Shown here in pieces: positions 1-64,000 of a stretch of 64,000 bases of DNA. Within the stretch, counting starts at the first letter, position 1. Each line of letters begins with the position of its first letter. The position numbers and the translations under genes were made by a program. The DNA lies in the NCBI RefSeq assembly GCF_018977255.1, contig NW_024704742.1, positions 64,730,001 through 64,794,000 on the forward strand, read 5' to 3'. The stretch is from Callorhinchus milii (lineage: Eukaryota). Under the pieces are notes generated by a model. The model saw nothing but the letters and a program-made list of their open reading frames with translations. It was not told the origin of the DNA and searched no databases.

Positions 1-1030
1 CAAATTGCGCACAGCGGTGTTCCACAAACAGCCATTAAGTGAATGATCAATTTTATTTTGTGAATTGTTGGCCAAGGCAGCAATAGCCTCTCTATAATAG
101 GCAAAGTGCCGTAAAGTAAATTGGCTGTGTATTTTGCGTGCGAAACGCGGCAGCCAATTGCACACAACAGTGTCCCAGAAACAGTCGTGGATTAAGTGAC
201 CAAATCTATATTTTTTTTAGAGACTATTAGCCTCAGAGAGCAATCCACCAATCGACTAACAACCAGATTCCTACTTAATGCTAGGTAAACAGAGGCGTAT
301 GGAGTAAGGAAATGTGCATACGGTTTTGCCCAGAATCAAACCTGGGTCCTCTCGCTTGCAAGGCTAGTGCTCTAACCATTACTCTACAGGACCCCACATA
401 CAGTCCAATTCAGTCATGAAAAATGGAGAGATACTAAGACCTTCGGCAGGCTTGGATATGTGAAGTCCTGAAGCTTCGATTCCAGGGCAGTGGAAAACGG
501 TAGACAAGTTTCCTTACTCCACATGCCTCTGTTTATTTAGCAGTAAGTAGGAACCCAGTTGTTCGTCGATCGGTACATTGCTTTTCCAGGGGTAATAATC
601 TCTTCAAATATATGTATATAATATACACCCAATCTCTGCTGCCACAACTATGATTTACTGCTCACATAGCTGCTTGCAAAGCAATAATAATAATCCTTGC
701 ATTTGATATAGCACCTTATCACGTATTCAAGACACCTCAAAGTGCTTCGCAGAATATACTGTAAGGTGAATTGACTGTATATGTTGTGGGCGAAAGGTGG
801 CAGTAAATTGCGCACAGCAGTGTCCCACAAGCAGTCGTGGATTAAGTAACCAAATTATTATTATTTGTTTAGTTTTTTTTTAAACAGTATTATTACCCTG
901 GAAAAGTGATCCGCCAACTGGGTTCTTACTTACTGCTCGGTAAACAGAGGCATGTGGAGTGAGGAGACTTACTAACATTTTGACCCGCCCGGGAATCAAA
1001 CCCGGATCCTCTCGCTTGCAAGGCGAATGC
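1..1030 (-). mobile_element. Cluster of long-subfamily tRNA-Ala SINEs (about 1-395 and 682-1030 minus; plus-strand fragment about 480-600)
   Basis: Same head, core and tail, plus an extra segment CCTCTGTTTACCTAGCAGTAAGTAGGAACCC...GTCGATTGG. Confidence 0.85.
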
Positions 1031-2555
1031 TCTAACCAATACGCTACATTGCAAAATAAGAGCAAATTGTGGATAACCAACCCAATGCTCAGATTTTAAA
1101 CCTACTCTCTAGGCCACGCAAACCTGGAAGATGCCAGGTTCAATCCCACTCTGTGCTACTTAAATCTCAGCACAATTGGCCTCAGCACTTCAGGCTAGGA
1201 AAGGAAAAATAAAATTTGCTACAGTTCTTGCTCATAATCCTGAACCAACGAGTGCCAAAGCAAACTGCCCAAGTCCAGAGATCAGGCAAGTACAGATCTA
1301 GCGTGATCAGTCACTCCCTCTGCCGGCTTCATGTCCTCCGCCTGATCCACCTATGTGTTGGTGCGCAAGCTTTCAGCATTCTGCCTCCACTCTATAACTC
1401 TAGAGTCCCTCCAACTTGCCCACTTCTAAAGTTCACCTACAGAACTATCTTTTTAACCTCACTTTCGGTCATATTCACCCCCCTCCCCAGCCCAACAACC
1501 CAATACTCAGCTACTCCATCCCAGCTCGAGTGCCCAGTCAGCTGTTTGAACATAGGAACAGAAGTAGGCCATTCAACCCTCAAACCTGTTCTGCCATCAT
1601 GGCTGATCTCTACCTCAACTCCAAATACCCATTTTATTCCATATCGCTTGATACCTTTACCTTACAAAAATGTATCCACCTCAGGCTTGAAAATTTGAAT
1701 TGATTCCGTGAAGCTCATTGAGATGTCTGCCGAGAAAGCTGCTATATAAATGTAAATTGTTGCTGTCGACAAATTCAACCCAGTCTTGCTTATACAGACC
1801 CTCTCGCCCACACAATACACAGATACTTGGGCAAGGTACTGATGTTCAGACAGCCACCAGGAACCTTAGAAAACCCCAGCAAAAGTTGGTGCCATGAGGA
1901 AAGAAGCAAGAGAATTGGGACAAGGATTTTTCTCTGAATAAAAACATAAAACTGGTTATTTAACACAGCGAATCATACACATAAAACACATTTGCTGAAT
2001 AATGAGATTTTATCAATTTTACTCCTAAAGTTTGCAATAGATTAGTTCAGCTCATCATAACATTGTGACATCCTTGGTATTTCAGACCCACAGATGTATG
2101 CAACAAGCTCAACAACAACCCTTACACTTATCAGCTGAATTAACGGAAGTTTACAGACATAATTGCAGTTACACCATCATAATGTTGGGATGGTAATCAG
2201 TCTCTTTACAAGGAGAGATACATTAAGCTTCCTGAAATCTGCAAATTACTCATTAGAATCCGCAGGTAGATTTCTTCCAGCAGTTACAAGGGTCAATTAT
2301 AATCCCGGGGGGTGGGGGGAGAGAAAGAGAAACAGAAGACAGAAACAAATGATAACTGTATTCAGAAAATAGGATCGAGCAACGAAAATGTAATTTGTCT
2401 TTTCCAGTTATGTAGATTCTTATATGCACGTTCCAGGCAGCTATGGACAACTGAACCACAAGCTTCCTTCTGCCAGTTGCGGCCCTACACATTCCAAAAG
2501 CGGCACCACACTGGAGGTATATTTTTCCACCCAATTTTACCCAACCAGGACACCT

Positions 2556-2845
2556 CGCCGCGCACGCACGCCCTTCCTGCCACACGTACACCCCCCCACC
2601 GCATGCACAGCCCCCCCCACGCACCCCCCTCTGCCACGCACTCACCCCCCCCACCACACGCATAGCCCCCCCACGCACGCAAACTCCCACCGCGCGTGCA
2701 CCCACCCCCGCCGTACGCTCACACCCCCACGCATAGCCCCCCCCACGCACCCACCCAAGCACGCACACACACGCCCCCCGCCACGCACGCGCACACCCCT
2801 CGTTGCGTGCATGCCACACGCACGGGCTCGACACACACACATACA
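2556..2845. repeat. C/A-rich low-complexity repeat (CGCACC/CACG units)
   Basis: Read directly; explains the Pro/His/Gly-rich ORFs here. Confidence 0.85.
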
Positions 2846-5274
2846 CCGGATGTCACACAAAACTTTTAAATGATATTGCGATTGCATCAATGTCAACATC
2901 CACTGATGCTGAGCTGCCAAATTTCAGTTGAGCTCCAACCATGTCAATAACGGCCAGTTTAAAATTGCGACACAACAAACTTCGTTGACTGCAGACGCCC
3001 AACAACCAGTCGTTTTTTTTGCAAATATCTACTCTATTGCCCTAGTTTGGTCATCTTAAAGTACATTTCTGGCATTTTGACACAAATCTCGGCAGATCCA
3101 TCAAACTACTAAAATAGAGCTTATTTAGAGAATTCCTCATTTCCCTGTTGCTTGAAGAAAATTGGCAGGAGTTAAAAAGAAACACTGGTCTAGTTTATTA
3201 CACTGCACTTTCACCACTAAGATCCGTTTCTGGTGAGTATTCATTGTCCAAGCTTCCCTTAAACCAACAACAACTTGTGTTTACGTAGTACCCTTCATGT
3301 AGGATAATATCTCAGAACATTTTATAGTGATGGTCAGACACAGTCAAGGGAGAAGTTGAGGTGACCCTTGGTGCTATCAAATAGTTAGGTTTTAATGTGG
3401 GATTTAAAGCCGGGTAGAGGAGACAAGACGGGTGGAAAGAGGGAGGGAGTTCAAAGATCAGGGGCGGAACAACTGAAAGCTCAGCCCTCAATGTTGCCAG
3501 AGCGATCAGAGGAAGATCTGGAAACCCGAGTCAGCTGAGCAGATGGAGGATTTGGACTTTTGAGGAAGGAGTACATTAGAAAGTTGGGGAAAGAAGTTCA
3601 GGGAGCCAGTGGAGGTTTGCGATGACTGGTTTGCAAACGGCTGCTTTACAGGTCATCAGACCTCACTGATGCACCCTGTCCATGTGTGCTGTGTGCAAGC
3701 AATGCCTCCAATGACACTTTTGTAGCATAGCATACATGCACAGCAGCAGGAAGTGCCATCACTGGTGACCCTTAACCCAGATGTCTGTCATTTCTTAGCA
3801 CTAGAAGCCAGGTGCATTGCGCTTTCTGGTGCAGCGTGGATCCACAGTAGACCCTTGCTCTTAGACAGGAGTCTCCAAACAGTTCATTCACTGCTAGGTA
3901 GCACTCTCCCGTGTGATCAAAAAGACAAGGAGCGATAGAATTGCATAAATATTTAGACCAACTGAAAATGAAACCAGAATACAAAGTATTTAATGCATCC
4001 CAAAATAAAATATAATTTTTTTTGTTTAAACTGAAGAAAAAATTGTTCCTTCTTTTCATTTTTAATCGAGCATGTGCGAGATGCCACCTCGTGGCGATCA
4101 ACTGGTTGGAAACCCCTGGTCGGTGTAAGAGAACCCATGCTCAACAGAGAGCGTTCCAACAGAGCTGCTCCCACAGTTGGCATCAGCAACACATATTACG
4201 ATATCTTTTACTTAGGAAAAGAAAATAAGACAGTCTCACTTGTAAGGCCATAAGAATAAAACAGATGGTGTGCATCAATAACGACCCTGGTTTGTGCTGC
4301 ATTAGAAAGTGTGCGGGTGTGGAAGTTGGGCGAGGACAGAATTAGGCCAGATTATGATGGCCAAATATTCAACCAGCAATCACGGTCTTGGCTCAATCCT
4401 GGGGAATGGTCACTCGGCAAGATGAAGGTGGCAGGAAATGTACCAAGTCAGGAGAAATATTGGGGAATGGGCAGACATCAAGGGCCTAAATCAATATAAT
4501 TTACAAGTTGTATGACAGTAAATTGGACAGACACATGGACCACACAAAAGAGCTCTTAGACAAGAACACCAACACGGTGGCCTTCGGCTGAATGTTTAGA
4601 GTAGGCTATTCTTGGGACACTTCAGTGATGTCTGCCTGTAAACTCTGTCAGATCAAGATCCCTTTAATAATCTGAAGGGATGGTGACTGCCAACAAATGC
4701 AAGAATTATTATTATTATTTGCCTCTGTACTTTGGACAAATAGAGCTGTTGTAATTTGCTGCACACCTTTTACCACCACTCTGGTTACCTGGGTTTCTTT
4801 TTGTACCCCTCTACGCTGTCTTATCTCCCTGAAAACTATAAAATGAAACAAATTTTAAAAAAACTAAGGGAATTGTTGGCATGGTTAGTCGTGGACTTGC
4901 CAATGCTCCTAATAAATCAAATCCCAAACCAAAACTCTGACCAACATTATTAGATTACTTAAGACTGAATAGAACAGAATGCCTGCTTTGTTGAACTGTC
5001 AACACAGTGACCTGAACCCATTGCTGTCCTACAAGTTGAACAAATTGGGAGGAGATGCAGTCCTACAAAAACAGCACTTAACCCATTTTGCAGAGGACTA
5101 CAAAATTCCAACAACAATTTTTAGTTTCCAATCGTGCAGAATTTTCTGAAGTAAAATGTGAACATTTAATGAAAATACAGACCATATTTAGTAACAAATC
5201 ATCAACAACAACTAGCATTTATATAGCGCCCTTCAAATGGGGTAGCATCTCGGACCACTGAAACAGTTTCAGAT

Positions 5275-5625
5275 AATAATAATAATACTTGCATTTGATA
5301 TAGCACTTTATCACGTCTTTGAGACATCTCAAGGCAGAATATATTGTAAAGTGGATTGGCTGGGTATTTTTGTGGCCGAAATGTGGCAGCCAATTGGGTA
5401 CAACAGGATCCAAATAGTCGTGGATTGATTTTTTTTGCAGGGGTAGGGGGAGGGATTATTACCCAAGGAAAGTGATCCGCCAATCGACTAACAGCGGATT
5501 CCTACTTACTGCTAGTAAACAGAGGCATGCGGAGTAAGGAAATTTGTCTAAGGGTTCACCCAGGAATCTAACCTGGGTCCTCTAGCTTGTAAGGGCAGCT
5601 TGCTAATCACTATGCTACGAGACTG
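5275..5625 (-). mobile_element. tRNA-Ala SINE, long subfamily
   Basis: Full head-to-tail similarity to the other copies. Confidence 0.85.
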
Positions 5626-5919
5626 CACTGATGGGGCTACAATATCGATCCATCCAGCCTAGCCATCATATTTTCCAAAAGATTCCTTCAGTGCCTTTAT
5701 CTCTAAATCTAGTAAAACTTAAATCCTTAAAACGTCTGAAACTTTGGTAAATTGGAAGCTTGGCTGCAATATTAATAATCCTTGCATTTGATATAGCACC
5801 TTATCACATCGTTGAGATGTCTCAAAGTGCTTCGTAGAATATATTGCAAAGTGTAGTGAATATGTATTTTGTTGCCAAATCAAATCAATTCCCTCAAGTG
5901 GCCTCATAACAATCGAGTC

Positions 5920-6195
5920 AGTGACTAGAGGGCAACAATATAAGATAGTGGCAAAAGAGCAAATGGAGACGTTAGGAGAATTTTTTTCATGCACAGAGTA
6001 GTTAGGATATGAAACACCCTGCTGAAAGTGGTGGTTGAGGCAATATTCACATTTGCTTTCAAAAGGGAACTAGATAAATATCTAAAAGCATATGGGGAAA
6101 GGGTAGGTACGTGGGACTGAAAGGATTGCAGTGAGAGCTGACCGGCACAGACAGGGTGGGTTGAATGGTCTTCTATGTTGTAAATTTCTATGGTT
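5920..6195 (+). mobile_element. CR1 LINE 3' end; further CR1 pieces near 1545-1700(-), 14590-14702, 24158-24348, 30262-30400(-), 37300-37560(-), 48520-48675, 49340-49690, 50940-51230
   Basis: TRG..YK, FF..RVV..WN.L and FKRELDKYL remnants with a CR1 terminal motif; KFNTDKCKVLHIG at about 14594. Confidence 0.75.
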
Positions 6196-7468
6196 CAGTG
6201 TGAACTCAGTGCCAAAGCTCACACACGAACAATGGTCACTTGGGCTGGGAACTGCACTCAGAACATGGATACTGGGGACCACCTCCTGTGTGTACCGCTA
6301 AATCACACGTTTGTCTGAAAAGTCCCCTCTTCCAAAAAAGGTTCGAAAATACGACAATCACAGAGTATCTGACAAACAATCTAGTGTAAAGGAAATGTTT
6401 TCTGAGTTATGTGTAACCTAGGAAAGTCTGAACTACAATAAAAGAAGTGCTTAGTATTTTTCACCCTTATAGCAAAAGGTCATTTCGGTTTAGCTTCAAG
6501 TCTAAAAAGTCTCGGGAGTAAAAAATGAAAAATGTCAGAAAGCTGCCGCCAAAATACCTTTTCCAATAACGAAGTGTGTAAACAAAGTGTGGGAAAACTT
6601 GCCAGACAATGGTAAGTTACGCAGATTTAGCTGGTTACATTCCAGCAGTAGCCCAACGAACACTCTGGGATCGCTAAGTTTTGGCTCTTGCCAACCTGCG
6701 TCTAATCCTATCCGGAACTAGGTAAGCAGGATACAGCCCTGGGGGAGAGTGTGCTTTCCATTCCAACAATCTATCTCTGGGATTTCCATGTGTAGGTGTA
6801 ATTCTCAGCTTTGTTTGGATTCCTTTAATCATGGTGATGGGTTTCCACATGTGTCAGACACCCGGCTGACCGAAAGAAACAAGGAAAATCAAGGAAATAA
6901 TAAAATTGGGAAAAAGGTTCAAGGCTGGTAGTTGTGTAAATTGACTTCCAGAGAACAATTAACAGGCACTGTAATCTATCCTTTCTTTACCCCAGTGCAG
7001 TGACTCCTAAAGCTTCAGATTTATGCAAAACCAGAAAGCTTGCAAAAAAATCCTTCACGTAAAGAGAAACGGTGAGTACAGATATCATTCACAACACTGA
7101 TCAACAGGTGTAAAAAGAAATCAGACATGCGAATATAGATTTCTTTAAATAAACCGCATAAATGTATTTTTTTCATTTAAAGATTAAACATTCTTTTGAA
7201 TGTGCGCTTTCCGCTAACAATCAGCATACCAGATGCAGCCTGGTAGGTAACATAAAAAGTTTTCATTTAACTCTTACCTTACCTCTGCAAGCTCTAGCAA
7301 CCTTATGCTCAGAGCTCTCCCCCCTGCTCAGCGCGCACCAGCTCGCCGCATGTCCTGCACCTGATCTGCTCCATCATCAGTGGTCGAGCTTTCAGCCATG
7401 CTGCTTTAAGACTCCATCCCAGAGTCCCTCTGTCCTGCCCCTTCCTCCTCATCTTTAAGGCCCACCAT

Positions 7469-7787
7469 GGAGTCCTGTAGCTCAGTGGTTAGAGCACTCG
7501 CTTTGCAAGCGAGAGACCTAAGTTCAATTCCAGGAAGAGGGCGAAACCTTGGGCAAGTTTCCTTACTCCACACACCTAATAATAATCCCTCCAAAACCAA
7601 AACCAATAATAAATTAGTCATTTTCAATCTACGACTGTTTGTGGGACATTGCTGTGCGCAATTGGCTGCCGCGTTCACCCACAAATATACAGTCAATTCA
7701 CTTTACAGTGTGTTCTGTGAAGCGCTTTGGGACGTCCTCCCGACGTAAAAAGCGCTATATCAAATGCAAGGATTATTATTATTATTA
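7469..7787 (+). mobile_element. Full-length young tRNA-Ala-derived SINE (short subfamily) with Deu-like core and L2-derived tail, inserted in an L2 fragment
   Basis: Head GGAGTCCTGTAGCTCAGTGGTTAGAGC (A box), CTCGC-TTTGCAA-GCGAG anticodon arm, GTTCAATTCC B box; core GCTGTGCGCAATTGGCTGCCGCG; tail GCGCTATATCAAATGCAAGG(ATT)n. Confidence 0.9.
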
Positions 7788-8059
7788 TCAGACTTGTCTT
7801 TTCAACTGTGCTTTTGGACACCTTTCACACCCCCAACCCCAGCTTCCACAGCTCCCCACACTCCCAGTCAGCTCTGTGAAGCACCTTGAGACATCTCCCT
7901 GACACGAAAGGCATTTAATAAATTGAAATGTAATAACAACAGTGGTTTACATTTACAACCCAATGATTCTTTTTGCAAATCACATGGAGGACAATAATGC
8001 ATCTGATAATGCGTCACAACAAAGAGTCTGACAGGTCAAACTGGAAAAGCGGACAGAAA

Positions 8060-8182
8060 GTTTCAGTGAAACACGAAATGTTGACTCACTTTCCTTTCTC
8101 CATAGATGCTGCCTGACCTGCTGAGTGTTCCCAGCAACTTCTGTTTTTGTTTCAGATTTCCAGCATCTGCAGTATTTTGTGT
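8060..8182 (+). mobile_element. Fragment of a common chondrichthyan repeat, possibly Penelope-like; short minus-strand piece at about 35360-35400
   Basis: AGATGCTGCCTGACCTGCTGAG...TTTCAGATTTCCAGCATCTGCAGTATTTTG; classification from memory only. Confidence 0.45.
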
Positions 8183-11100
8183 TAAACTTGCATTTATATA
8201 TAGCCTCTCATGCAGGGTTGCTTCCCAGAGCACCTTCATTATTTACCATAATCTAGATTAATTGCACAGACTTTTGCATCATATTATTATGGGTGGCAAA
8301 CAAACATGACCATGACTTGTTAGTTAAAGTAGTAAGGCAGAATGAAGCCATTGGAAAGAGATTCTTTGCCAGGGTCAAGAAGACTGGGGAGAAGAAATGT
8401 GCTCTTCAGATAGCTGGCTATTGGACGAATGCAACAGAGGAAGAGTGGCCAAAGTGGAGATGATTTGCAGAAACGTTGAGAAAATTTAGGCAAGGGATCG
8501 GAAGGAATGACTCGTCGGGACTTTTGAGCTCATAGGCCGATGCTCCAATGCAGTGCTGGAGGTGTGTTTGAGGTTCTCAAGACCCTCCTCTTCGACCATG
8601 CCTTCGGCCACTCTTCTACCCCTACCATCCTTGTCCTCCACCCCCCCACCCATCCCAACTCCCTGCTCTGGTCCAAATCCCTGACTGTTCAGTGTCTTGG
8701 GACGTCCTCCCAATGTGAAAGGCACTATACAAATGCAATTTGTTGTGTGCTGTATTGTTGAAGGTACTGTCCTTCAGATGAGATGTTATACTGCCTGTCT
8801 GTTCAGGTGGACATTAAAGATGGCATTATTTGAAAAAACAAGTTTCTCCCAGTATGCTGGTCAATGATCCCCCAGATAATACTGATCATTCGCTCCCTGG
8901 GTCTGTTTGTGGGTCTTTGCTGTGCGCAAATTTGCTGTTGCGTTCGCCTACAGAATACACAAGTCACTAGAATTTATACTATATTCTGTGAAACAGTTTG
9001 AGACTTCATCCTGAAGTGTGAGACGTTATATCAAATATAGATATTATTGTGCTCTGGAAGGGCATGAAGAGAACAGTTCTCAATAAGGTTACATTTAACA
9101 GCTCAGCGAGTGAATTTAACGATACAACAAATAGAGCTGTCTTGGGACACCTCAGACAGACACCTTGTATGAATTGTTACGAGAAACGGAAAATCAGATA
9201 AACTGTTGCTTACAGTTATTAGCATTGAGGATGTAGTACCAGAACAGAAACACCCAACGCTTTGAAACTTAAGTCCAAATTAGACTATCGTTGAGACATT
9301 TTCAAACCAATACATCCTGTCACACGAAGAAATGAAACATGAGCCCTACTACTAAGATCTCATCACAAACCATTGCAAACCACTTCCTTTTCTTTTGACG
9401 AAAAGAATTTCTACTTTAAACTTAATATTTGATCAAATACAGGATTAGGGGAGAAAGCAATAAGACAAAAGGAAGTGAGATCCACAATAGTAAACAAAGC
9501 TGTACATTTGTTAAGCATTCCTATTCGTAAGGAAAGCTATTGCTGGCTTGCTCCAAGCAGTCAGGAGTCACGGGTGGCTGGTTTTGGGTGTCTGTATCTA
9601 ACAGTCCAACTTCAAGTGTGCCAGTGGGGAAACCACAATCCAATTCCTGGCGCTGAGTATCAATGAGAAACTCAAAATGAAATTTCGCACCTCGCTCGTG
9701 ATCTTTAACACACTGTTCTGCAAAGCCTTTCAGCTAAACTGTCTCCACGGGCCAACTGCCGACTCCTGATCCCATGTTCCTCAGGGATGCAAGAACTGGC
9801 AGAATACAATACAGCCCTGTGTTTGGGGCATGTGAATTACTTCATTTGATATAAAATTGCTGGCAATATAACTGATGGATGGTATTTGGCCAAAGTGGGT
9901 AGGACGATAATAATAATAATCCTTACTTTTGGTAGAGCACGTTTCACTTCAGGAGGGCTGTATTGTATTCTGCCAGTTCTTGCATCCCTGACGAACATGG
10001 GATCAGGAGTCGGTATTTGGCCCATGGAGACAGTTTAGCTGAAAGGCTTTGCAGACATCTCAAAACATTTTACAGGATATACTGTGACTGTGTGTTTTTG
10101 TGGGTGAACATACCAGACAATTTGCGTACAGCAATGCCCCATAAACAGCCATTAAGCTCCCAACTAATTTTATTTTGGAGGTTTGGAGGCCAAGACACCA
10201 GGAGAAACTCCCTTCTCTTTTCAAATAGTGCCATGGATTCTTTAACTTCCACCTGAACAGACAGACAGAACCTGAGTTTTAATATCTCATCTGAAGACTG
10301 ACACATCTGGCAATGAGTGTCATCTTAGATTCAATGGTTCCAACTCCAGACATAGAACTTGAACCCATAATCTTCCGACTCAGAGGCGAGAGTTGTGGCA
10401 ATGCTCTCTTACGTTTCATGCTGAGCTGTGCTTTCCAAATCCTCTGGGACACTACCCTGCATGAGGGGCGCTATATAAATGCAAGTTGTTGTTGTTTCCG
10501 CCAGGAAGCTCGCAGGGACTTCCTTCCTATATTACCTTATGGAAGATAAGCAAAAACTCCTTGGAGCTCAATTGGCAACATTAAGTCCAAATCTGCTACT
10601 GACTCTGCAAACCAAAGCCCTAAACAGGTAATAGCAGCAGGAGAGCATGCCAGACAGTGCTCTGAATGACAAGTTATGCAAGTTCTGCTGATTCAACACT
10701 AGCAGTTCATCCAATGCGCATCTGGGGTCCCCAGGCCTTGGCTGTCGCCAACCTGTGCTGAATACTCTCTGGCATTAGTTAAGCAGGATGCGTTCCTCCA
10801 GGGAGAGAGTACGCATTCTATTCCAGGACCAGGAAATTCCCACGTGTAGGTGGCAAACCCATGTGGTACTCTTGGCCTGTTTTCGATACTCTTAAACCTG
10901 GTAATGGGTTTCTGCATGTGTCAAGACACCGGACTGACCAAAAGAGTCCTTTAGAAATATGTGTTTATGAGACAACATTATGGAACCCACAATATACATG
11001 AATGTTAAGCGCTCCTAAAAAAGGAAAACAATTAGTGTTTTATTAGCCCCTCCTCCGATTGAAAAAGGTTTTGTTGGTTTACTTTGGTAAAAATGTGCAT

Positions 11101-13598
11101 AAAGAGAACCAGTAAACATCTGCAACTAGTGATCGACAGAAAATAAGGGACTGAGTGGTGTTGACCATGTAATTCACTGACACTGTAGGCATGAGTTACG
11201 TCAGCAGTAACACGAGCGGTTTATTTTTGGTAAACCTGATCCTGCTCTCTTCCCTCTCCCCTCCACCAACTTCCTCTGTGTACTGTTTACTCAGGCAGTT
11301 AGGGTTAAAATTAAACCATCCAAAACAGATGGATTATTTTTCTTTACCTTGAGTTTTTGAATGATTTGAGACAAACATACAAGCTTTGACGTAGTTATGA
11401 GTAATAGACACACCATATACACACACGCACCACTCACAACCCAAAGAAAAATGAAAGCCTTTTTTGTAAAAGAAAATTAATTGAAAGGAATGTTCAATCA
11501 AGCAGAACATTTCAGAAGAGGTACACAATGTTCAAAAACTAAAGCATAAACAAGAAAAGCATTATTCAGCGCATCAAAATGCCTCGTCTTCAGACTATAG
11601 ATGCGTGCTATTGATTCCATTACACTTGTTATTTTCTGAGACAAACTTACACCTACAAAATATGAAGAGGAAAGATATTCAAGTGAAGCGAGCTTGGGAA
11701 GTGCGATAAGATCAGGTGTCTCAAGTGGAAAAAAAGAATGAATACGGAGGAGGTTACCCTCCTACCCTCACCCTCCCTGCCCTCCAATCCTCCTAATCCC
11801 AACCCCTAGCTGGGGTCCAAATCCCTGATAGTCCAGCACCTTGGGATGTCCTCTCGACATGAAAGTAACTATACAAATGTAATTTGTTGTTGCTGATTTG
11901 TTGAATGCTCAGTTTCCACACTGCAACATTCCATGTTTCTAGGGTTGAGCAGAGATTCTCTTGCACACTTCTCTCTGAATACCTCAAACAGCCTCTTCCA
12001 ACTCTGCATATGGAGCAAACAAACTCTAGAACATTTTAGAAAGCCTTCATTTCTATAGCACCAATTTGCACATTCTGCCTTCCAGGCATTGGGCTCTTTC
12101 TTTTCAATATATGATAATGTTGCAGACTTTTTCTAAAGCTTTTTTTTCTCAGCATTAAAAACTTCAATTCCCTCCAATTTGATTGTCTCTGTCCACATGG
12201 TATGTAAAGCCATAATCTCTTTCCCAAAGATTTAGGTGTTCAATCAATTATTCCTTTCTGCATTTTGCTGCTCAGGAATTGGCAGGACTGTTAGATAGAA
12301 CAGAAATCATCAACCGTGGCAATTAACAAACACACAACAGTCCAGGTAAGAAGTCATAATGATCAATAAAGCAAGGGGTGGGAAAGGGAGAAGGAAACTA
12401 AATGAATGACTAATAGTCAACACCAGAGCACCAACTGTTGACAATTTAGCCAATGTGTGCAAATGTTAACATTACAGGTTAATGATAATAATCCTTGCAT
12501 TTGATATAGCGCCTTATCACGTGTTCGAAACATCTCAAAGTGCTTCACAGGGTATACTATAAAGTGAATTGACTGTATATTTGGTGGGCCTTCCTCTTTG
12601 ACCATGAGTAAGGAAGAGTCAGAAGGTTTCTCTCAGTGTCCTGGCCAACAATCCCCCTATTAAAATGGGCTGTTTGGGGTACATTGCTGCGTGCAAACTA
12701 GCTGCAGGCTTCGCCTACATAATATAGTCACTCCACTTCAATGGTGACGCTGTACCTGGTCTGGGCCCTTTGATGATATCCTCAGCCTGGGCTCAGGTGG
12801 TAACACTTTTACCTCAAAGTTAAAAGGTTATGGGTTTAAGCCCCATGTTAGAACTTTGAGCTCACAGTCAAGGCTGACATTCCAGTGTCAGCTTGACATA
12901 AACATCTTACTGTAAATCCTGGGGGGAGGGGGTAGCATTGCATTGTCATGTGCAATCTTTTGGATGCGAAGTCAGAACTGTTCCATCTAAGGGAGTAATT
13001 CAAAACAGATCCAGTGTCCGCACCCTCTGGTATGAAAACATTCCACGTTTCCCCATTTGCCATTTGCTTAGTTTTAAGGCTTCTCTCTTCACTACAGGAA
13101 GATGAGGGAGGACTAGAGAAGATTTAGTGGGGTGGGAGAGCAGGCTCAGTGTAACTTTGCTCCGTGCAACTCTGCCCGATTGAGTTGCGGCCTAACATCA
13201 CATTATAAAAATTGTGGCCTTGCCATTTAAGACTGTCTGACTCTTTGCTTAACCTGGTCTTTCGCATTCGGCCAAGCGTGTGTGAGAGTGTGTCCACACA
13301 CTCACGCACACATAAAGAAAGCGAACAAAATCAAGACCGCGAATGTGAATGTTACGATCTGCCTTGGGGAAATGTTTTGCAAAATTTAGAAAAGTTCTTG
13401 CATGTTGCAGAACTTGAAAGTGAACCCACAATGACACTCAATACTTTCAGTGTAGCTACAGAAATATTCATCATGATCTTAACCACACCGTCCTAGGAAT
13501 TTTTAAAAATTAATATTAATTGAGGTTCATTTATCATGAAATCCCTTTATTTTTCTTCCCGTCATCTGCTCGCGTACTATGGTTGCAGACTCCCAGGA

Positions 13599-14109
13599 CA
13601 GTAAAACTCGCATAAGTCTTATCAGTTATTAAATTTAATATGATTTACGTGAAGCACAAGTTACAGGCAAACCTGAACAAGTCAGATTTGATATGACAAA
13701 CATAACAATAAATAATGATCTAGTTTGTTTATCCAAAACCCGATTGTCCAGTGTCCTGGGATGTCTTTCCGATGTGAAGGGCACTATACAAGTATAATTT
13801 GTTGTCGTTATTGTAGTTTTCCACACTTGTTTCAACGGAGTGCACCTCACTGTGCATGCATACTTCAATGCAGTTGGTAAGTACGCACACGGCAACGGAT
13901 CAAGACTTTGTTTCCTGCGATTCAATTAAGCCGGTAAGCGTGGTAGCAGTGTTACAAGTTAGGAGCTAATTTGCCTAGGATTTAGCCATTTATCCGATGT
14001 ATCCAATGACTAGTGCAAAGAAATCCAAGAGTTTTTTGGTAGGAAACTTTGGTAGGAACTCGGGTGCATTACACGATTTATATAGATAAGACTTAAGCGA
14101 GTTTTACTG
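13599..14109. mobile_element. Tc1/mariner (pogo/Tigger-type) MITE with a nested L2 3' tail
   Basis: 25-bp TIRs CAGTAAAACTCGC(A/T)TAAGTCTTATC, 24/25 identical; TA on the right flank (left reads GA); L2 tail at about 13735-13815. Confidence 0.8.
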
Positions 14110-15537
14110 TATATTAATGGCGCTTCTAAAGTAGCCACTGTAAGCCACAAGACTGTCCAGTGAGCCTTTGCATTCACTGAACTCATCAAGACATCCAGCC
14201 TCCACCCAGTTCATCACATTTCTACAGCAATGAAGCTCTACAGCAGTGCAGTCAAGAGCAGAAACTCAGCAAGTGAGTGGGAAGATATAGAGTTCACAAC
14301 CTCCGCTCTGTGGTGCAATAACCACCCTCCCACAAACAGCCTTTTTTCAATATCAACGATTCACTTTGCAAACCACTTTCCTCCCACTATCCACGAGTCG
14401 CCTCCTCCCATTTGGAAACTAAGACTTTTGCACTACGAAAACTTTTGAGCACGAGTCAATGTGACTTATAAAAGACTCAATCACCTGCTAAACAAAACAT
14501 CTTGATATCTCCCACATACTGTGGTCAAGAGGACAGTGCAAAGGATCTGCATCCAGATCTCCGGTAACTGGCTAACTACTAAGATACTGGGTGAAGTTTA
14601 ATACTGATAAATGCAAGGTATTACATATAGGATCCAATAGGAAACACAAGTAGGCCAAGGATGGGATTAAATATGCCAATGGGGAAGCTGAAAGAGATCT
14701 AATGGTGTTGACAACAACAACTTCTTGCATTTATGTAGCGCCGTTTACATCGGAGGATGTACCAAGCCGCTGTACAATGAGGGGTTTGCACCCGAGCTGG
14801 AGGTTGAGATTAGAGAGGGGTGGAGGAAAGATGACCAAAGGTATAGTCGAAAAGCAAGGTCTTGAGGTAGGCTTTGAAGGAGGCAAGGGATGGGGCGAGG
14901 CAGAAAGCCTCAGGGATTGAGTTCAATCAGGTGAGGGCAGAAAGGCTGAAGGCCCGACCGCCGATAGTGAAGCAGGAAGGGCGGGGACATGGCTGACTAG
15001 TTGCTCAATATGTCTCAAAGGGACGGCTTTTGGATGAGACGTCTGCCTGTTCAAGTAGATGTTAAAGATCCCATCCCACCTTATTTGAAGACGGAAGCGA
15101 GTTTCTCTCAGTGTCCTGATCAACAATCCCCCAAAATAAAAACGCATTATACACTTCATGCATATTTGTGGGGAGTTGCAGTGTGCAAATTGGTTGTCAC
15201 CATCACCCACAACAAGTCACTGAACTTTACAGTGTATCCTGTGAAATCTTCATAATGTGAAAGCCACTACAACAAATGCAAGCATTTTTTTAAAAAAAAC
15301 TGTCATTCTGGCATACCTGCAGGAATAATAGCTATGGCCAAGAGCGGTAGCTGCAGTCAGGTGACTTTGGTTTTGCGTCTGCTCTCTGACCTTGGCTCAT
15401 AGATAGCAAGATGGTTGATTATAGGCGGAAAAGAAAAAAAAGGTTTATAAGATGCCATAAAAAAGCTTGTGCGCTGCTGACAAAATGCAACACCACAGGG
15501 CAGAGGGTCACATCAGTAATCTCAGGATTTGAGAATA

Positions 15538-15842
15538 TTAATCCTTGTATTTGATATAGTGCTTTTCACGTCTTCTAGACGTCTCAAAGCGCTTCACAGA
15601 ATATACTGTAAAGTGAATAGACACAAATTTGTGGGCGAAATGCGGCAGCCAATTGCACACAGCAGTGTCCCACAAACAGTTGTAGATTGAAATGACCAAT
15701 TTATTATTGTGTTTTTTTCTTGAGGGATTATTATTATGCGTGTGGATTAAGAAAACTTGCCCAAGGTTTTGCCTTGCCGGGAATTGAACCCAGATCTCTC
15801 GCTTGCGAGGCGAGTGCTCTAACCACTGAGCTACAGGACTCC
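15538..15842 (-). mobile_element. Full-length tRNA-Ala SINE, short subfamily
   Basis: Reverse complement of the 7469 element from head to tail. Confidence 0.9.
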
Positions 15843-17337
15843 ACAGGAAGTAGAGAGCAGCGGGAGCAGAACTAGGAAGCTTCTGAATTTGCAAGTGGTC
15901 CCTCACATTGGGCAGTTGGATCAACGGGAAAAAACAAGCATTTGACCAGAGAGAAGGAAATTCAGTGACAGATAAACTTTCATATATTTGATGAACCACT
16001 GAAAGCATTGACAGGTCCTGGACTATCACATAGCTGTAGTGTTGGTAGTGTTGGGCTCACAACTAGGATTACCAAATACGAATTGCAGCCTGCATACAGG
16101 GGAATACGATGAAGAGGAGTGGGTGTGTGTGTGTGTGGAAGAAAGGAAAAAGAAAGAGAACAGAGGAAAACCACAAGTGTTCTCCTCCACACTCCTCCCG
16201 TGCATCTGCTATCAACTGCTTCAACCAAGCACTTCGAGATGCTACCCCCGCATGAATGCTGCTGCTGCTGTATAAATGCAAGTCATTGTTGTTGATGACA
16301 AGAAAGGCAAGTTTACATTTTTCTCTGTCCTTTACCCATAAGTACTTAGCAGTTTTGATCTCCAAATAAATAGGGCTTCTACTGGTTGTACTTTTCCATT
16401 GTGATGCATCACAACTCCTTGTGAGAGTCAAAATTTCCTTCACACAAAGGTGCTGTAAATTGTAGCGGCAAATGAGTATTTGTAGGTAATTGTGGCAGCC
16501 AATTTGTGAATAGCAATGTCTCACAGATAGCAATGAAGTAAAATAACCAATTTTATCCAGAGGATTTTTGGCCATGACTCTGGGAGAAACTCCCTTCTTT
16601 TTTGGAACAGTGCCACAGGATCTGGATAATATCTGAACAAGGAGCCAACGAGTTGCAACGATAGGACTAGAATAAATGCAAAGGCGTTAGTCCTTGTAAA
16701 TCGTGCATCAATAGGCTTGTAAGTGATTATTATTTATTGTTTTTAATAGCTGCAGTACTTTAAAAGTGTGAGTACTTTACAAAATTGATAAAAACAGAAT
16801 TTAATTCATTTCATGAGGACTTGACCTGGATCGATTTTCACTATTTTGAATATTGAACTCAAGATACATAGAACCCAAAACATACTTGTTCCTCCAAGAA
16901 GCCATCTACCCTCACACCAATCTCCTGCTCCTTATGTTCAGTCATAAAATCTTAGTTCACATGAACAAGGCCCAATTTACCAATAACAGCTTGTATTTAT
17001 ATAGCGTCCTTCACGTAGGATAGTGGCTCAGAGCTTTTTAATAGGATATGTTTGGATGCCAAGCCGGGGGGGGGGGGGGGAGAAGAAGACCAAACAAACA
17101 TACATTCAAACAGGTAGGATTTAAGGAGGGACAAAAAGACAGAAAGAGAGGATTTGAGATGGAGTGGTAGAGGGAGGGAGTTCTGGGCATATAAACTGAA
17201 AGCTCGACCACCAATGGGAGTACAGAGAGAGCGGTAGGGTGGGAAAAGATCAGAAATAAGGCGTTCGACTGGATTTGTAGATGAGAGTGAGCATCTTGAA
17301 ATCGATCTGTTGGGTGCCAGGGAGAAAGTGAAGCCTA

Positions 17338-17601
<264 letters not shown>

Positions 17602-18701
17602 TTAAAATTTTCCGCTTTCATGCCCAAAAGACCCGATTCTGAGATCCTGAATTACAGGCCGACCCCGATATAGCACACTGACTTGGTTCCAAAAACTCAG
17701 ACCCCAAGGTACGAGGCACACTAAACAAAATGTCTGTCGGTCAACACTTCCGGGACATCAGGTCACTGTCCAGGTCACTTCCTGCATATTGTATTCTCCG
17801 TAGAACAAACCATACCTCTTCACCACCAATGTTTCGATCAGCACACATAAACATATTTACTAAGGTTGCCGGTCACAAGATGAAATGATGTTTCTTACTT
17901 GCCTTGGAATATAGTTTTTTACCACAAATTCTTCCAAAATTATAACACAGAGGAAGTTAACAGCCTAAGAGGCCCAAGATCAGAACAAAAAGTTTTTTTT
18001 GCATTTGATATAGTGCCTTATGTTGGCAAAACATCTCAAAGCACTTCATAATATTTACTGTGTATTTTGCACACAGCAATGTCCCACAAACAGCCATGAA
18101 GTGAATCACCAATTTTATGTGGAGGAAGATTGTTGGCCCGGCTACCGGGAGGAACTGAACAGTTACAAGAGACCTTGGTTTGACGCGTATCTGAAGGACA
18201 GCACTTCTGACAATGCAACACGTCCCAAGCACCGCTGCCATTGGAGTGTCAGTCTGACAAATCAATCCATAACCTCTAGTTCAACCAAGCTCTCCAAGGT
18301 TGCATCTCAGACCATACACTAGATCTTCAACACGATACGGAAAGCAGATCTAACAATTGTTTCAAATACAGTAATACCAAGAAAGCAGAGCAAGAGGACA
18401 GGTTAGAACAGCAACTTTACAATATACAATGGCATACCGTATCGAGGGGGCGTTCTGATAAAATTATGGTTTTATATTTAACTAAAACACTTTTTTGTAA
18501 AATGAGGTTTGCAACAAAAATGAAGCTCAAAGGAAATTATATGGCTATTCTAAGGAAATTCATATTTCTATGAATAAATTCATGCTCCAGACTTCATGGA
18601 GTGACTGTATATTTTGTGGGCGATACAAGCCAAGAGCCGGTGTGTTCTAACTACAGCCAAAGCATACAATCTGTCACAAAAGATATGCTGGAAATGTACA
18701 G

Positions 18702-20165
18702 CAACAACAAAATTACATTTGTGTAGCGCCTTTCACGTCGGGAAGCCATCCCAAGGCGCTGGACAATCAGTATTTTGGACCTGAGCTGAGGATCAGGATC
18801 GGAGAGTGTGGAGGGCGGGGGGGATGCAGGGTGACCGAAGGAACAGTCGAAGAGGAGGCTCTTGAGATGGTTCTTGAAGGAGGCAAGGGAGGGGGCGAGG
18901 CGGAGGGACTGCGGGATGGAGTTGTAGAGGATGGAAGCAGAGTGACTGAAGGCCCACCCGCCAATGGTGGGGTGGGTGAGGCAGTGAACATGAAGCAGGC
19001 CACAGCCTTTTGAGCAGAGGGAGGGCAGGTCGGTACGGGGTTAGGAGGTCGCAGAGGTAGGGGGGAGCAAGGCCATGGAGGGCTTTGAAAATCAGAACCA
19101 GGATCTTGAACTGTATCCTCTGTGTGATGGGAAGACAGTGGAGTCTGGAGAGGATGGGGGTGACAGGGTCACGGAGCCTGGTGCGGGAGAGGGCACGGAC
19201 TGCAGAGTTCTGGATGATCTGCAGCCTATGGAGGGAGGAGTTGGGGAGGCCGACAAGCAGGGAGTTTGCGTAGTCAAGCCTGGATATTACAAATGTGTTT
19301 ATGAGGGTTTCGGAGGCCTGTGGTGTGAGACAGTGGGAGAGCCGGCCGAAGTTGCAGAGGTGGGGGAAGACAGAGCGGGTTAAGGCACGGATGTGGGATA
19401 GAAAGGATAGTTGAGGCTAAAACAAGATGCCAAGGTTCCAGACTGGCTTAGTAAGGTGGAGTGTCAACCATGGATGGTGATGCTAGAGGCGCTGACTGGA
19501 GCCGATCAGGAGAGCCTCGATCTTGTTGATGTGCAGCTGCAGAAAGTTAGCTCTGGTCCAGTGGTCCTGGAGTCGAGGGTGGAGGCAGAGAGGTAGAGTT
19601 GGGTGTCATCAACATACATGTGGATGAAGTTTCAGGCCGCAGTGGCTGAAAGCGCGGCAAACCAATGGTGGAATGGAGGCCACGAAGGACATACAGAAGG
19701 TCAGAGCCAGTCGAGCGGAGGCAGTGGGTTATGGAATAAGCAGGTTGGAGAGGTAGAGAGGTGCCAGGGCATAAAGGGATTTGAAAATGAGTGTGAGGAT
19801 CTTGAAATCGATCCATTCAGCAATAGGGAGCCAGTGGAGCCTGGCTAGAACTGGTGTTATGGGGTTATGGAGTTTAATGCAGGTGAGTATTCGGGCATCA
19901 GAGTTTTGGATCAGCTGGATGCTGCGTATGGTGCAGCTGGGGCAAAGAGGGCATTTAAAAAGTCAAGTTAGGAGGTGATGAACGCATGGGCGAGTGTTTC
20001 GGCCGAGTCCAGTGTATGGTCGGAGGCAGGTAATGTGGTGGAGATGGAGGAAGGCGGTCCTGGTCAGGGACCAGATGTGGGAGAGGAAGTACAGCTGTGA
20101 GTCAAACCTAACACTTAGGTTGCACGCTGGTTCGGTGAGACTGAGGGATAGGCCGGGGAGGTTGA
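18702..20165 (-). mobile_element. L2 LINE, two degraded 3' fragments
   Basis: Remnants of ORF2 C-terminal motifs (YVDDTQLYL-like, QNSA.R.L, LHWLP, SLKSHLK) plus tail GCGCTACACAAATGTAAT(TTG)n. Confidence 0.85.
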
Positions 20166-21262
20166 GGAGGTCAGAGCCACGAGAAAAAGAAAAAGTGTGT
20201 GTCTCTCGTCGACGTTTAGTTGCACTTTAAGTTTGCGCTCACCCAGGACAGTGGATTTTGGAGTGTTGGGCTTATCTATGAGAGGTGACAATGTAACCAT
20301 CTGAATCCAATAACAAGCCTCGAAAAATTATCTTTAATTATATTATTTTATAGCATGATAATGTCAGCTTTTCAGCCCTCCCCCTGGCTTGGCGCCGTGC
20401 TCAGCCACTGTCAAGCTCTCTGGGACAATACCCTGTGTGAGGGGTGCTATATAAATGCAAGTTGTTGTTGTCCTAAGATAGTTGTGATAATTTTCCAGCT
20501 TCCATCTCTTACACTATGGTAGTGAATCAAAATAGGAATGTATAGTAAAAAAATAAGAGCATGTGAGAAACTGTAGTTGTCTTAACGTGTTAAAGCATGG
20601 ACGAGTGCACATGCACATATATGTAGGGAGAGTCCCAACAAAGACAGAACTGAGGTGGACACAGGTCACATTGACATACAATCAGAATATTTTGTATTAA
20701 AAAAAGTCCCTGCAGAGTTTTGCATGTTTTTCACACCATTACTAAACATACAACTGCTTAATTTCCCTTTCAAGCTTATACGTCTAAAAAAAAATTGCAG
20801 ACACTTCCCACGGCTAATTTTAAATGGGTGCAATGAACATGTACTCAAGATGCCATCTGCAGCAATGGCACAGAGCCTACCCCAAGTGAGTGTTCCACAA
20901 AGTCATCCAGACATTGTGCACCCCCTCACTGGTGTCAAACTTTGAGCTCACAGCTCAGCCCGAAACACCAAAGCAGCATTATGTTGTGTGTGGGTGGGGC
21001 GGAAGAAGCACTTTATCATTGGAGCGAATGTCCTTTGGATGAGACGTTAAAATGAGGTGCTGTCTGCATGTTCAGTTGGACATTAACGGATCCCATGACT
21101 TTATTCAAAACAAAAAGGGCATTTCTCCCGCAGAGGATATGATATGGATACAAACCTGAAGTGAATCAGGCAATTGTTAATGTGAGCAACCAACAGGCAT
21201 TCTAAGCGTGTCCAAAGTGCAAGAACTCTATGGGATAATGCTGAGTGCACTTGAGTCATAAG

Positions 21263-22109
21263 CTGGGCCAATAGAAAAGTGCAGCCACAATTTTTCCACG
21301 GAATCCGTTACAAACATCCTCCTCTGCTATAAACCCGTAAAGACACAGTGAGCTCAGCCCCGGGACTCTGTGCGCTGCTGCTGACTATTTATTTGACGCT
21401 ACGGTGGGCTGAGCGGCTCCGGATGTACATGCACAGTCCAGCGCGAGCAAGAAATAAGCTTTGCTCACCCCGAGGCCCCGTTGTTGAGATTGTTTATGTG
21501 TCTCTAACTCCTCTGTATGTGTGTGTGTGAGTGTCTGTGTCTGTCTGTGAGTGTAAGTCTCTCTCTGTCTGTGAGTGTCTGAGTGTGTGTCTGTCTGAGT
21601 ATCCCTGTGTCTGAGTGTGACTAAGAGTGTGTATGTCTCTCTCTCTGTGTCTGTGAGTGTGTGTCTCTCTCTGTCTGAGTGTCTCTGTCTCTGTGAGTGT
21701 CTCTCTGCGTGTGTGTCTCTCTTTGTCTTTACGGGTTTATAGCAGAGGAGGATGCTTGTAACGGATTCCGTGGAAAAATCGTATCTCAGTCTCTGTGAGT
21801 GTGTCTTGATGTGCGTATATGTCCATCTCTCTCTCTCTGTGTCTGTGAGTGTGTCCCACTCTCTATGTGGGTGGCAGACCTCGAGAGGCAGGAGGTGATG
21901 ACTCCTGGAGCCCCGCAGTTGCTCTGGTGTTTCTCACCCCCTAATGTGTTATTTTCTCGTTTTTAGTATTTTTTTTTAATTGAAAAAATGTAGGTTGGCA
22001 GTAAAACGTTCCTCTCAATAGCACCAATCAATTCCCACAATTTTCCGCAAAGCTAACCAAATTTCCCCACAATTTGGGCAAATATTTTCGCAATTTTCTA
22101 TTGGCCCTG
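21263..22109 (+). mobile_element. Non-autonomous hAT DNA transposon (MITE), 847 bp
   Basis: TIRs CTGGGCCAATAGAAAAGTGC / GCAATTTTCTATTGGCCCTG; perfect 8-bp TSD GTCATAAG at 21255-21262 and 22110-22117; internal (TG/TC)n microsatellite. Strand is arbitrary. Confidence 0.85.
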
Positions 22110-23604
22110 GTCATAAGTATCAGTTTGGCTCAGGTGGTAGCACCTCACCACTGAGTCAGAAGATAAGGCACCTGTTTAGATGGACTTTAAAGATCGCAAG
22201 GCACTATTCAAAAAGAGAAGGGAGTTTCTTCCAGTGTCCTGCTCAACAATCCACCAAATAAAATTGTTCATTCGCTTCATGGCTGTTTGTAGGGCATTGC
22301 TGTGTACAAATTAGCTGTGATGTTCGCCCACACTTGCACCATCATTTTCAGTATATCCTGTGTAACACTTTGAGAGTGCCTCCTGATGTGAAGGATGGTG
22401 TATCAAATGTAAGGATTGTTATTATTATTACTAGCCTTTATTTGTGCACTTAGAAAGAAATGTGAATTCCTAAAGCAGAGATGGTACTGATTTAGCAATG
22501 AAATATTTGACTAATTGAAAACATCTTTTTAAATGACACCGCAAGAGAAGAATTTCACGGTCATGTCAAAACCTTGAACAAAACATAAAAGTATCGCAAC
22601 GGACAGCAGACAGAATTGAAATCTTGCATCTGATAATTGTAACTCAATTCTTGCAATCAATAGCCGTGACACTGACAGTCCAAACTACCTTTAAAGAACC
22701 TTAAGAACTTGCAAATTCATAATACCTTACATGATGAGGCGTCTCAAAGAGATTTACAGTAAGAATCTGTTCACCTCCCCACAATAACTCAGGAGTTTTA
22801 TATTATCCATGCAACATTTCCGAGATCCAACCTCATGTTTATGGATCTGCCACAATATACCGTACTGCCCAACCTGCTGCAATGGACTTAATCTGCACAG
22901 CTACTACCTCTTTACACTCAGGAAACAGTCTCACCATGCTCAAGAGCAACCTCAAGCATCCACAGTCATTAAGATGTCTTAACCACGTAATTCACATTAG
23001 TGTTAAGACACACTGCATCTGGTCTTCTGCAATCTGCCTCATGTAGCAAACCTAAGACACTTGAATCCAAGAGATATTGCCACATTCTTCCATTCTGAGC
23101 ATGCCATTATTCCTGCCAAAGCTTGTTCACCAAGTTGCAGAACCCTGGTTCTCAGACCTCACAATATTAAGATGCATCTTGACAAATAGTTTAAAAAGAT
23201 AACTTTGCCCAGTTTCAGTAGTTTCACAAGCTTGTTCCAATAAGCTTCAGGTTTAGACATGAACCATGTGTCAGCTTGGCTCAGTTGGTTGTACTCGCCT
23301 CGAAGTTAGAAGACTGCGAGTTCTAAGGCTCAAGTTGGGACTTGAGCTCATATTCCAGTATGGACACTCCAATCTTGGGATGAACACTACATTTCTGGAA
23401 GTAGGAATCTGAAAGGTGAGACATTAAACCGACGACTCATCTACTTGTTTTCAAGTGGACAGTATCTGTAAAATTTACATTGTTTGTTCCACATCCTATC
23501 CACCTGATCATCGGCGGGCGAATTTTCAGCCACCCTGCCCCACTCTCTCTACAATACTGCCTTGGACAATCCTACTCCTTATCCATATCATAATGGGTCA
23601 TGAG

Positions 23605-24149
23605 CTGGGCTAATAGAAAATTGCAGAAATGTTTGCCCAAAATTGTGCAGTGTTTGATTAAATTTTGCGGAGAATGCAGGTGGCTGATTGGTGCTTTTGA
23701 GAGATGCATATTGTAAAACAACCCAGATTAAAACTATAGGCATACATTTTCTGAACATGTGGTTAAACTTAATTTGAATAATACAGCACTCACCAAGAAC
23801 TCATTGCAGGAGCTCAGGTTAGGCCGGGTGACGAGCAAACAGACGGCAGTGGTCATGCAGCTGGTATTTCTATCGTGAGTCACTCAATAGCGGGCAAAGA
23901 CAATTTCTTTCTCGCACCGCTTCCACAATCCCAACACTGTAGCAGCGTTGAGCAAACAGCACACAGAGGCCCAGGACCTACCTCACTGTGTGTGTACAGG
24001 TTTGTAGCGGGCCAATAGAAAAGTGCGGTGGCACGTTTTCCGCGGAATCCGCCACAAACGTTAAGGGGGGCATTTGTAGCGGAGGGTTGCTTGTAGCGGA
24101 GAGGGGCTGGTTTGTGCCGGGGGGAGGCCGCACTTTTCTGTTGGCCCAG
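23605..24149 (-). mobile_element. Second copy of the same hAT MITE family, opposite orientation, 545 bp
   Basis: TIRs CTGGGCTAATAGAAAATTGC / GCACTTTTCTGTTGGCCCAG; 8-bp TSD GTCATGAG at 23597-23604 and 24150-24157; its left about 95 bp match the reverse complement of the right end of the 21263 copy. Confidence 0.85.
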
Positions 24150-24348
24150 GTCATGAGAGTAGGTCAATCCAACCTGAAAGCATTTCTTTTGAATATGGGT
24201 CAAAATGCCTGAGAAGGTCATAGATACACAACGGATTGTGGCGGTCAGATGGATACTTGGTAAGTAAGGATAGTGAGGCATTATGGAGAAAAGGCAGCTA
24301 AATGGAATGACGATAGAGTTAATGGTGGAGCAGGCTAGACGGGTCCAA

Positions 24349-24610
24349 ATAATAATAATAATCCTTGCATTTGATATCGCGCTTTTCACGTCAGGAGGAC
24401 GTCCCAAAGCGTTTCATAGAACACACTGTAAAGTGAATTGACTGTATATTTGTGGGCGAACGCGGCAGCCAATTGCGCACAGCAATGTCCCATAAACCGT
24501 CGGAGATTGAAAATGACCAAATTATTATTGTTTTTGGTTTTTGGAGGGATTATTATTAGGCGTGTGGAGTAAGGAAACTTGCCCAAGGTTTCGCCCTGCC
24601 TGGAATTGAA
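24349..24610 (-). mobile_element. tRNA-Ala SINE, short subfamily, 5'-truncated, inserted in a CR1 3' end
   Basis: Near-identical to the 7469 and 52429 copies; flanks join into a CR1 terminal motif. Confidence 0.88.
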
Positions 24611-25666
24611 GACCTACTCCTGCATTATTGGTGCTTGTTAGACCTGACCGGCATTCCTCTGGATGAAGAATGAGGAGACCAAGAGTAGAAAACTCAGTGA
24701 AGTTTAGAAAATTGACCCTCAAGAGAGTCAGATCAACAGGTCTCCCAGATCACAGGATACGTCACAGCATTCTAGGATACGTCTTACTATAACAAAATAC
24801 AACTTATTGCATTCGGATTTTTCATAACTCTGAAGGTCAGTAGATTGGGTTCCAGCAGGAATAGCATCACTTAACAGGGACACTGACTTTCTCACCTGGT
24901 CCAAAACGTACAGGCTTGGCCTGAATGAACCTTCTTTGTAACAACTTCATGCAGTTATATAGCACTGTATATATGCAACCTATAGGAGCTGCAGCCTACA
25001 GTTACATCATACAAACCAAGCTATTTTGGGAGGTTTTTTGAAGGCAGGAATTGGTAGCAAGACAGAGCGGGAGGGGTAGTAGGTGTGCAGAACCTTGTGT
25101 TGGAAAGAATGAGCTACGGAAGAAGTTACGATGTCCATTACGAAATATGGATGCTAAAAGCTGTGGTTTAAAAATGCACAACAGATAACAGTGCAAGGTT
25201 AGATTCAGCATTTAAGGAGTTGAAAACAATAAATACTCCCATGTGCTGGTGACCATTGCATTATATGACAGCTATAAACGGATTAAACCTATTGGTATTT
25301 ACAGCAGTACGATCTTGGCTTCATGTAACCAAGGTAACAAGTTAATTATCTTAAGACACAAAAAAGCGTCAATAAAAGAGGTTTGGCGAACGAAAAGGAA
25401 CTTAACAGTTGGGTTGTTTTACGAGGTTAATCAGACCCGTTCTAATATTGTCCTGGAATGTAGTTGTGGAAATTGTGCCATGTTTGTAATGCCCGTATTA
25501 ACAAACAAAACTGTGTGGTCAGACTCAATCCCCCGAACTGGGAAATACGAGCCGGAGCGGAGTGGGGTAGAGGAGGTGCTTAAGGGAAGAGGATGGGAAT
25601 GAGAAGACAAATGTGGGTTCACATTCCAAATGTTACACAGTACAATGCTTTCACACAGTTGAACTA

Positions 25667-26032
25667 TAATAATAATCCTTGCATTTGATAGTGCCTTATC
25701 ATATCGAGACATCTCAAAGCGCTTCACAGAATATACTGTAAAGTGAATTGATTGTATATTTTGTGGGCGAAACGCAGCAGCCAATTGCACACAGCAGTGT
25801 CCCACAAACAGCCTTAGATTGAGTGAACCAATTTTTTTTAGGGGGAGTAGAGGGATTATTATCTCCGAAAAGCGTTTCACCAAATCGACTAACAACCGGG
25901 TTCCCACTTACTGCTAGGTAAACAGAGATGTGTGGAGTAAAGAAACTTGCCTAAAGTTTCACTCTGCTCAGGAATCCAACCCAGATCCTCTTGTTTGTGA
26001 GGCGAGTGTTTTAACACTGAGCTACAGGACTT
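25667..26032 (-). mobile_element. tRNA-Ala SINE, long subfamily
   Basis: Full head-to-tail similarity to the other copies. Confidence 0.85.
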
Positions 26033-27668
26033 CACACAGGACTCTATTTTTGACTATCTAAGCTAGTTTATACAGTCTCTCTTCCTTTAGCTACAGCATT
26101 CGTCAGATCTTCTGTTTCACGTGCCTCTGGGCCTCCATTCACCCCCCGGCCAGGGTGTGGGCCATTGACTAAGCTGAAATTCAGGCCTGTTTCCTTCCCT
26201 TCCCTTCCGGTCCAGCAAAAGTCTGCAATACTATCCCAGCTTCTGAAAAGCAAGTCTGCAAAAACAAACCCAATCCTAATAAAAAGAGAACCAATAATAA
26301 GATAAGCCATATCTTTCTTTTCCTTCCATGTTCCTGTGGATTAATTGCCTGCCTGCCTGGCCTCCAGGGTGGCGTGATTTACAGAGCTCAAAGTGTATAG
26401 AATTGCAGGGGCACACTGACCTCCCATCACTCAGTTGCATTCCTCAGTGTGGCCCTCAGGCACAACACTAAGTTGAGATTGTGGCCTTCGACAAAGAGCT
26501 GAGTAACAGTGGGCTGGGCTCAAATACAATCACGCACAACATACTGCCACTTGGGCAGGGCAGCCTGAGACGACAAATAATAATAATAATCCTTGCAGAT
26601 TTTGCCCAGCCTGGGAATCAAATCCAGGTCCCGTCACTTGGGAGGTGAACACCCTAACCACTGCCCTACGGGACTACATTGCCTGGCACAAGTCAGGGAG
26701 GAGGGAAAACTGGGGAAAGGCCGAAAGGAAGTAAAATCCACACAAATTGTTACACTGCTTAAGTTTCCAACATGATCCCCAATTTAAAATTGCAAATTTT
26801 ATACCAACCTCGGGAAATATTATCCCAATAATACAAACAAGACACGGGCAACTTTGCCCGCCAGATAGCTGATGAGGAAACTGAGGCATGGAGTGACCGC
26901 TACTGGAAGGCGTTACCTGGAGTCTGACTTCGTGAACACACATTTGTATGTCCAGCGCCTGAAATCCACGTTGCTTGGCCTGCAGAGGCAAGAAGCTACT
27001 GCTTAAACTCCACACCTCCAACTGGTGGAACCATCACTCAGTGGGAAGGGACATGTGCCCGAGCTGCGGACAGGAAGATGGTGGCAATGCTCTCACGCCT
27101 TTCATGCTGAGATGTGTTGCTCATCGGGAAGCTCGCAGGGACTTCCTTGTACCATCAATCCACCTAGTGAGGGCTCAAACCCACACTTGTCGGATGTCGA
27201 ACTAGCATCCGGAACACATAGCATCATCAAAATGGTACAATCATAAAGCCAGGTGATTAATAATGCAACCGATTTATAACTGTGCGTCAGTATGGGTCAC
27301 TTAGCATCACTGTCGCCTGCCTCTGGTTGAGAAAGTTTTGGACTTAACCCCGAAAACAGACTGCTGTTGCTGCTCCCTTCTGCCTCTTAGTAGTCAGCTT
27401 CAGTGAACCGGAAAATGGCTGCTCAGCTTCACTGTGTCAGATGTGGCAAAAAAAGAGAAGGCGGCACAAGACGAACTAAAAAAGTCTTCCCCTTTTTTAA
27501 ACAAAAAATAAAACAGTCAGAATTTACAGATTCCGCATGTAAATCTTGAGTTAGGAGACATTAATCTTGTAACTCCAAACTTTACTGGTTGGGACAAATC
27601 ATCATGTACTGATGGATATCATAAATATAGCTATCGCAATCCAACTGAGAGCGCATTTACATTAGCAC

Positions 27669-28176
27669 GACAACAACAAGATTACATTTGTATCGCGCCT
27701 TTCATGTTGGGAGGATGTCCCAAGGCGCTGGACAGAGTACAGCATTTCAGACCCAAGCTGGGGTTGGGGGGGAAGGGAGGGGAGGGGAAGAGGGGTGGCT
27801 GGTGGGATGGTCGAAGAGGAGGGTCTTGAGGCGGGACTTGAAGGAGGCTAAGGAGGGGGCGAGGCGGAGTGACTGGGAGATGGAATTCCAGAGGTTGGGG
27901 GTAGAGTGGCTGAAGGCTCTCCCGCCAAAGGTGGGCTGGGTGGGTCGGGGAACGTGGAGCAGGCCAGAGCCGGCTGAGCGGAGGGAGCGGGCGGGTTGGT
28001 AGGAGGTTAGGAGGTCGCAGAGGTAGGGTGGGGTGAAGTCATGGAGGGCTTTGTAGGTGAGGACCAGCATCTTGAACTGGATCTACTGAAGGATAGGAAG
28101 CTAGTGGAGTCGGGCGAGAGTGGGGGAGATGGGGTCACGGATTTTGGTGCGGGAGAGGACACGGGCTGCAGAGTTC
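27669..28176 (-). mobile_element. L2 LINE 3' fragment, relatively young
   Basis: NSAARVLSRTKIRDPISPTLARLH ... LVLTYKALHDFTPPYLCDLL ... GGRAFSHSTPNLWNSI ... FKSRLKTLLF, plus L2 tail. Confidence 0.92.
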
Positions 28177-30865
28177 CGCCGGTCCTTACGAAACTCAGGA
28201 AATAAAGCTAGAGGCTGGATCATCGATTGCGAGATGGATTTGCAGGACATGAGGGGAAGTGGACTGAGAGACTGATCTGGGCTATAAACCATCAGAGGTA
28301 GAGAACATGAACTGGCAAGGCAGCTACAATATTTAATGGATGGAGCAGTGATCTCAGCCTTACAGGTATCTGGCAGAACATATACCCCAAGAGAGGTACT
28401 TTATTCACAAACTACAGCCCTCTCAAGCCAAACTAATTTACTAGCTAAGTGCCCTAGTTTTCCTCCCCCATCCTGGCTCACCATATTGCCCCTGAATCAA
28501 TCCATGCCCCCATGAGCAAAGCAAACAGAGGCACATCTAACACTCATCCAATCATAACACATCTTAATTATACCTTACATTGCATATACAGTATCGTAGT
28601 TGTTAAACGATAACTGATAATATGATTGATAATGTCAAAGTACTGTGCATTTTTGTCACATCAACCTCGTTGGTATTGCAGTTGCCCATTATTAGTTTTG
28701 TTCTTTTTGGTCTGTTCATTTTATTGGTTTGATTGCTACCATTTATAATAATACTTCCACTTGGTACAGAGCCTTTCACATCATGAGGACGTCCCAAAGT
28801 ACTTCATGGGAGACACTTGTAAAGTGGAGTGACTGTTTTGTGGGAAAAACGCTACAGATTATTTTTTACCAGATTTTAAAAAAAACTAGGCAGGGCTGGG
28901 CCGTAAGCAGCGGGCATCATCAAACTAGGTGTCTGTGGTCCACTCCCTGAATAACAGGCAGACATGAACCTGGAATTTCCATGTATATTTGGGATGCACG
29001 AAATGCTTAGCTTGGTTTGGATACTCTTAAGTACGGTGATGGGTTTCCGCATGTGTCAGACACCAGCCTGTCCATTCTAACACAGTTGGAATCCAGTCTA
29101 CTTTAGGGAGGGAGGGGAGATGGGTGTCAAGGGGCCATCAGTCAAGTCAGTTAAGCAGCTGGGGGCATGCCAAGAGTTGTACTAAAGTGAATCCAGCTGC
29201 TGTAGAAACCACCCCGCAACAAAGAGCACAGGGAAGGCCAGGCAGTATTGCACAACCACTTCAGGAAATGGTTTCTGCAATTTTTTATTTTGGTCTTCGG
29301 CATTACTGACATGCGGAAACCCACTCAACGTACAAAAGGAAGAGTTCCGCATATGTACTGAAAGTAAATTTCCATTTGTCTGCTGTGAAGCGTTCAACTC
29401 TCTCTCCCCGGAGCGCTGCCCTGAACCATATTTAATTCCAGAGGATTTAGGCACAGATTGGGAAGAGCAATGGCTTGGGGACCACAGTGTCTGTTGGGGT
29501 AATGCTCATGTTTACAAGTTAAAGCCACATAGCCTGTCATTGCAAACACTGGCATGATTCCAGATGCTTGTCCAGCTAGGACCACCTAACACTCTAATAA
29601 TAAGAATCCCATATGCAACCTTGGCGTCAGGTTCGACCCCCAATTGTCCTTCCTCCCCCACATCCGGTCCCTCACCAGCACCACCTTCTTCCACCTCCGA
29701 CGCATCGCCCATCTTTTCGACCGTGCCTTTGGTCACCTTCCTCCCCTCCCCCTGGCTCGGCCCCAGGATTCGTTACTGTGAAGCGCTCTGAGATGCCGTC
29801 CAGCATGGAGGGCGCTATATAAATACAAGTTGTTTTTGAATAATACTTGCATTTGATATCCAACAACAGCAAAATTACATTTGTATAAGTGTCTTTCACG
29901 TTGGGAGGACGTCTCAAGGAGCTTCACGGGATATAGTGTAAAATGGATTGACTTTATATTTTGTGAGCAAAACGCGGCAGCCAGTTTGCGCGCAGCAGTG
30001 TCCCACAAACAGTCGTGGAGTGAGTGCCCAGTGTGTGTTCACCCTAGGGTTAACAGGAACTGAAAAAAATGAATCCGAGCTCCCAGAGACTGGTCTGCTC
30101 TGCCAGGTTCTGCTGATAAGCCTGGCGGGCTGGCCCATCATCAAAAGTGCCTTAAAAGTACAGGGGATCTGTTTGGTTCAGGAATTAAGACTACCGAGAC
30201 CACCACAGAAGACTGACTCAATTGCACTATTCCATTGTCAAGCACGTCACTTTGGAGCTATTGAACCATAGACATTTACAGCAAAGAAGAAGGCCATCCG
30301 GCCTGCCGTGTCTGTGCTGGTTCTTTTAAAGAGCAATCCTTCCTGTTCCACTTACCTGGCCTTCCCTGAACCTCTGTAATTTCTTCTTTTTTAGATACCT
30401 AACTAGTTTTGAAAGCCGACACAGCGCCCAAAGAGATCCTGTTTAGCTTACCTTCCCCCTTTCCCCAGAGAATAGTCACTAGTTGGTTATTAGACATCTG
30501 ACATGCCCAGGTTTGAGCCATTGCTAGGTGCAAATCAGACACCAGGAACTCCTTATAATAATAATCCTTGCATTTATCACGTGTCAAGATGTCTCAAAGT
30601 GCTTCACAGAATATACTGCAAAATGAATTGACTATTTTGTAGGCAAAATGTGGCAGCCAATTGTTCACAGCAATGTCTCACAAAGTTATGGATTGAGTGA
30701 CCAAATGATAATTCTATTTTCTTATAATACCAGGAACTCATTATAATAATAACCCTTGCATTTAATAAGGTGCCTTATCACGTTGGTGAGACACCTCAAA
30801 CCGCTTCACAGAATATACTGTAAATTGACTGTATTTTGTGAGCAAAACGCAGCAGCCAATTGCGC

Positions 30866-31352
30866 AACAAGATTACATTTGTATAGCGCCTTTCATGTCG
30901 GGAGGATGTCCAGGCACTGGACAGACTATAGCATTTCAGACCCAAGCTGGGGTTGGGGGGGAAAGGGAGGGAAGGCAAAGGGGAGTGGCCGATGGCATGG
31001 TCGAAGAGGAGGGTCTTGAGGTGGGACTTGAAGGAGGCTAAGGAGGGGGTGAGGCGGAGTGACTGGGGGATGGAATTCCAGAGGTTGGGGGCAGAGTGGC
31101 TGAAGGCTCTCCGCCAATGGAGGGCACGTGGTGTCGGGGGACATGGAGCAGGTCAGAGTCGGCTGAGCGGAGGGAACGGGCGAGTTGGTAGGGAGTTAGG
31201 AGGTCACAGAGGTAGGGTGGGGCGAGGCCATGGAGAGCTTTGTAGGTGAGGACCAGGATCTTGAACTGGATCCTCTGAAGGACAGGGAGCCAATAGTCGG
31301 GCGAGAGTGGGGGAGATGGGGTCACGGAGTTTGGTTCGGGAGAGGACACGGG
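30866..31352 (-). mobile_element. L2 LINE 3' fragment inserted in a SINE
   Basis: WLPVLQRIQFKILVLTYKALHGLAPPYLCDLL; highly similar to the 27669 copy. Confidence 0.92.
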
Positions 31353-32151
31353 TAAACAGTTTCTCACAAACAATCGTGGATTGAGTGAACAAATTATTCT
31401 GATAATTATTGTTTGTGAGCTACACAGCGATCAGTACAAAATGCACAAAGAGACTTTGCCTTCACAATGCTGAGCAACAGGTCAACATAAATGCAACACC
31501 ACTTGGTTCATGGGTTATAGGGTTCACACGTTGCAGATTTATGGTATTTGATGGATAGGCAATCTTTGGCCTCTCTGTATAAAAGCGAGAAGTTACAGTT
31601 GGAGGAGTGCTTTCACTATGAAACACAACACCAACCACCCTCTCCTAACTTTCCACCGTGTCATATTCGATTACGCAACTCCTACAAAGAAACAGATTAT
31701 TTCAGCAAAGCGCAGCTTCAATCAACGTCCCCACATATTCTGCAAGAACAACTGTTCGCTCGGCTAATACCCCAAACCAGCATCATCTGGCAAATTATTG
31801 CAATAATAGTAGTGACTGTGTAGCTGATCTTATTCACATTATAGATACATATGCAAAATCAGTCACGTAAGCCAACCTGTGGGATTCCCCAAAATACAGA
31901 GCTGTATTAAAGGTCCTAATAAAGTTAACACTAGGATGACTGTTTCAGTGTAAATCAATGAGTCACCACAGCACTCACTATACTCCAAGTATAATAGTTA
32001 TTAAATATTTAAACACACGCATCGTACGTGTGGACTCTGACACGTCTCAGGAGAATCAGGGACGGCGAACTTATTGATCGGGCAGAAATTGTGGCCCACT
32101 ACATCGGAATCACTTGCTCTGCTAATGGGAGAGGTTTGTGTTTCTGGGTAA

Positions 32152-32309
32152 GCACTCGGCCAAGGGGTGGGGGCACTCGGCCAAGGGGTGGGGGCACTCG
32201 GCCAAGGGGTGGGGGCACTCGGCCAAGGGGTGGGGGCACTCGGCCAAGGGGTGGGGGCACTCGGCCAAGGGGGGGGGGCACTCGCCAAGGGGGGGGGGCA
32301 CTCGGCCAA
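32152..32309. repeat. 21-bp minisatellite (GCACTCGGCCAAGGGGTGGGG), about 7.5 copies
   Basis: Direct tandem units read from the sequence. Confidence 0.95.
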
Positions 32310-32442
32310 AGAGAAGGGAGAGCACCCGCTAAAAGGGGGAGGGGGGAGAGTGAGGGAGGGGGGTACGACTGAGCTGGAACCACATGGCTTCCCCTGAGAG
32401 CTCAGATACAGAGAGAGGAAAATCAGCACGACCTTGGTTATA

Positions 32443-33316
32443 GCCCCCCCCCCCCACACACACACAGCGCCCCCACGCACCCGCACAGCCCCCCGCACAC
32501 GCACGCACAGCCCCCCCTGCACATGCGCGCACAGCCCGCACACGCGCGCACAGCCCGCACACAGCCCCCCCGCACACAGCCCCCCCGCGCACAGCCCCAC
32601 GCCCCCCGCACAGCCCCCCCCCACGCCCACAGCCCCCCCACACACAGCCCCCCCACACAAAGCCCCCCCACACACACGCACGCACAGCCCCCCCGGCACA
32701 TGCGCGTACAGCCCGCACATGTGCGCACAGCCCCCCCGCCACAGCCCCCCCCCCCGCACACAGCCCCCCCCCGCACACAGCCCCCCCCCGCACTCAGCCC
32801 CCCCCCCCGCACACAGCCCCCCCACCCCGCACACAGCCCCCCCCACCCCGCACACAGCCCCCCCCACCCCGCACACAGCCCCCCACCCCGCACACAGCCC
32901 CACCCCCCGCACACAGCCCCCCCCGCACACAGCCCCCCCCCGCACTCAGCCCCCCCACCCCGCACACAGCCCCCCCCACCCCGCACACAGCCCCACCCCG
33001 CACACAGCCCCCCCACCCCGCACACAGCCCCCCCACCCCGCACACAGCCCCCCCACCCCGCACACAGCCCCCCCCCCGCACACAGCCCCCCCACCCCGCG
33101 CACAGCCCCCCCCCCCCCCGCGCACAGCCCCCCCCCCCCCCGCGCACAGCCCCCCCCCGCACACAGCCCCTCCCACCCCGCACAGCCCCCCCCACCCCGC
33201 ACACAGCCCCCCCCCCGCACACAGCCCCCCCACCCCGCACACAGCCCCCCCCCCCCCGCACACAGCCCCCCCCCTCCCCACACAGCCCCCCCCCGCACAC
33301 AGCCCCCCCACAGCCT
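32443..33316. repeat. C-rich minisatellite (GCACACAGCCCCCC-type), G-rich on the GRK sense strand
   Basis: Dozens of imperfect GCACACAG(C)n units. Confidence 0.95.
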
Positions 33317-33571
33317 GTAAGTGCTATTGTACCTACAGTCACACACTGTGTGTGTATGTGCACATGTATCAGTGCCCCTCCACTGTGAGGCCCCACAAAC
33401 AGCACTGCACCGCACCACTGCCCTCCACAACCCACACCACTGCCCCGGGCTCCGGCTGCCGGGGGGGGGGGAGAGGGGAGGGGAGTGGGGGTAGAAGTGG
33501 GAGAGGGAGGAGAGGAAGGGGTGGGGGGAGAGGGGAGGTGGGGGCTGGTGCCGGGGTTACAGGGAGTGTTG

Positions 33572-33846
33572 CTCCCTGTGTGCCCTGTGTGTGAGTTGCC
33601 CCCCCGCTGCCCTGTGTGCCCTGTGTGCCCTGTGTGTGAGTTGCCCCCCCGCTGCCCTGTGTGCCCTGTGTGTGAGTTGCCCCCCCGCTGCCCTGTGTGC
33701 CCTGTGTGCCCTGTGTGTGAGTTGCCCCCGCCTGCCCTGTGTGCCCTGTGTGTGAGTTGCCCCCCCGCTGCCCTGTGTGCCCTGTGTGTGAGTTGCCCCC
33801 CCGCTGCCCTGTGTGCCCTGTGTGTGAGTTGCCCCCCCGCTGCCCG
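33572..33846. repeat. Compound minisatellite (GCCCTGTGT)n-GTGAGTTGCCCCCCCGCT abutting the GRK exon-1 donor
   Basis: Direct tandem repeats; they generate the artefactual CPVCELPPR ORFs. Confidence 0.95.
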
Positions 33847-33852
33847 CCTTAC

Positions 33853-33904
33853 CCTCTCTGGCTTTCAGTAGCACTGTGTTGGCGACGATGTTTTCCAGCT
33901 CCAT
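33853..33904 (-). CDS. GRK4: G protein-coupled receptor kinase (GRK4/5/6 subfamily), coding exon 1
   Basis: ATG at 33904 gives MELENIVANTVLLKARE(G), the characteristic GRK4/5/6 N-terminus; 52 coding nt followed by a GTAAG donor (33852-33848), the known exon-1 size and phase. The subfamily is near certain; GRK4 rather than GRK5/6 rests on the neighbouring NOP14. Confidence 0.85.
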
Positions 33905-33932
33905 CCTATCGGCGCTGTGTGGGACCCGGAGT

Positions 33933-34112
33933 GGGTCTGACCCGGGCTCGGCGCTGGGTCTGACCCGGGCTCGGCGCTGGGTCTGACCCGGGCTCGGCGC
34001 TGGGTCTGACCCGGGCTCGGCGCTGGGTCTGACCCGGGCTCGGGGCTGGGTCTGACCCGGGCTCGGCGCTGGGTCTGACCCGGGCTCGGGGCTGTGTGTG
34101 ACCCGGGCTCGG
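33933..34112. repeat. 23-bp minisatellite (GGGTCTGACCCGGGCTCGGCGCT), 7 copies plus 1 degenerate, in the GRK 5' leader
   Basis: Units read directly, starting at 33933, 33956, 33979, 34002, 34025, 34048 and 34071. Confidence 0.95.
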
Positions 34113-34199
34113 TGTGTTGGCCTGGGATGGGCTGTGCTCACAGCTCCAGCTGGGAAGTGCTCTGCAATCAGTATCTCCCCTCATTGGTGGCCACAGCAG

Positions 34200-34764
34200 C
34201 CTCCTCCCTCCCTCCCTCCCTCTCTCTCTCTCTCTCCCTCCCTCCTCCTCCCTCTCTCTCTCTCCCCCTCCTTCCTCTCTCCCTCCTCCTCCCTCTCTCT
34301 CTCTCTCCCTCTTCTCTCTCTCCCTCCTCTCTCTGTCTCCCCCTCCCTCTTCTCTCTCCCTCTCTCTCTCCCCCTCCCTCTCTCTCTCCCCCTCCCTCCT
34401 CCTCTCTCTCTCTCTCCCTCTTCTCTCTCTCCCTCCTCTCTCTGTCTCCCCCTCCCTCTTCTCTCTCCTCCTTCTCTCTCCCTCTCCCTCCTCCTCTCTC
34501 TCTCTCTCCCTCTTCTCTCTCCCCTCTTCCTCTCTCTCTCTCTCTCCCCCTCCCTCCTCTCTCTCTCCTCTTCTCTCTCCCCTCCTTCCTCTCTCCCTCC
34601 TCCTCTTCTCTCTCTCCCTCCCTCCTCTCTCCCTCCTCCTCCTCTCTCTCCCTCCCTCCCTCCTCTCTCCTCCCCTCTGGGAAGCTTTGCTTCACTTTGT
34701 CCTTCTCCCTGACAATAACCTGCAACTCACTTCTCTGTCTCTCTCTTTCTCTCTCTCTCTCTCT
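34200..34764. repeat. Polypyrimidine/polypurine (CT/CCT) tract
   Basis: About 480 nt of almost exclusively C/T on the plus strand (34200-34678), with a short CT run to 34764. Confidence 0.95.
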
Positions 34765-36015
34765 GGGGCTATGCTATGTTAAGGCTCCTTTTTATTAAAA
34801 GAAATCTGAGAGGGAGGGTTTGCACTCCTGTACTTTGCATTTAGTTTTATTTTGTGTCACAGCTCTGTCCAGGTCACATTTTGGCTGCGTAATAAAGACT
34901 CCTTCAAATCATTCTTTTGAGGAGTACAATACTTTCCACTCTGTTTTGGCAATAACCTGCAGCTCAGCTCTCCCCAGGGACACACTGAGCTCCCAGTCTA
35001 GTTTAATTTAAGGTTATATTCTAATAATAATAACAATAATAATAATCCTTGCATTTGATATAGTGCTGGAGCTGCTGCGGCTGGGGTTACAGGGAGGGTT
35101 TTCTACATTTACTTCATTTTAACCGTGTTACTGCTCCCTCCCCCCAAACCCAACCCGGAGAGCGGAGGAGCTGCCTCAAGATGTCTCAAAAGCGCTTCAT
35201 GGGATATATTGTAAATTGGATTGATTGTAAATTCGGAAAACTTTAAAAGACTTCTTCATCACCCAGATAATAACGTGTAGTTCAGCTCCTCTTCAGGTCA
35301 CAATGGGCTCTCAGCTTCATTTAAAGTTATATTTACAAAACATCAAGACTTCGTAAACAAAATGCAAAATACTGCAGATGCTGGAAATCTGAAACAAAAC
35401 ACTTCTTAAATTTTTTTTGGCGGGGGTTTACAATACTTTGCATTTTGCTTTATGTAGCTCTCTGGGTTACATTGTGTTTCTTATTTGCTTTATTTATCCA
35501 CAAAACAAGAACAACAGAATTACATTTATATCGCGCCTTTCACGTCGGAAGGACATTCCAAGGTGCTGGACAGTTTAGGGTTTGTTAAGATCGCTTGGAG
35601 TCTAGCTCCGTGGGCCTTGAAGCAGGCAAGGGAGAAAACTCTAAAACTTCTTAAATAGTTTCCTTTTTTTGGTGGGGTGGGGGGTTTACAACAGTTTGCA
35701 TATTCTCGCTGTGACCTCAACATGCAGCTCAGCTCAACACTGGTTTACACTGTGGCTCTCAGTCTGGTTTCATTTTGGGTTATATTCACACACAATAAGA
35801 TGTCTTTAAAGAGATTTATTTTGTGGGGGGGAGAAGAGATCACAATGCTTTGCATTTTGACCCATTGATTTGTTTTAATTTTACATCCCCTGTTATGATA
35901 ATAACCTGCAGCTCAGCCCTGGCCTGCTCTCTCTCTAGGTTACATTGTGGCTCCCAACCCGATTTTATTCATTGTGACGTTCACAAAACACTGGGATTGT
36001 TTAAGAGTTGTTGTA

Positions 36016-36455
36016 CAGTCAAACCTGTTTTCAGCAACCACTCAGGGGACTGGACCAAAGTGGCCTTTATATAGGGTTTGTCAGTGTGTGTAGAATTTCT
36101 AAGTGTAAAGAAAAATTAGAAAAATACAGTGTGCATATGAACCCATAAATCACACTAATTTTAATAAAGTAAAAAATCAATTACAAAATACAAATTGTCA
36201 CTGAGTCAAACATTTCCTCGGGCCCATGTGTAGACTCCGGCTAGACTCCTAGCGTACACCAACACTGGCCTGAGGACCATATCTGGCTGTTAAAAAGAGT
36301 ATCAGTCTAGTGACAGGACTAAAGAAACGTGGCCACAGTTTGCGATGGACAGGTAGTTGCTGAATAGAGGTGGTTTATTATGTTAAAATCAGTCTGGACT
36401 GTAGTTGACAGCAGGTAATTGCTGAGAAGAGGTTGTTACTTTAACAGATTGACTG
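36016..36455. mobile_element. Tc1/mariner (pogo/Tigger-type) MITE
   Basis: TA-CAGTCAAACCTGTT ... AACAGATTGACTG-TA, with TA on both sides and subterminal CAGGT..TTGCTGA repeats. Confidence 0.7.
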
Positions 36456-37753
36456 TATAAGGGGAACCATCAATTTGCTTTATTTTGCATCTCCACCGAG
36501 ACACTAATTTGTATTTTACCACTGTGTTATTTTGCGGTTCCCCTTTCCTCGTTTCACTGTATTCACAAAATAGTTACAAACTCTCCTGAAACAAATAAAC
36601 AGACTGTATCATATTTTTCCTGGGAGGTGTGTGTGTGAGTGAACTCATCAGTCAAATGTATTTTGTTTATTTTTCATACCACCCACCCCACCACCACCAC
36701 CGATAACAGGGCACCCGTGGCTTTCTGTCCTGCATTCACAAAAAAAGCTCCAAACTAACTTTATCAGCGTTATCTGGTGGAGTGTTGCTTTAAGTATATT
36801 GCTTATTGGCCCAATAATTTGTTTTATTCCAAACCGCCATGACAGTAACACTCTCTCCTGTGTTGTCTTGTGGCTTCCTGCCCGTTTATTTATCCTTGTC
36901 CTCCCGATGTGAAAGACACTAAAGACACAAATGTAATTTGTTGTTGTTACATTCAGAAAATGCTACAAAAAAACTCCATCAGCAACCGCACTCATTGAAA
37001 CACCCAATAATGAAGGATTATGGCCCATTTGCATTAGCTTTTTACGCTTTTTCTCTCCCTCGTCTCTTCCTCTTTTAGTTTCCGTTCCGCAAAGACATCA
37101 GTATATCACGTGTCATGTTTGCCTCTTTATTTATTTTGAAATAGAAGTGTTGCTTTTGGTTTGTTTGAAAACTGAAAAAAAAACCTGACATGAGTTTAAG
37201 TAACCCCATTGAGTGTTGGTTACTGCCCTGCACAGGAAAGTGTTAGGTTCCACCCCGACATTGTGGTTTAATTGATCTAGTCCAGACTGGTTGTAAGGAC
37301 ATGAGAATTATACGAGAAGTTCAACCAAGAAGCTATTTAGTCCATTTTCCTCTCATATCACCCTTCATATCCTCCCATCACTGCATCAAGCTTTTTTGTT
37401 AGATGAATCTCTTGTCCTGGCCTCAACCAGCCTTCCTAATAATCTGTCTTAATAACCATTGATTAATTATCCTCTGGATAAAGAAATACTTCCTGATGTC
37501 TATCCTGAAATTGCCCTTGCATCCTTAAACCTGTGTTCTCTTGTTCTGTTGTCATGGTGCATTCCAAATGATGTTCTGGGGGGGGGAAATTCTGTGTGTT
37601 TTCACAGCAACGTAAACACACTGCAGTAACCAACATAGCAACATTTGAATGGCGTTTATAAAAACTCCCTTTCGGAAATCTAGCCTGCCTAATATTTCCT
37701 AGTACAGTGACCACACTCCTTTATGTACTGTGCTACTTTCCAACAATAAATAT

Positions 37754-38148
37754 GTCAGCTTGGCTCAGTTGATAACACTCTCCTCTGAGTCACAAGGTTG
37801 TGGGTGCAAGCCACGAGTTGGGACTTGGTACCCATATAGTCTATGCTGATACTCCGGGGGGGTGAGGAGTGGGAGGTGGGGGAATCAGAGAGCTGCGTTG
37901 AGACAAGTGTTATTCTTCAGATGAGACATTAAACCGAGGTCCTGTCTGCCTGTTCTGATGTACATTAAAGTTCCCTTGTTACTATTTGAAAAGAGAAAGG
38001 TCTTTCTCCCAGCATCCTTGCCAAAAATCCTCAAGGTAAAATTTGATCATTCACTTCATGGCTGTTTGTAAGACATCGCTGTGAAAAGTCATTACTACAA
38101 TAAAATCCTGTGAAGTGCTTTGATAATTTGATAAGGTGCTTTATCAAA
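37754..38148 (+). mobile_element. Older DeuSINE-type element (SacSINE1-like); other copies near 9907-10395(-), 17998-18260(-), 22120-22430(+), 23270-23460(+), 40325-40617(-), 43043-43428(-), 51400-51660(+), 58233-58600(+)
   Basis: Head GTCAGCTTGGCTCAGTTG...CTCTGAGTCA.AAGGTTGTGGGT.CAAGCC; body GATGAGACATTAAACCGAGG...GTGTCCTGGCCAAC; same L2-type tail. Family name from memory. Confidence 0.7.
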
Positions 38149-41100
38149 TTCCACCTAGTTCTAGATTTACTCTATTGATATAACATTCAGAGCACCCTGA
38201 ATGTTGCAATGTCTCACAATTAACCAACATCAGTGTTAATTCTTAAGAAAACCTTCACTAAAGTTAAGACTGAATTTAACAATTACTCCCCAAGGATATT
38301 AGAAGCAAGTATGAAAGTCAAGAGGAAACCTTATTTTTCCTTATCAAGCAAGGAGAAGGAGATTAGGGCTGAAAAGTGGAATGCTTTCATATTTATAGGC
38401 AACCCGTTTGAGCATCAAGCATTCCACAGTCAGAAATATATGATAGTGACATGCAAAGCAACGCTCTTTCTACTCTGCTCCAACAATGTGCCTCAGACTT
38501 AAACATCACACGCACACTCCCTCCTGCACCAGTGTACACATTTTCCATTTCCCACACCTGCCATCCTGTGGCCTCTCTGGGGTCTATTTTATGCCGATCA
38601 CTAAAAATAAAGGCATAGCAAAAACATCGCTATTTTTAGCGATCAGCTTAAGTTAACCTCCTCTGAGTGAGATTGTCAATATAGAATTGAGTTAAAGGCA
38701 GCTTTGTCCTCACTAGGAACTGTCCAAACTCACTGCACCAACAGACAGAGGAGACTTATATCCCATCAGTTTAGGCTGGATAATGAATCCATAATGGAGG
38801 TGAAAGGCCAGTTACTAACCCTTTGCAGAACCCAATCCCACCAAGTAGCATATTTTTACCCAAAGCGTAATAGATTTCCGGAATAAACTAACAGTTTAGA
38901 CGGTAATCCAATCTTTTGGCTGCTGAAGCACGCATTATAAATGCACCTAGCAGGCAACATCGCCATGTATTTCTGTTGAGAAAAGGAATTGAGGGTTATG
39001 GTGAGAAGGTGACACGTTTGTTAGGCTTTAATGTGCTTTTGTCCTTAAACGTTCTTATGTTCTTATGATTCCAAACAGCCTTGGGTTGTGTGCTATGGCC
39101 AGTTTCAATATCCATCATGGCTTTTGCTTAATGGAATAAAAAGTTGAAAACTGGTGGACTTTTTGAGGCTATAATTGAATCTTGGGGTTCTGCCAATATT
39201 TACTTCCCCTTAAGGATTCATACTCATGCTCTATGGCATAACATGAACTGGTTGATTGTAACACAGTCAGCTATTTGTTATCCTCTATATAATCTCAGGA
39301 GAAGCACCTCTTATCTTTGCTTTCAATTTATACCAGTTGAATATATTTGTAGACCCACTGTACATATTGTCTCCATGTTATTTGTATTGAAGGTAGTTTG
39401 AGGCCAAGGTGGAAAATGAGCAAAGAATTGGAAGGTGATGATGATTCCAGCAGAAACAACAATTTATTAATAATAGTCCTTGAATTTGATATAGCGGCTT
39501 ATCACGTTATTGAGACGTCCCAAAGCGCTTCACAGAATATACTGTAAAGTGATTAGACTGTATATTTTGTGAGCAAAACGCGGCAGCCAATTGCACCCAG
39601 CAGATTTAAATCAGGGAACCCACAGTCCTGATCCCAGACTGTTCAGCGCCTTGGGATTCCCTCCCAACATGAAAGGCACTTTACAAGTGTAATTTTGTTG
39701 TTGTTGTTAAATACATTATGGACATAGCTCATACAAATTGCGCACTTTTCATTAATTTATGTTTGGCACAACCTAAGGTATTGACTGTTTCCCAACAGGA
39801 TATTGTATACAGGATGTCTCACTGTCATGTCTGCAAAGCAGATTATAGAAATATAAAAAAAGTAATGAATACACAAGGCATTCAATACAGCATCAGGCAT
39901 TTGATAAAGTGTTTTTTATCCCCAAAAAGTAGGTATTTGAGCTTGCAATGATTAATTTCTTGTTCGGCCTTTTAAGAAATATAGGCATAAGAAGATAAGA
40001 ATGTACAGGGACTGGAGAAGACTATTGTGGTTCATCTGGTCTCTGCAACCCATGTTCAGCTTTTTGTTCCCCTCAATCAATTTCTTCTTCAAATAGTTGT
40101 TCAGGACCTGGAGTGTATCCTCAAGGTGTGAAACAGACCCTTGTCCACGCCTTCGCCACTTCCTGGTTGTATTTTTCTAATAAGCTCCTCGCCGTTCTCC
40201 CTAACTCCACAGCCAGAATTTCAACTCATCCAAAACTCTACAGTCCTCATCCTCACTCGCACCAAACTCCATATGTGCATCACCCCAACCATCACCAAGA
40301 TCCACTGGCTCCCTGTCTCTCAGTAATAATAATCCTTGCATTTGGTATTGCGCCTGATCAGGTCAAAAGGACAGCTCAAAGTGCTTCACAGGATTTACTG
40401 TAAAGTGGATTGACTGTACTTGAGGCAAATGCAGCAACATAATTGCGCACAACAAGCATCCCACAAACACCCATGGATTGAGTGGCCGATTTTATTTTGG
40501 GGATTGTTGGCCAGAACACCAGGAGAAACTCACTTCTGTTTTCAAACAGTACCATGGGATCTTTAACATTCTCCTGAACAGGCAAACGGGACCTAGGTTT
40601 AACATCTCACCTGAAGGAGATCAATCAGTAGATCAATTTCAAGATCCTTACCCTTACCTATGCATTCTAGCAATTTGCTATCTCCCAGATCTCCTCCTAC
40701 CCCATTCCTATAATCTCTCCTTCTGATCAGCTAAATTGGGCTTGCTGCACATCCCCACCCTACCCATCCACCATCAGTAGCCAAAGTTTCCAATTCTATG
40801 TGCTTAACCTCTGGAACTCCATCCCTTGAGTTTGGATCTGCCAATGGTCACCTTCTACCCCCTCTACCCTCCCCACTACTTGGTGTCCGAGCCTCCATTG
40901 TGAAGCACTCTGAGATGTTATTTTATAAGAAGGGCACTATTTGAATGCAAATTGTTGTTGTATGCGGGATTGTGCAATGCAATGAATGATTATAAAGCTG
41001 GTTTGTGATTTTGTGCGACTCACGGAATGGAACAAAATCACAAACATTTTTAACATCCCATTGTGGAAGTAATATTGTACCGAATGGCTATCTATCATCC

Positions 41101-43454
41101 CAAACTTCACTTGGGGGAAGTAAGTGGGGTCTCCTTGGAGCTGAACTAACTCCAAGGTGACATGCCTGGCAATGAATTGTTGGAATCGAGGCAGCCCTCT
41201 GTGGTGGTCTCGGTAGTCCAGTTCCTGAGCCAGACAGGTCCACAGTATTCCAGAGCACTGCTGGATGACAGCACAGACAGCCTGGCTCATCGATGACTTG
41301 GAAATAGGACTTGGAAAGGCAGACCAGTCACCTGGGACACAGATGCTTCCCACACAGTTCTTGTTAGCCCTGCAAGCCAAAGCCCTAATGGGTAAGGTGG
41401 TCCTAGCTGGACAGTTTTATCTTTGAATCCCATTTTCTGTAGTTTTTAAAAAACTTTACAAGAAAAACAGCTTCAAAATTAAACACTGTATTTTTTTAAA
41501 AATTGACAAATTCTGTACCATCTAATTGGTATGTTTATAGAGTAAATCTAAACCCAGGTGGAATTTCTACCCAATTGTGTTATTAATGTTATTAATGATA
41601 TTCTGTAAAGGTCTTTGAGACGTCTTGAAGACGTGATAAGGAGCTATATCAAATGCAAAGATTATTATATTATTATTATATCCTGCAAGGCAGACAATAG
41701 TGCCCTTAATTTTCCAATAATAATAATAATCCTTACATTTGATATAATTTCTTCCACATTAGGAGGGCATCTCAATGCGCTTGCAGGATTCACTGTGAAG
41801 TGGGGTGACTGTGTGTTTTGAGGGTGAACAAGAGCTAAGTAAAAACCTCTATCCTATGTCACCCTCCTTTGGAGACTAATTAAATCGCTTGATAATAATA
41901 ATAATAATCCTTGATAGTTGAGGCTAAATAATTTGACAGAATATTCCATTATATTATTTAATTAAATTCGCAGACACTGTTGTTAAAAAACAGTGATCTT
42001 TCTCGCATCTCGGCGGTCGATCGTTGAACCATTCAGTGAAGGCTGTTACACTCAGTGAAGGCTTCTGCTTCTAAATGCCTCTCCCACAGTGAAGCACCAG
42101 AGGTACACTCGGGCAGTCCAAGGTGACTCATGTACTGACTTCCCCTCTCTGGCCTCATGCTGACCTCTACTTGGCTTCTTGCACTGATGACGTGGGCAAG
42201 ATCAACGGTGTGTGAGGAGTGACAGGCACAGCCTCATTCCTCACCAGGCCATCAACCCGCTGTGCCATTAGGTTAACAGAGCGTTCAACTGTTTCATTTG
42301 GGATTTTCATTTTTGGGTTCTGTTTTTATAATTTACAAAATAATAATAATCCTTGCATTTGATATAGCTCCTTATTATGTCCTTGAGACGTCTCAAACTG
42401 CTTCACAGAATATACTGCAAGGTGTATTGACTGTGTATTTTGTGGGCGAAATGTGGCAGCCAATTGCGCATAACAGTGTCCCACAAACAGTCGTCGGTCC
42501 AGTTATCAAATTTTTTTGTGTTGGGGACGGTGGGATTATTACCCTCGGAAAGTCAGAACCCGGAAGGTTTCGCCCTACCTGGGACTTGAACCCAGGTCCT
42601 CTAATTGCAAGGCGAGCACACTAACCACTATAGGACTCCTAAAAATGGGATAGCTCCACTGCTGGATAAACAATCCCACAAATAAATATGGTCATTCACT
42701 TCACAGCTGTTTGTGGGACATTGCTGTGCACTAATTGGCTGCCGCATTTACCCACAAAATACCCACTCATTGCCCTCTACGGTATATTACAGTATGGGAT
42801 TACAGCTTTGGGACATACTCTCCATGTGAAAGGAGTTATAGCAAATGTAAGGCTTATTATTATTGTTTTTGTTGTTATTAATAAAGATTCTTGCCAGTAA
42901 GGCACAAGGCCATACTGACCCAAAGGTTCGAATCTCAGACTTTTATTGAGTTAGCTGATCTCCACAGGGGCAGCAGATGGAGTGCTGCCATCAGCCTCAA
43001 TAATAACAATAATAATAACCTATTTCTAATTATAATATTATAGTAATAATCCTTGCCTTGATATAGCATCTTATCACGTTGTTGAAACATCTCAAAGCGC
43101 TTCACAGGAAATACAGCAGCCAGTTGTGCACAGAAATGTCTGATAAACAGTCATGGAGTGAATAACCAATTTTGTTTGGGGGATTGTTGGCCAAGACACC
43201 GGGAGAAACTCCCTTCTCTTTTCGAATAGTGTCATGGAATCTTTACCATCCACCTGAACAGGCAGATGGGATCTCGGTTTCACATCTCATCCAAAGTATG
43301 GCATCTCTGACAAAGTAACACATCCTCAGCACTATGTTAAAGTTTCAACTTAGACTATGTCCCGTCGTGGGGCTTGAAACCACAACCTTCTGACTCAGAG
43401 GTGATAGCAGTACCACAAAGCCAGGTTGACACATTCTCCCCCTTCTCCCTTGCT

Positions 43455-44103
43455 CTTTATCTCTTTCCAGATAGTAAGCAAGTGAGAAGGGGGACAACAC
43501 GTTCCAGACCTCCAGTTGCCACTCAAGGTCCGCTGATGTTCTGTTGGCTTGTCTGGTAGACATCAAGGCCTGGATGAGCGCAAACTTCTTGCAACCAAAA
43601 GTCAACCAAGACAAGAGCCATATTCCTTGGCTCCCATCAACGATTTCTGTCCTGCGGCTGTGATCCTCAACCTCCTTCAGACTCACCGAATCGGTGCATA
43701 ACCTAGCCATCCAGTTCAACTCCTAGCTTTCCTTCCTTCCCCACATCCGGTTCTTGATCAGGACCACCTTCCTCCACCTCCGCCACATTGCCCGCCTCCG
43801 ACTGTACATCATCCCATATGCAGCCAAAACACTCGTTCAAATACTGATCCAAAACTCCACATGTCCCTCGTGTCCTCCGTTCCACCATTGGCAGCCACTA
43901 CGCCTAAAACTCTGGAACAGTCTTCCTCTATCGTTCCTACTTGCCCCTTCCTTCCCCATCTTCAGATCACATCTGAAGACCTTCCTCTTCGACTGTGCTT
44001 ACGGTCACCTCCCCTCTCCCTTGGCTCGGCCTCGTGCTCTGACACCGTCTGGTGCTCTGGGACACTACCCTGCATGAGGAGCACTATATAAATGCAAGTT
44101 GTT
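43455..44103 (+). mobile_element. L2 LINE fragment; further L2 pieces near 1250-1545, 3264-3620(-), 8580-8750, 14711-14995(-), 16982-17320(-), 29610-29833, 40110-40960, 48090-48450
   Basis: DIKAWMSANFL, FLHLRHIARLR, LWNSLP...FRSHLKTFLF and tail GCACTATATAAATGCAAGTTG. Confidence 0.85.
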
Positions 44104-45335
44104 TTGGTGACACAATCTGCCGCTTCTCCTTTGCTCATTATCCAATCCTGTCATTGTGAAGCACTCAAAGATGTTACTTTGTGAAGGGAGTGATATAGAT
44201 TCAAGGTGTGCTTGGATACTCACACATGCGTCTCTGGTGTAACAGTTAAAAGAAGCATAAAAACATCTGCAGACTAGGGATTATTTTTTGCTGTTGGCTC
44301 ACTCACCGTTTTCCATGCATATTGAAGGTACATCATGTGTAAGATAAGATCGATTTTAGCCACAATGTTTTTGGCACATACGTTACGAAACTAGGCATTA
44401 TAATCTTTATATGGTCTACCCACACCCTAATAATAATCCTTACATTTTGATAAAGTGCCTTATCACATTGTTGAGACGTCTCAAAGCGTTTCACAAAACA
44501 TATCGTAAAGCGAATTGACTACATTTTGTGGGCAAAAAGGTGAAGCCAATTGCACACAGCAATATCCCACAAACAGTCGTTGATTGAGTGACCATTGTTA
44601 TTTTAAATTACAATTATTATCTTCTTAAAAAAAATATTTATTTATTTGGGGATAAATTTATACACCAGATAAAGGGGGTTGTTTCATGAAAAATAGTGTG
44701 AGCCACCTCAAATATAGAATGAAACAAATCGCAGAATTTCTTCCGTTTATCAATCATGAATCATGAACCACACACAAATCTGAGTTTAACAACACTGGTC
44801 GATAACATCCAAACAGGCCATTCGGCCCAACTCATTCATGCCAGTGTTTATATTCTACATGCGCCTCCGACTGACCTAATCCCTCCCTCTAACATTCCTC
44901 CCTACCGTTCCATTCCCTTCTCCCGAATGTATTGCAAAGTGTCAGCTATTTACAAAGAAACATTTTAAAGAAGTACTTCATCCCTAATCCTCATTAGCAG
45001 CTGTTTTTAAAACAAATGGCTTTTTGTAGGAAAATCAGATCTGGTGCTTGAAAAGAAAAAAACTACAGGCTTGAAATTCCACCCAGTGTTAGCCTGTAAA
45101 AACCATTTGGCCTCAAGATTTAATTGCACAGAACTTGTAGAATTCAGTCACAATTTAGAGGCCGGTTTTCCAAAGGAATCAACTTACAAAGTGTTCCCAG
45201 TGACTTCTGTTTTTGTTACAAATTACAAAGACTGAGTTTAATAATTTTTCACAGTTCTGCAGAATCTTAAATTTTAAGATGAAAGGGTGTAATGTTGGGG
45301 CTTATATCTTCGTATTATTAATATTAATACTCTGC

Positions 45336-45515
45336 AGGGTGTCCACAAAGTCCTGATATCCCCTGTTACAAAACAATGATATGAGACTCCAGAGGAGCTG
45401 AAACAAACGTCAGAGCTACATTTCTCCTCATCATTCCATCATGTTACGGAACATGGCGACGGATCATTATCTGCCATGAAAGTGATGGCATTCACCGATC
45501 GTCTGGATGTCTAAA
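45336..45515 (+). mobile_element. Mariner/Tc1-like deletion derivative (TIR-like end plus transposase C-terminal remnant)
   Basis: CAGGGTGTCCACAAAGTC end motif followed by a frameshifted EELKQ...TWRRIIICHESDGIH, resembling mariner/Tc1 C-termini; right TIR not found. Confidence 0.4.
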
Positions 45516-48500
45516 TACAGTTAAACACTTGTTTAGATCACCAATAGGGAATTCTGTGGATAACAGGCAATGGGTGAAGGTTGGCTTATGGGAACTCAGG
45601 ATCTATTTCTGGTGCTAGGGACAGACTCACTCCCAGTCACCAGCGAGGTTCCCAGTTAGAAACTGAGTTGCAGTAAATCCTGTTATAAACCACTGCTTTT
45701 TTGACCCCATCAATACTGTCCTAATAAAGTCACAGTCCCAAAAAAACATGCAACCATATTATTGAGGATGGAATTAGAGTGCGGTAATTTCTAACCTTGG
45801 AAGAACTCTTTTATAGACGGATGGGGGAGCTGGGTGCATTGTAATTCTCTACGCCAGGCAGACCAGTTGTCCTTGTTCGATTATGATCCTCACACTTCTT
45901 AACATGCCCGCCCCAATGCCTCAATAAATCTGCTTTGTGAGCAGCTTCAAGTTCAACTTTTAAGAGAATGGAAAGGGGAATTGCCACTGTTATTCAAAGG
46001 GAAACATAATGTCAATGTTTTGCAGATACTATATACTGCATGTTTGCAGCGTGTTTTAAGGTGCGTGTGCGTGTGTTATGTCAAGGTGTATTGAAAAGTA
46101 AGTTTTTTGTTAAATAGCATGTTAACTAGTTGAAGTCATTATCAACCAGCTTTCTGTTTCAAGGATTACAAATCCAGTATTATTGGTGAATTAATTAATT
46201 CTGAGTTATTTTAAACCAGCTTGTCCATTTCCAAAGAGCATTGCATTAGTACTACTAACCACAATCACATTCATAACGCTATTAAAGTGGAGAACCTGAT
46301 ATCTGCACTATTTGGGACCAGCCCCATTGTGGATATGAGTTCTCTGTGTGTTTGTGTGTGCGCTTATTATCCTCCTTCGGGAGTAGGTAAACCGGGTCTC
46401 CTAAAGGCTGAACTTACTCTAAAGTAATGTGCTTGCCAACAGAATGCTGGAACTGAGTCAGACTTCTGTGGCTGTCTTGGTAGTCTGGTTCCTGAGCCAG
46501 GCCGGGTCTGCTGTGTTCCCGGACACTGCTGATGACAGCACAGCCAGCCTGGCTCATCGGCAGACTGGTCATTCAGAGCAGAGATTCTTCCCTCTCAGTT
46601 CCTGTTAATCCTGTGAGCCAAATTCCTGATAGTTTCCAGCTAATAGGCAGCGGGAAGCTTACCAGACAGTGCAGTCAATGGCATTGCTCTATACACTATG
46701 GGGACTCCAGGATCTTAACGTATTGAGTCTGACAGATGGCTGACCAAAAATAATTTTGTGTGTGTGTCTGTCTCTGGCTTTGTGTGTGTCTGCCTCAAAT
46801 CCTGCATTCATTGGATCAAATCCCTCTGCCTTGTGGTACTGGTTCACAGTCCTGCTCAGGTATATTGTATTGTGTATGCAGTAAGGGCTCATGTATGTGG
46901 GTAATTAAAATGAAATTCTGCTCACAACAACAACAATAGGTCGTGGAGTCCAGTAGTGTAGTGGTTAGCGCACTTGCCTCACCGAGTTTCCCCCACAAAA
47001 ATGAAAAACAGTGATTTAATTTTACAGTATATTCTGTGAAACACTTTGAGATGTCAAAATGACATGATTACGCACTATATTAAATGCAAGAATTATTATT
47101 AACAAGTTCAGTTTTGTAGCAGAGTACCAATGGGGTTAGACATACTTTCAGTAGTTGGTATCAAGTTCCACTGTGCGCTGCTTTAATTCATTGCTGCCCA
47201 GTGAAAATCGAGATTTATCACCAGCAGAAAAACGAGGAGTTTAGAAGGATTTATAAAACATAGAATAAGGAACAAAACATAGTAAAATAAGGAAGGTTTT
47301 AACACAAATGGCTGTTGCAGTCAAGTCCCTCTACAGTATTCGAAAGGGAATTGAATAAATACCTGAAAACAAGTAATCCTTGCATTTGGTACAGCGCCTT
47401 TCAGGAGGACGTCCCAAAGCGCTTCACAGGACTTACTGTGAAGTGGACTGACTGTGTGTCTGTGTAGGGGAACTAAAGGGCACGGTGGAAGAGCAGAGGA
47501 ATGGGATTAGAGTAGACTTCTCCTTTGGGAGATTTAGCACCACGACAGACACGAAGGGCCTACCGACCTCCTGCTGTCTATCATTATGATGAAACGCTTT
47601 GAAACGTCCTCCTGACATGAAAGGCACAATACAAATGTCATTCGTTGTTGTTGGAACATTCATTTGGTGTGTGTCTGGTGCTACATGATGCAATGAATCG
47701 CCACCTATTGTCACAGAGTGGAACTGCCAGACCTGAGACAGTAATAGGACTTCTCTTTTATAAATTACTGACTGACTTGCAATTTCTGCCCTCGACTTCC
47801 TTGGTGTACAGTTGTTCTCTTCTCAGCCCAGATGTGATGTGAATAAGTAAAAATTAATTAGATCTTTTGAACATCTTTAAGGCCCTATTATTGAGTCGTT
47901 TGTCCCACTTTGTGCTCCGAGACACCGCCCAGCGGGAAGTGTGCTATATAAATGCAAGTTGCTGTTCTTGTTATTTTTAAATAAGTTCTATATGCACCCG
48001 GGAAAATGACTAAATCAAGCACTAATTTGATAAGTCACACAATTGTTGCTTGCTTTCTCCCTCATTTTATATTTATTAGAAATAATAAATGCGTCCCATC
48101 TGCTCTACCCGGTTGCTTTGCTCAGCTGGTTCTGGTGTCCTGCACATCCCTCGTCCCCTCCACTCCACCTTCAGCGGCCGTGCTTTCAGCCATTACGCCC
48201 CGAATCTCTGGAACCCTCCGCCTCAACCTTTCTGCCTTCCTTCCTCCTTGTCCGTCTTCAGATCACACCTGAAGACCTTTCTCTTGAACCATACCTACAG
48301 TAACCACCCCTCTCTCATCGTCCCAGCCCGTTCGCTCCCTCCACTTGGCAGGCACTAACCTGCCTCACATCTCCTGCCCTGCTCTCCCCACCATTGGCAG
48401 TCGAGCTTTTAACCTTGCCCATTCCCTCGCCTTCTTCAAGGTCTATCTCAAATATATCTAAAGAAATATGAAATATAACTATAAACGATAAATTGTATAT

Positions 48501-48900
48501 AAATATAAATATGAATAGTAAATAGGCTCCCTAGGGAGATGGTGGAAGCAGAAAGTGTTGATACTTCCAAGAAAAAATTAGATAATTTCTGTTAGTGACT
48601 GCTAAGATGGTGAAAGGTAAACTGGATGGACCTTGGTCTTGTTTCCCCCAGCAAATACTTATGTTCTTATGTTCAAGACGTTCCTCTTTGATCAAGACTT
48701 CGGCCATCTTTCCCCCATACCCCCTGAAGCTCCAACGCTCCTGATTCCAACCCCGAGCTCAGTTATAAACCGTTGACTGTCCAGAGCCTTAGGACATCCT
48801 CCAGACGTGAAAGGGGCTGTAAAAATGCAATTTGTTGTTGTTCATAGACTGCATAGGTTAGGCCTTTTTTCGCTCCAGTAGGGATATTTAGGGAAGGACC

Positions 48901-49330
48901 TAATGATAATAATCCTTGCATTTGATATAGCACCTTATGATGTCATTGAGACGTCTCAAAGCGCTTCACAGAGTATACTGTAAAGTGAGAGATCTGAGTT
49001 CAATTCATGGCAGGGTGAAACCTTGGGCAAGTTTCCTTACTCTACACGCCTAATAATAATCCCTCAAGAAAAAAAAACAATAATAAATTGGTCACTTCAA
49101 ACCACGACTGTTTGTGGGACACTGCTGTGCGCAATTGGCTGCCGTGTTTCACCCACAAATATACAGTCAATTCACTTTACAGTCTATTCTGTGAAGCACT
49201 TTGAGACATCTAGAAGACACAAGCTCAAATGCAAGGATTATTATTATTAAAGTGGATTGAATGTGTATTTTTTGTGGGCAAAACAGTCAATTGTTCACAG
49301 CAGTGTCCCACAAACAGTCATGGATTGAAT
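48901..49330. mobile_element. Nested SINEs: a plus-strand short-subfamily copy (about 48987-49248) inside a minus-strand copy
   Basis: The minus-strand tail is interrupted at ctgtaaagtg and resumes at aaagtggattg after the inserted copy. Confidence 0.8.
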
Positions 49331-50299
49331 CATAATAATAAATGAGTTCAAAATAAAAGGGTTTGATAAGGTTAGCAAAATTGGGCTGTTCCTACTTGTA
49401 ACCAAGATAAGGGACAGAAATATAAGATGGCGACTAGTGGGGTTAAAAAGATTAGGAGGAATTACTTCAGGCAGAGGGCAGTGAGATTGTTGAACTCGCT
49501 GCCGAAGCAGTGGTTGAATCAGACCATGTATAGATCCATTTAACTAGATTTTGTGGAAGATTTTTTGAACAGAAAGGTATAGGAGGAAGGAGTGGGAGGA
49601 GTGGGTGGAAACTCATGTAAAGTATAAAGTATAAACTCTGGCACAGACTAGCTGGCCACAATGGCCTGTTTCCACGCTGTACAATGTAAATTTATATAAC
49701 TTTTCAGCAGTTACCCCAATGCACACTCTGAGGTCCCCAAGCCTTGGCTCTCGCCATCCTGCACCTAACACTTTCCGGAATTAGGTAAACAGGATGTGTC
49801 CCTCCAGGGAGAGAGTCGTATTCCATTCCAACAATCTATCTCTGGGATTTCCATGTGTAGGTGGGAGGCCTGGAAATCTGAGTTTGGTTTGTTTGTTGGT
49901 TTATAATCTTAAGCGTGGTCATGGGTTTCCTTCTGTGTCAGACACCTGGCTGACCAAAACAAATCTATACAAATCTCATGTGCCTCCTGCTGGCCGGTTA
50001 CTCAACAGCGTGAGCTGGAGACTCCTGACCGCTGCACTAGGGAATGGACTGTGGAACAAGCGGAAGCTAGGAGGCTTGGGGGGAGGAGGGGGTGGACGGG
50101 GAGAGGGGGGCATGGGGGTAAAAGGAAGTTGAAAACGGATGGTAAGAAAGGCAGTTAATCAAAAGAAAAATGAAATAAATGTAGATTTACATAGACGATG
50201 CAGCACAGAAACAGTTGGCCCAACCAGTCTATGCCGGTGTTTATACCCCACACGAGTCTCTGCCTATTTCTTGTTGACCAACACACTCTACACAAAGTG

Positions 50300-50859
50300 C
50301 AGTGGAAGCTGCTTTTGCCGGATGCTGGTTAACCCCGGATGCCAGATAAGTCGAATGAAACGCCCGACCCCGATTCATTTGTATTCTTACTTGCATTCCT
50401 ACATATTTATTGTTCTAGATATGCCTGTTAACTTGGATGAAAATCCGGTTAATCTGCGTCTGCTCACTCTGTGTCTTGAGCAGCTCCGCTCAGCACTCGA
50501 GCGACTCCGTGCTGGTGATGGGAAGAGTTAATTCATGATTGATTGACAGCGGACTCCAACCATTCACAAGCGGCTCTGGGGGAGTGGGGTGGTGGGGGAG
50601 GGGGTGGAGAGGGCAGTGACTGCATCCGGTGGATGGGGAGGTGACCAGTTAACGGCGACTGCGAGGTGATTGACACATCCTGGACCCACCTCTAATTGGT
50701 CCTCTTCCCATCCAGTGGGAATGGCAATGGGAGGAAAGAGGTGCTCAGTGGAGAAGATGGCAGGAATAGAAGAGAAAGGAAAGAATTTTGGTTACCGGAC
50801 GCCAGGTAAATCGGACAAAACTCCCAGCCCTGATGCACCAGTCAAAGCGGATTTCAATG
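50300..50859. mobile_element. Old Tigger-like DNA transposon remnant
   Basis: Degenerate TIRs CAGTGGAAGCTGCTTTTGCCGG / CCAGTCAAAGCGGATTTCAATG and internal GGTTAACC/CCGGA subterminal motifs; TSD decayed. Confidence 0.45.
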
Positions 50860-52428
50860 TGTGTGGATTTTCTATTTGTTCTTGCACAGTGACCATGTTG
50901 TCACCAGATTGTAACAACCCTTTCTGTGCAGTTGAGGTTTGAGAAGGTTGAACGTTTAAACACCTGATAGACGTGTTCAAAATGAGGAGGGGTTTTGATA
51001 AGGTAAATTGGGGAAAAACAATTTTCATGGATCACTGAGCAGATAACTAAAGGGCATCATTTAATACCAGTACCAATTTTCCACACAGATGGTTATTTGG
51101 ATGGAATGCTCTATTTTGCTTGAAGTAGAATCCATGATTACTTTTAAACCCAAATTATATGTATTTTTCAAAATGAAAAATGTAAAATGTCTTGGGTGGA
51201 AATGTAGGAGAATGGGACTAAATGGATAACAACAATAGCTAATGTTTATATAGCGCCCTTCACATGGATAGAGTCTCGGAGCATTTAACAGTGACAGAGC
51301 TTAATGCCAAGCCACATATTTACAAATATATCTGTACAATAACATAAAATATGTAATATATATACACAAAAGGTCCCAAAATGCCTGATTCCATGCTATA
51401 AGGTCCTGTCCTTCAGATGAGACATTAAACCAAAGTCCTGTCTGCCAGTTCAGGTAGATGTTAAATATCCCATGATATGATTCGAAAAGAGAAGTGAGTT
51501 TCTCCCAGTGTCCTGGCCAACAATCTCCCAAATAAAATTGCTCACTCACTCCATGGCTGTTTGTACCACCTGCTGCCACATTCACCCACAAAACACATAG
51601 TCAATCATCTCTACTGTAGTAGGATTGACAAAGCACTATGTAGTGCTTTGAGATGTGTCCACAATGTGATTTCATGGAGGTGCTGTTCTTCGGAAAAGAC
51701 ATATTATCAAGATTCCATCTGCCTGTTCAGGTGGACGTTAAGGATCTCATTGCAGTATTCAAAAAGTTTCCCACCTAAACATTCTCCTAGATAAAAAATG
51801 ATGATTCACCTCATGGCTGTTTGTGGTATGTTTGCTGTGCAAATTGTCGCTACACTTGCCCTCTCTAGACTTCATGGTAAAATCATATGAAGCGCTTTTG
51901 ATGGCTTGACAATGTGAGAAGTTGCTATATCAGATGTAAAGGATTGTTGTCACCTAAAGTGGGCAACATATACAGTGCAAAGTATGTGATCCTGCCTCCC
52001 TGGTCTGACCAGATTGCTATACTTTCCATTCACTCTGATGCTGACAGAGTTACTCTTACAGTAATAAAGTACCCAAACACCATTACCGCAATTGTAACTG
52101 TAAAAAAAACAAAAAATGTTAGTCACATTTTTTAGAATAAAAATTGTAAAACAGTTTCCTTATATTTGACCTGTTATTTCCCTTCTGCCTTCGATTCTCC
52201 TGTCTTACCTATTCCCTGTGTCCTATTTTATTTAATTTGAGGCTTCCTTTTCCTGTCCCTGACTATTTTGTCCGTTGTTGTGATTTGTATGTATTTCTTT
52301 CTCTTCCCACCACCTGTCACTTTCTGTTTTGGAGACAAGGGCAAGGTTTGGAATAAATGGTTTCTTTAGCTGAAGACAGGCTCTGAATCCCAGCTAATTG
52401 AAAGTCTAGACTTTAATGATTGACACAG

Positions 52429-52743
52429 TTAATAATAATAATACTTGCATTTGATATAGCACTTTTTACATCGGGAGGACGTCCCAAAGCGCTTCACAGA
52501 ACACACTGTAAAGTGAATTGACTGTATATTTGTGGGCGAACGCGGCAGCCAATTGCGCACAGCAATGTCCCACAAACAGTCGTAGATTGAAAATGACCAA
52601 TTTATTATTGTTTTTGGTTTTGGAGGGATTATTATTAGGCGTGTGGAGTAAGGAAACTTGCCCAAGGTTTCGTGCTGCCTGGAATTGAACTCACATCTCT
52701 CACTTGCAAAGCGAGTGCTCTAACCACTGAGCTACAGGACTCC
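52429..52743 (-). mobile_element. Full-length tRNA-Ala SINE, short subfamily
   Basis: Near-identical to the 7469 copy. Confidence 0.9.
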
Positions 52744-54004
52744 AGTTGCAGATGTACAAAAAGTTGTCCAATCTGCTAGCCGAGCTGCCTACTATTTGAT
52801 CTGACTGCACACAGATGTGTGGTCATCTGTGGCTCCTTAAGGGTTAAATCCTTTTTTTCATGTAAAACTTTTCAGATTTTCATCCAGTTTGTCTCCAGTC
52901 AGTGCTGATAATACTACAACACATTGCATTTATATAGCCCTTTTCATTTTGGGAGGATGTCCCAAGGCGTTGGACAGTTGAGGGTTTGTAGGCAAATGTG
53001 GTGCCTGATTTATGCCCAGTGGAGCCCCATAAACAGCAGTGAATTGAATGATTAAGTTATCTGGATTGTTGGCCAGGATACAGGGAGAAACTCCCTTCTC
53101 NTTTTTAATAATCTCATGAGTTGTTTAATATCCACATTGACAGGCAGGCGAGACTTTGGTTTAACATCTCATCGAGAAGGTTGCCACCTATGACAAAGTA
53201 ACAATCTCCCAGAACTGCACTCAGTTGTAGCCTGGCAAGCTCAAGTTCTGAAAACGTGAAACACACACATACAGAAATCGAGCATTTTATTTTTTGAATG
53301 AACTATTAAATCGAGGTCCAGTCTTTTTATACAGTTGAATGTAAAAGATCCCAAGGCGTTAATAGAAGAGAACCAAGTTTGACCTGGTTTGCCGGCCAAC
53401 AATCCTCCAGATAACTTGGGTCATTCACTTCATGGCTATGTGTGTGGGACCTTGCTGTGTCGCGTTGATCTATAAATACAGTCACTACATTTTACACTGC
53501 ACCTGCCAGGCTTTATAGGCGTTATCAGTTTGCAAGGATCAGTATTTCCATCAGATAATAATAGCTAATAATACCTTGCATTTGATATAGCACGTTATCA
53601 CGTCATTGTGACGTCTCAAAGTGGATTGACTGTGTATTTGGTGGACAAATTGTCAACAGCAATATGCCACAAACAACCACAGAATGATAATTCCCACACA
53701 AAGGGAGTTGCCACATTCCAGACGAGGCTTCCTTATTGCGTCTCCCAACCACTGGTCAGGCTTGTTGTTGGGGGTGGGGGGAGTGGACCGGGAGGAGGGA
53801 GGGGAGGAGGTGATGGAGAAAAAGTGAGAGAATTAGCAGGTCTCGTGTCCGCTCAGAAATTTAACACATCGTTGAGAAGCCCAAAAATAAAAATCGTCAA
53901 AACCTTCACACTTGGGCTGCACTCGTGAACTCAAAGGGATGTCATGCCTCCTATTTGGAAAGATGTTTTTGTGGGGTGGGAGGGTTAGGGGAAAAAAAAT
54001 GTTG

Positions 54005-54031
54005 TCACATTCCTCCAGATTTCCATAAAAG
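54005..54031 (+). promoter_or_regulatory. Putative core promoter of the IF gene (CATAAAA TATA-like box, upstream CATTCC MCAT/TEAD-like motif)
   Basis: CATAAAAG at 54024-54031, about 60 nt upstream of the ATG; CATTCCT at 54007-54013. Motif match only. Confidence 0.4.
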
Positions 54032-54091
54032 CAAAAGGATGACAGAGAGATCTGAAGGCAGAATCAGGCTGTGCAGGAAGCTACAGTAAAG

Positions 54092-54545
54092 ATGAGGAGC
54101 ACCTCTTACTCCAAGCAGACCATGTCCACCAGCTCGGCTTGCAGGAGTGGGCTGAGGCTGCATAGCCACTCACCCTCCCGTTCCATGGATACCCGTGGGC
54201 GGGCTGGCTACCAGGGGCCAGCGATCTCTAGCGGCCCCCTGCAAACCCGACCCAACGAGAAGCAAGAGATGCAGCAGCTCAACAGCTTCTTCGCCGGCTA
54301 CATTGAGAAGGTGAGGAGCCTGGAGCAGCGGAACTCGATGTTGAGGCTGCAGCTGGAGTCCCTACAGGGCAAGGCCATGGGCGTGCAAGATCTGGAGGAT
54401 GAGTTCCAACCCCGCTTCAAAGAGCTGAAGGATCTGATCGAGCGCCTGACCCACGAGAAAGGAGTGGCCGAGATAGAGAAGGGCAACATCCAGGAGGAGG
54501 TTGAACTCTGGACTCAGAAATGGCAGGAAGAGCTGGAGCTCAAAG
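54092..54545 (+). CDS. Cytoplasmic intermediate filament protein (type III/IV-like), exon 1: head, coil 1A, start of coil 1B
   Basis: ATG at 54092; Ser/Arg-rich head, then NEKQEMQQLNSFFAGYIEKVRSLEQRN (coil 1A); ends AAA G|gtaaag, phase 1. Confidence 0.92.
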
Positions 54546-54599
54546 GTAAAGGGTTGGCTTTTTATTGGGAAGAAAGAGTGTGTGTGTGTGTGTACTTAT

Positions 54600-55062
54600 T
54601 AATGGTAATCCCTGCATTTGATATGGTGCCTCATCACGTTGAGACATCTTAAAGCGCTTCACAGGATATACTGTAAAGTGGATTGACTGTGTATTTTGTG
54701 GGCAAAGCAAGGCAGTCAATTGCGCACAGCCAATTACCACAAGCAGTCGTGGATTGAGTGAATGTTTTGTTAAAGCGATTTTTACCACCGGAAAGTAATC
54801 TGCCAATCGACTAATCAACCAGGTCCTTAGTTACTGCTAGTTAAACAAAGGCGTGTGGAGTAAGGAAACTTGCCTAAGGTTTCACTCTACCCGGGTTCTC
54901 TCTCTCGCGAGACAAATGCTCTAATCAATACGCTACAGGACTCCATGATAAGATACTAAATCAAAATATACAGTCAATTCACTTTACAGAATATTCTGTG
55001 AAGCGCTTTGAGAAGTCTCGACAACGTAATAAGGCGCTATATCAAATACAAGCGTTATTATT
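54600..55062. mobile_element. Two oppositely oriented SINEs in IF intron 1 (54600-54944 minus, full length; 54964-55062 plus, tail only)
   Basis: Direct similarity to the SINE family. Confidence 0.85.
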
Positions 55063-55143
55063 AGAAGTAAAATTTAGACTAGGGTGGTATTATCCTACAT
55101 TGTACAAAAATAAGAAATAAAGCGTTCTCTTTCACCCTTAAAG

Positions 55144-55812
55144 ATGAAGCCGAGAGGATCCTGAGGGAATTCCGGAAGGATGTGGACGACGCCACCCTGC
55201 AGAAAGTCGAACTGGAGAGAAAGATTGAGCAGCTGCTGGCGGAGATCGCCTTCCTGAAGAAAGTGCATGACGAGGAAGTGGCTGAACTGCTTAGGCAGAT
55301 CAAAGAGTCTAAGGTCTCTGTGGAGATGGCCTCGGAACGCCCAGACCTCGCCGCTGCCCTGCGTTCCGTCCGGCAGCAGATGGAAGAGATCTCCGCCAAG
55401 AACCTCAAGGACGCCGAGGTGTGGTACAAGAACAAATACGATGCCATGAAGCACAACGCCGTCAAGTATGACAACCAGATTGTTGACCTGAAGGAGGACA
55501 TCAACACCCAAATCCAGGAGATCCAAACCCTGCAGGATGAAATTGAGCGCTTGAGGAATAGTAACCTGTACCTGGAGAACAAACTGGAGGAGATGGAGGG
55601 CAATCATCTGGAGGCGGTGGCAAACCTTCAGGGCATCATCACCCAGCTGGAGTGCCAACTCCGAGAAACCAAAGCCGAGATGTTGCGGTACTTGCAGGAT
55701 TATCAGGATCTGCTCAATGTCAAACTGAAGCTGGACGCTGAGATCGCTACCTATAGGAAGCTACTGGAGGCAGAAGAGATGAGGCTGGGGCTGTCTTCAG
55801 AGACAACTACAG
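55144..55812 (+). CDS. Intermediate filament protein, exon 2: coil 1B to the end of coil 2B
   Basis: Pyrimidine tract plus AAG acceptor, in frame with exon 1. Encodes DEAERILREFRKDVDDATL..., PDLAAALR, YQDLLNVKLKLDAEIATYRKLLEAEE (IF rod-end signature); ends ACA G|gtaggt, phase 1. Confidence 0.93.
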
Positions 55813-56069
55813 GTAGGTTCACAGTCTTCCCTTTGCAGGCACATGTTTCTGGTTATACTTGCTCCTCATTCTCCAGAGGATTCACAATCCCCATGGTAGA
55901 TATTGAACACCAGAAACAGATCCTCCCTGAACCTCGAAGGTAATCAATCAAAAAAATTCTGAAATCATCATCCACCTTCGTTACACTATTGCACCTGGCC
56001 TCCTTCCCTTCATTGAGCACATTCATTGTCCCAACAACATGGAATTCATTAATATTTCAGTTAATTTTT

Positions 56070-56510
56070 TTTGGTCAACCCATCACCATGCTTAAGAGTA
56101 TCCAAACCAAGCTGAGATTTCCAAGCATCCCACCTACACGTGGAGATTCCAGAGATAGATTGTTGGAATGGAATCGCACTCTCTCCCTGGAGAGAGACAT
56201 CCTGTTTACCTAATTCCAGATTGTATAAGGCGCAGGTTGGCAAGAGCCAAGGCTTGGGGACCTCAGAGTGTGTGTTGGGGTACTGCTGAAATCTAACCAG
56301 CTAAAAGAGTATAGCTTGCCATTGATTATCGCTGTCTTGCAAACTTTCCTGCTGCTTTCCAGCTTGGAGCACCCTACCCATTAGGGCTTTGACTTGCAGG
56401 ATTAACAGGAGCTGAGTGGGATGATTCCATCCCCAGTGACTGGTCTGCCCTTCCAAGCCCTGCCGATGTGCCAGGCTGGCTGTGCTGTCATCAGTAGTGG
56501 CCTGGAATAG
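56070..56510 (-). repeat. Most complete copy of an unclassified ancient interspersed repeat (consensus about 500 bp)
   Basis: Overlapping homologous pieces at about 6590-6875, 10720-10943, 28968-29070, 30050-30220(-), 41190-41412, 46452-46700 and 49703-49958. Confidence 0.75.
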
Positions 56511-58892
56511 TGCATTACTCAGTTAATTCTTGCGTTTGACTTCCCAAGAAAGGTGTCCCCTACGTAGATTTCATCAGTTAATCTGGACCACGCAAGTCTT
56601 GGGGACTAGTTGGAGATCATTTAAAATGTAATCCACTTTGATGCACATTTCTTTGAAACACAGCTCCATGTATTTAACAACACCTAATGGATGATACCAG
56701 CACTTAACAAAATATTCAAAAATAATAGAAGTGAATAAAATTGATTATCCTTTTTTTGGCTGTTTGTGGAACATGGCTATGCGCAAATTGGCTGCCGTGT
56801 TTGCCTATAAATACAGTCACTACACTTTACAGTAAAATCCTGTAAAGCCCTTTGAGACATTTCAAAGACGTTATATCAAATGCAAAGATTATTATTTTCT
56901 GGGGATAATAATTCCTTGAAATAATAATAAATTAGTCACCTCAATCCACGACTGTTTGTGGGACGCCCCGTACACAATTGGCTGCCGGGTTTTGCCCACA
57001 AAATATTCAGTCAATTCACTTCACAGTATATTCTATGAAGTGCTTTGAAGCGTCTCAAAGACATGTTAAGGCACTATATCAAATGCTAGGATTATTATTA
57101 TTATTTGAGAAGTCTTGGCAATTTGATAAGCTACTATACAAAATGCATGGATTATTATAGATGTGCTGTATATGTTCTTTGTTACCTTTGGTGGTGAATT
57201 GGAACCATGTATGAATGAAGTTATGGGTTTTCACTTTGATAGAGCAATATAATGGGGTAAAGCTTTGACACAGAGTATGAAATACTAGTTTGACTTCTCC
57301 CACCTAAAAAACACCTCTGGGCTACAAAATGCTGTTTATTACGGTGACTGTAAAGTCTAATGATTTTCATCCACCCTCTTTATCTAACTTTGAATCTCAT
57401 CTGAAAACGCTTTGGTTGCGGCTATAGTCACCTCCCTTCCTCCCTTGTTCATTGTCTATATAAATGCAAGTTATTGTTATTTCACCCATCTGGAGGGGGG
57501 GGTTGGGAGGGCAACAGTGAATGAGACTCAATCAGTTTAATTTTCCTCCACTTGCTAACTGTGGGACATTGAGCAGCCCTTTTCATATAAAACATATGGA
57601 AGTACCTGGTACATTCAATCTATCTAAAGGAAAACTAATTTCTGAAAGAGATTACTGCTGAAGAAAGCACTGAATGCAAAGAATTAACTGAGAAAGTAAC
57701 AAATTCCATGCTGGAAAGGGAATGTGCTCAATGAAGGCAAGGAGGCCGGAGTTCAATAGTTTAATGAAGATGGATGAGGATTTGGGAATGTTTTTGATTG
57801 ATTACCTTTGGGTTTTAGGGAGGATCTGTTTCTGGTGTCCAATATCTTGCCATTGGGACTGAGTCTGTTCTTTTGGTAATAGAGCTACTAACTTTCCTCC
57901 TCTGTGTTTCAGGTGATTAATGGATTATTTCACCTTGGGCCAACCAGAGAAATGAGTGCTCCTTTCAATAGTTTGGAATAGTTGAGAGCATGAACTTGCT
58001 GGCTCTGTGGTGATAGGAGAGGCTAGCAAAGTGGGCTCAGGAGGCATGGGGAATGAGGCAAGCAGAAGAGAAAGTGAGGGAACACAGTTGGCACAGTTGT
58101 GTAGAGGGATGAGAAAAAGGCTAGTCTTTCAGAAATACCTTCAATTTTATAGGTTTGCATTGCCATATGCAGCTCATGGAACTCCAAACTAAACAACAAC
58201 AAACAGCATCAAACTATACACACAGGAGTTGCCAGCCTGGCTCAGTTGGTAGCTCTCTCGCTTCTGAGACAGAAGGTTGTAGGTTCAAGCCCCATGTTGG
58301 GATTTAGAACTCAAAATCTAGGCTGTCAATCATCCCAGTACTGGGGTGTGCTGCTGTTGGAGCTATCGAAAAATTTAACCAAGGTCCCGCCTACCTGTTC
58401 AAGTGGATGTTAAACATCCCATACCACTATTCGAAAAGTGTCCTGGCCAACAGTCCACCAAATAAAATTGGCTTTCATTTCATGCTCTGTGGCACATTAC
58501 TGTGCTCAAAATTAACTGGAACTTTCACCCTCAAAGTCAGACATTACACTTTACAGTTGACCCCTATGAAGCTCTTTGAAACATCCTCTTGCACTATACC
58601 ATAGGTTTCGTTACAGGTCAAACCTTGTAACAAAGTACATTTCTGTAATTACAGCCCTATCTCAAACCATTGTACATCTGCCACTGGTGTTGATAATATA
58701 ATAATCCTTGCATTTGATATAGTGCCTTATCACGTCATTGAAACGGCTCAAAGAACTGCACAGAATATACTGTAAAGTGAATTGACTGTATATTTTGTGG
58801 GCGAAACGTGGAGGTCAATTGCACACAGTAGTGTCCCACAAACAATTATTATCCCCAGATACCCTGACTGACTGGTACCTTTTATTTTTCAG

Positions 58893-58978
58893 AACATGGC
58901 TCTTCTGTTACAAGAGAGAAAACTCAATCGGTCAAACGTAAAGTGGAAACCCACACATCTCGCAGCGTGACTGCGTGA
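58893..58978 (+). CDS. Intermediate filament protein, probable terminal exon (tail EHGSSVTREKTQSVKRKVETHTSRSVTA*)
   Basis: Acceptor ttttatttttcag, phase-1 compatible; S/T-rich tail with VKRKVET resembling the type III IKTVET tail motif; TGA at 58976-58978; AATAAA at 59211 and 59301. Full protein 402 aa. Confidence 0.7.
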
Positions 58979-59210
58979 GGAGTTTCAGGAACTAGGAAAT
59001 CAATCACAGAACACACGTCAAATGAAGCAATAGCCCATCCAGTGATTAACTGTCACTTGAGCTGAAGTGATCTTGATTAGATAAGTTACATTTTAACAGT
59101 GAGTAAACAAACAAGTGCTAAATTCTGTGGTCTGGTTCTAAAATGTATCAGCCTGAGCATCAGAAAAATGAACGCAACAGCAGTAAGTAAGGAGTACTGG
59201 TGGCTGAATT

Positions 59211-59216
59211 AATAAA
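59211..59216 (+). terminator. Polyadenylation signal of the IF gene
   Basis: AATAAA about 230 nt after the predicted stop codon; a second one at 59301. Confidence 0.5.
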
Positions 59217-59644
59217 GCTTAACATGACAGCACAATTGCACAGTGGTCATTTGTAATGTTATTTTGGGAATTTGCAGCGCTGCAAATCTATTTTTCCACA
59301 AATAAATCAGACCACCAGATATCACCACATGACTCAACTGGGTACAGTCCCAACTCTTAACAGCAAACTATTTAGGTATGAAGCCCAACATATCCCATCC
59401 AAGGAGCCTTTGAAAACTACACATTTTTAAAAACTTCACAAAACATAAATTGATTGAAATAATAACTTCAATTTTAGATAAATGATGAAAATGAATTCCT
59501 CATAATCCTGACAGTTTGCTATGAAGTGGGGCACACTTTTCATTGTCCCATAAGTAGTTCAAATGCCTGAGTTATGAGGTGGCTCTAAAACACACTGCCA
59601 TTTTGCCTAAAGCTGGAGTGTAGCAATAACAGCTGGACAAAGGG

Positions 59645-59843
59645 TAATAATAATATAATAATAATAATCCTTGCATTTGATATAGCGCTTTTCACGTCGG
59701 GAGGACGTCCCAAAGCGCTTCACAGAACACACTGTAAAGTGAATTGACTGTATATTTGTGGGTGAACGGGGCAGCTAATAGCGCACAGCAATGTCCCACA
59801 AACAGTCGTAGATTGAAAATGACCAATTTATTATTGTTTTTGG
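59645..59843 (-). mobile_element. tRNA-Ala SINE, short subfamily, 3' half
   Basis: Same core and tail as the 52429 copy. Confidence 0.85.
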
Positions 59844-61190
59844 TAACAGCAAATAAGATTATGGAAGTTTCTATTACACAATTTTAGTGGGTTTTTTTGT
59901 ATATAAAACATCCAGTGCAAGCTACAGAACAAGTGGTTATTAATTCCAAGATCAATTATAATAGAAAAAGTCATCTTTGTCCACCTGTGTTCCATTTTAG
60001 GCTCATCAAAGTGAGACACAGATCCCTCAAAAAAAAATGGTCACTCAATCCAAGACTGTCTGTGGGATCCTGTTGTACTCAATTGGCTGCCACGCTTCAC
60101 CCACAAAATACAGTCAATCGACTTTACAGTATATTCTGTGAAGCACTTTGAGTTGTTTCAATTATGTTATAAGGCGTTGAATCAAATGCAAGGATTATTA
60201 TTAGTGAACATTTCCCATTTGGGGCAGCCAATAACAGACAACAGTATTCTCACTCCACCCAGGTCTATCACACATGACTGAAGAATTAAAACTCCCATTG
60301 CTTCGTCCCAGCCCTTCTTACTTCTCTCAAATGAGATTGCTAATTCAGGATCAGTTTTCAAGATGAAGAGCCACAGTAACTGAATTGAGACCGACTACCC
60401 AGTTTGCATTACAACCCAACAGACTGAGGATATTTTCATCCAGTCAGTCTGGGCTAAATTTGAAGCCAAGTCCCTAAGGGGAAAAACTAATGTGTAAACC
60501 ATGCTTCCACCAGTTATTTCCCTCCTCTCTGTCAATTTTAAATCTTCTTAGATTTCACATGCACTCACATATTCTTATTCTAATATTGTAAACTAATCAG
60601 GGTATCTCTACTCTATACAGTAATATTAATGAATCAGTCAGTTTCAGACAAACATCCAAATCTCGAGAGCTGAGCTGTTCAAAGCAGCACACGCGAGAGA
60701 AATGCCTGAAGCTAAGAGGTCATTGCAGTGCAGTAGATAGAAGTCACTTATGCAGCAGTTGATAAAAAAGCCAGACCAATATGGTTGCAATCAGTGTCAT
60801 CGGATGCTGAGGTTAAATGGAAAAACTTCAACCCACTTTGCATGGTCTTTAAAACCTCTTCCCTGTGATAAGTCAAAAGTGCTAATTAGATTGCACATTA
60901 ATGTTGTATTCACTGAAGATAGCCACGGATGCCCAATGATATGTCATAATGATGCAAATAGCAGCCAGGAAATTTAGTACAGTGGTGTAAAAGTTACTTA
61001 TATATGATAGTCTCATTGACAAACTAGACCCAACAAAAATGCCTTGAATTACTGAAGACCTGAGTGGCTTCCTTTTCAGTTAAACCTTGGGGAGGCCCCA
61101 CTTACTTTAGGTTTGGATTTCAAGCCCCACAGCAAAATCCAGATGCTGTTCAACTAAAGCATACATCACTGTTGACCAGCAAAGCAGTTA

Positions 61191-61731
61191 ACAACAACAA
61201 CAACAAGATTCCATTTATAAAGCGCCTTTCACGTCAGGAGGACGTCCCAAGGCGCTGCACAGTTGGGTCATGACCCGAGCAGGGGGGAAATGGTCAGGGT
61301 GAGGGGAGGGAAGGGAGGGAGCGAGGAGGGGGAAATGGTCAGGGTGAGGGGAGGGAAGGGAGGGAGCGAGGAGGGGGAAGAGAGTCGAGAGGGGAGCTGA
61401 AGGCTCGGTCAAAGAGAAAGGTTTTGAGACCGGCCTTGAAGGAGGAAAGGGAGGAAGCAAAGCGAAGGCACTGGGGGATGGAGTTCCAGAGCCTGGGGGC
61501 TGAGAGGCTGAAGGCCCGACCACCGATGGTAGGGTGGTTGGGGCGGGGGACGTGGAGCAGACCGGAGCCAGAGGAACGGAGGGTACGGGCAGGTAGGTAG
61601 GGGATAGTAGGTTGGAGAGGTAGGAGGGAGCAAGGCCGTGAATGGCCTTGTAGGTGAGGATGAGGATCTTGAAATCAATCCTCTGGGGGATGGGGAGCCA
61701 GTGGAGGCGAGCGAGGGTGGGAGGGTGGGAG
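61191..61731 (-). mobile_element. L2 LINE 3' fragment with an internal duplication of about 46 bp in the 3' UTR
   Basis: LARLHWLPIPQRIDFKILILTYKAIHGLAPSYLSNLL plus tail. Confidence 0.92.
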
Positions 61732-62286
61732 TTAAAAGACTTTGGGACGGCCACATCCCAAATTTAGCAGATGCTCTTTAAGGAAATAAACTCAAGTATT
61801 GGGGATTGGCATTACTCAATGGACAAATCAATCCTGGTGGGCTACATGGGAAGATTCAGATACAGCCTCCCAAGCCAAATTGCCCCCATCTGTTTCCAAC
61901 CGGTATCACATTGCCCTCTCAGAGGCAGAGATCACTCAACCAATACGAAAGGAGTACTGTGAGGACGAACGAAATGATATTATGTCGACACGTGGTCTTC
62001 AAGCAATAATCCATCTCCAGATAGCAAGCAAGACTGAGAACCATGGACTATTTCGCCTCCTTAACCTAGGGACAAATATAGTCTCCCAACTCCAGCCCCG
62101 TTGACATTAGCTGACTCAGTATGGATTGAGACTTGAAACTGCAACTTTCTGGTCTTTACTACCCAGTTCTCATCTGACATCCACAGTCACACTGCTCTAT
62201 GATTTTCACCCTTCATAACCTAGGGGCACAAAGGACAATATTCTTTATGTCTAAGATCAACTAATTTAGCACAGACCTGGAATTCA

Positions 62287-62567
62287 ATAATAATAATAAT
62301 CCTTGCATTTGATATAGTGCTTTTCACGTCTTCTAGATGTCTCAAAGTGCTTCACACAATATACAGTAAAGTGAATTTACTGTATATTTGTGAGCGAAAT
62401 GCGGCAGCCAATTGCACACAGCAGTGTCCCACAAACAGTTGTGGATTGAAGTAACCAATTTATTATTATTTTCCTTTCTAGAGGGATTGTCATCAGGTGT
62501 GCAGAGTAAGGAAATTTGCCCATGGTTTTGCCCTGTTGGGAATTGAACTCAGGTTTCTCGCTTGCGA
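62287..62567 (-). mobile_element. tRNA-Ala SINE, short subfamily
   Basis: Tail, core and partial tRNA head present. Confidence 0.85.
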
Positions 62568-63000
62568 ATTCAACCCATGACTTTCTAATTTCTATGGCTC
62601 AGCGATATACTGGACGGTTCATAGCTACCAGAACATCATTATGCACTAGTCAAGAGTAAAGACTAATAACAACTGGAATCCTATTCAACATTTGCTGAAA
62701 CATTAGAACCTAACCTGTCATAACGAAGTTCCAATTAAGATCAGGGTTGGAAAGGACCAGCGTAGTTTAAAAAACTGTTTACTTAACACTTTTTCTGAGT
62801 CCATTTACAATATTCCATTACAGAAAGTTGTATAAGGAAAATGTATCCCACAAGTTAATCTTCCTCAATTCTTTGGAAAGACACTTCAGGAAAGCATCAT
62901 CACTGCTCAAAATTCGAGTCCTGCGTTCTCCTTCCAAAAGCTTCCCTGGCCCCCGCTCAGACAGCACTTCTCCACTCTCTTTGATCAAAAGACAAAGTTA

Positions 63001-63100
63001 TTAAGTTTTCCGCTTCTGTCTCTTCATGGCCTTCCATTCACCCTCCTGCGTGGCCAGATTTTGGAACAAGGATTTCACCTTCCTCTTCCTCTCCGCATCC
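63001..63100 (-). CDS. NOP14: Nucleolar protein 14, last coding exon
   Basis: tttgtttcag acceptor, then (G)DAERKRKVKSLFQNLATQEGEWKAMKRQKRKT* ending in TAA at 63003-63001; matches the NOP14 C-terminus as recalled (DAERKRKVKQLFNSLATQEGEWKALKRKKFKK). Confidence 0.92.
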
Positions 63101-64000
63101 CTGAAACAAAGTAAACCAAGAATGTGACCAAACAGGGCAGTAAAAGCATTTAGTCACCACTTGACTCTACCGTTGATGTGCTAAATGTTTCATTAAAATG
63201 GCGAGCTGCACCATAGCCATAATTAGGAGATAGGGTTAAAAACATAGCTGCCACAAAGCGGTCTTAAACCTTTAGGTGGACAGTGTAAAGAGAGCGTGAT
63301 GAACTTTGAGACAATGGTATTGCTGGAATTATCTGAAAGGAAATTCAGCTGGGAAATGTGGGAAGAGATTGTTCGACTAGATATTTCTTCCCTCTTGCAT
63401 CTCAGTTAAGTGAAACTAATGTACTTATTCTCTTAAAGGAAGTCTTTGTATGTGTGTGAATGGTTGAGTCAAGTCTCAGATTAATTTAGGCCTTCAAATT
63501 TTGGCAGTCTAGAGCTCTAGAGTGACTTATCAGGTTGTCCACAAAAACAGATCTTTGTCACTTCTATTAAAATGGGGATAACAAATATCCAGGCGGGATT
63601 GCAAATGAATGATCTAAAAAAAAGGGTTCTGATTAAATCTGAAACCAACTGAGTACACATTACAAATGATTTAAGACCATCAAGCACATGTGAAAATTAG
63701 ATTAGTTTTGAAATCACTTCCCAGTATCTTTCGCGTTACAATTACATACAGCATTATGTTGCAATTTAGATCCTCCTGCCAGCGAATAAATCTTAGTACA
63801 CTCCAATCCTGTGAGACAGGTTTGATCACTGTTTCAACATTACAACAACTTGCATTTATATAGGGCCCTTAACACAGGATAGCATTCTCTGAGCACTGAG
63901 TTAAAAAAAATTCTGTAGTTCAATTGGTATTCAGGAATTTTATGCTACAATATAATCTAAATCCTGTTCAGATCAGGAAGTAAAATGCAATCTCACAAAC

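Follow-up and report, generated by a model that had tools for sequence, protein, structure and literature searches.

Type III intermediate filament (IF) genes carry a phase-1 intron in the tail, and type IV genes carry two late coil-2 introns, one of which lies inside YR|KLLEGE. The rod introns of vimentin presumably map to positions between codons 143 and 365 in the numbering of the gene described here, with the one at the rod end lying at EES|R. The late coil-2 intron positions of type IV are shared with type VI (PMC2075511). It has been proposed that type IV arose by retrotransposition (cited in PMC2075511), a model that has been challenged by a fish gene that mixes type I-III and type IV introns (PMC2075511). 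In GFAP, the changes R79C and R79H at the coil-1A arginine site stop elongation and act dominantly (PMC9635275). Zebrafish vimr1 changes by +2.45 log2 from NMP to mesodermal progenitor and by -3.4 from PZ to pPSM, and it is repressed by tbx16 (PMC13268175 supplements), with its peak in tailbud mesodermal progenitors (PMC13268175).

The window, which is the whole 64-kb stretch of Callorhinchus milii DNA analyzed here, contains one IF locus, and no second one was found within it. We read this locus as the vimr1 orthologue of the elephant shark and vimr1 as an ancient vertebrate lineage of cytoplasmic IFs apart from type III, type IV, and the ngs group, and we give the full account proposed below a probability of about 0.7. 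The gene is real, expressed, and spliced. Its three coding exons join into 1209 nt, which translate into 402 aa free of internal stops and identical to RefSeq XP_007903453 ("vimentin," Callorhinchus milii). Four sequencing runs (X1, X3, X5, and X8) were compared with the locus; none of the runs that contain it is registered as RNA, and two others, X12 and X13, contain almost none of its sequence words, which says nothing about tissue. Run X1, taken as RNA by guess, yields one 1500-nt contig that spans 54074-59230 and from which precisely the 598 nt and the 3080 nt between GT..AG borders are missing. The 402-aa, three-exon frame read in an earlier note on this DNA, with phase-1 introns at LELK|DEAE and after the rod and an unbroken coil 2, is thus borne out by the RefSeq identity and by both joints of this contig. 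Run X5 also shows the first splice joint, and runs X3 and X8 read through both introns and contain neither joint, X3 (likewise guessed to be RNA) behaving like DNA. None of the 15 joints listed (1277 weaker ones exist besides) falls within exon 2, which the X1 contig spans without a break. Coding differences occur in the contigs at two sites only, both synonymous. The coordinates are collected in Table 1.

Table 1. Features of the vimr1 locus and its neighbors in the window
Feature	Position	Strand	Details
GRK4/5/6-subfamily gene, coding exons 1 and 2	17422..33904	-	ATG at 33904; exon 2 at ~17422-17523
Exon 1	54074..54545	+	At least 18 nt of 5' UTR; ATG at 54092; RNA contig begins at 54074
Coding part of exon 1	54092-54545	+	454 nt
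Exon 1 protein content			Head (aa 1-54), coil 1A, linker, beginning of coil 1B
Coil-1A motif QLNSF	54275..54289	+	Phe66 at the usual LNDR arginine site; covered by the X1 contig in a single letter version
Intron 1	54546..55143	+	598 nt, GT..AG, phase 1, codon D152 (LELK|DEAE)
Exon 2	55144..55812	+	669 nt; remainder of coil 1B, L12, entire coil 2, 9 tail codons
Rod-end motif TYRKLLEAEE	55749..55778	+	aa 354-363; Ala for the usual Gly; no intron within or directly after
Intron 2	55813..58892	+	3080 nt, GT..AG, phase 1, codon E375 (SETTT|EHG), ten codons past the rod
Exon 3	58893..59230	+	86 nt coding with stop (58893-58978), 28 tail codons, TGA at 58976-58978, then 3' UTR
AATAAA	59211	+	In the exon 3 3' UTR; last base of the RNA contig at 59230
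Last coding exon of NOP14	63001..63102	-	Match to human NOP14 (E 1.9e-10) at 63004-63102; tail-to-tail orientation to vimr1

Matches to the Pfam Filament model cover its positions 1-98 (exon 1; E 2.5e-19) and 101-313 (exon 2; E 6e-60), giving a rod of ~310 residues between head and tail, which places the protein in the cytoplasmic IF superfamily. The model positions run on contiguously across the exons, so that coil 1B is of the short kind without the 42-residue lamin insert, and a lamin tail domain is missing as well. The head (aa 1-54) has 7 R, 18 S+T, and 1 acidic residue, and the tail has 36 aa. Only generic IF clusters were returned by the ESM Atlas. Intron 2 contains high-copy repeats.

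The 3' end of NOP14 faces vimr1, and the GRK gene lies head to head with vimr1 at a distance of 20 kb, with NOP14 and the GRK gene on one strand. The earlier note had compared the locus with the human NOP14-GRK4 junction. It was right about the kind of neighbors, but for GRK exon 2 the top score is to GRK5 (48 bits, versus 35 for GRK4), and the label "GRK4" therefore has linkage as its only basis. The junction does not simply match the human one, in which NOP14 and GRK4 lie head to head rather than on the same strand. Of 94 ORFs chosen from the interval between these two neighbors, none reached the Pfam cut-off, but this test has little power, as the known NOP14 and GRK exons failed to reach it too. 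No NOP14 or GRK exon match was present in the comparison loci L001-L005, which are contigs of only 3-6 kb.

UniRef entry A0A4W3JMD0 represents the C. milii locus under the name "Vimentin-related 1" (vimr1). Its 417-aa model reads through intron 2, and the RNA contig backs the 402-aa form. The vimr1 name also stands on matches from coelacanth, bichir, Echeneis, and Scleropages, and orthologues elsewhere in RefSeq and UniRef are called "vimentin," "vimentin-like," or "desmin-like." The zebrafish protein entry is itself named "vimentin," and its tie to the gene name vimr1 runs via the UniRef names of other species. The gene is therefore not new: it is already annotated and named and seems to have been little studied, and its teleost orthologues have the same two introns, which is the outcome set beforehand as speaking against novelty.

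Orthologues of vimr1 occur in lamprey, sharks, bony fish, coelacanth, lungfish, and amphibians, and full-length copies are present in sharks and skate. In each of two protein searches, the best 120 of ~1000 matches included no named amniote. These searches suggest that vimr1 is probably absent from amniotes (reptiles, birds, and mammals), which makes the loss in mammals supposed earlier a probable one. The C. milii rod is 58-66% identical to those of jawed-vertebrate orthologues and 53.5% identical to that of lamprey, compared with 47% for alpha-internexin, 44% for desmin, 40% for NF-L and NF-M, and 33-35% for ngs.

In phylogenetic analyses of the rod, vimr1 formed its own clade in all four trees, with support of 100/99 under LG+G4 and 100/100 under a C20 mixture, and the branching inside the clade broadly follows the species phylogeny. 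Type IV was monophyletic without vimr1 (support, 98-100), as was ngs (100/100), and vimr1 is nested inside neither clade; the trees contained no type VI rows. Approximately unbiased (AU) tests rejected the grouping of vimr1 with vimentin (p-AU 0.006), with desmin (0.001), and with type III as a whole (0.041). The independent IF lineage proposed earlier is supported by these results. The sister group is ngs/chordostatin or type IV, between which the trees do not decide: under LG+G4, ngs is the sister of vimr1 with a bootstrap of 95-97, and the C20 mixture settles on neither, so that the sister group is unstable across models.

The DNA used for comparing introns came from the chimaera, teleost loci, and the invertebrate-chordate-like outgroup gene L019, and lamprey and amphibian vimr1 entered as protein. 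None of the six type III rod intron positions (codons 143, 164, 196, 250, 292, and 365) is used in C. milii vimr1, five of which were seen in L019. The late coil-2 introns of type IV are also missing, as exon 2 is unbroken in the RNA contig, and intron 1 equals no reference intron position in the rod alignment. The claim that type III and IV positions are unused therefore stands, with one correction: the type III intron that the earlier note put inside TYR|KLLEGE lies at EES|R, as seen in L019 (codon 365, phase 2) and as in vimentin, and YR|KLLEGE is the type IV position. Both vimr1 introns recur at identical sites and phases in four of four clupeid-like genomic loci (L002-L005), which, being nearly identical, represent a single lineage. 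In shark isoforms and catfish-like ORFs, the sequence switches exactly at |DEAE or |EEAE. Percomorph-like copies, such as that at L001, look intronless and tail-less, and perch-like fishes thus appear to have lost both introns; downstream of the L001 stop, a search for a degenerate exon 3 gave at most a faint resemblance.

L019 has eight rod introns, none of them at codon 152, and artefacts in ngs gene models (short ORFs) suggest that the ngs lineage may likewise be intron-rich. The intron-poor state of vimr1 is therefore taken as derived. The phase-1 tail intron of vimr1 resembles that of L019, although all rod introns are missing, and intron 2 may be this ancestral intron retained. A profile of type III tails, of which the motif KTxETRDG is typical, scored 10.9 against the vimr1 tail, below the shuffled 95th percentile of 12.7. 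The earlier proposal of a full retrocopy that later gained introns is unproven, because intron 2 may be ancestral. No A-tract was seen after the 3' UTR at the C. milii locus, and no single parent gene was evident in the rod trees; poly-A and target-site traces are not expected, since a retro-event would be too old.

A different history, in which vimr1 and the type IV neurofilament genes descend from one intron-less, mRNA-derived ancestor and both vimr1 introns are new, takes the retrocopy idea of the earlier note in its strong form; it is unlikely but has several points in its favor. The grouping of vimr1 with type IV is not rejected by the AU test (p-AU 0.138), and a group made up of type IV, ngs, and vimr1 to the exclusion of type III has support of 95/88 and 93/89, and just 91/59 in a third tree. 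Alpha-internexin has the highest rod identity among the non-orthologues tested, the lamprey protein ends 5 residues past the rod without the exon-3 tail, and the published retrotransposition proposal for type IV (PMC2075511) would fit. However, the LG+G4 trees favor the intron-rich-looking ngs as sister, intron 2 agrees in phase and rough position with the ancestral tail intron, the fish gene with mixed introns speaks against the retro model (PMC2075511), and the traces of insertion named above, though not expected, were not seen.

It is very improbable that vimr1 is a fast-evolving paralogue of vimentin or desmin, a true type III gene whose introns were lost singly. The database names would agree with this, as would the short tail, the p-AU of only 0.041 for type III as a whole, and the recurrence of intron loss in perch-like fishes. 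Vimentin is also the best match among solved structures (ungapped over 216 residues, E 5.8e-53), but this rank is weak evidence because the PDB match list contains no type IV or ngs chain. Against such a descent are the firmer rejections of vimentin and desmin in the AU tests, the absence of all type III rod introns, and the lack of the SYRR-type (SSYRR) head motif, which was found in 0 of 159 vimr1 heads versus 24 of 113 heads from a mixture of other IFs. A VET motif in the short vimr1 tail recalls type III tails.

Both ends of the rod consensus (LNDR and TYRKLLEGEE) are degenerate in C. milii, reading LNSF and TYRKLLEAEE. All 10 cartilaginous-fish copies have F, C, L, or I in place of the LNxR arginine, and R or K occupies this site in 151 of 151 non-chondrichthyan orthologues. 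That the cartilaginous-fish gene is decaying, or that its protein is a non-polymerising or dominant-negative filament modifier, is scarcely credible: the lost arginine and the dominant block of elongation by GFAP R79C/R79H at this site (PMC9635275) would allow it, but the chimaera frame is intact and spliced, shark and skate copies are full-length, chimaera, shark, and skate rods share 58-66% identity, and the two coding differences in the contigs are silent. Residue 62 is Q in 10/10 cartilaginous fish and E in 130/151 other vimr1 orthologues; covariation through a salt bridge is a lead only, because other IFs vary at this residue (E in 11/121).

Under the preferred reading, that of a separate vimr1 lineage, the protein is predicted to form parallel coiled-coil dimers and to assemble into 10-nm filaments by itself or, more probably, together with partners of the vimentin or desmin type. 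Self-assembly may not be a given, because the head is without the SYRR-type motif and the shark and chimaera copies are without the LNDR arginine. A restricted set of cells would express the gene, in zebrafish including tailbud mesodermal progenitors at EMT, and filament assembly in such cells is its predicted function. For its origin, we infer that an intron-rich type III- or ngs-like ancestor lost all rod introns, most simply in one cDNA-mediated event, and afterwards gained one new phase-1 intron in coil 1B. The tail intron would be about as likely kept as gained, and both introns would later have been lost in perch-like fishes and the gene probably in amniotes.

vimr1 is a named yet poorly studied filament lineage. 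With it, the type III/IV filament family gains a separate branch that spans the anamniotes and that hundreds of genome annotations wrongly call vimentin or desmin. It offers a new case for the old question of whether filament genes with few introns arose via mRNA. In addition, the coil-1A disease hotspot is naturally substituted in this gene, and these changes are open to study in vitro. A bolder version is doubtful, namely, that vimr1 is an unrecognised class of vertebrate IFs dating back to the divergence of lampreys and jawed vertebrates, born from mRNA (possibly in the founder event of the neurofilaments), with a role in mesodermal-progenitor EMT in fish and amphibians, a loss in amniotes, and a cartilaginous-fish form that tolerates the loss of the LNDR arginine. 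If true, cartilaginous-fish vimr1 would be a natural model of compensation at the LNDR arginine hotspot of Alexander disease and epidermolysis bullosa.

Among known systems, vimr1 of zebrafish, coelacanth, and bichir is the same gene, with matching introns in teleost DNA; the chimaera and shark copies differ in the missing coil-1A arginine, and the percomorph-like copies differ in looking intronless and tail-less. With type III (vimentin, desmin, GFAP, and peripherin), it shares the short vertebrate-type rod, a basic Ser/Thr-rich head, a short tail, and a phase-1 tail intron, but it falls outside that clade, with 44% rod identity to desmin, 0/6 rod introns, and no SYRR-type head. Like type IV and VI (alpha-internexin, NF-L, and NF-M; nestin, tanabin, and synemin), it is intron-poor with a long unbroken rod exon, and if the count for tanabin exon 1 begins at the start codon, the tanabin exon sizes of 804, 125, and 65 bp (PMC2075511) would put a phase-1 intron directly behind the rod. 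Unlike type IV, it has a coil-1B intron and is without both late coil-2 introns and the long acidic tail, and it lies outside the type IV clade (98-100). The ngs/chordostatin group, which includes zgc:172323 and Xenopus "desmin gene 2," is a possible sister and likewise an orphan, mostly anamniote lineage that reaches jawless fish (a hagfish row), and heads of both groups contain an SPSP motif. In contrast to vimr1, ngs keeps the SSYRR head and appears intron-rich, the rod identity between them is only 33-35%, and turtle fragments were found for ngs, whereas none was seen for vimr1 among the matches listed.

The intermediate-filament (IF) gene vimr1 (Vimentin-related 1) is real, expressed and conserved; it is already annotated and named and is apparently uncharacterised. 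Its Callorhinchus milii product is identical in sequence to P0001 (RefSeq XP_007903453). The Pfam Filament match extends over both large exons, and the alignment of exon 2 with vimentin 198-413 is ungapped. Both introns are GT..AG and phase 1, lying at codons 152 and 375. Four sequencing runs, whose RNA label is an automated guess, were compared: X1 yielded a single 1500-nt contig, from 54074 to 59230, that carries both joints and ends 14 nt past an AATAAA; X5 contains joint 1; and reads of X3 and X8 continue through the introns. Since the GT..AG joints are spliced and are missing from these read-through runs, vimr1 is transcribed. The exon-intron model of the earlier note (a 402-aa frame in three exons) proves exact. 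The model of P0305 (UniRef A0A4W3JMD0) reads through intron 2 to give 417 aa; the RNA contig favors the spliced 402-aa form.

Coordinates of vimr1, its neighbors and the reference loci
Feature	Position	Strand	Remarks
vimr1 coding exons	54092-54545, 55144-55812, 58893-58978	+	402 codons in total
LNDR-arginine site	window 54287-54289; also P0003, P0004, P0006-P0008, P0011, P0014, P0016, P0079		
NOP14 last exon	63001-63102	-	4 kb downstream of vimr1, tail to tail
GRK4/5/6-type gene start	33904	-	20 kb upstream of vimr1, head to head
L001 (metagenome locus)	1005-2141		percomorph-like vimr1, 378-codon single frame, intronless, without exon-3 tail; 5126-nt contig
L019 (metagenome locus)	5873-13840		intron-rich type III-like IF gene, invertebrate-chordate type; outgroup reference

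In the exon-2 search, the best 120 of 1063 matches (self match excluded) are close relatives with 56-74% identity, mainly labeled vimentin-like or desmin-like, from sharks, skate, sturgeon, bichir, gar, teleosts, coelacanth, lungfish, salamanders, and frogs. "Vimentin-related 1" is the UniRef name of several of them and of the C. milii locus itself, and a lamprey member was found in the 50%-cluster library. With an axolotl query (8000 candidates scored), the best 120 of 1007 matches name fish and amphibians only, Xenopus among them. A further 267 proteins were scored, consisting of 148 representatives and 119 short IF proteins, many of them avian or reptilian; vimr1 was the best match for four, the lamprey protein and three that are fish-like. 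Judging by the best 120 matches of each longer list, vimr1 was probably lost in amniotes, and the loss in mammals that had been proposed agrees with the fish and amphibians that alone are named among the matches listed. Alosa and Engraulis carry several copies that are nearly identical (P0029, P0030, P0046, P0317, P0337, and P0340), which suggests local duplication among clupeiforms; P0183 and P0206 have the appearance of degenerate fish copies.

All four rod trees (144, 69, 45, and 32 rows) recovered a single vimr1 clade, with lamprey at its base; their rows were hand-picked from matches, with several type III rows partial and some labels assigned by recognition rather than look-up, and none is labeled type VI, lamin, or syncoilin. 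Under LG+G4, vimr1 joined the ngs/chordostatin clade (support, 97/89 and 95/89); the C20 mixture gave no resolution among vimr1, ngs, and type IV, so long-branch pull may lie behind that grouping. A constraint joining vimr1 to type IV stayed above rejection (p-AU 0.138), and groupings with all type III (0.041), vimentin rows (0.006), and desmin rows (0.001) were rejected, these values being guides because the constraint groups were chosen once the first trees had been viewed. With its own clade and these rejections, vimr1 stands as the independent lineage first suspected. One clade (100/100; P0151, P0184, P0187, P0189, P0193, P0208, P0229, P0369, and P0477) unites ngs, zgc:172323, Xenopus "desmin gene 2," and a protein from hagfish, and divergent turtle fragments score best to it; ngs gene-model artefacts hint at introns between YIEK and V, before DV, and between HSE and E.

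Genomic references for intron positions were metagenome contigs (19 loci out of 183 pattern matches). Four clupeid-like vimr1 loci, close to one another (L002-L005), have intron 1 at the C. milii codon and phase (291-294 nt), a phase-1 intron 2 seven codons past the rod (346 nt), and a coil 2 without introns. Three shark isoforms and two catfish-like ORFs switch sequence exactly at the exon-2 start. The eight rod introns of L019 (74/0, 111/2, 143/2, 196/0, 250/0, 292/0, and 322/0 in C. milii vimr1 codon/phase numbering, plus a phase-2 intron at the rod end), five of which presumably occupy vimentin positions, include none at the site of vimr1 intron 1 (152/1), so that this intron is specific to the vimr1 lineage and the intron-poor state of the rod is derived. 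L019 further carries a phase-1 intron ahead of its KTIETKDG tail exon, as type III genes likewise do ahead of theirs. Tanabin exon sizes (PMC2075511), provided that exon 1 is reckoned from its start codon, imply a phase-1 tail intron too. From these tail introns, vimr1 intron 2 may be ancestral; in profile alignment, the vimr1 tail matched type III tails no better than shuffles. For the rod and for intron 1, the old retrocopy with later intron gains envisaged in the earlier note is plausible; for intron 2 it is unproven.

L001 is taken as genomic by its contig size and flanks, not by its record. Of 32 unnamed ORFs in the exon-2 and axolotl search listings, 30 were examined, and 20 cross the intron-1 site; 14 of these are on contigs of at least 3 kb, all 14 nearest to acanthomorphs. 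Among the 10 whose frame begins at exon 2, the nearest relative is a catfish for 7 and carp, herring, and squirrelfish for one each. These sequences point to an apparent second, later loss of both introns in perch-like fishes.

The protein comprises a basic Ser/Thr-rich head, a 312-residue rod, and a 36-residue tail. IF proteins assemble from coiled-coil dimers through tetramers into filaments (PMC8733776), and vimr1 should do likewise by established IF biology. Caution is due, because the SYRR-type head motif is absent from all 159 vimr1 heads examined and, in 10/10 cartilaginous-fish copies, F, C, L, or I replaces the coil-1A LNDR arginine; the site is R or K in 151/151 other vimr1 orthologues and 114/121 other IF representatives. 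Published work describes GFAP R79C and R79H as stopping elongation and acting dominantly (PMC9635275) and K14 R125H as leading to EBS (PMC8443778). The likely answer to these departures would be that vimr1 co-assembles with a type III partner or that compensation lies elsewhere.

In zebrafish, according to PMC13268175, vimr1 expression increases by 2.45 log2 between NMP and mesodermal progenitor, drops by 3.4 log2 between progenitor zone and posterior PSM, and is under repression by tbx16; vimr2, a candidate member of the vimr1 clade, has been described in NMPs as a marker of EMT (bioRxiv 2023.11.21.568176). The available text of PMC8733776 does not contain "vimr." In the literature searched, vimr1 appears in gene lists, and no account of its phylogeny or exon-intron layout came to light. 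Zimek 2003 reportedly treats Fugu IF genes and Tong 2013 is said to treat ngs; these or supplements may list or tree vimr1, and "undescribed" is provisional.

Self-repeated SINE/LINE-like DNA makes up about 34% of the window, and a GC-rich simple-repeat and minisatellite block surrounds GRK exon 1 (32000-34800). The GRK gene and NOP14 lie on the same strand with vimr1 in between. This arrangement differs from that of the human NOP14-GRK4 pair, which is head to head, and therefore points to a possible local inversion in one of the lineages.
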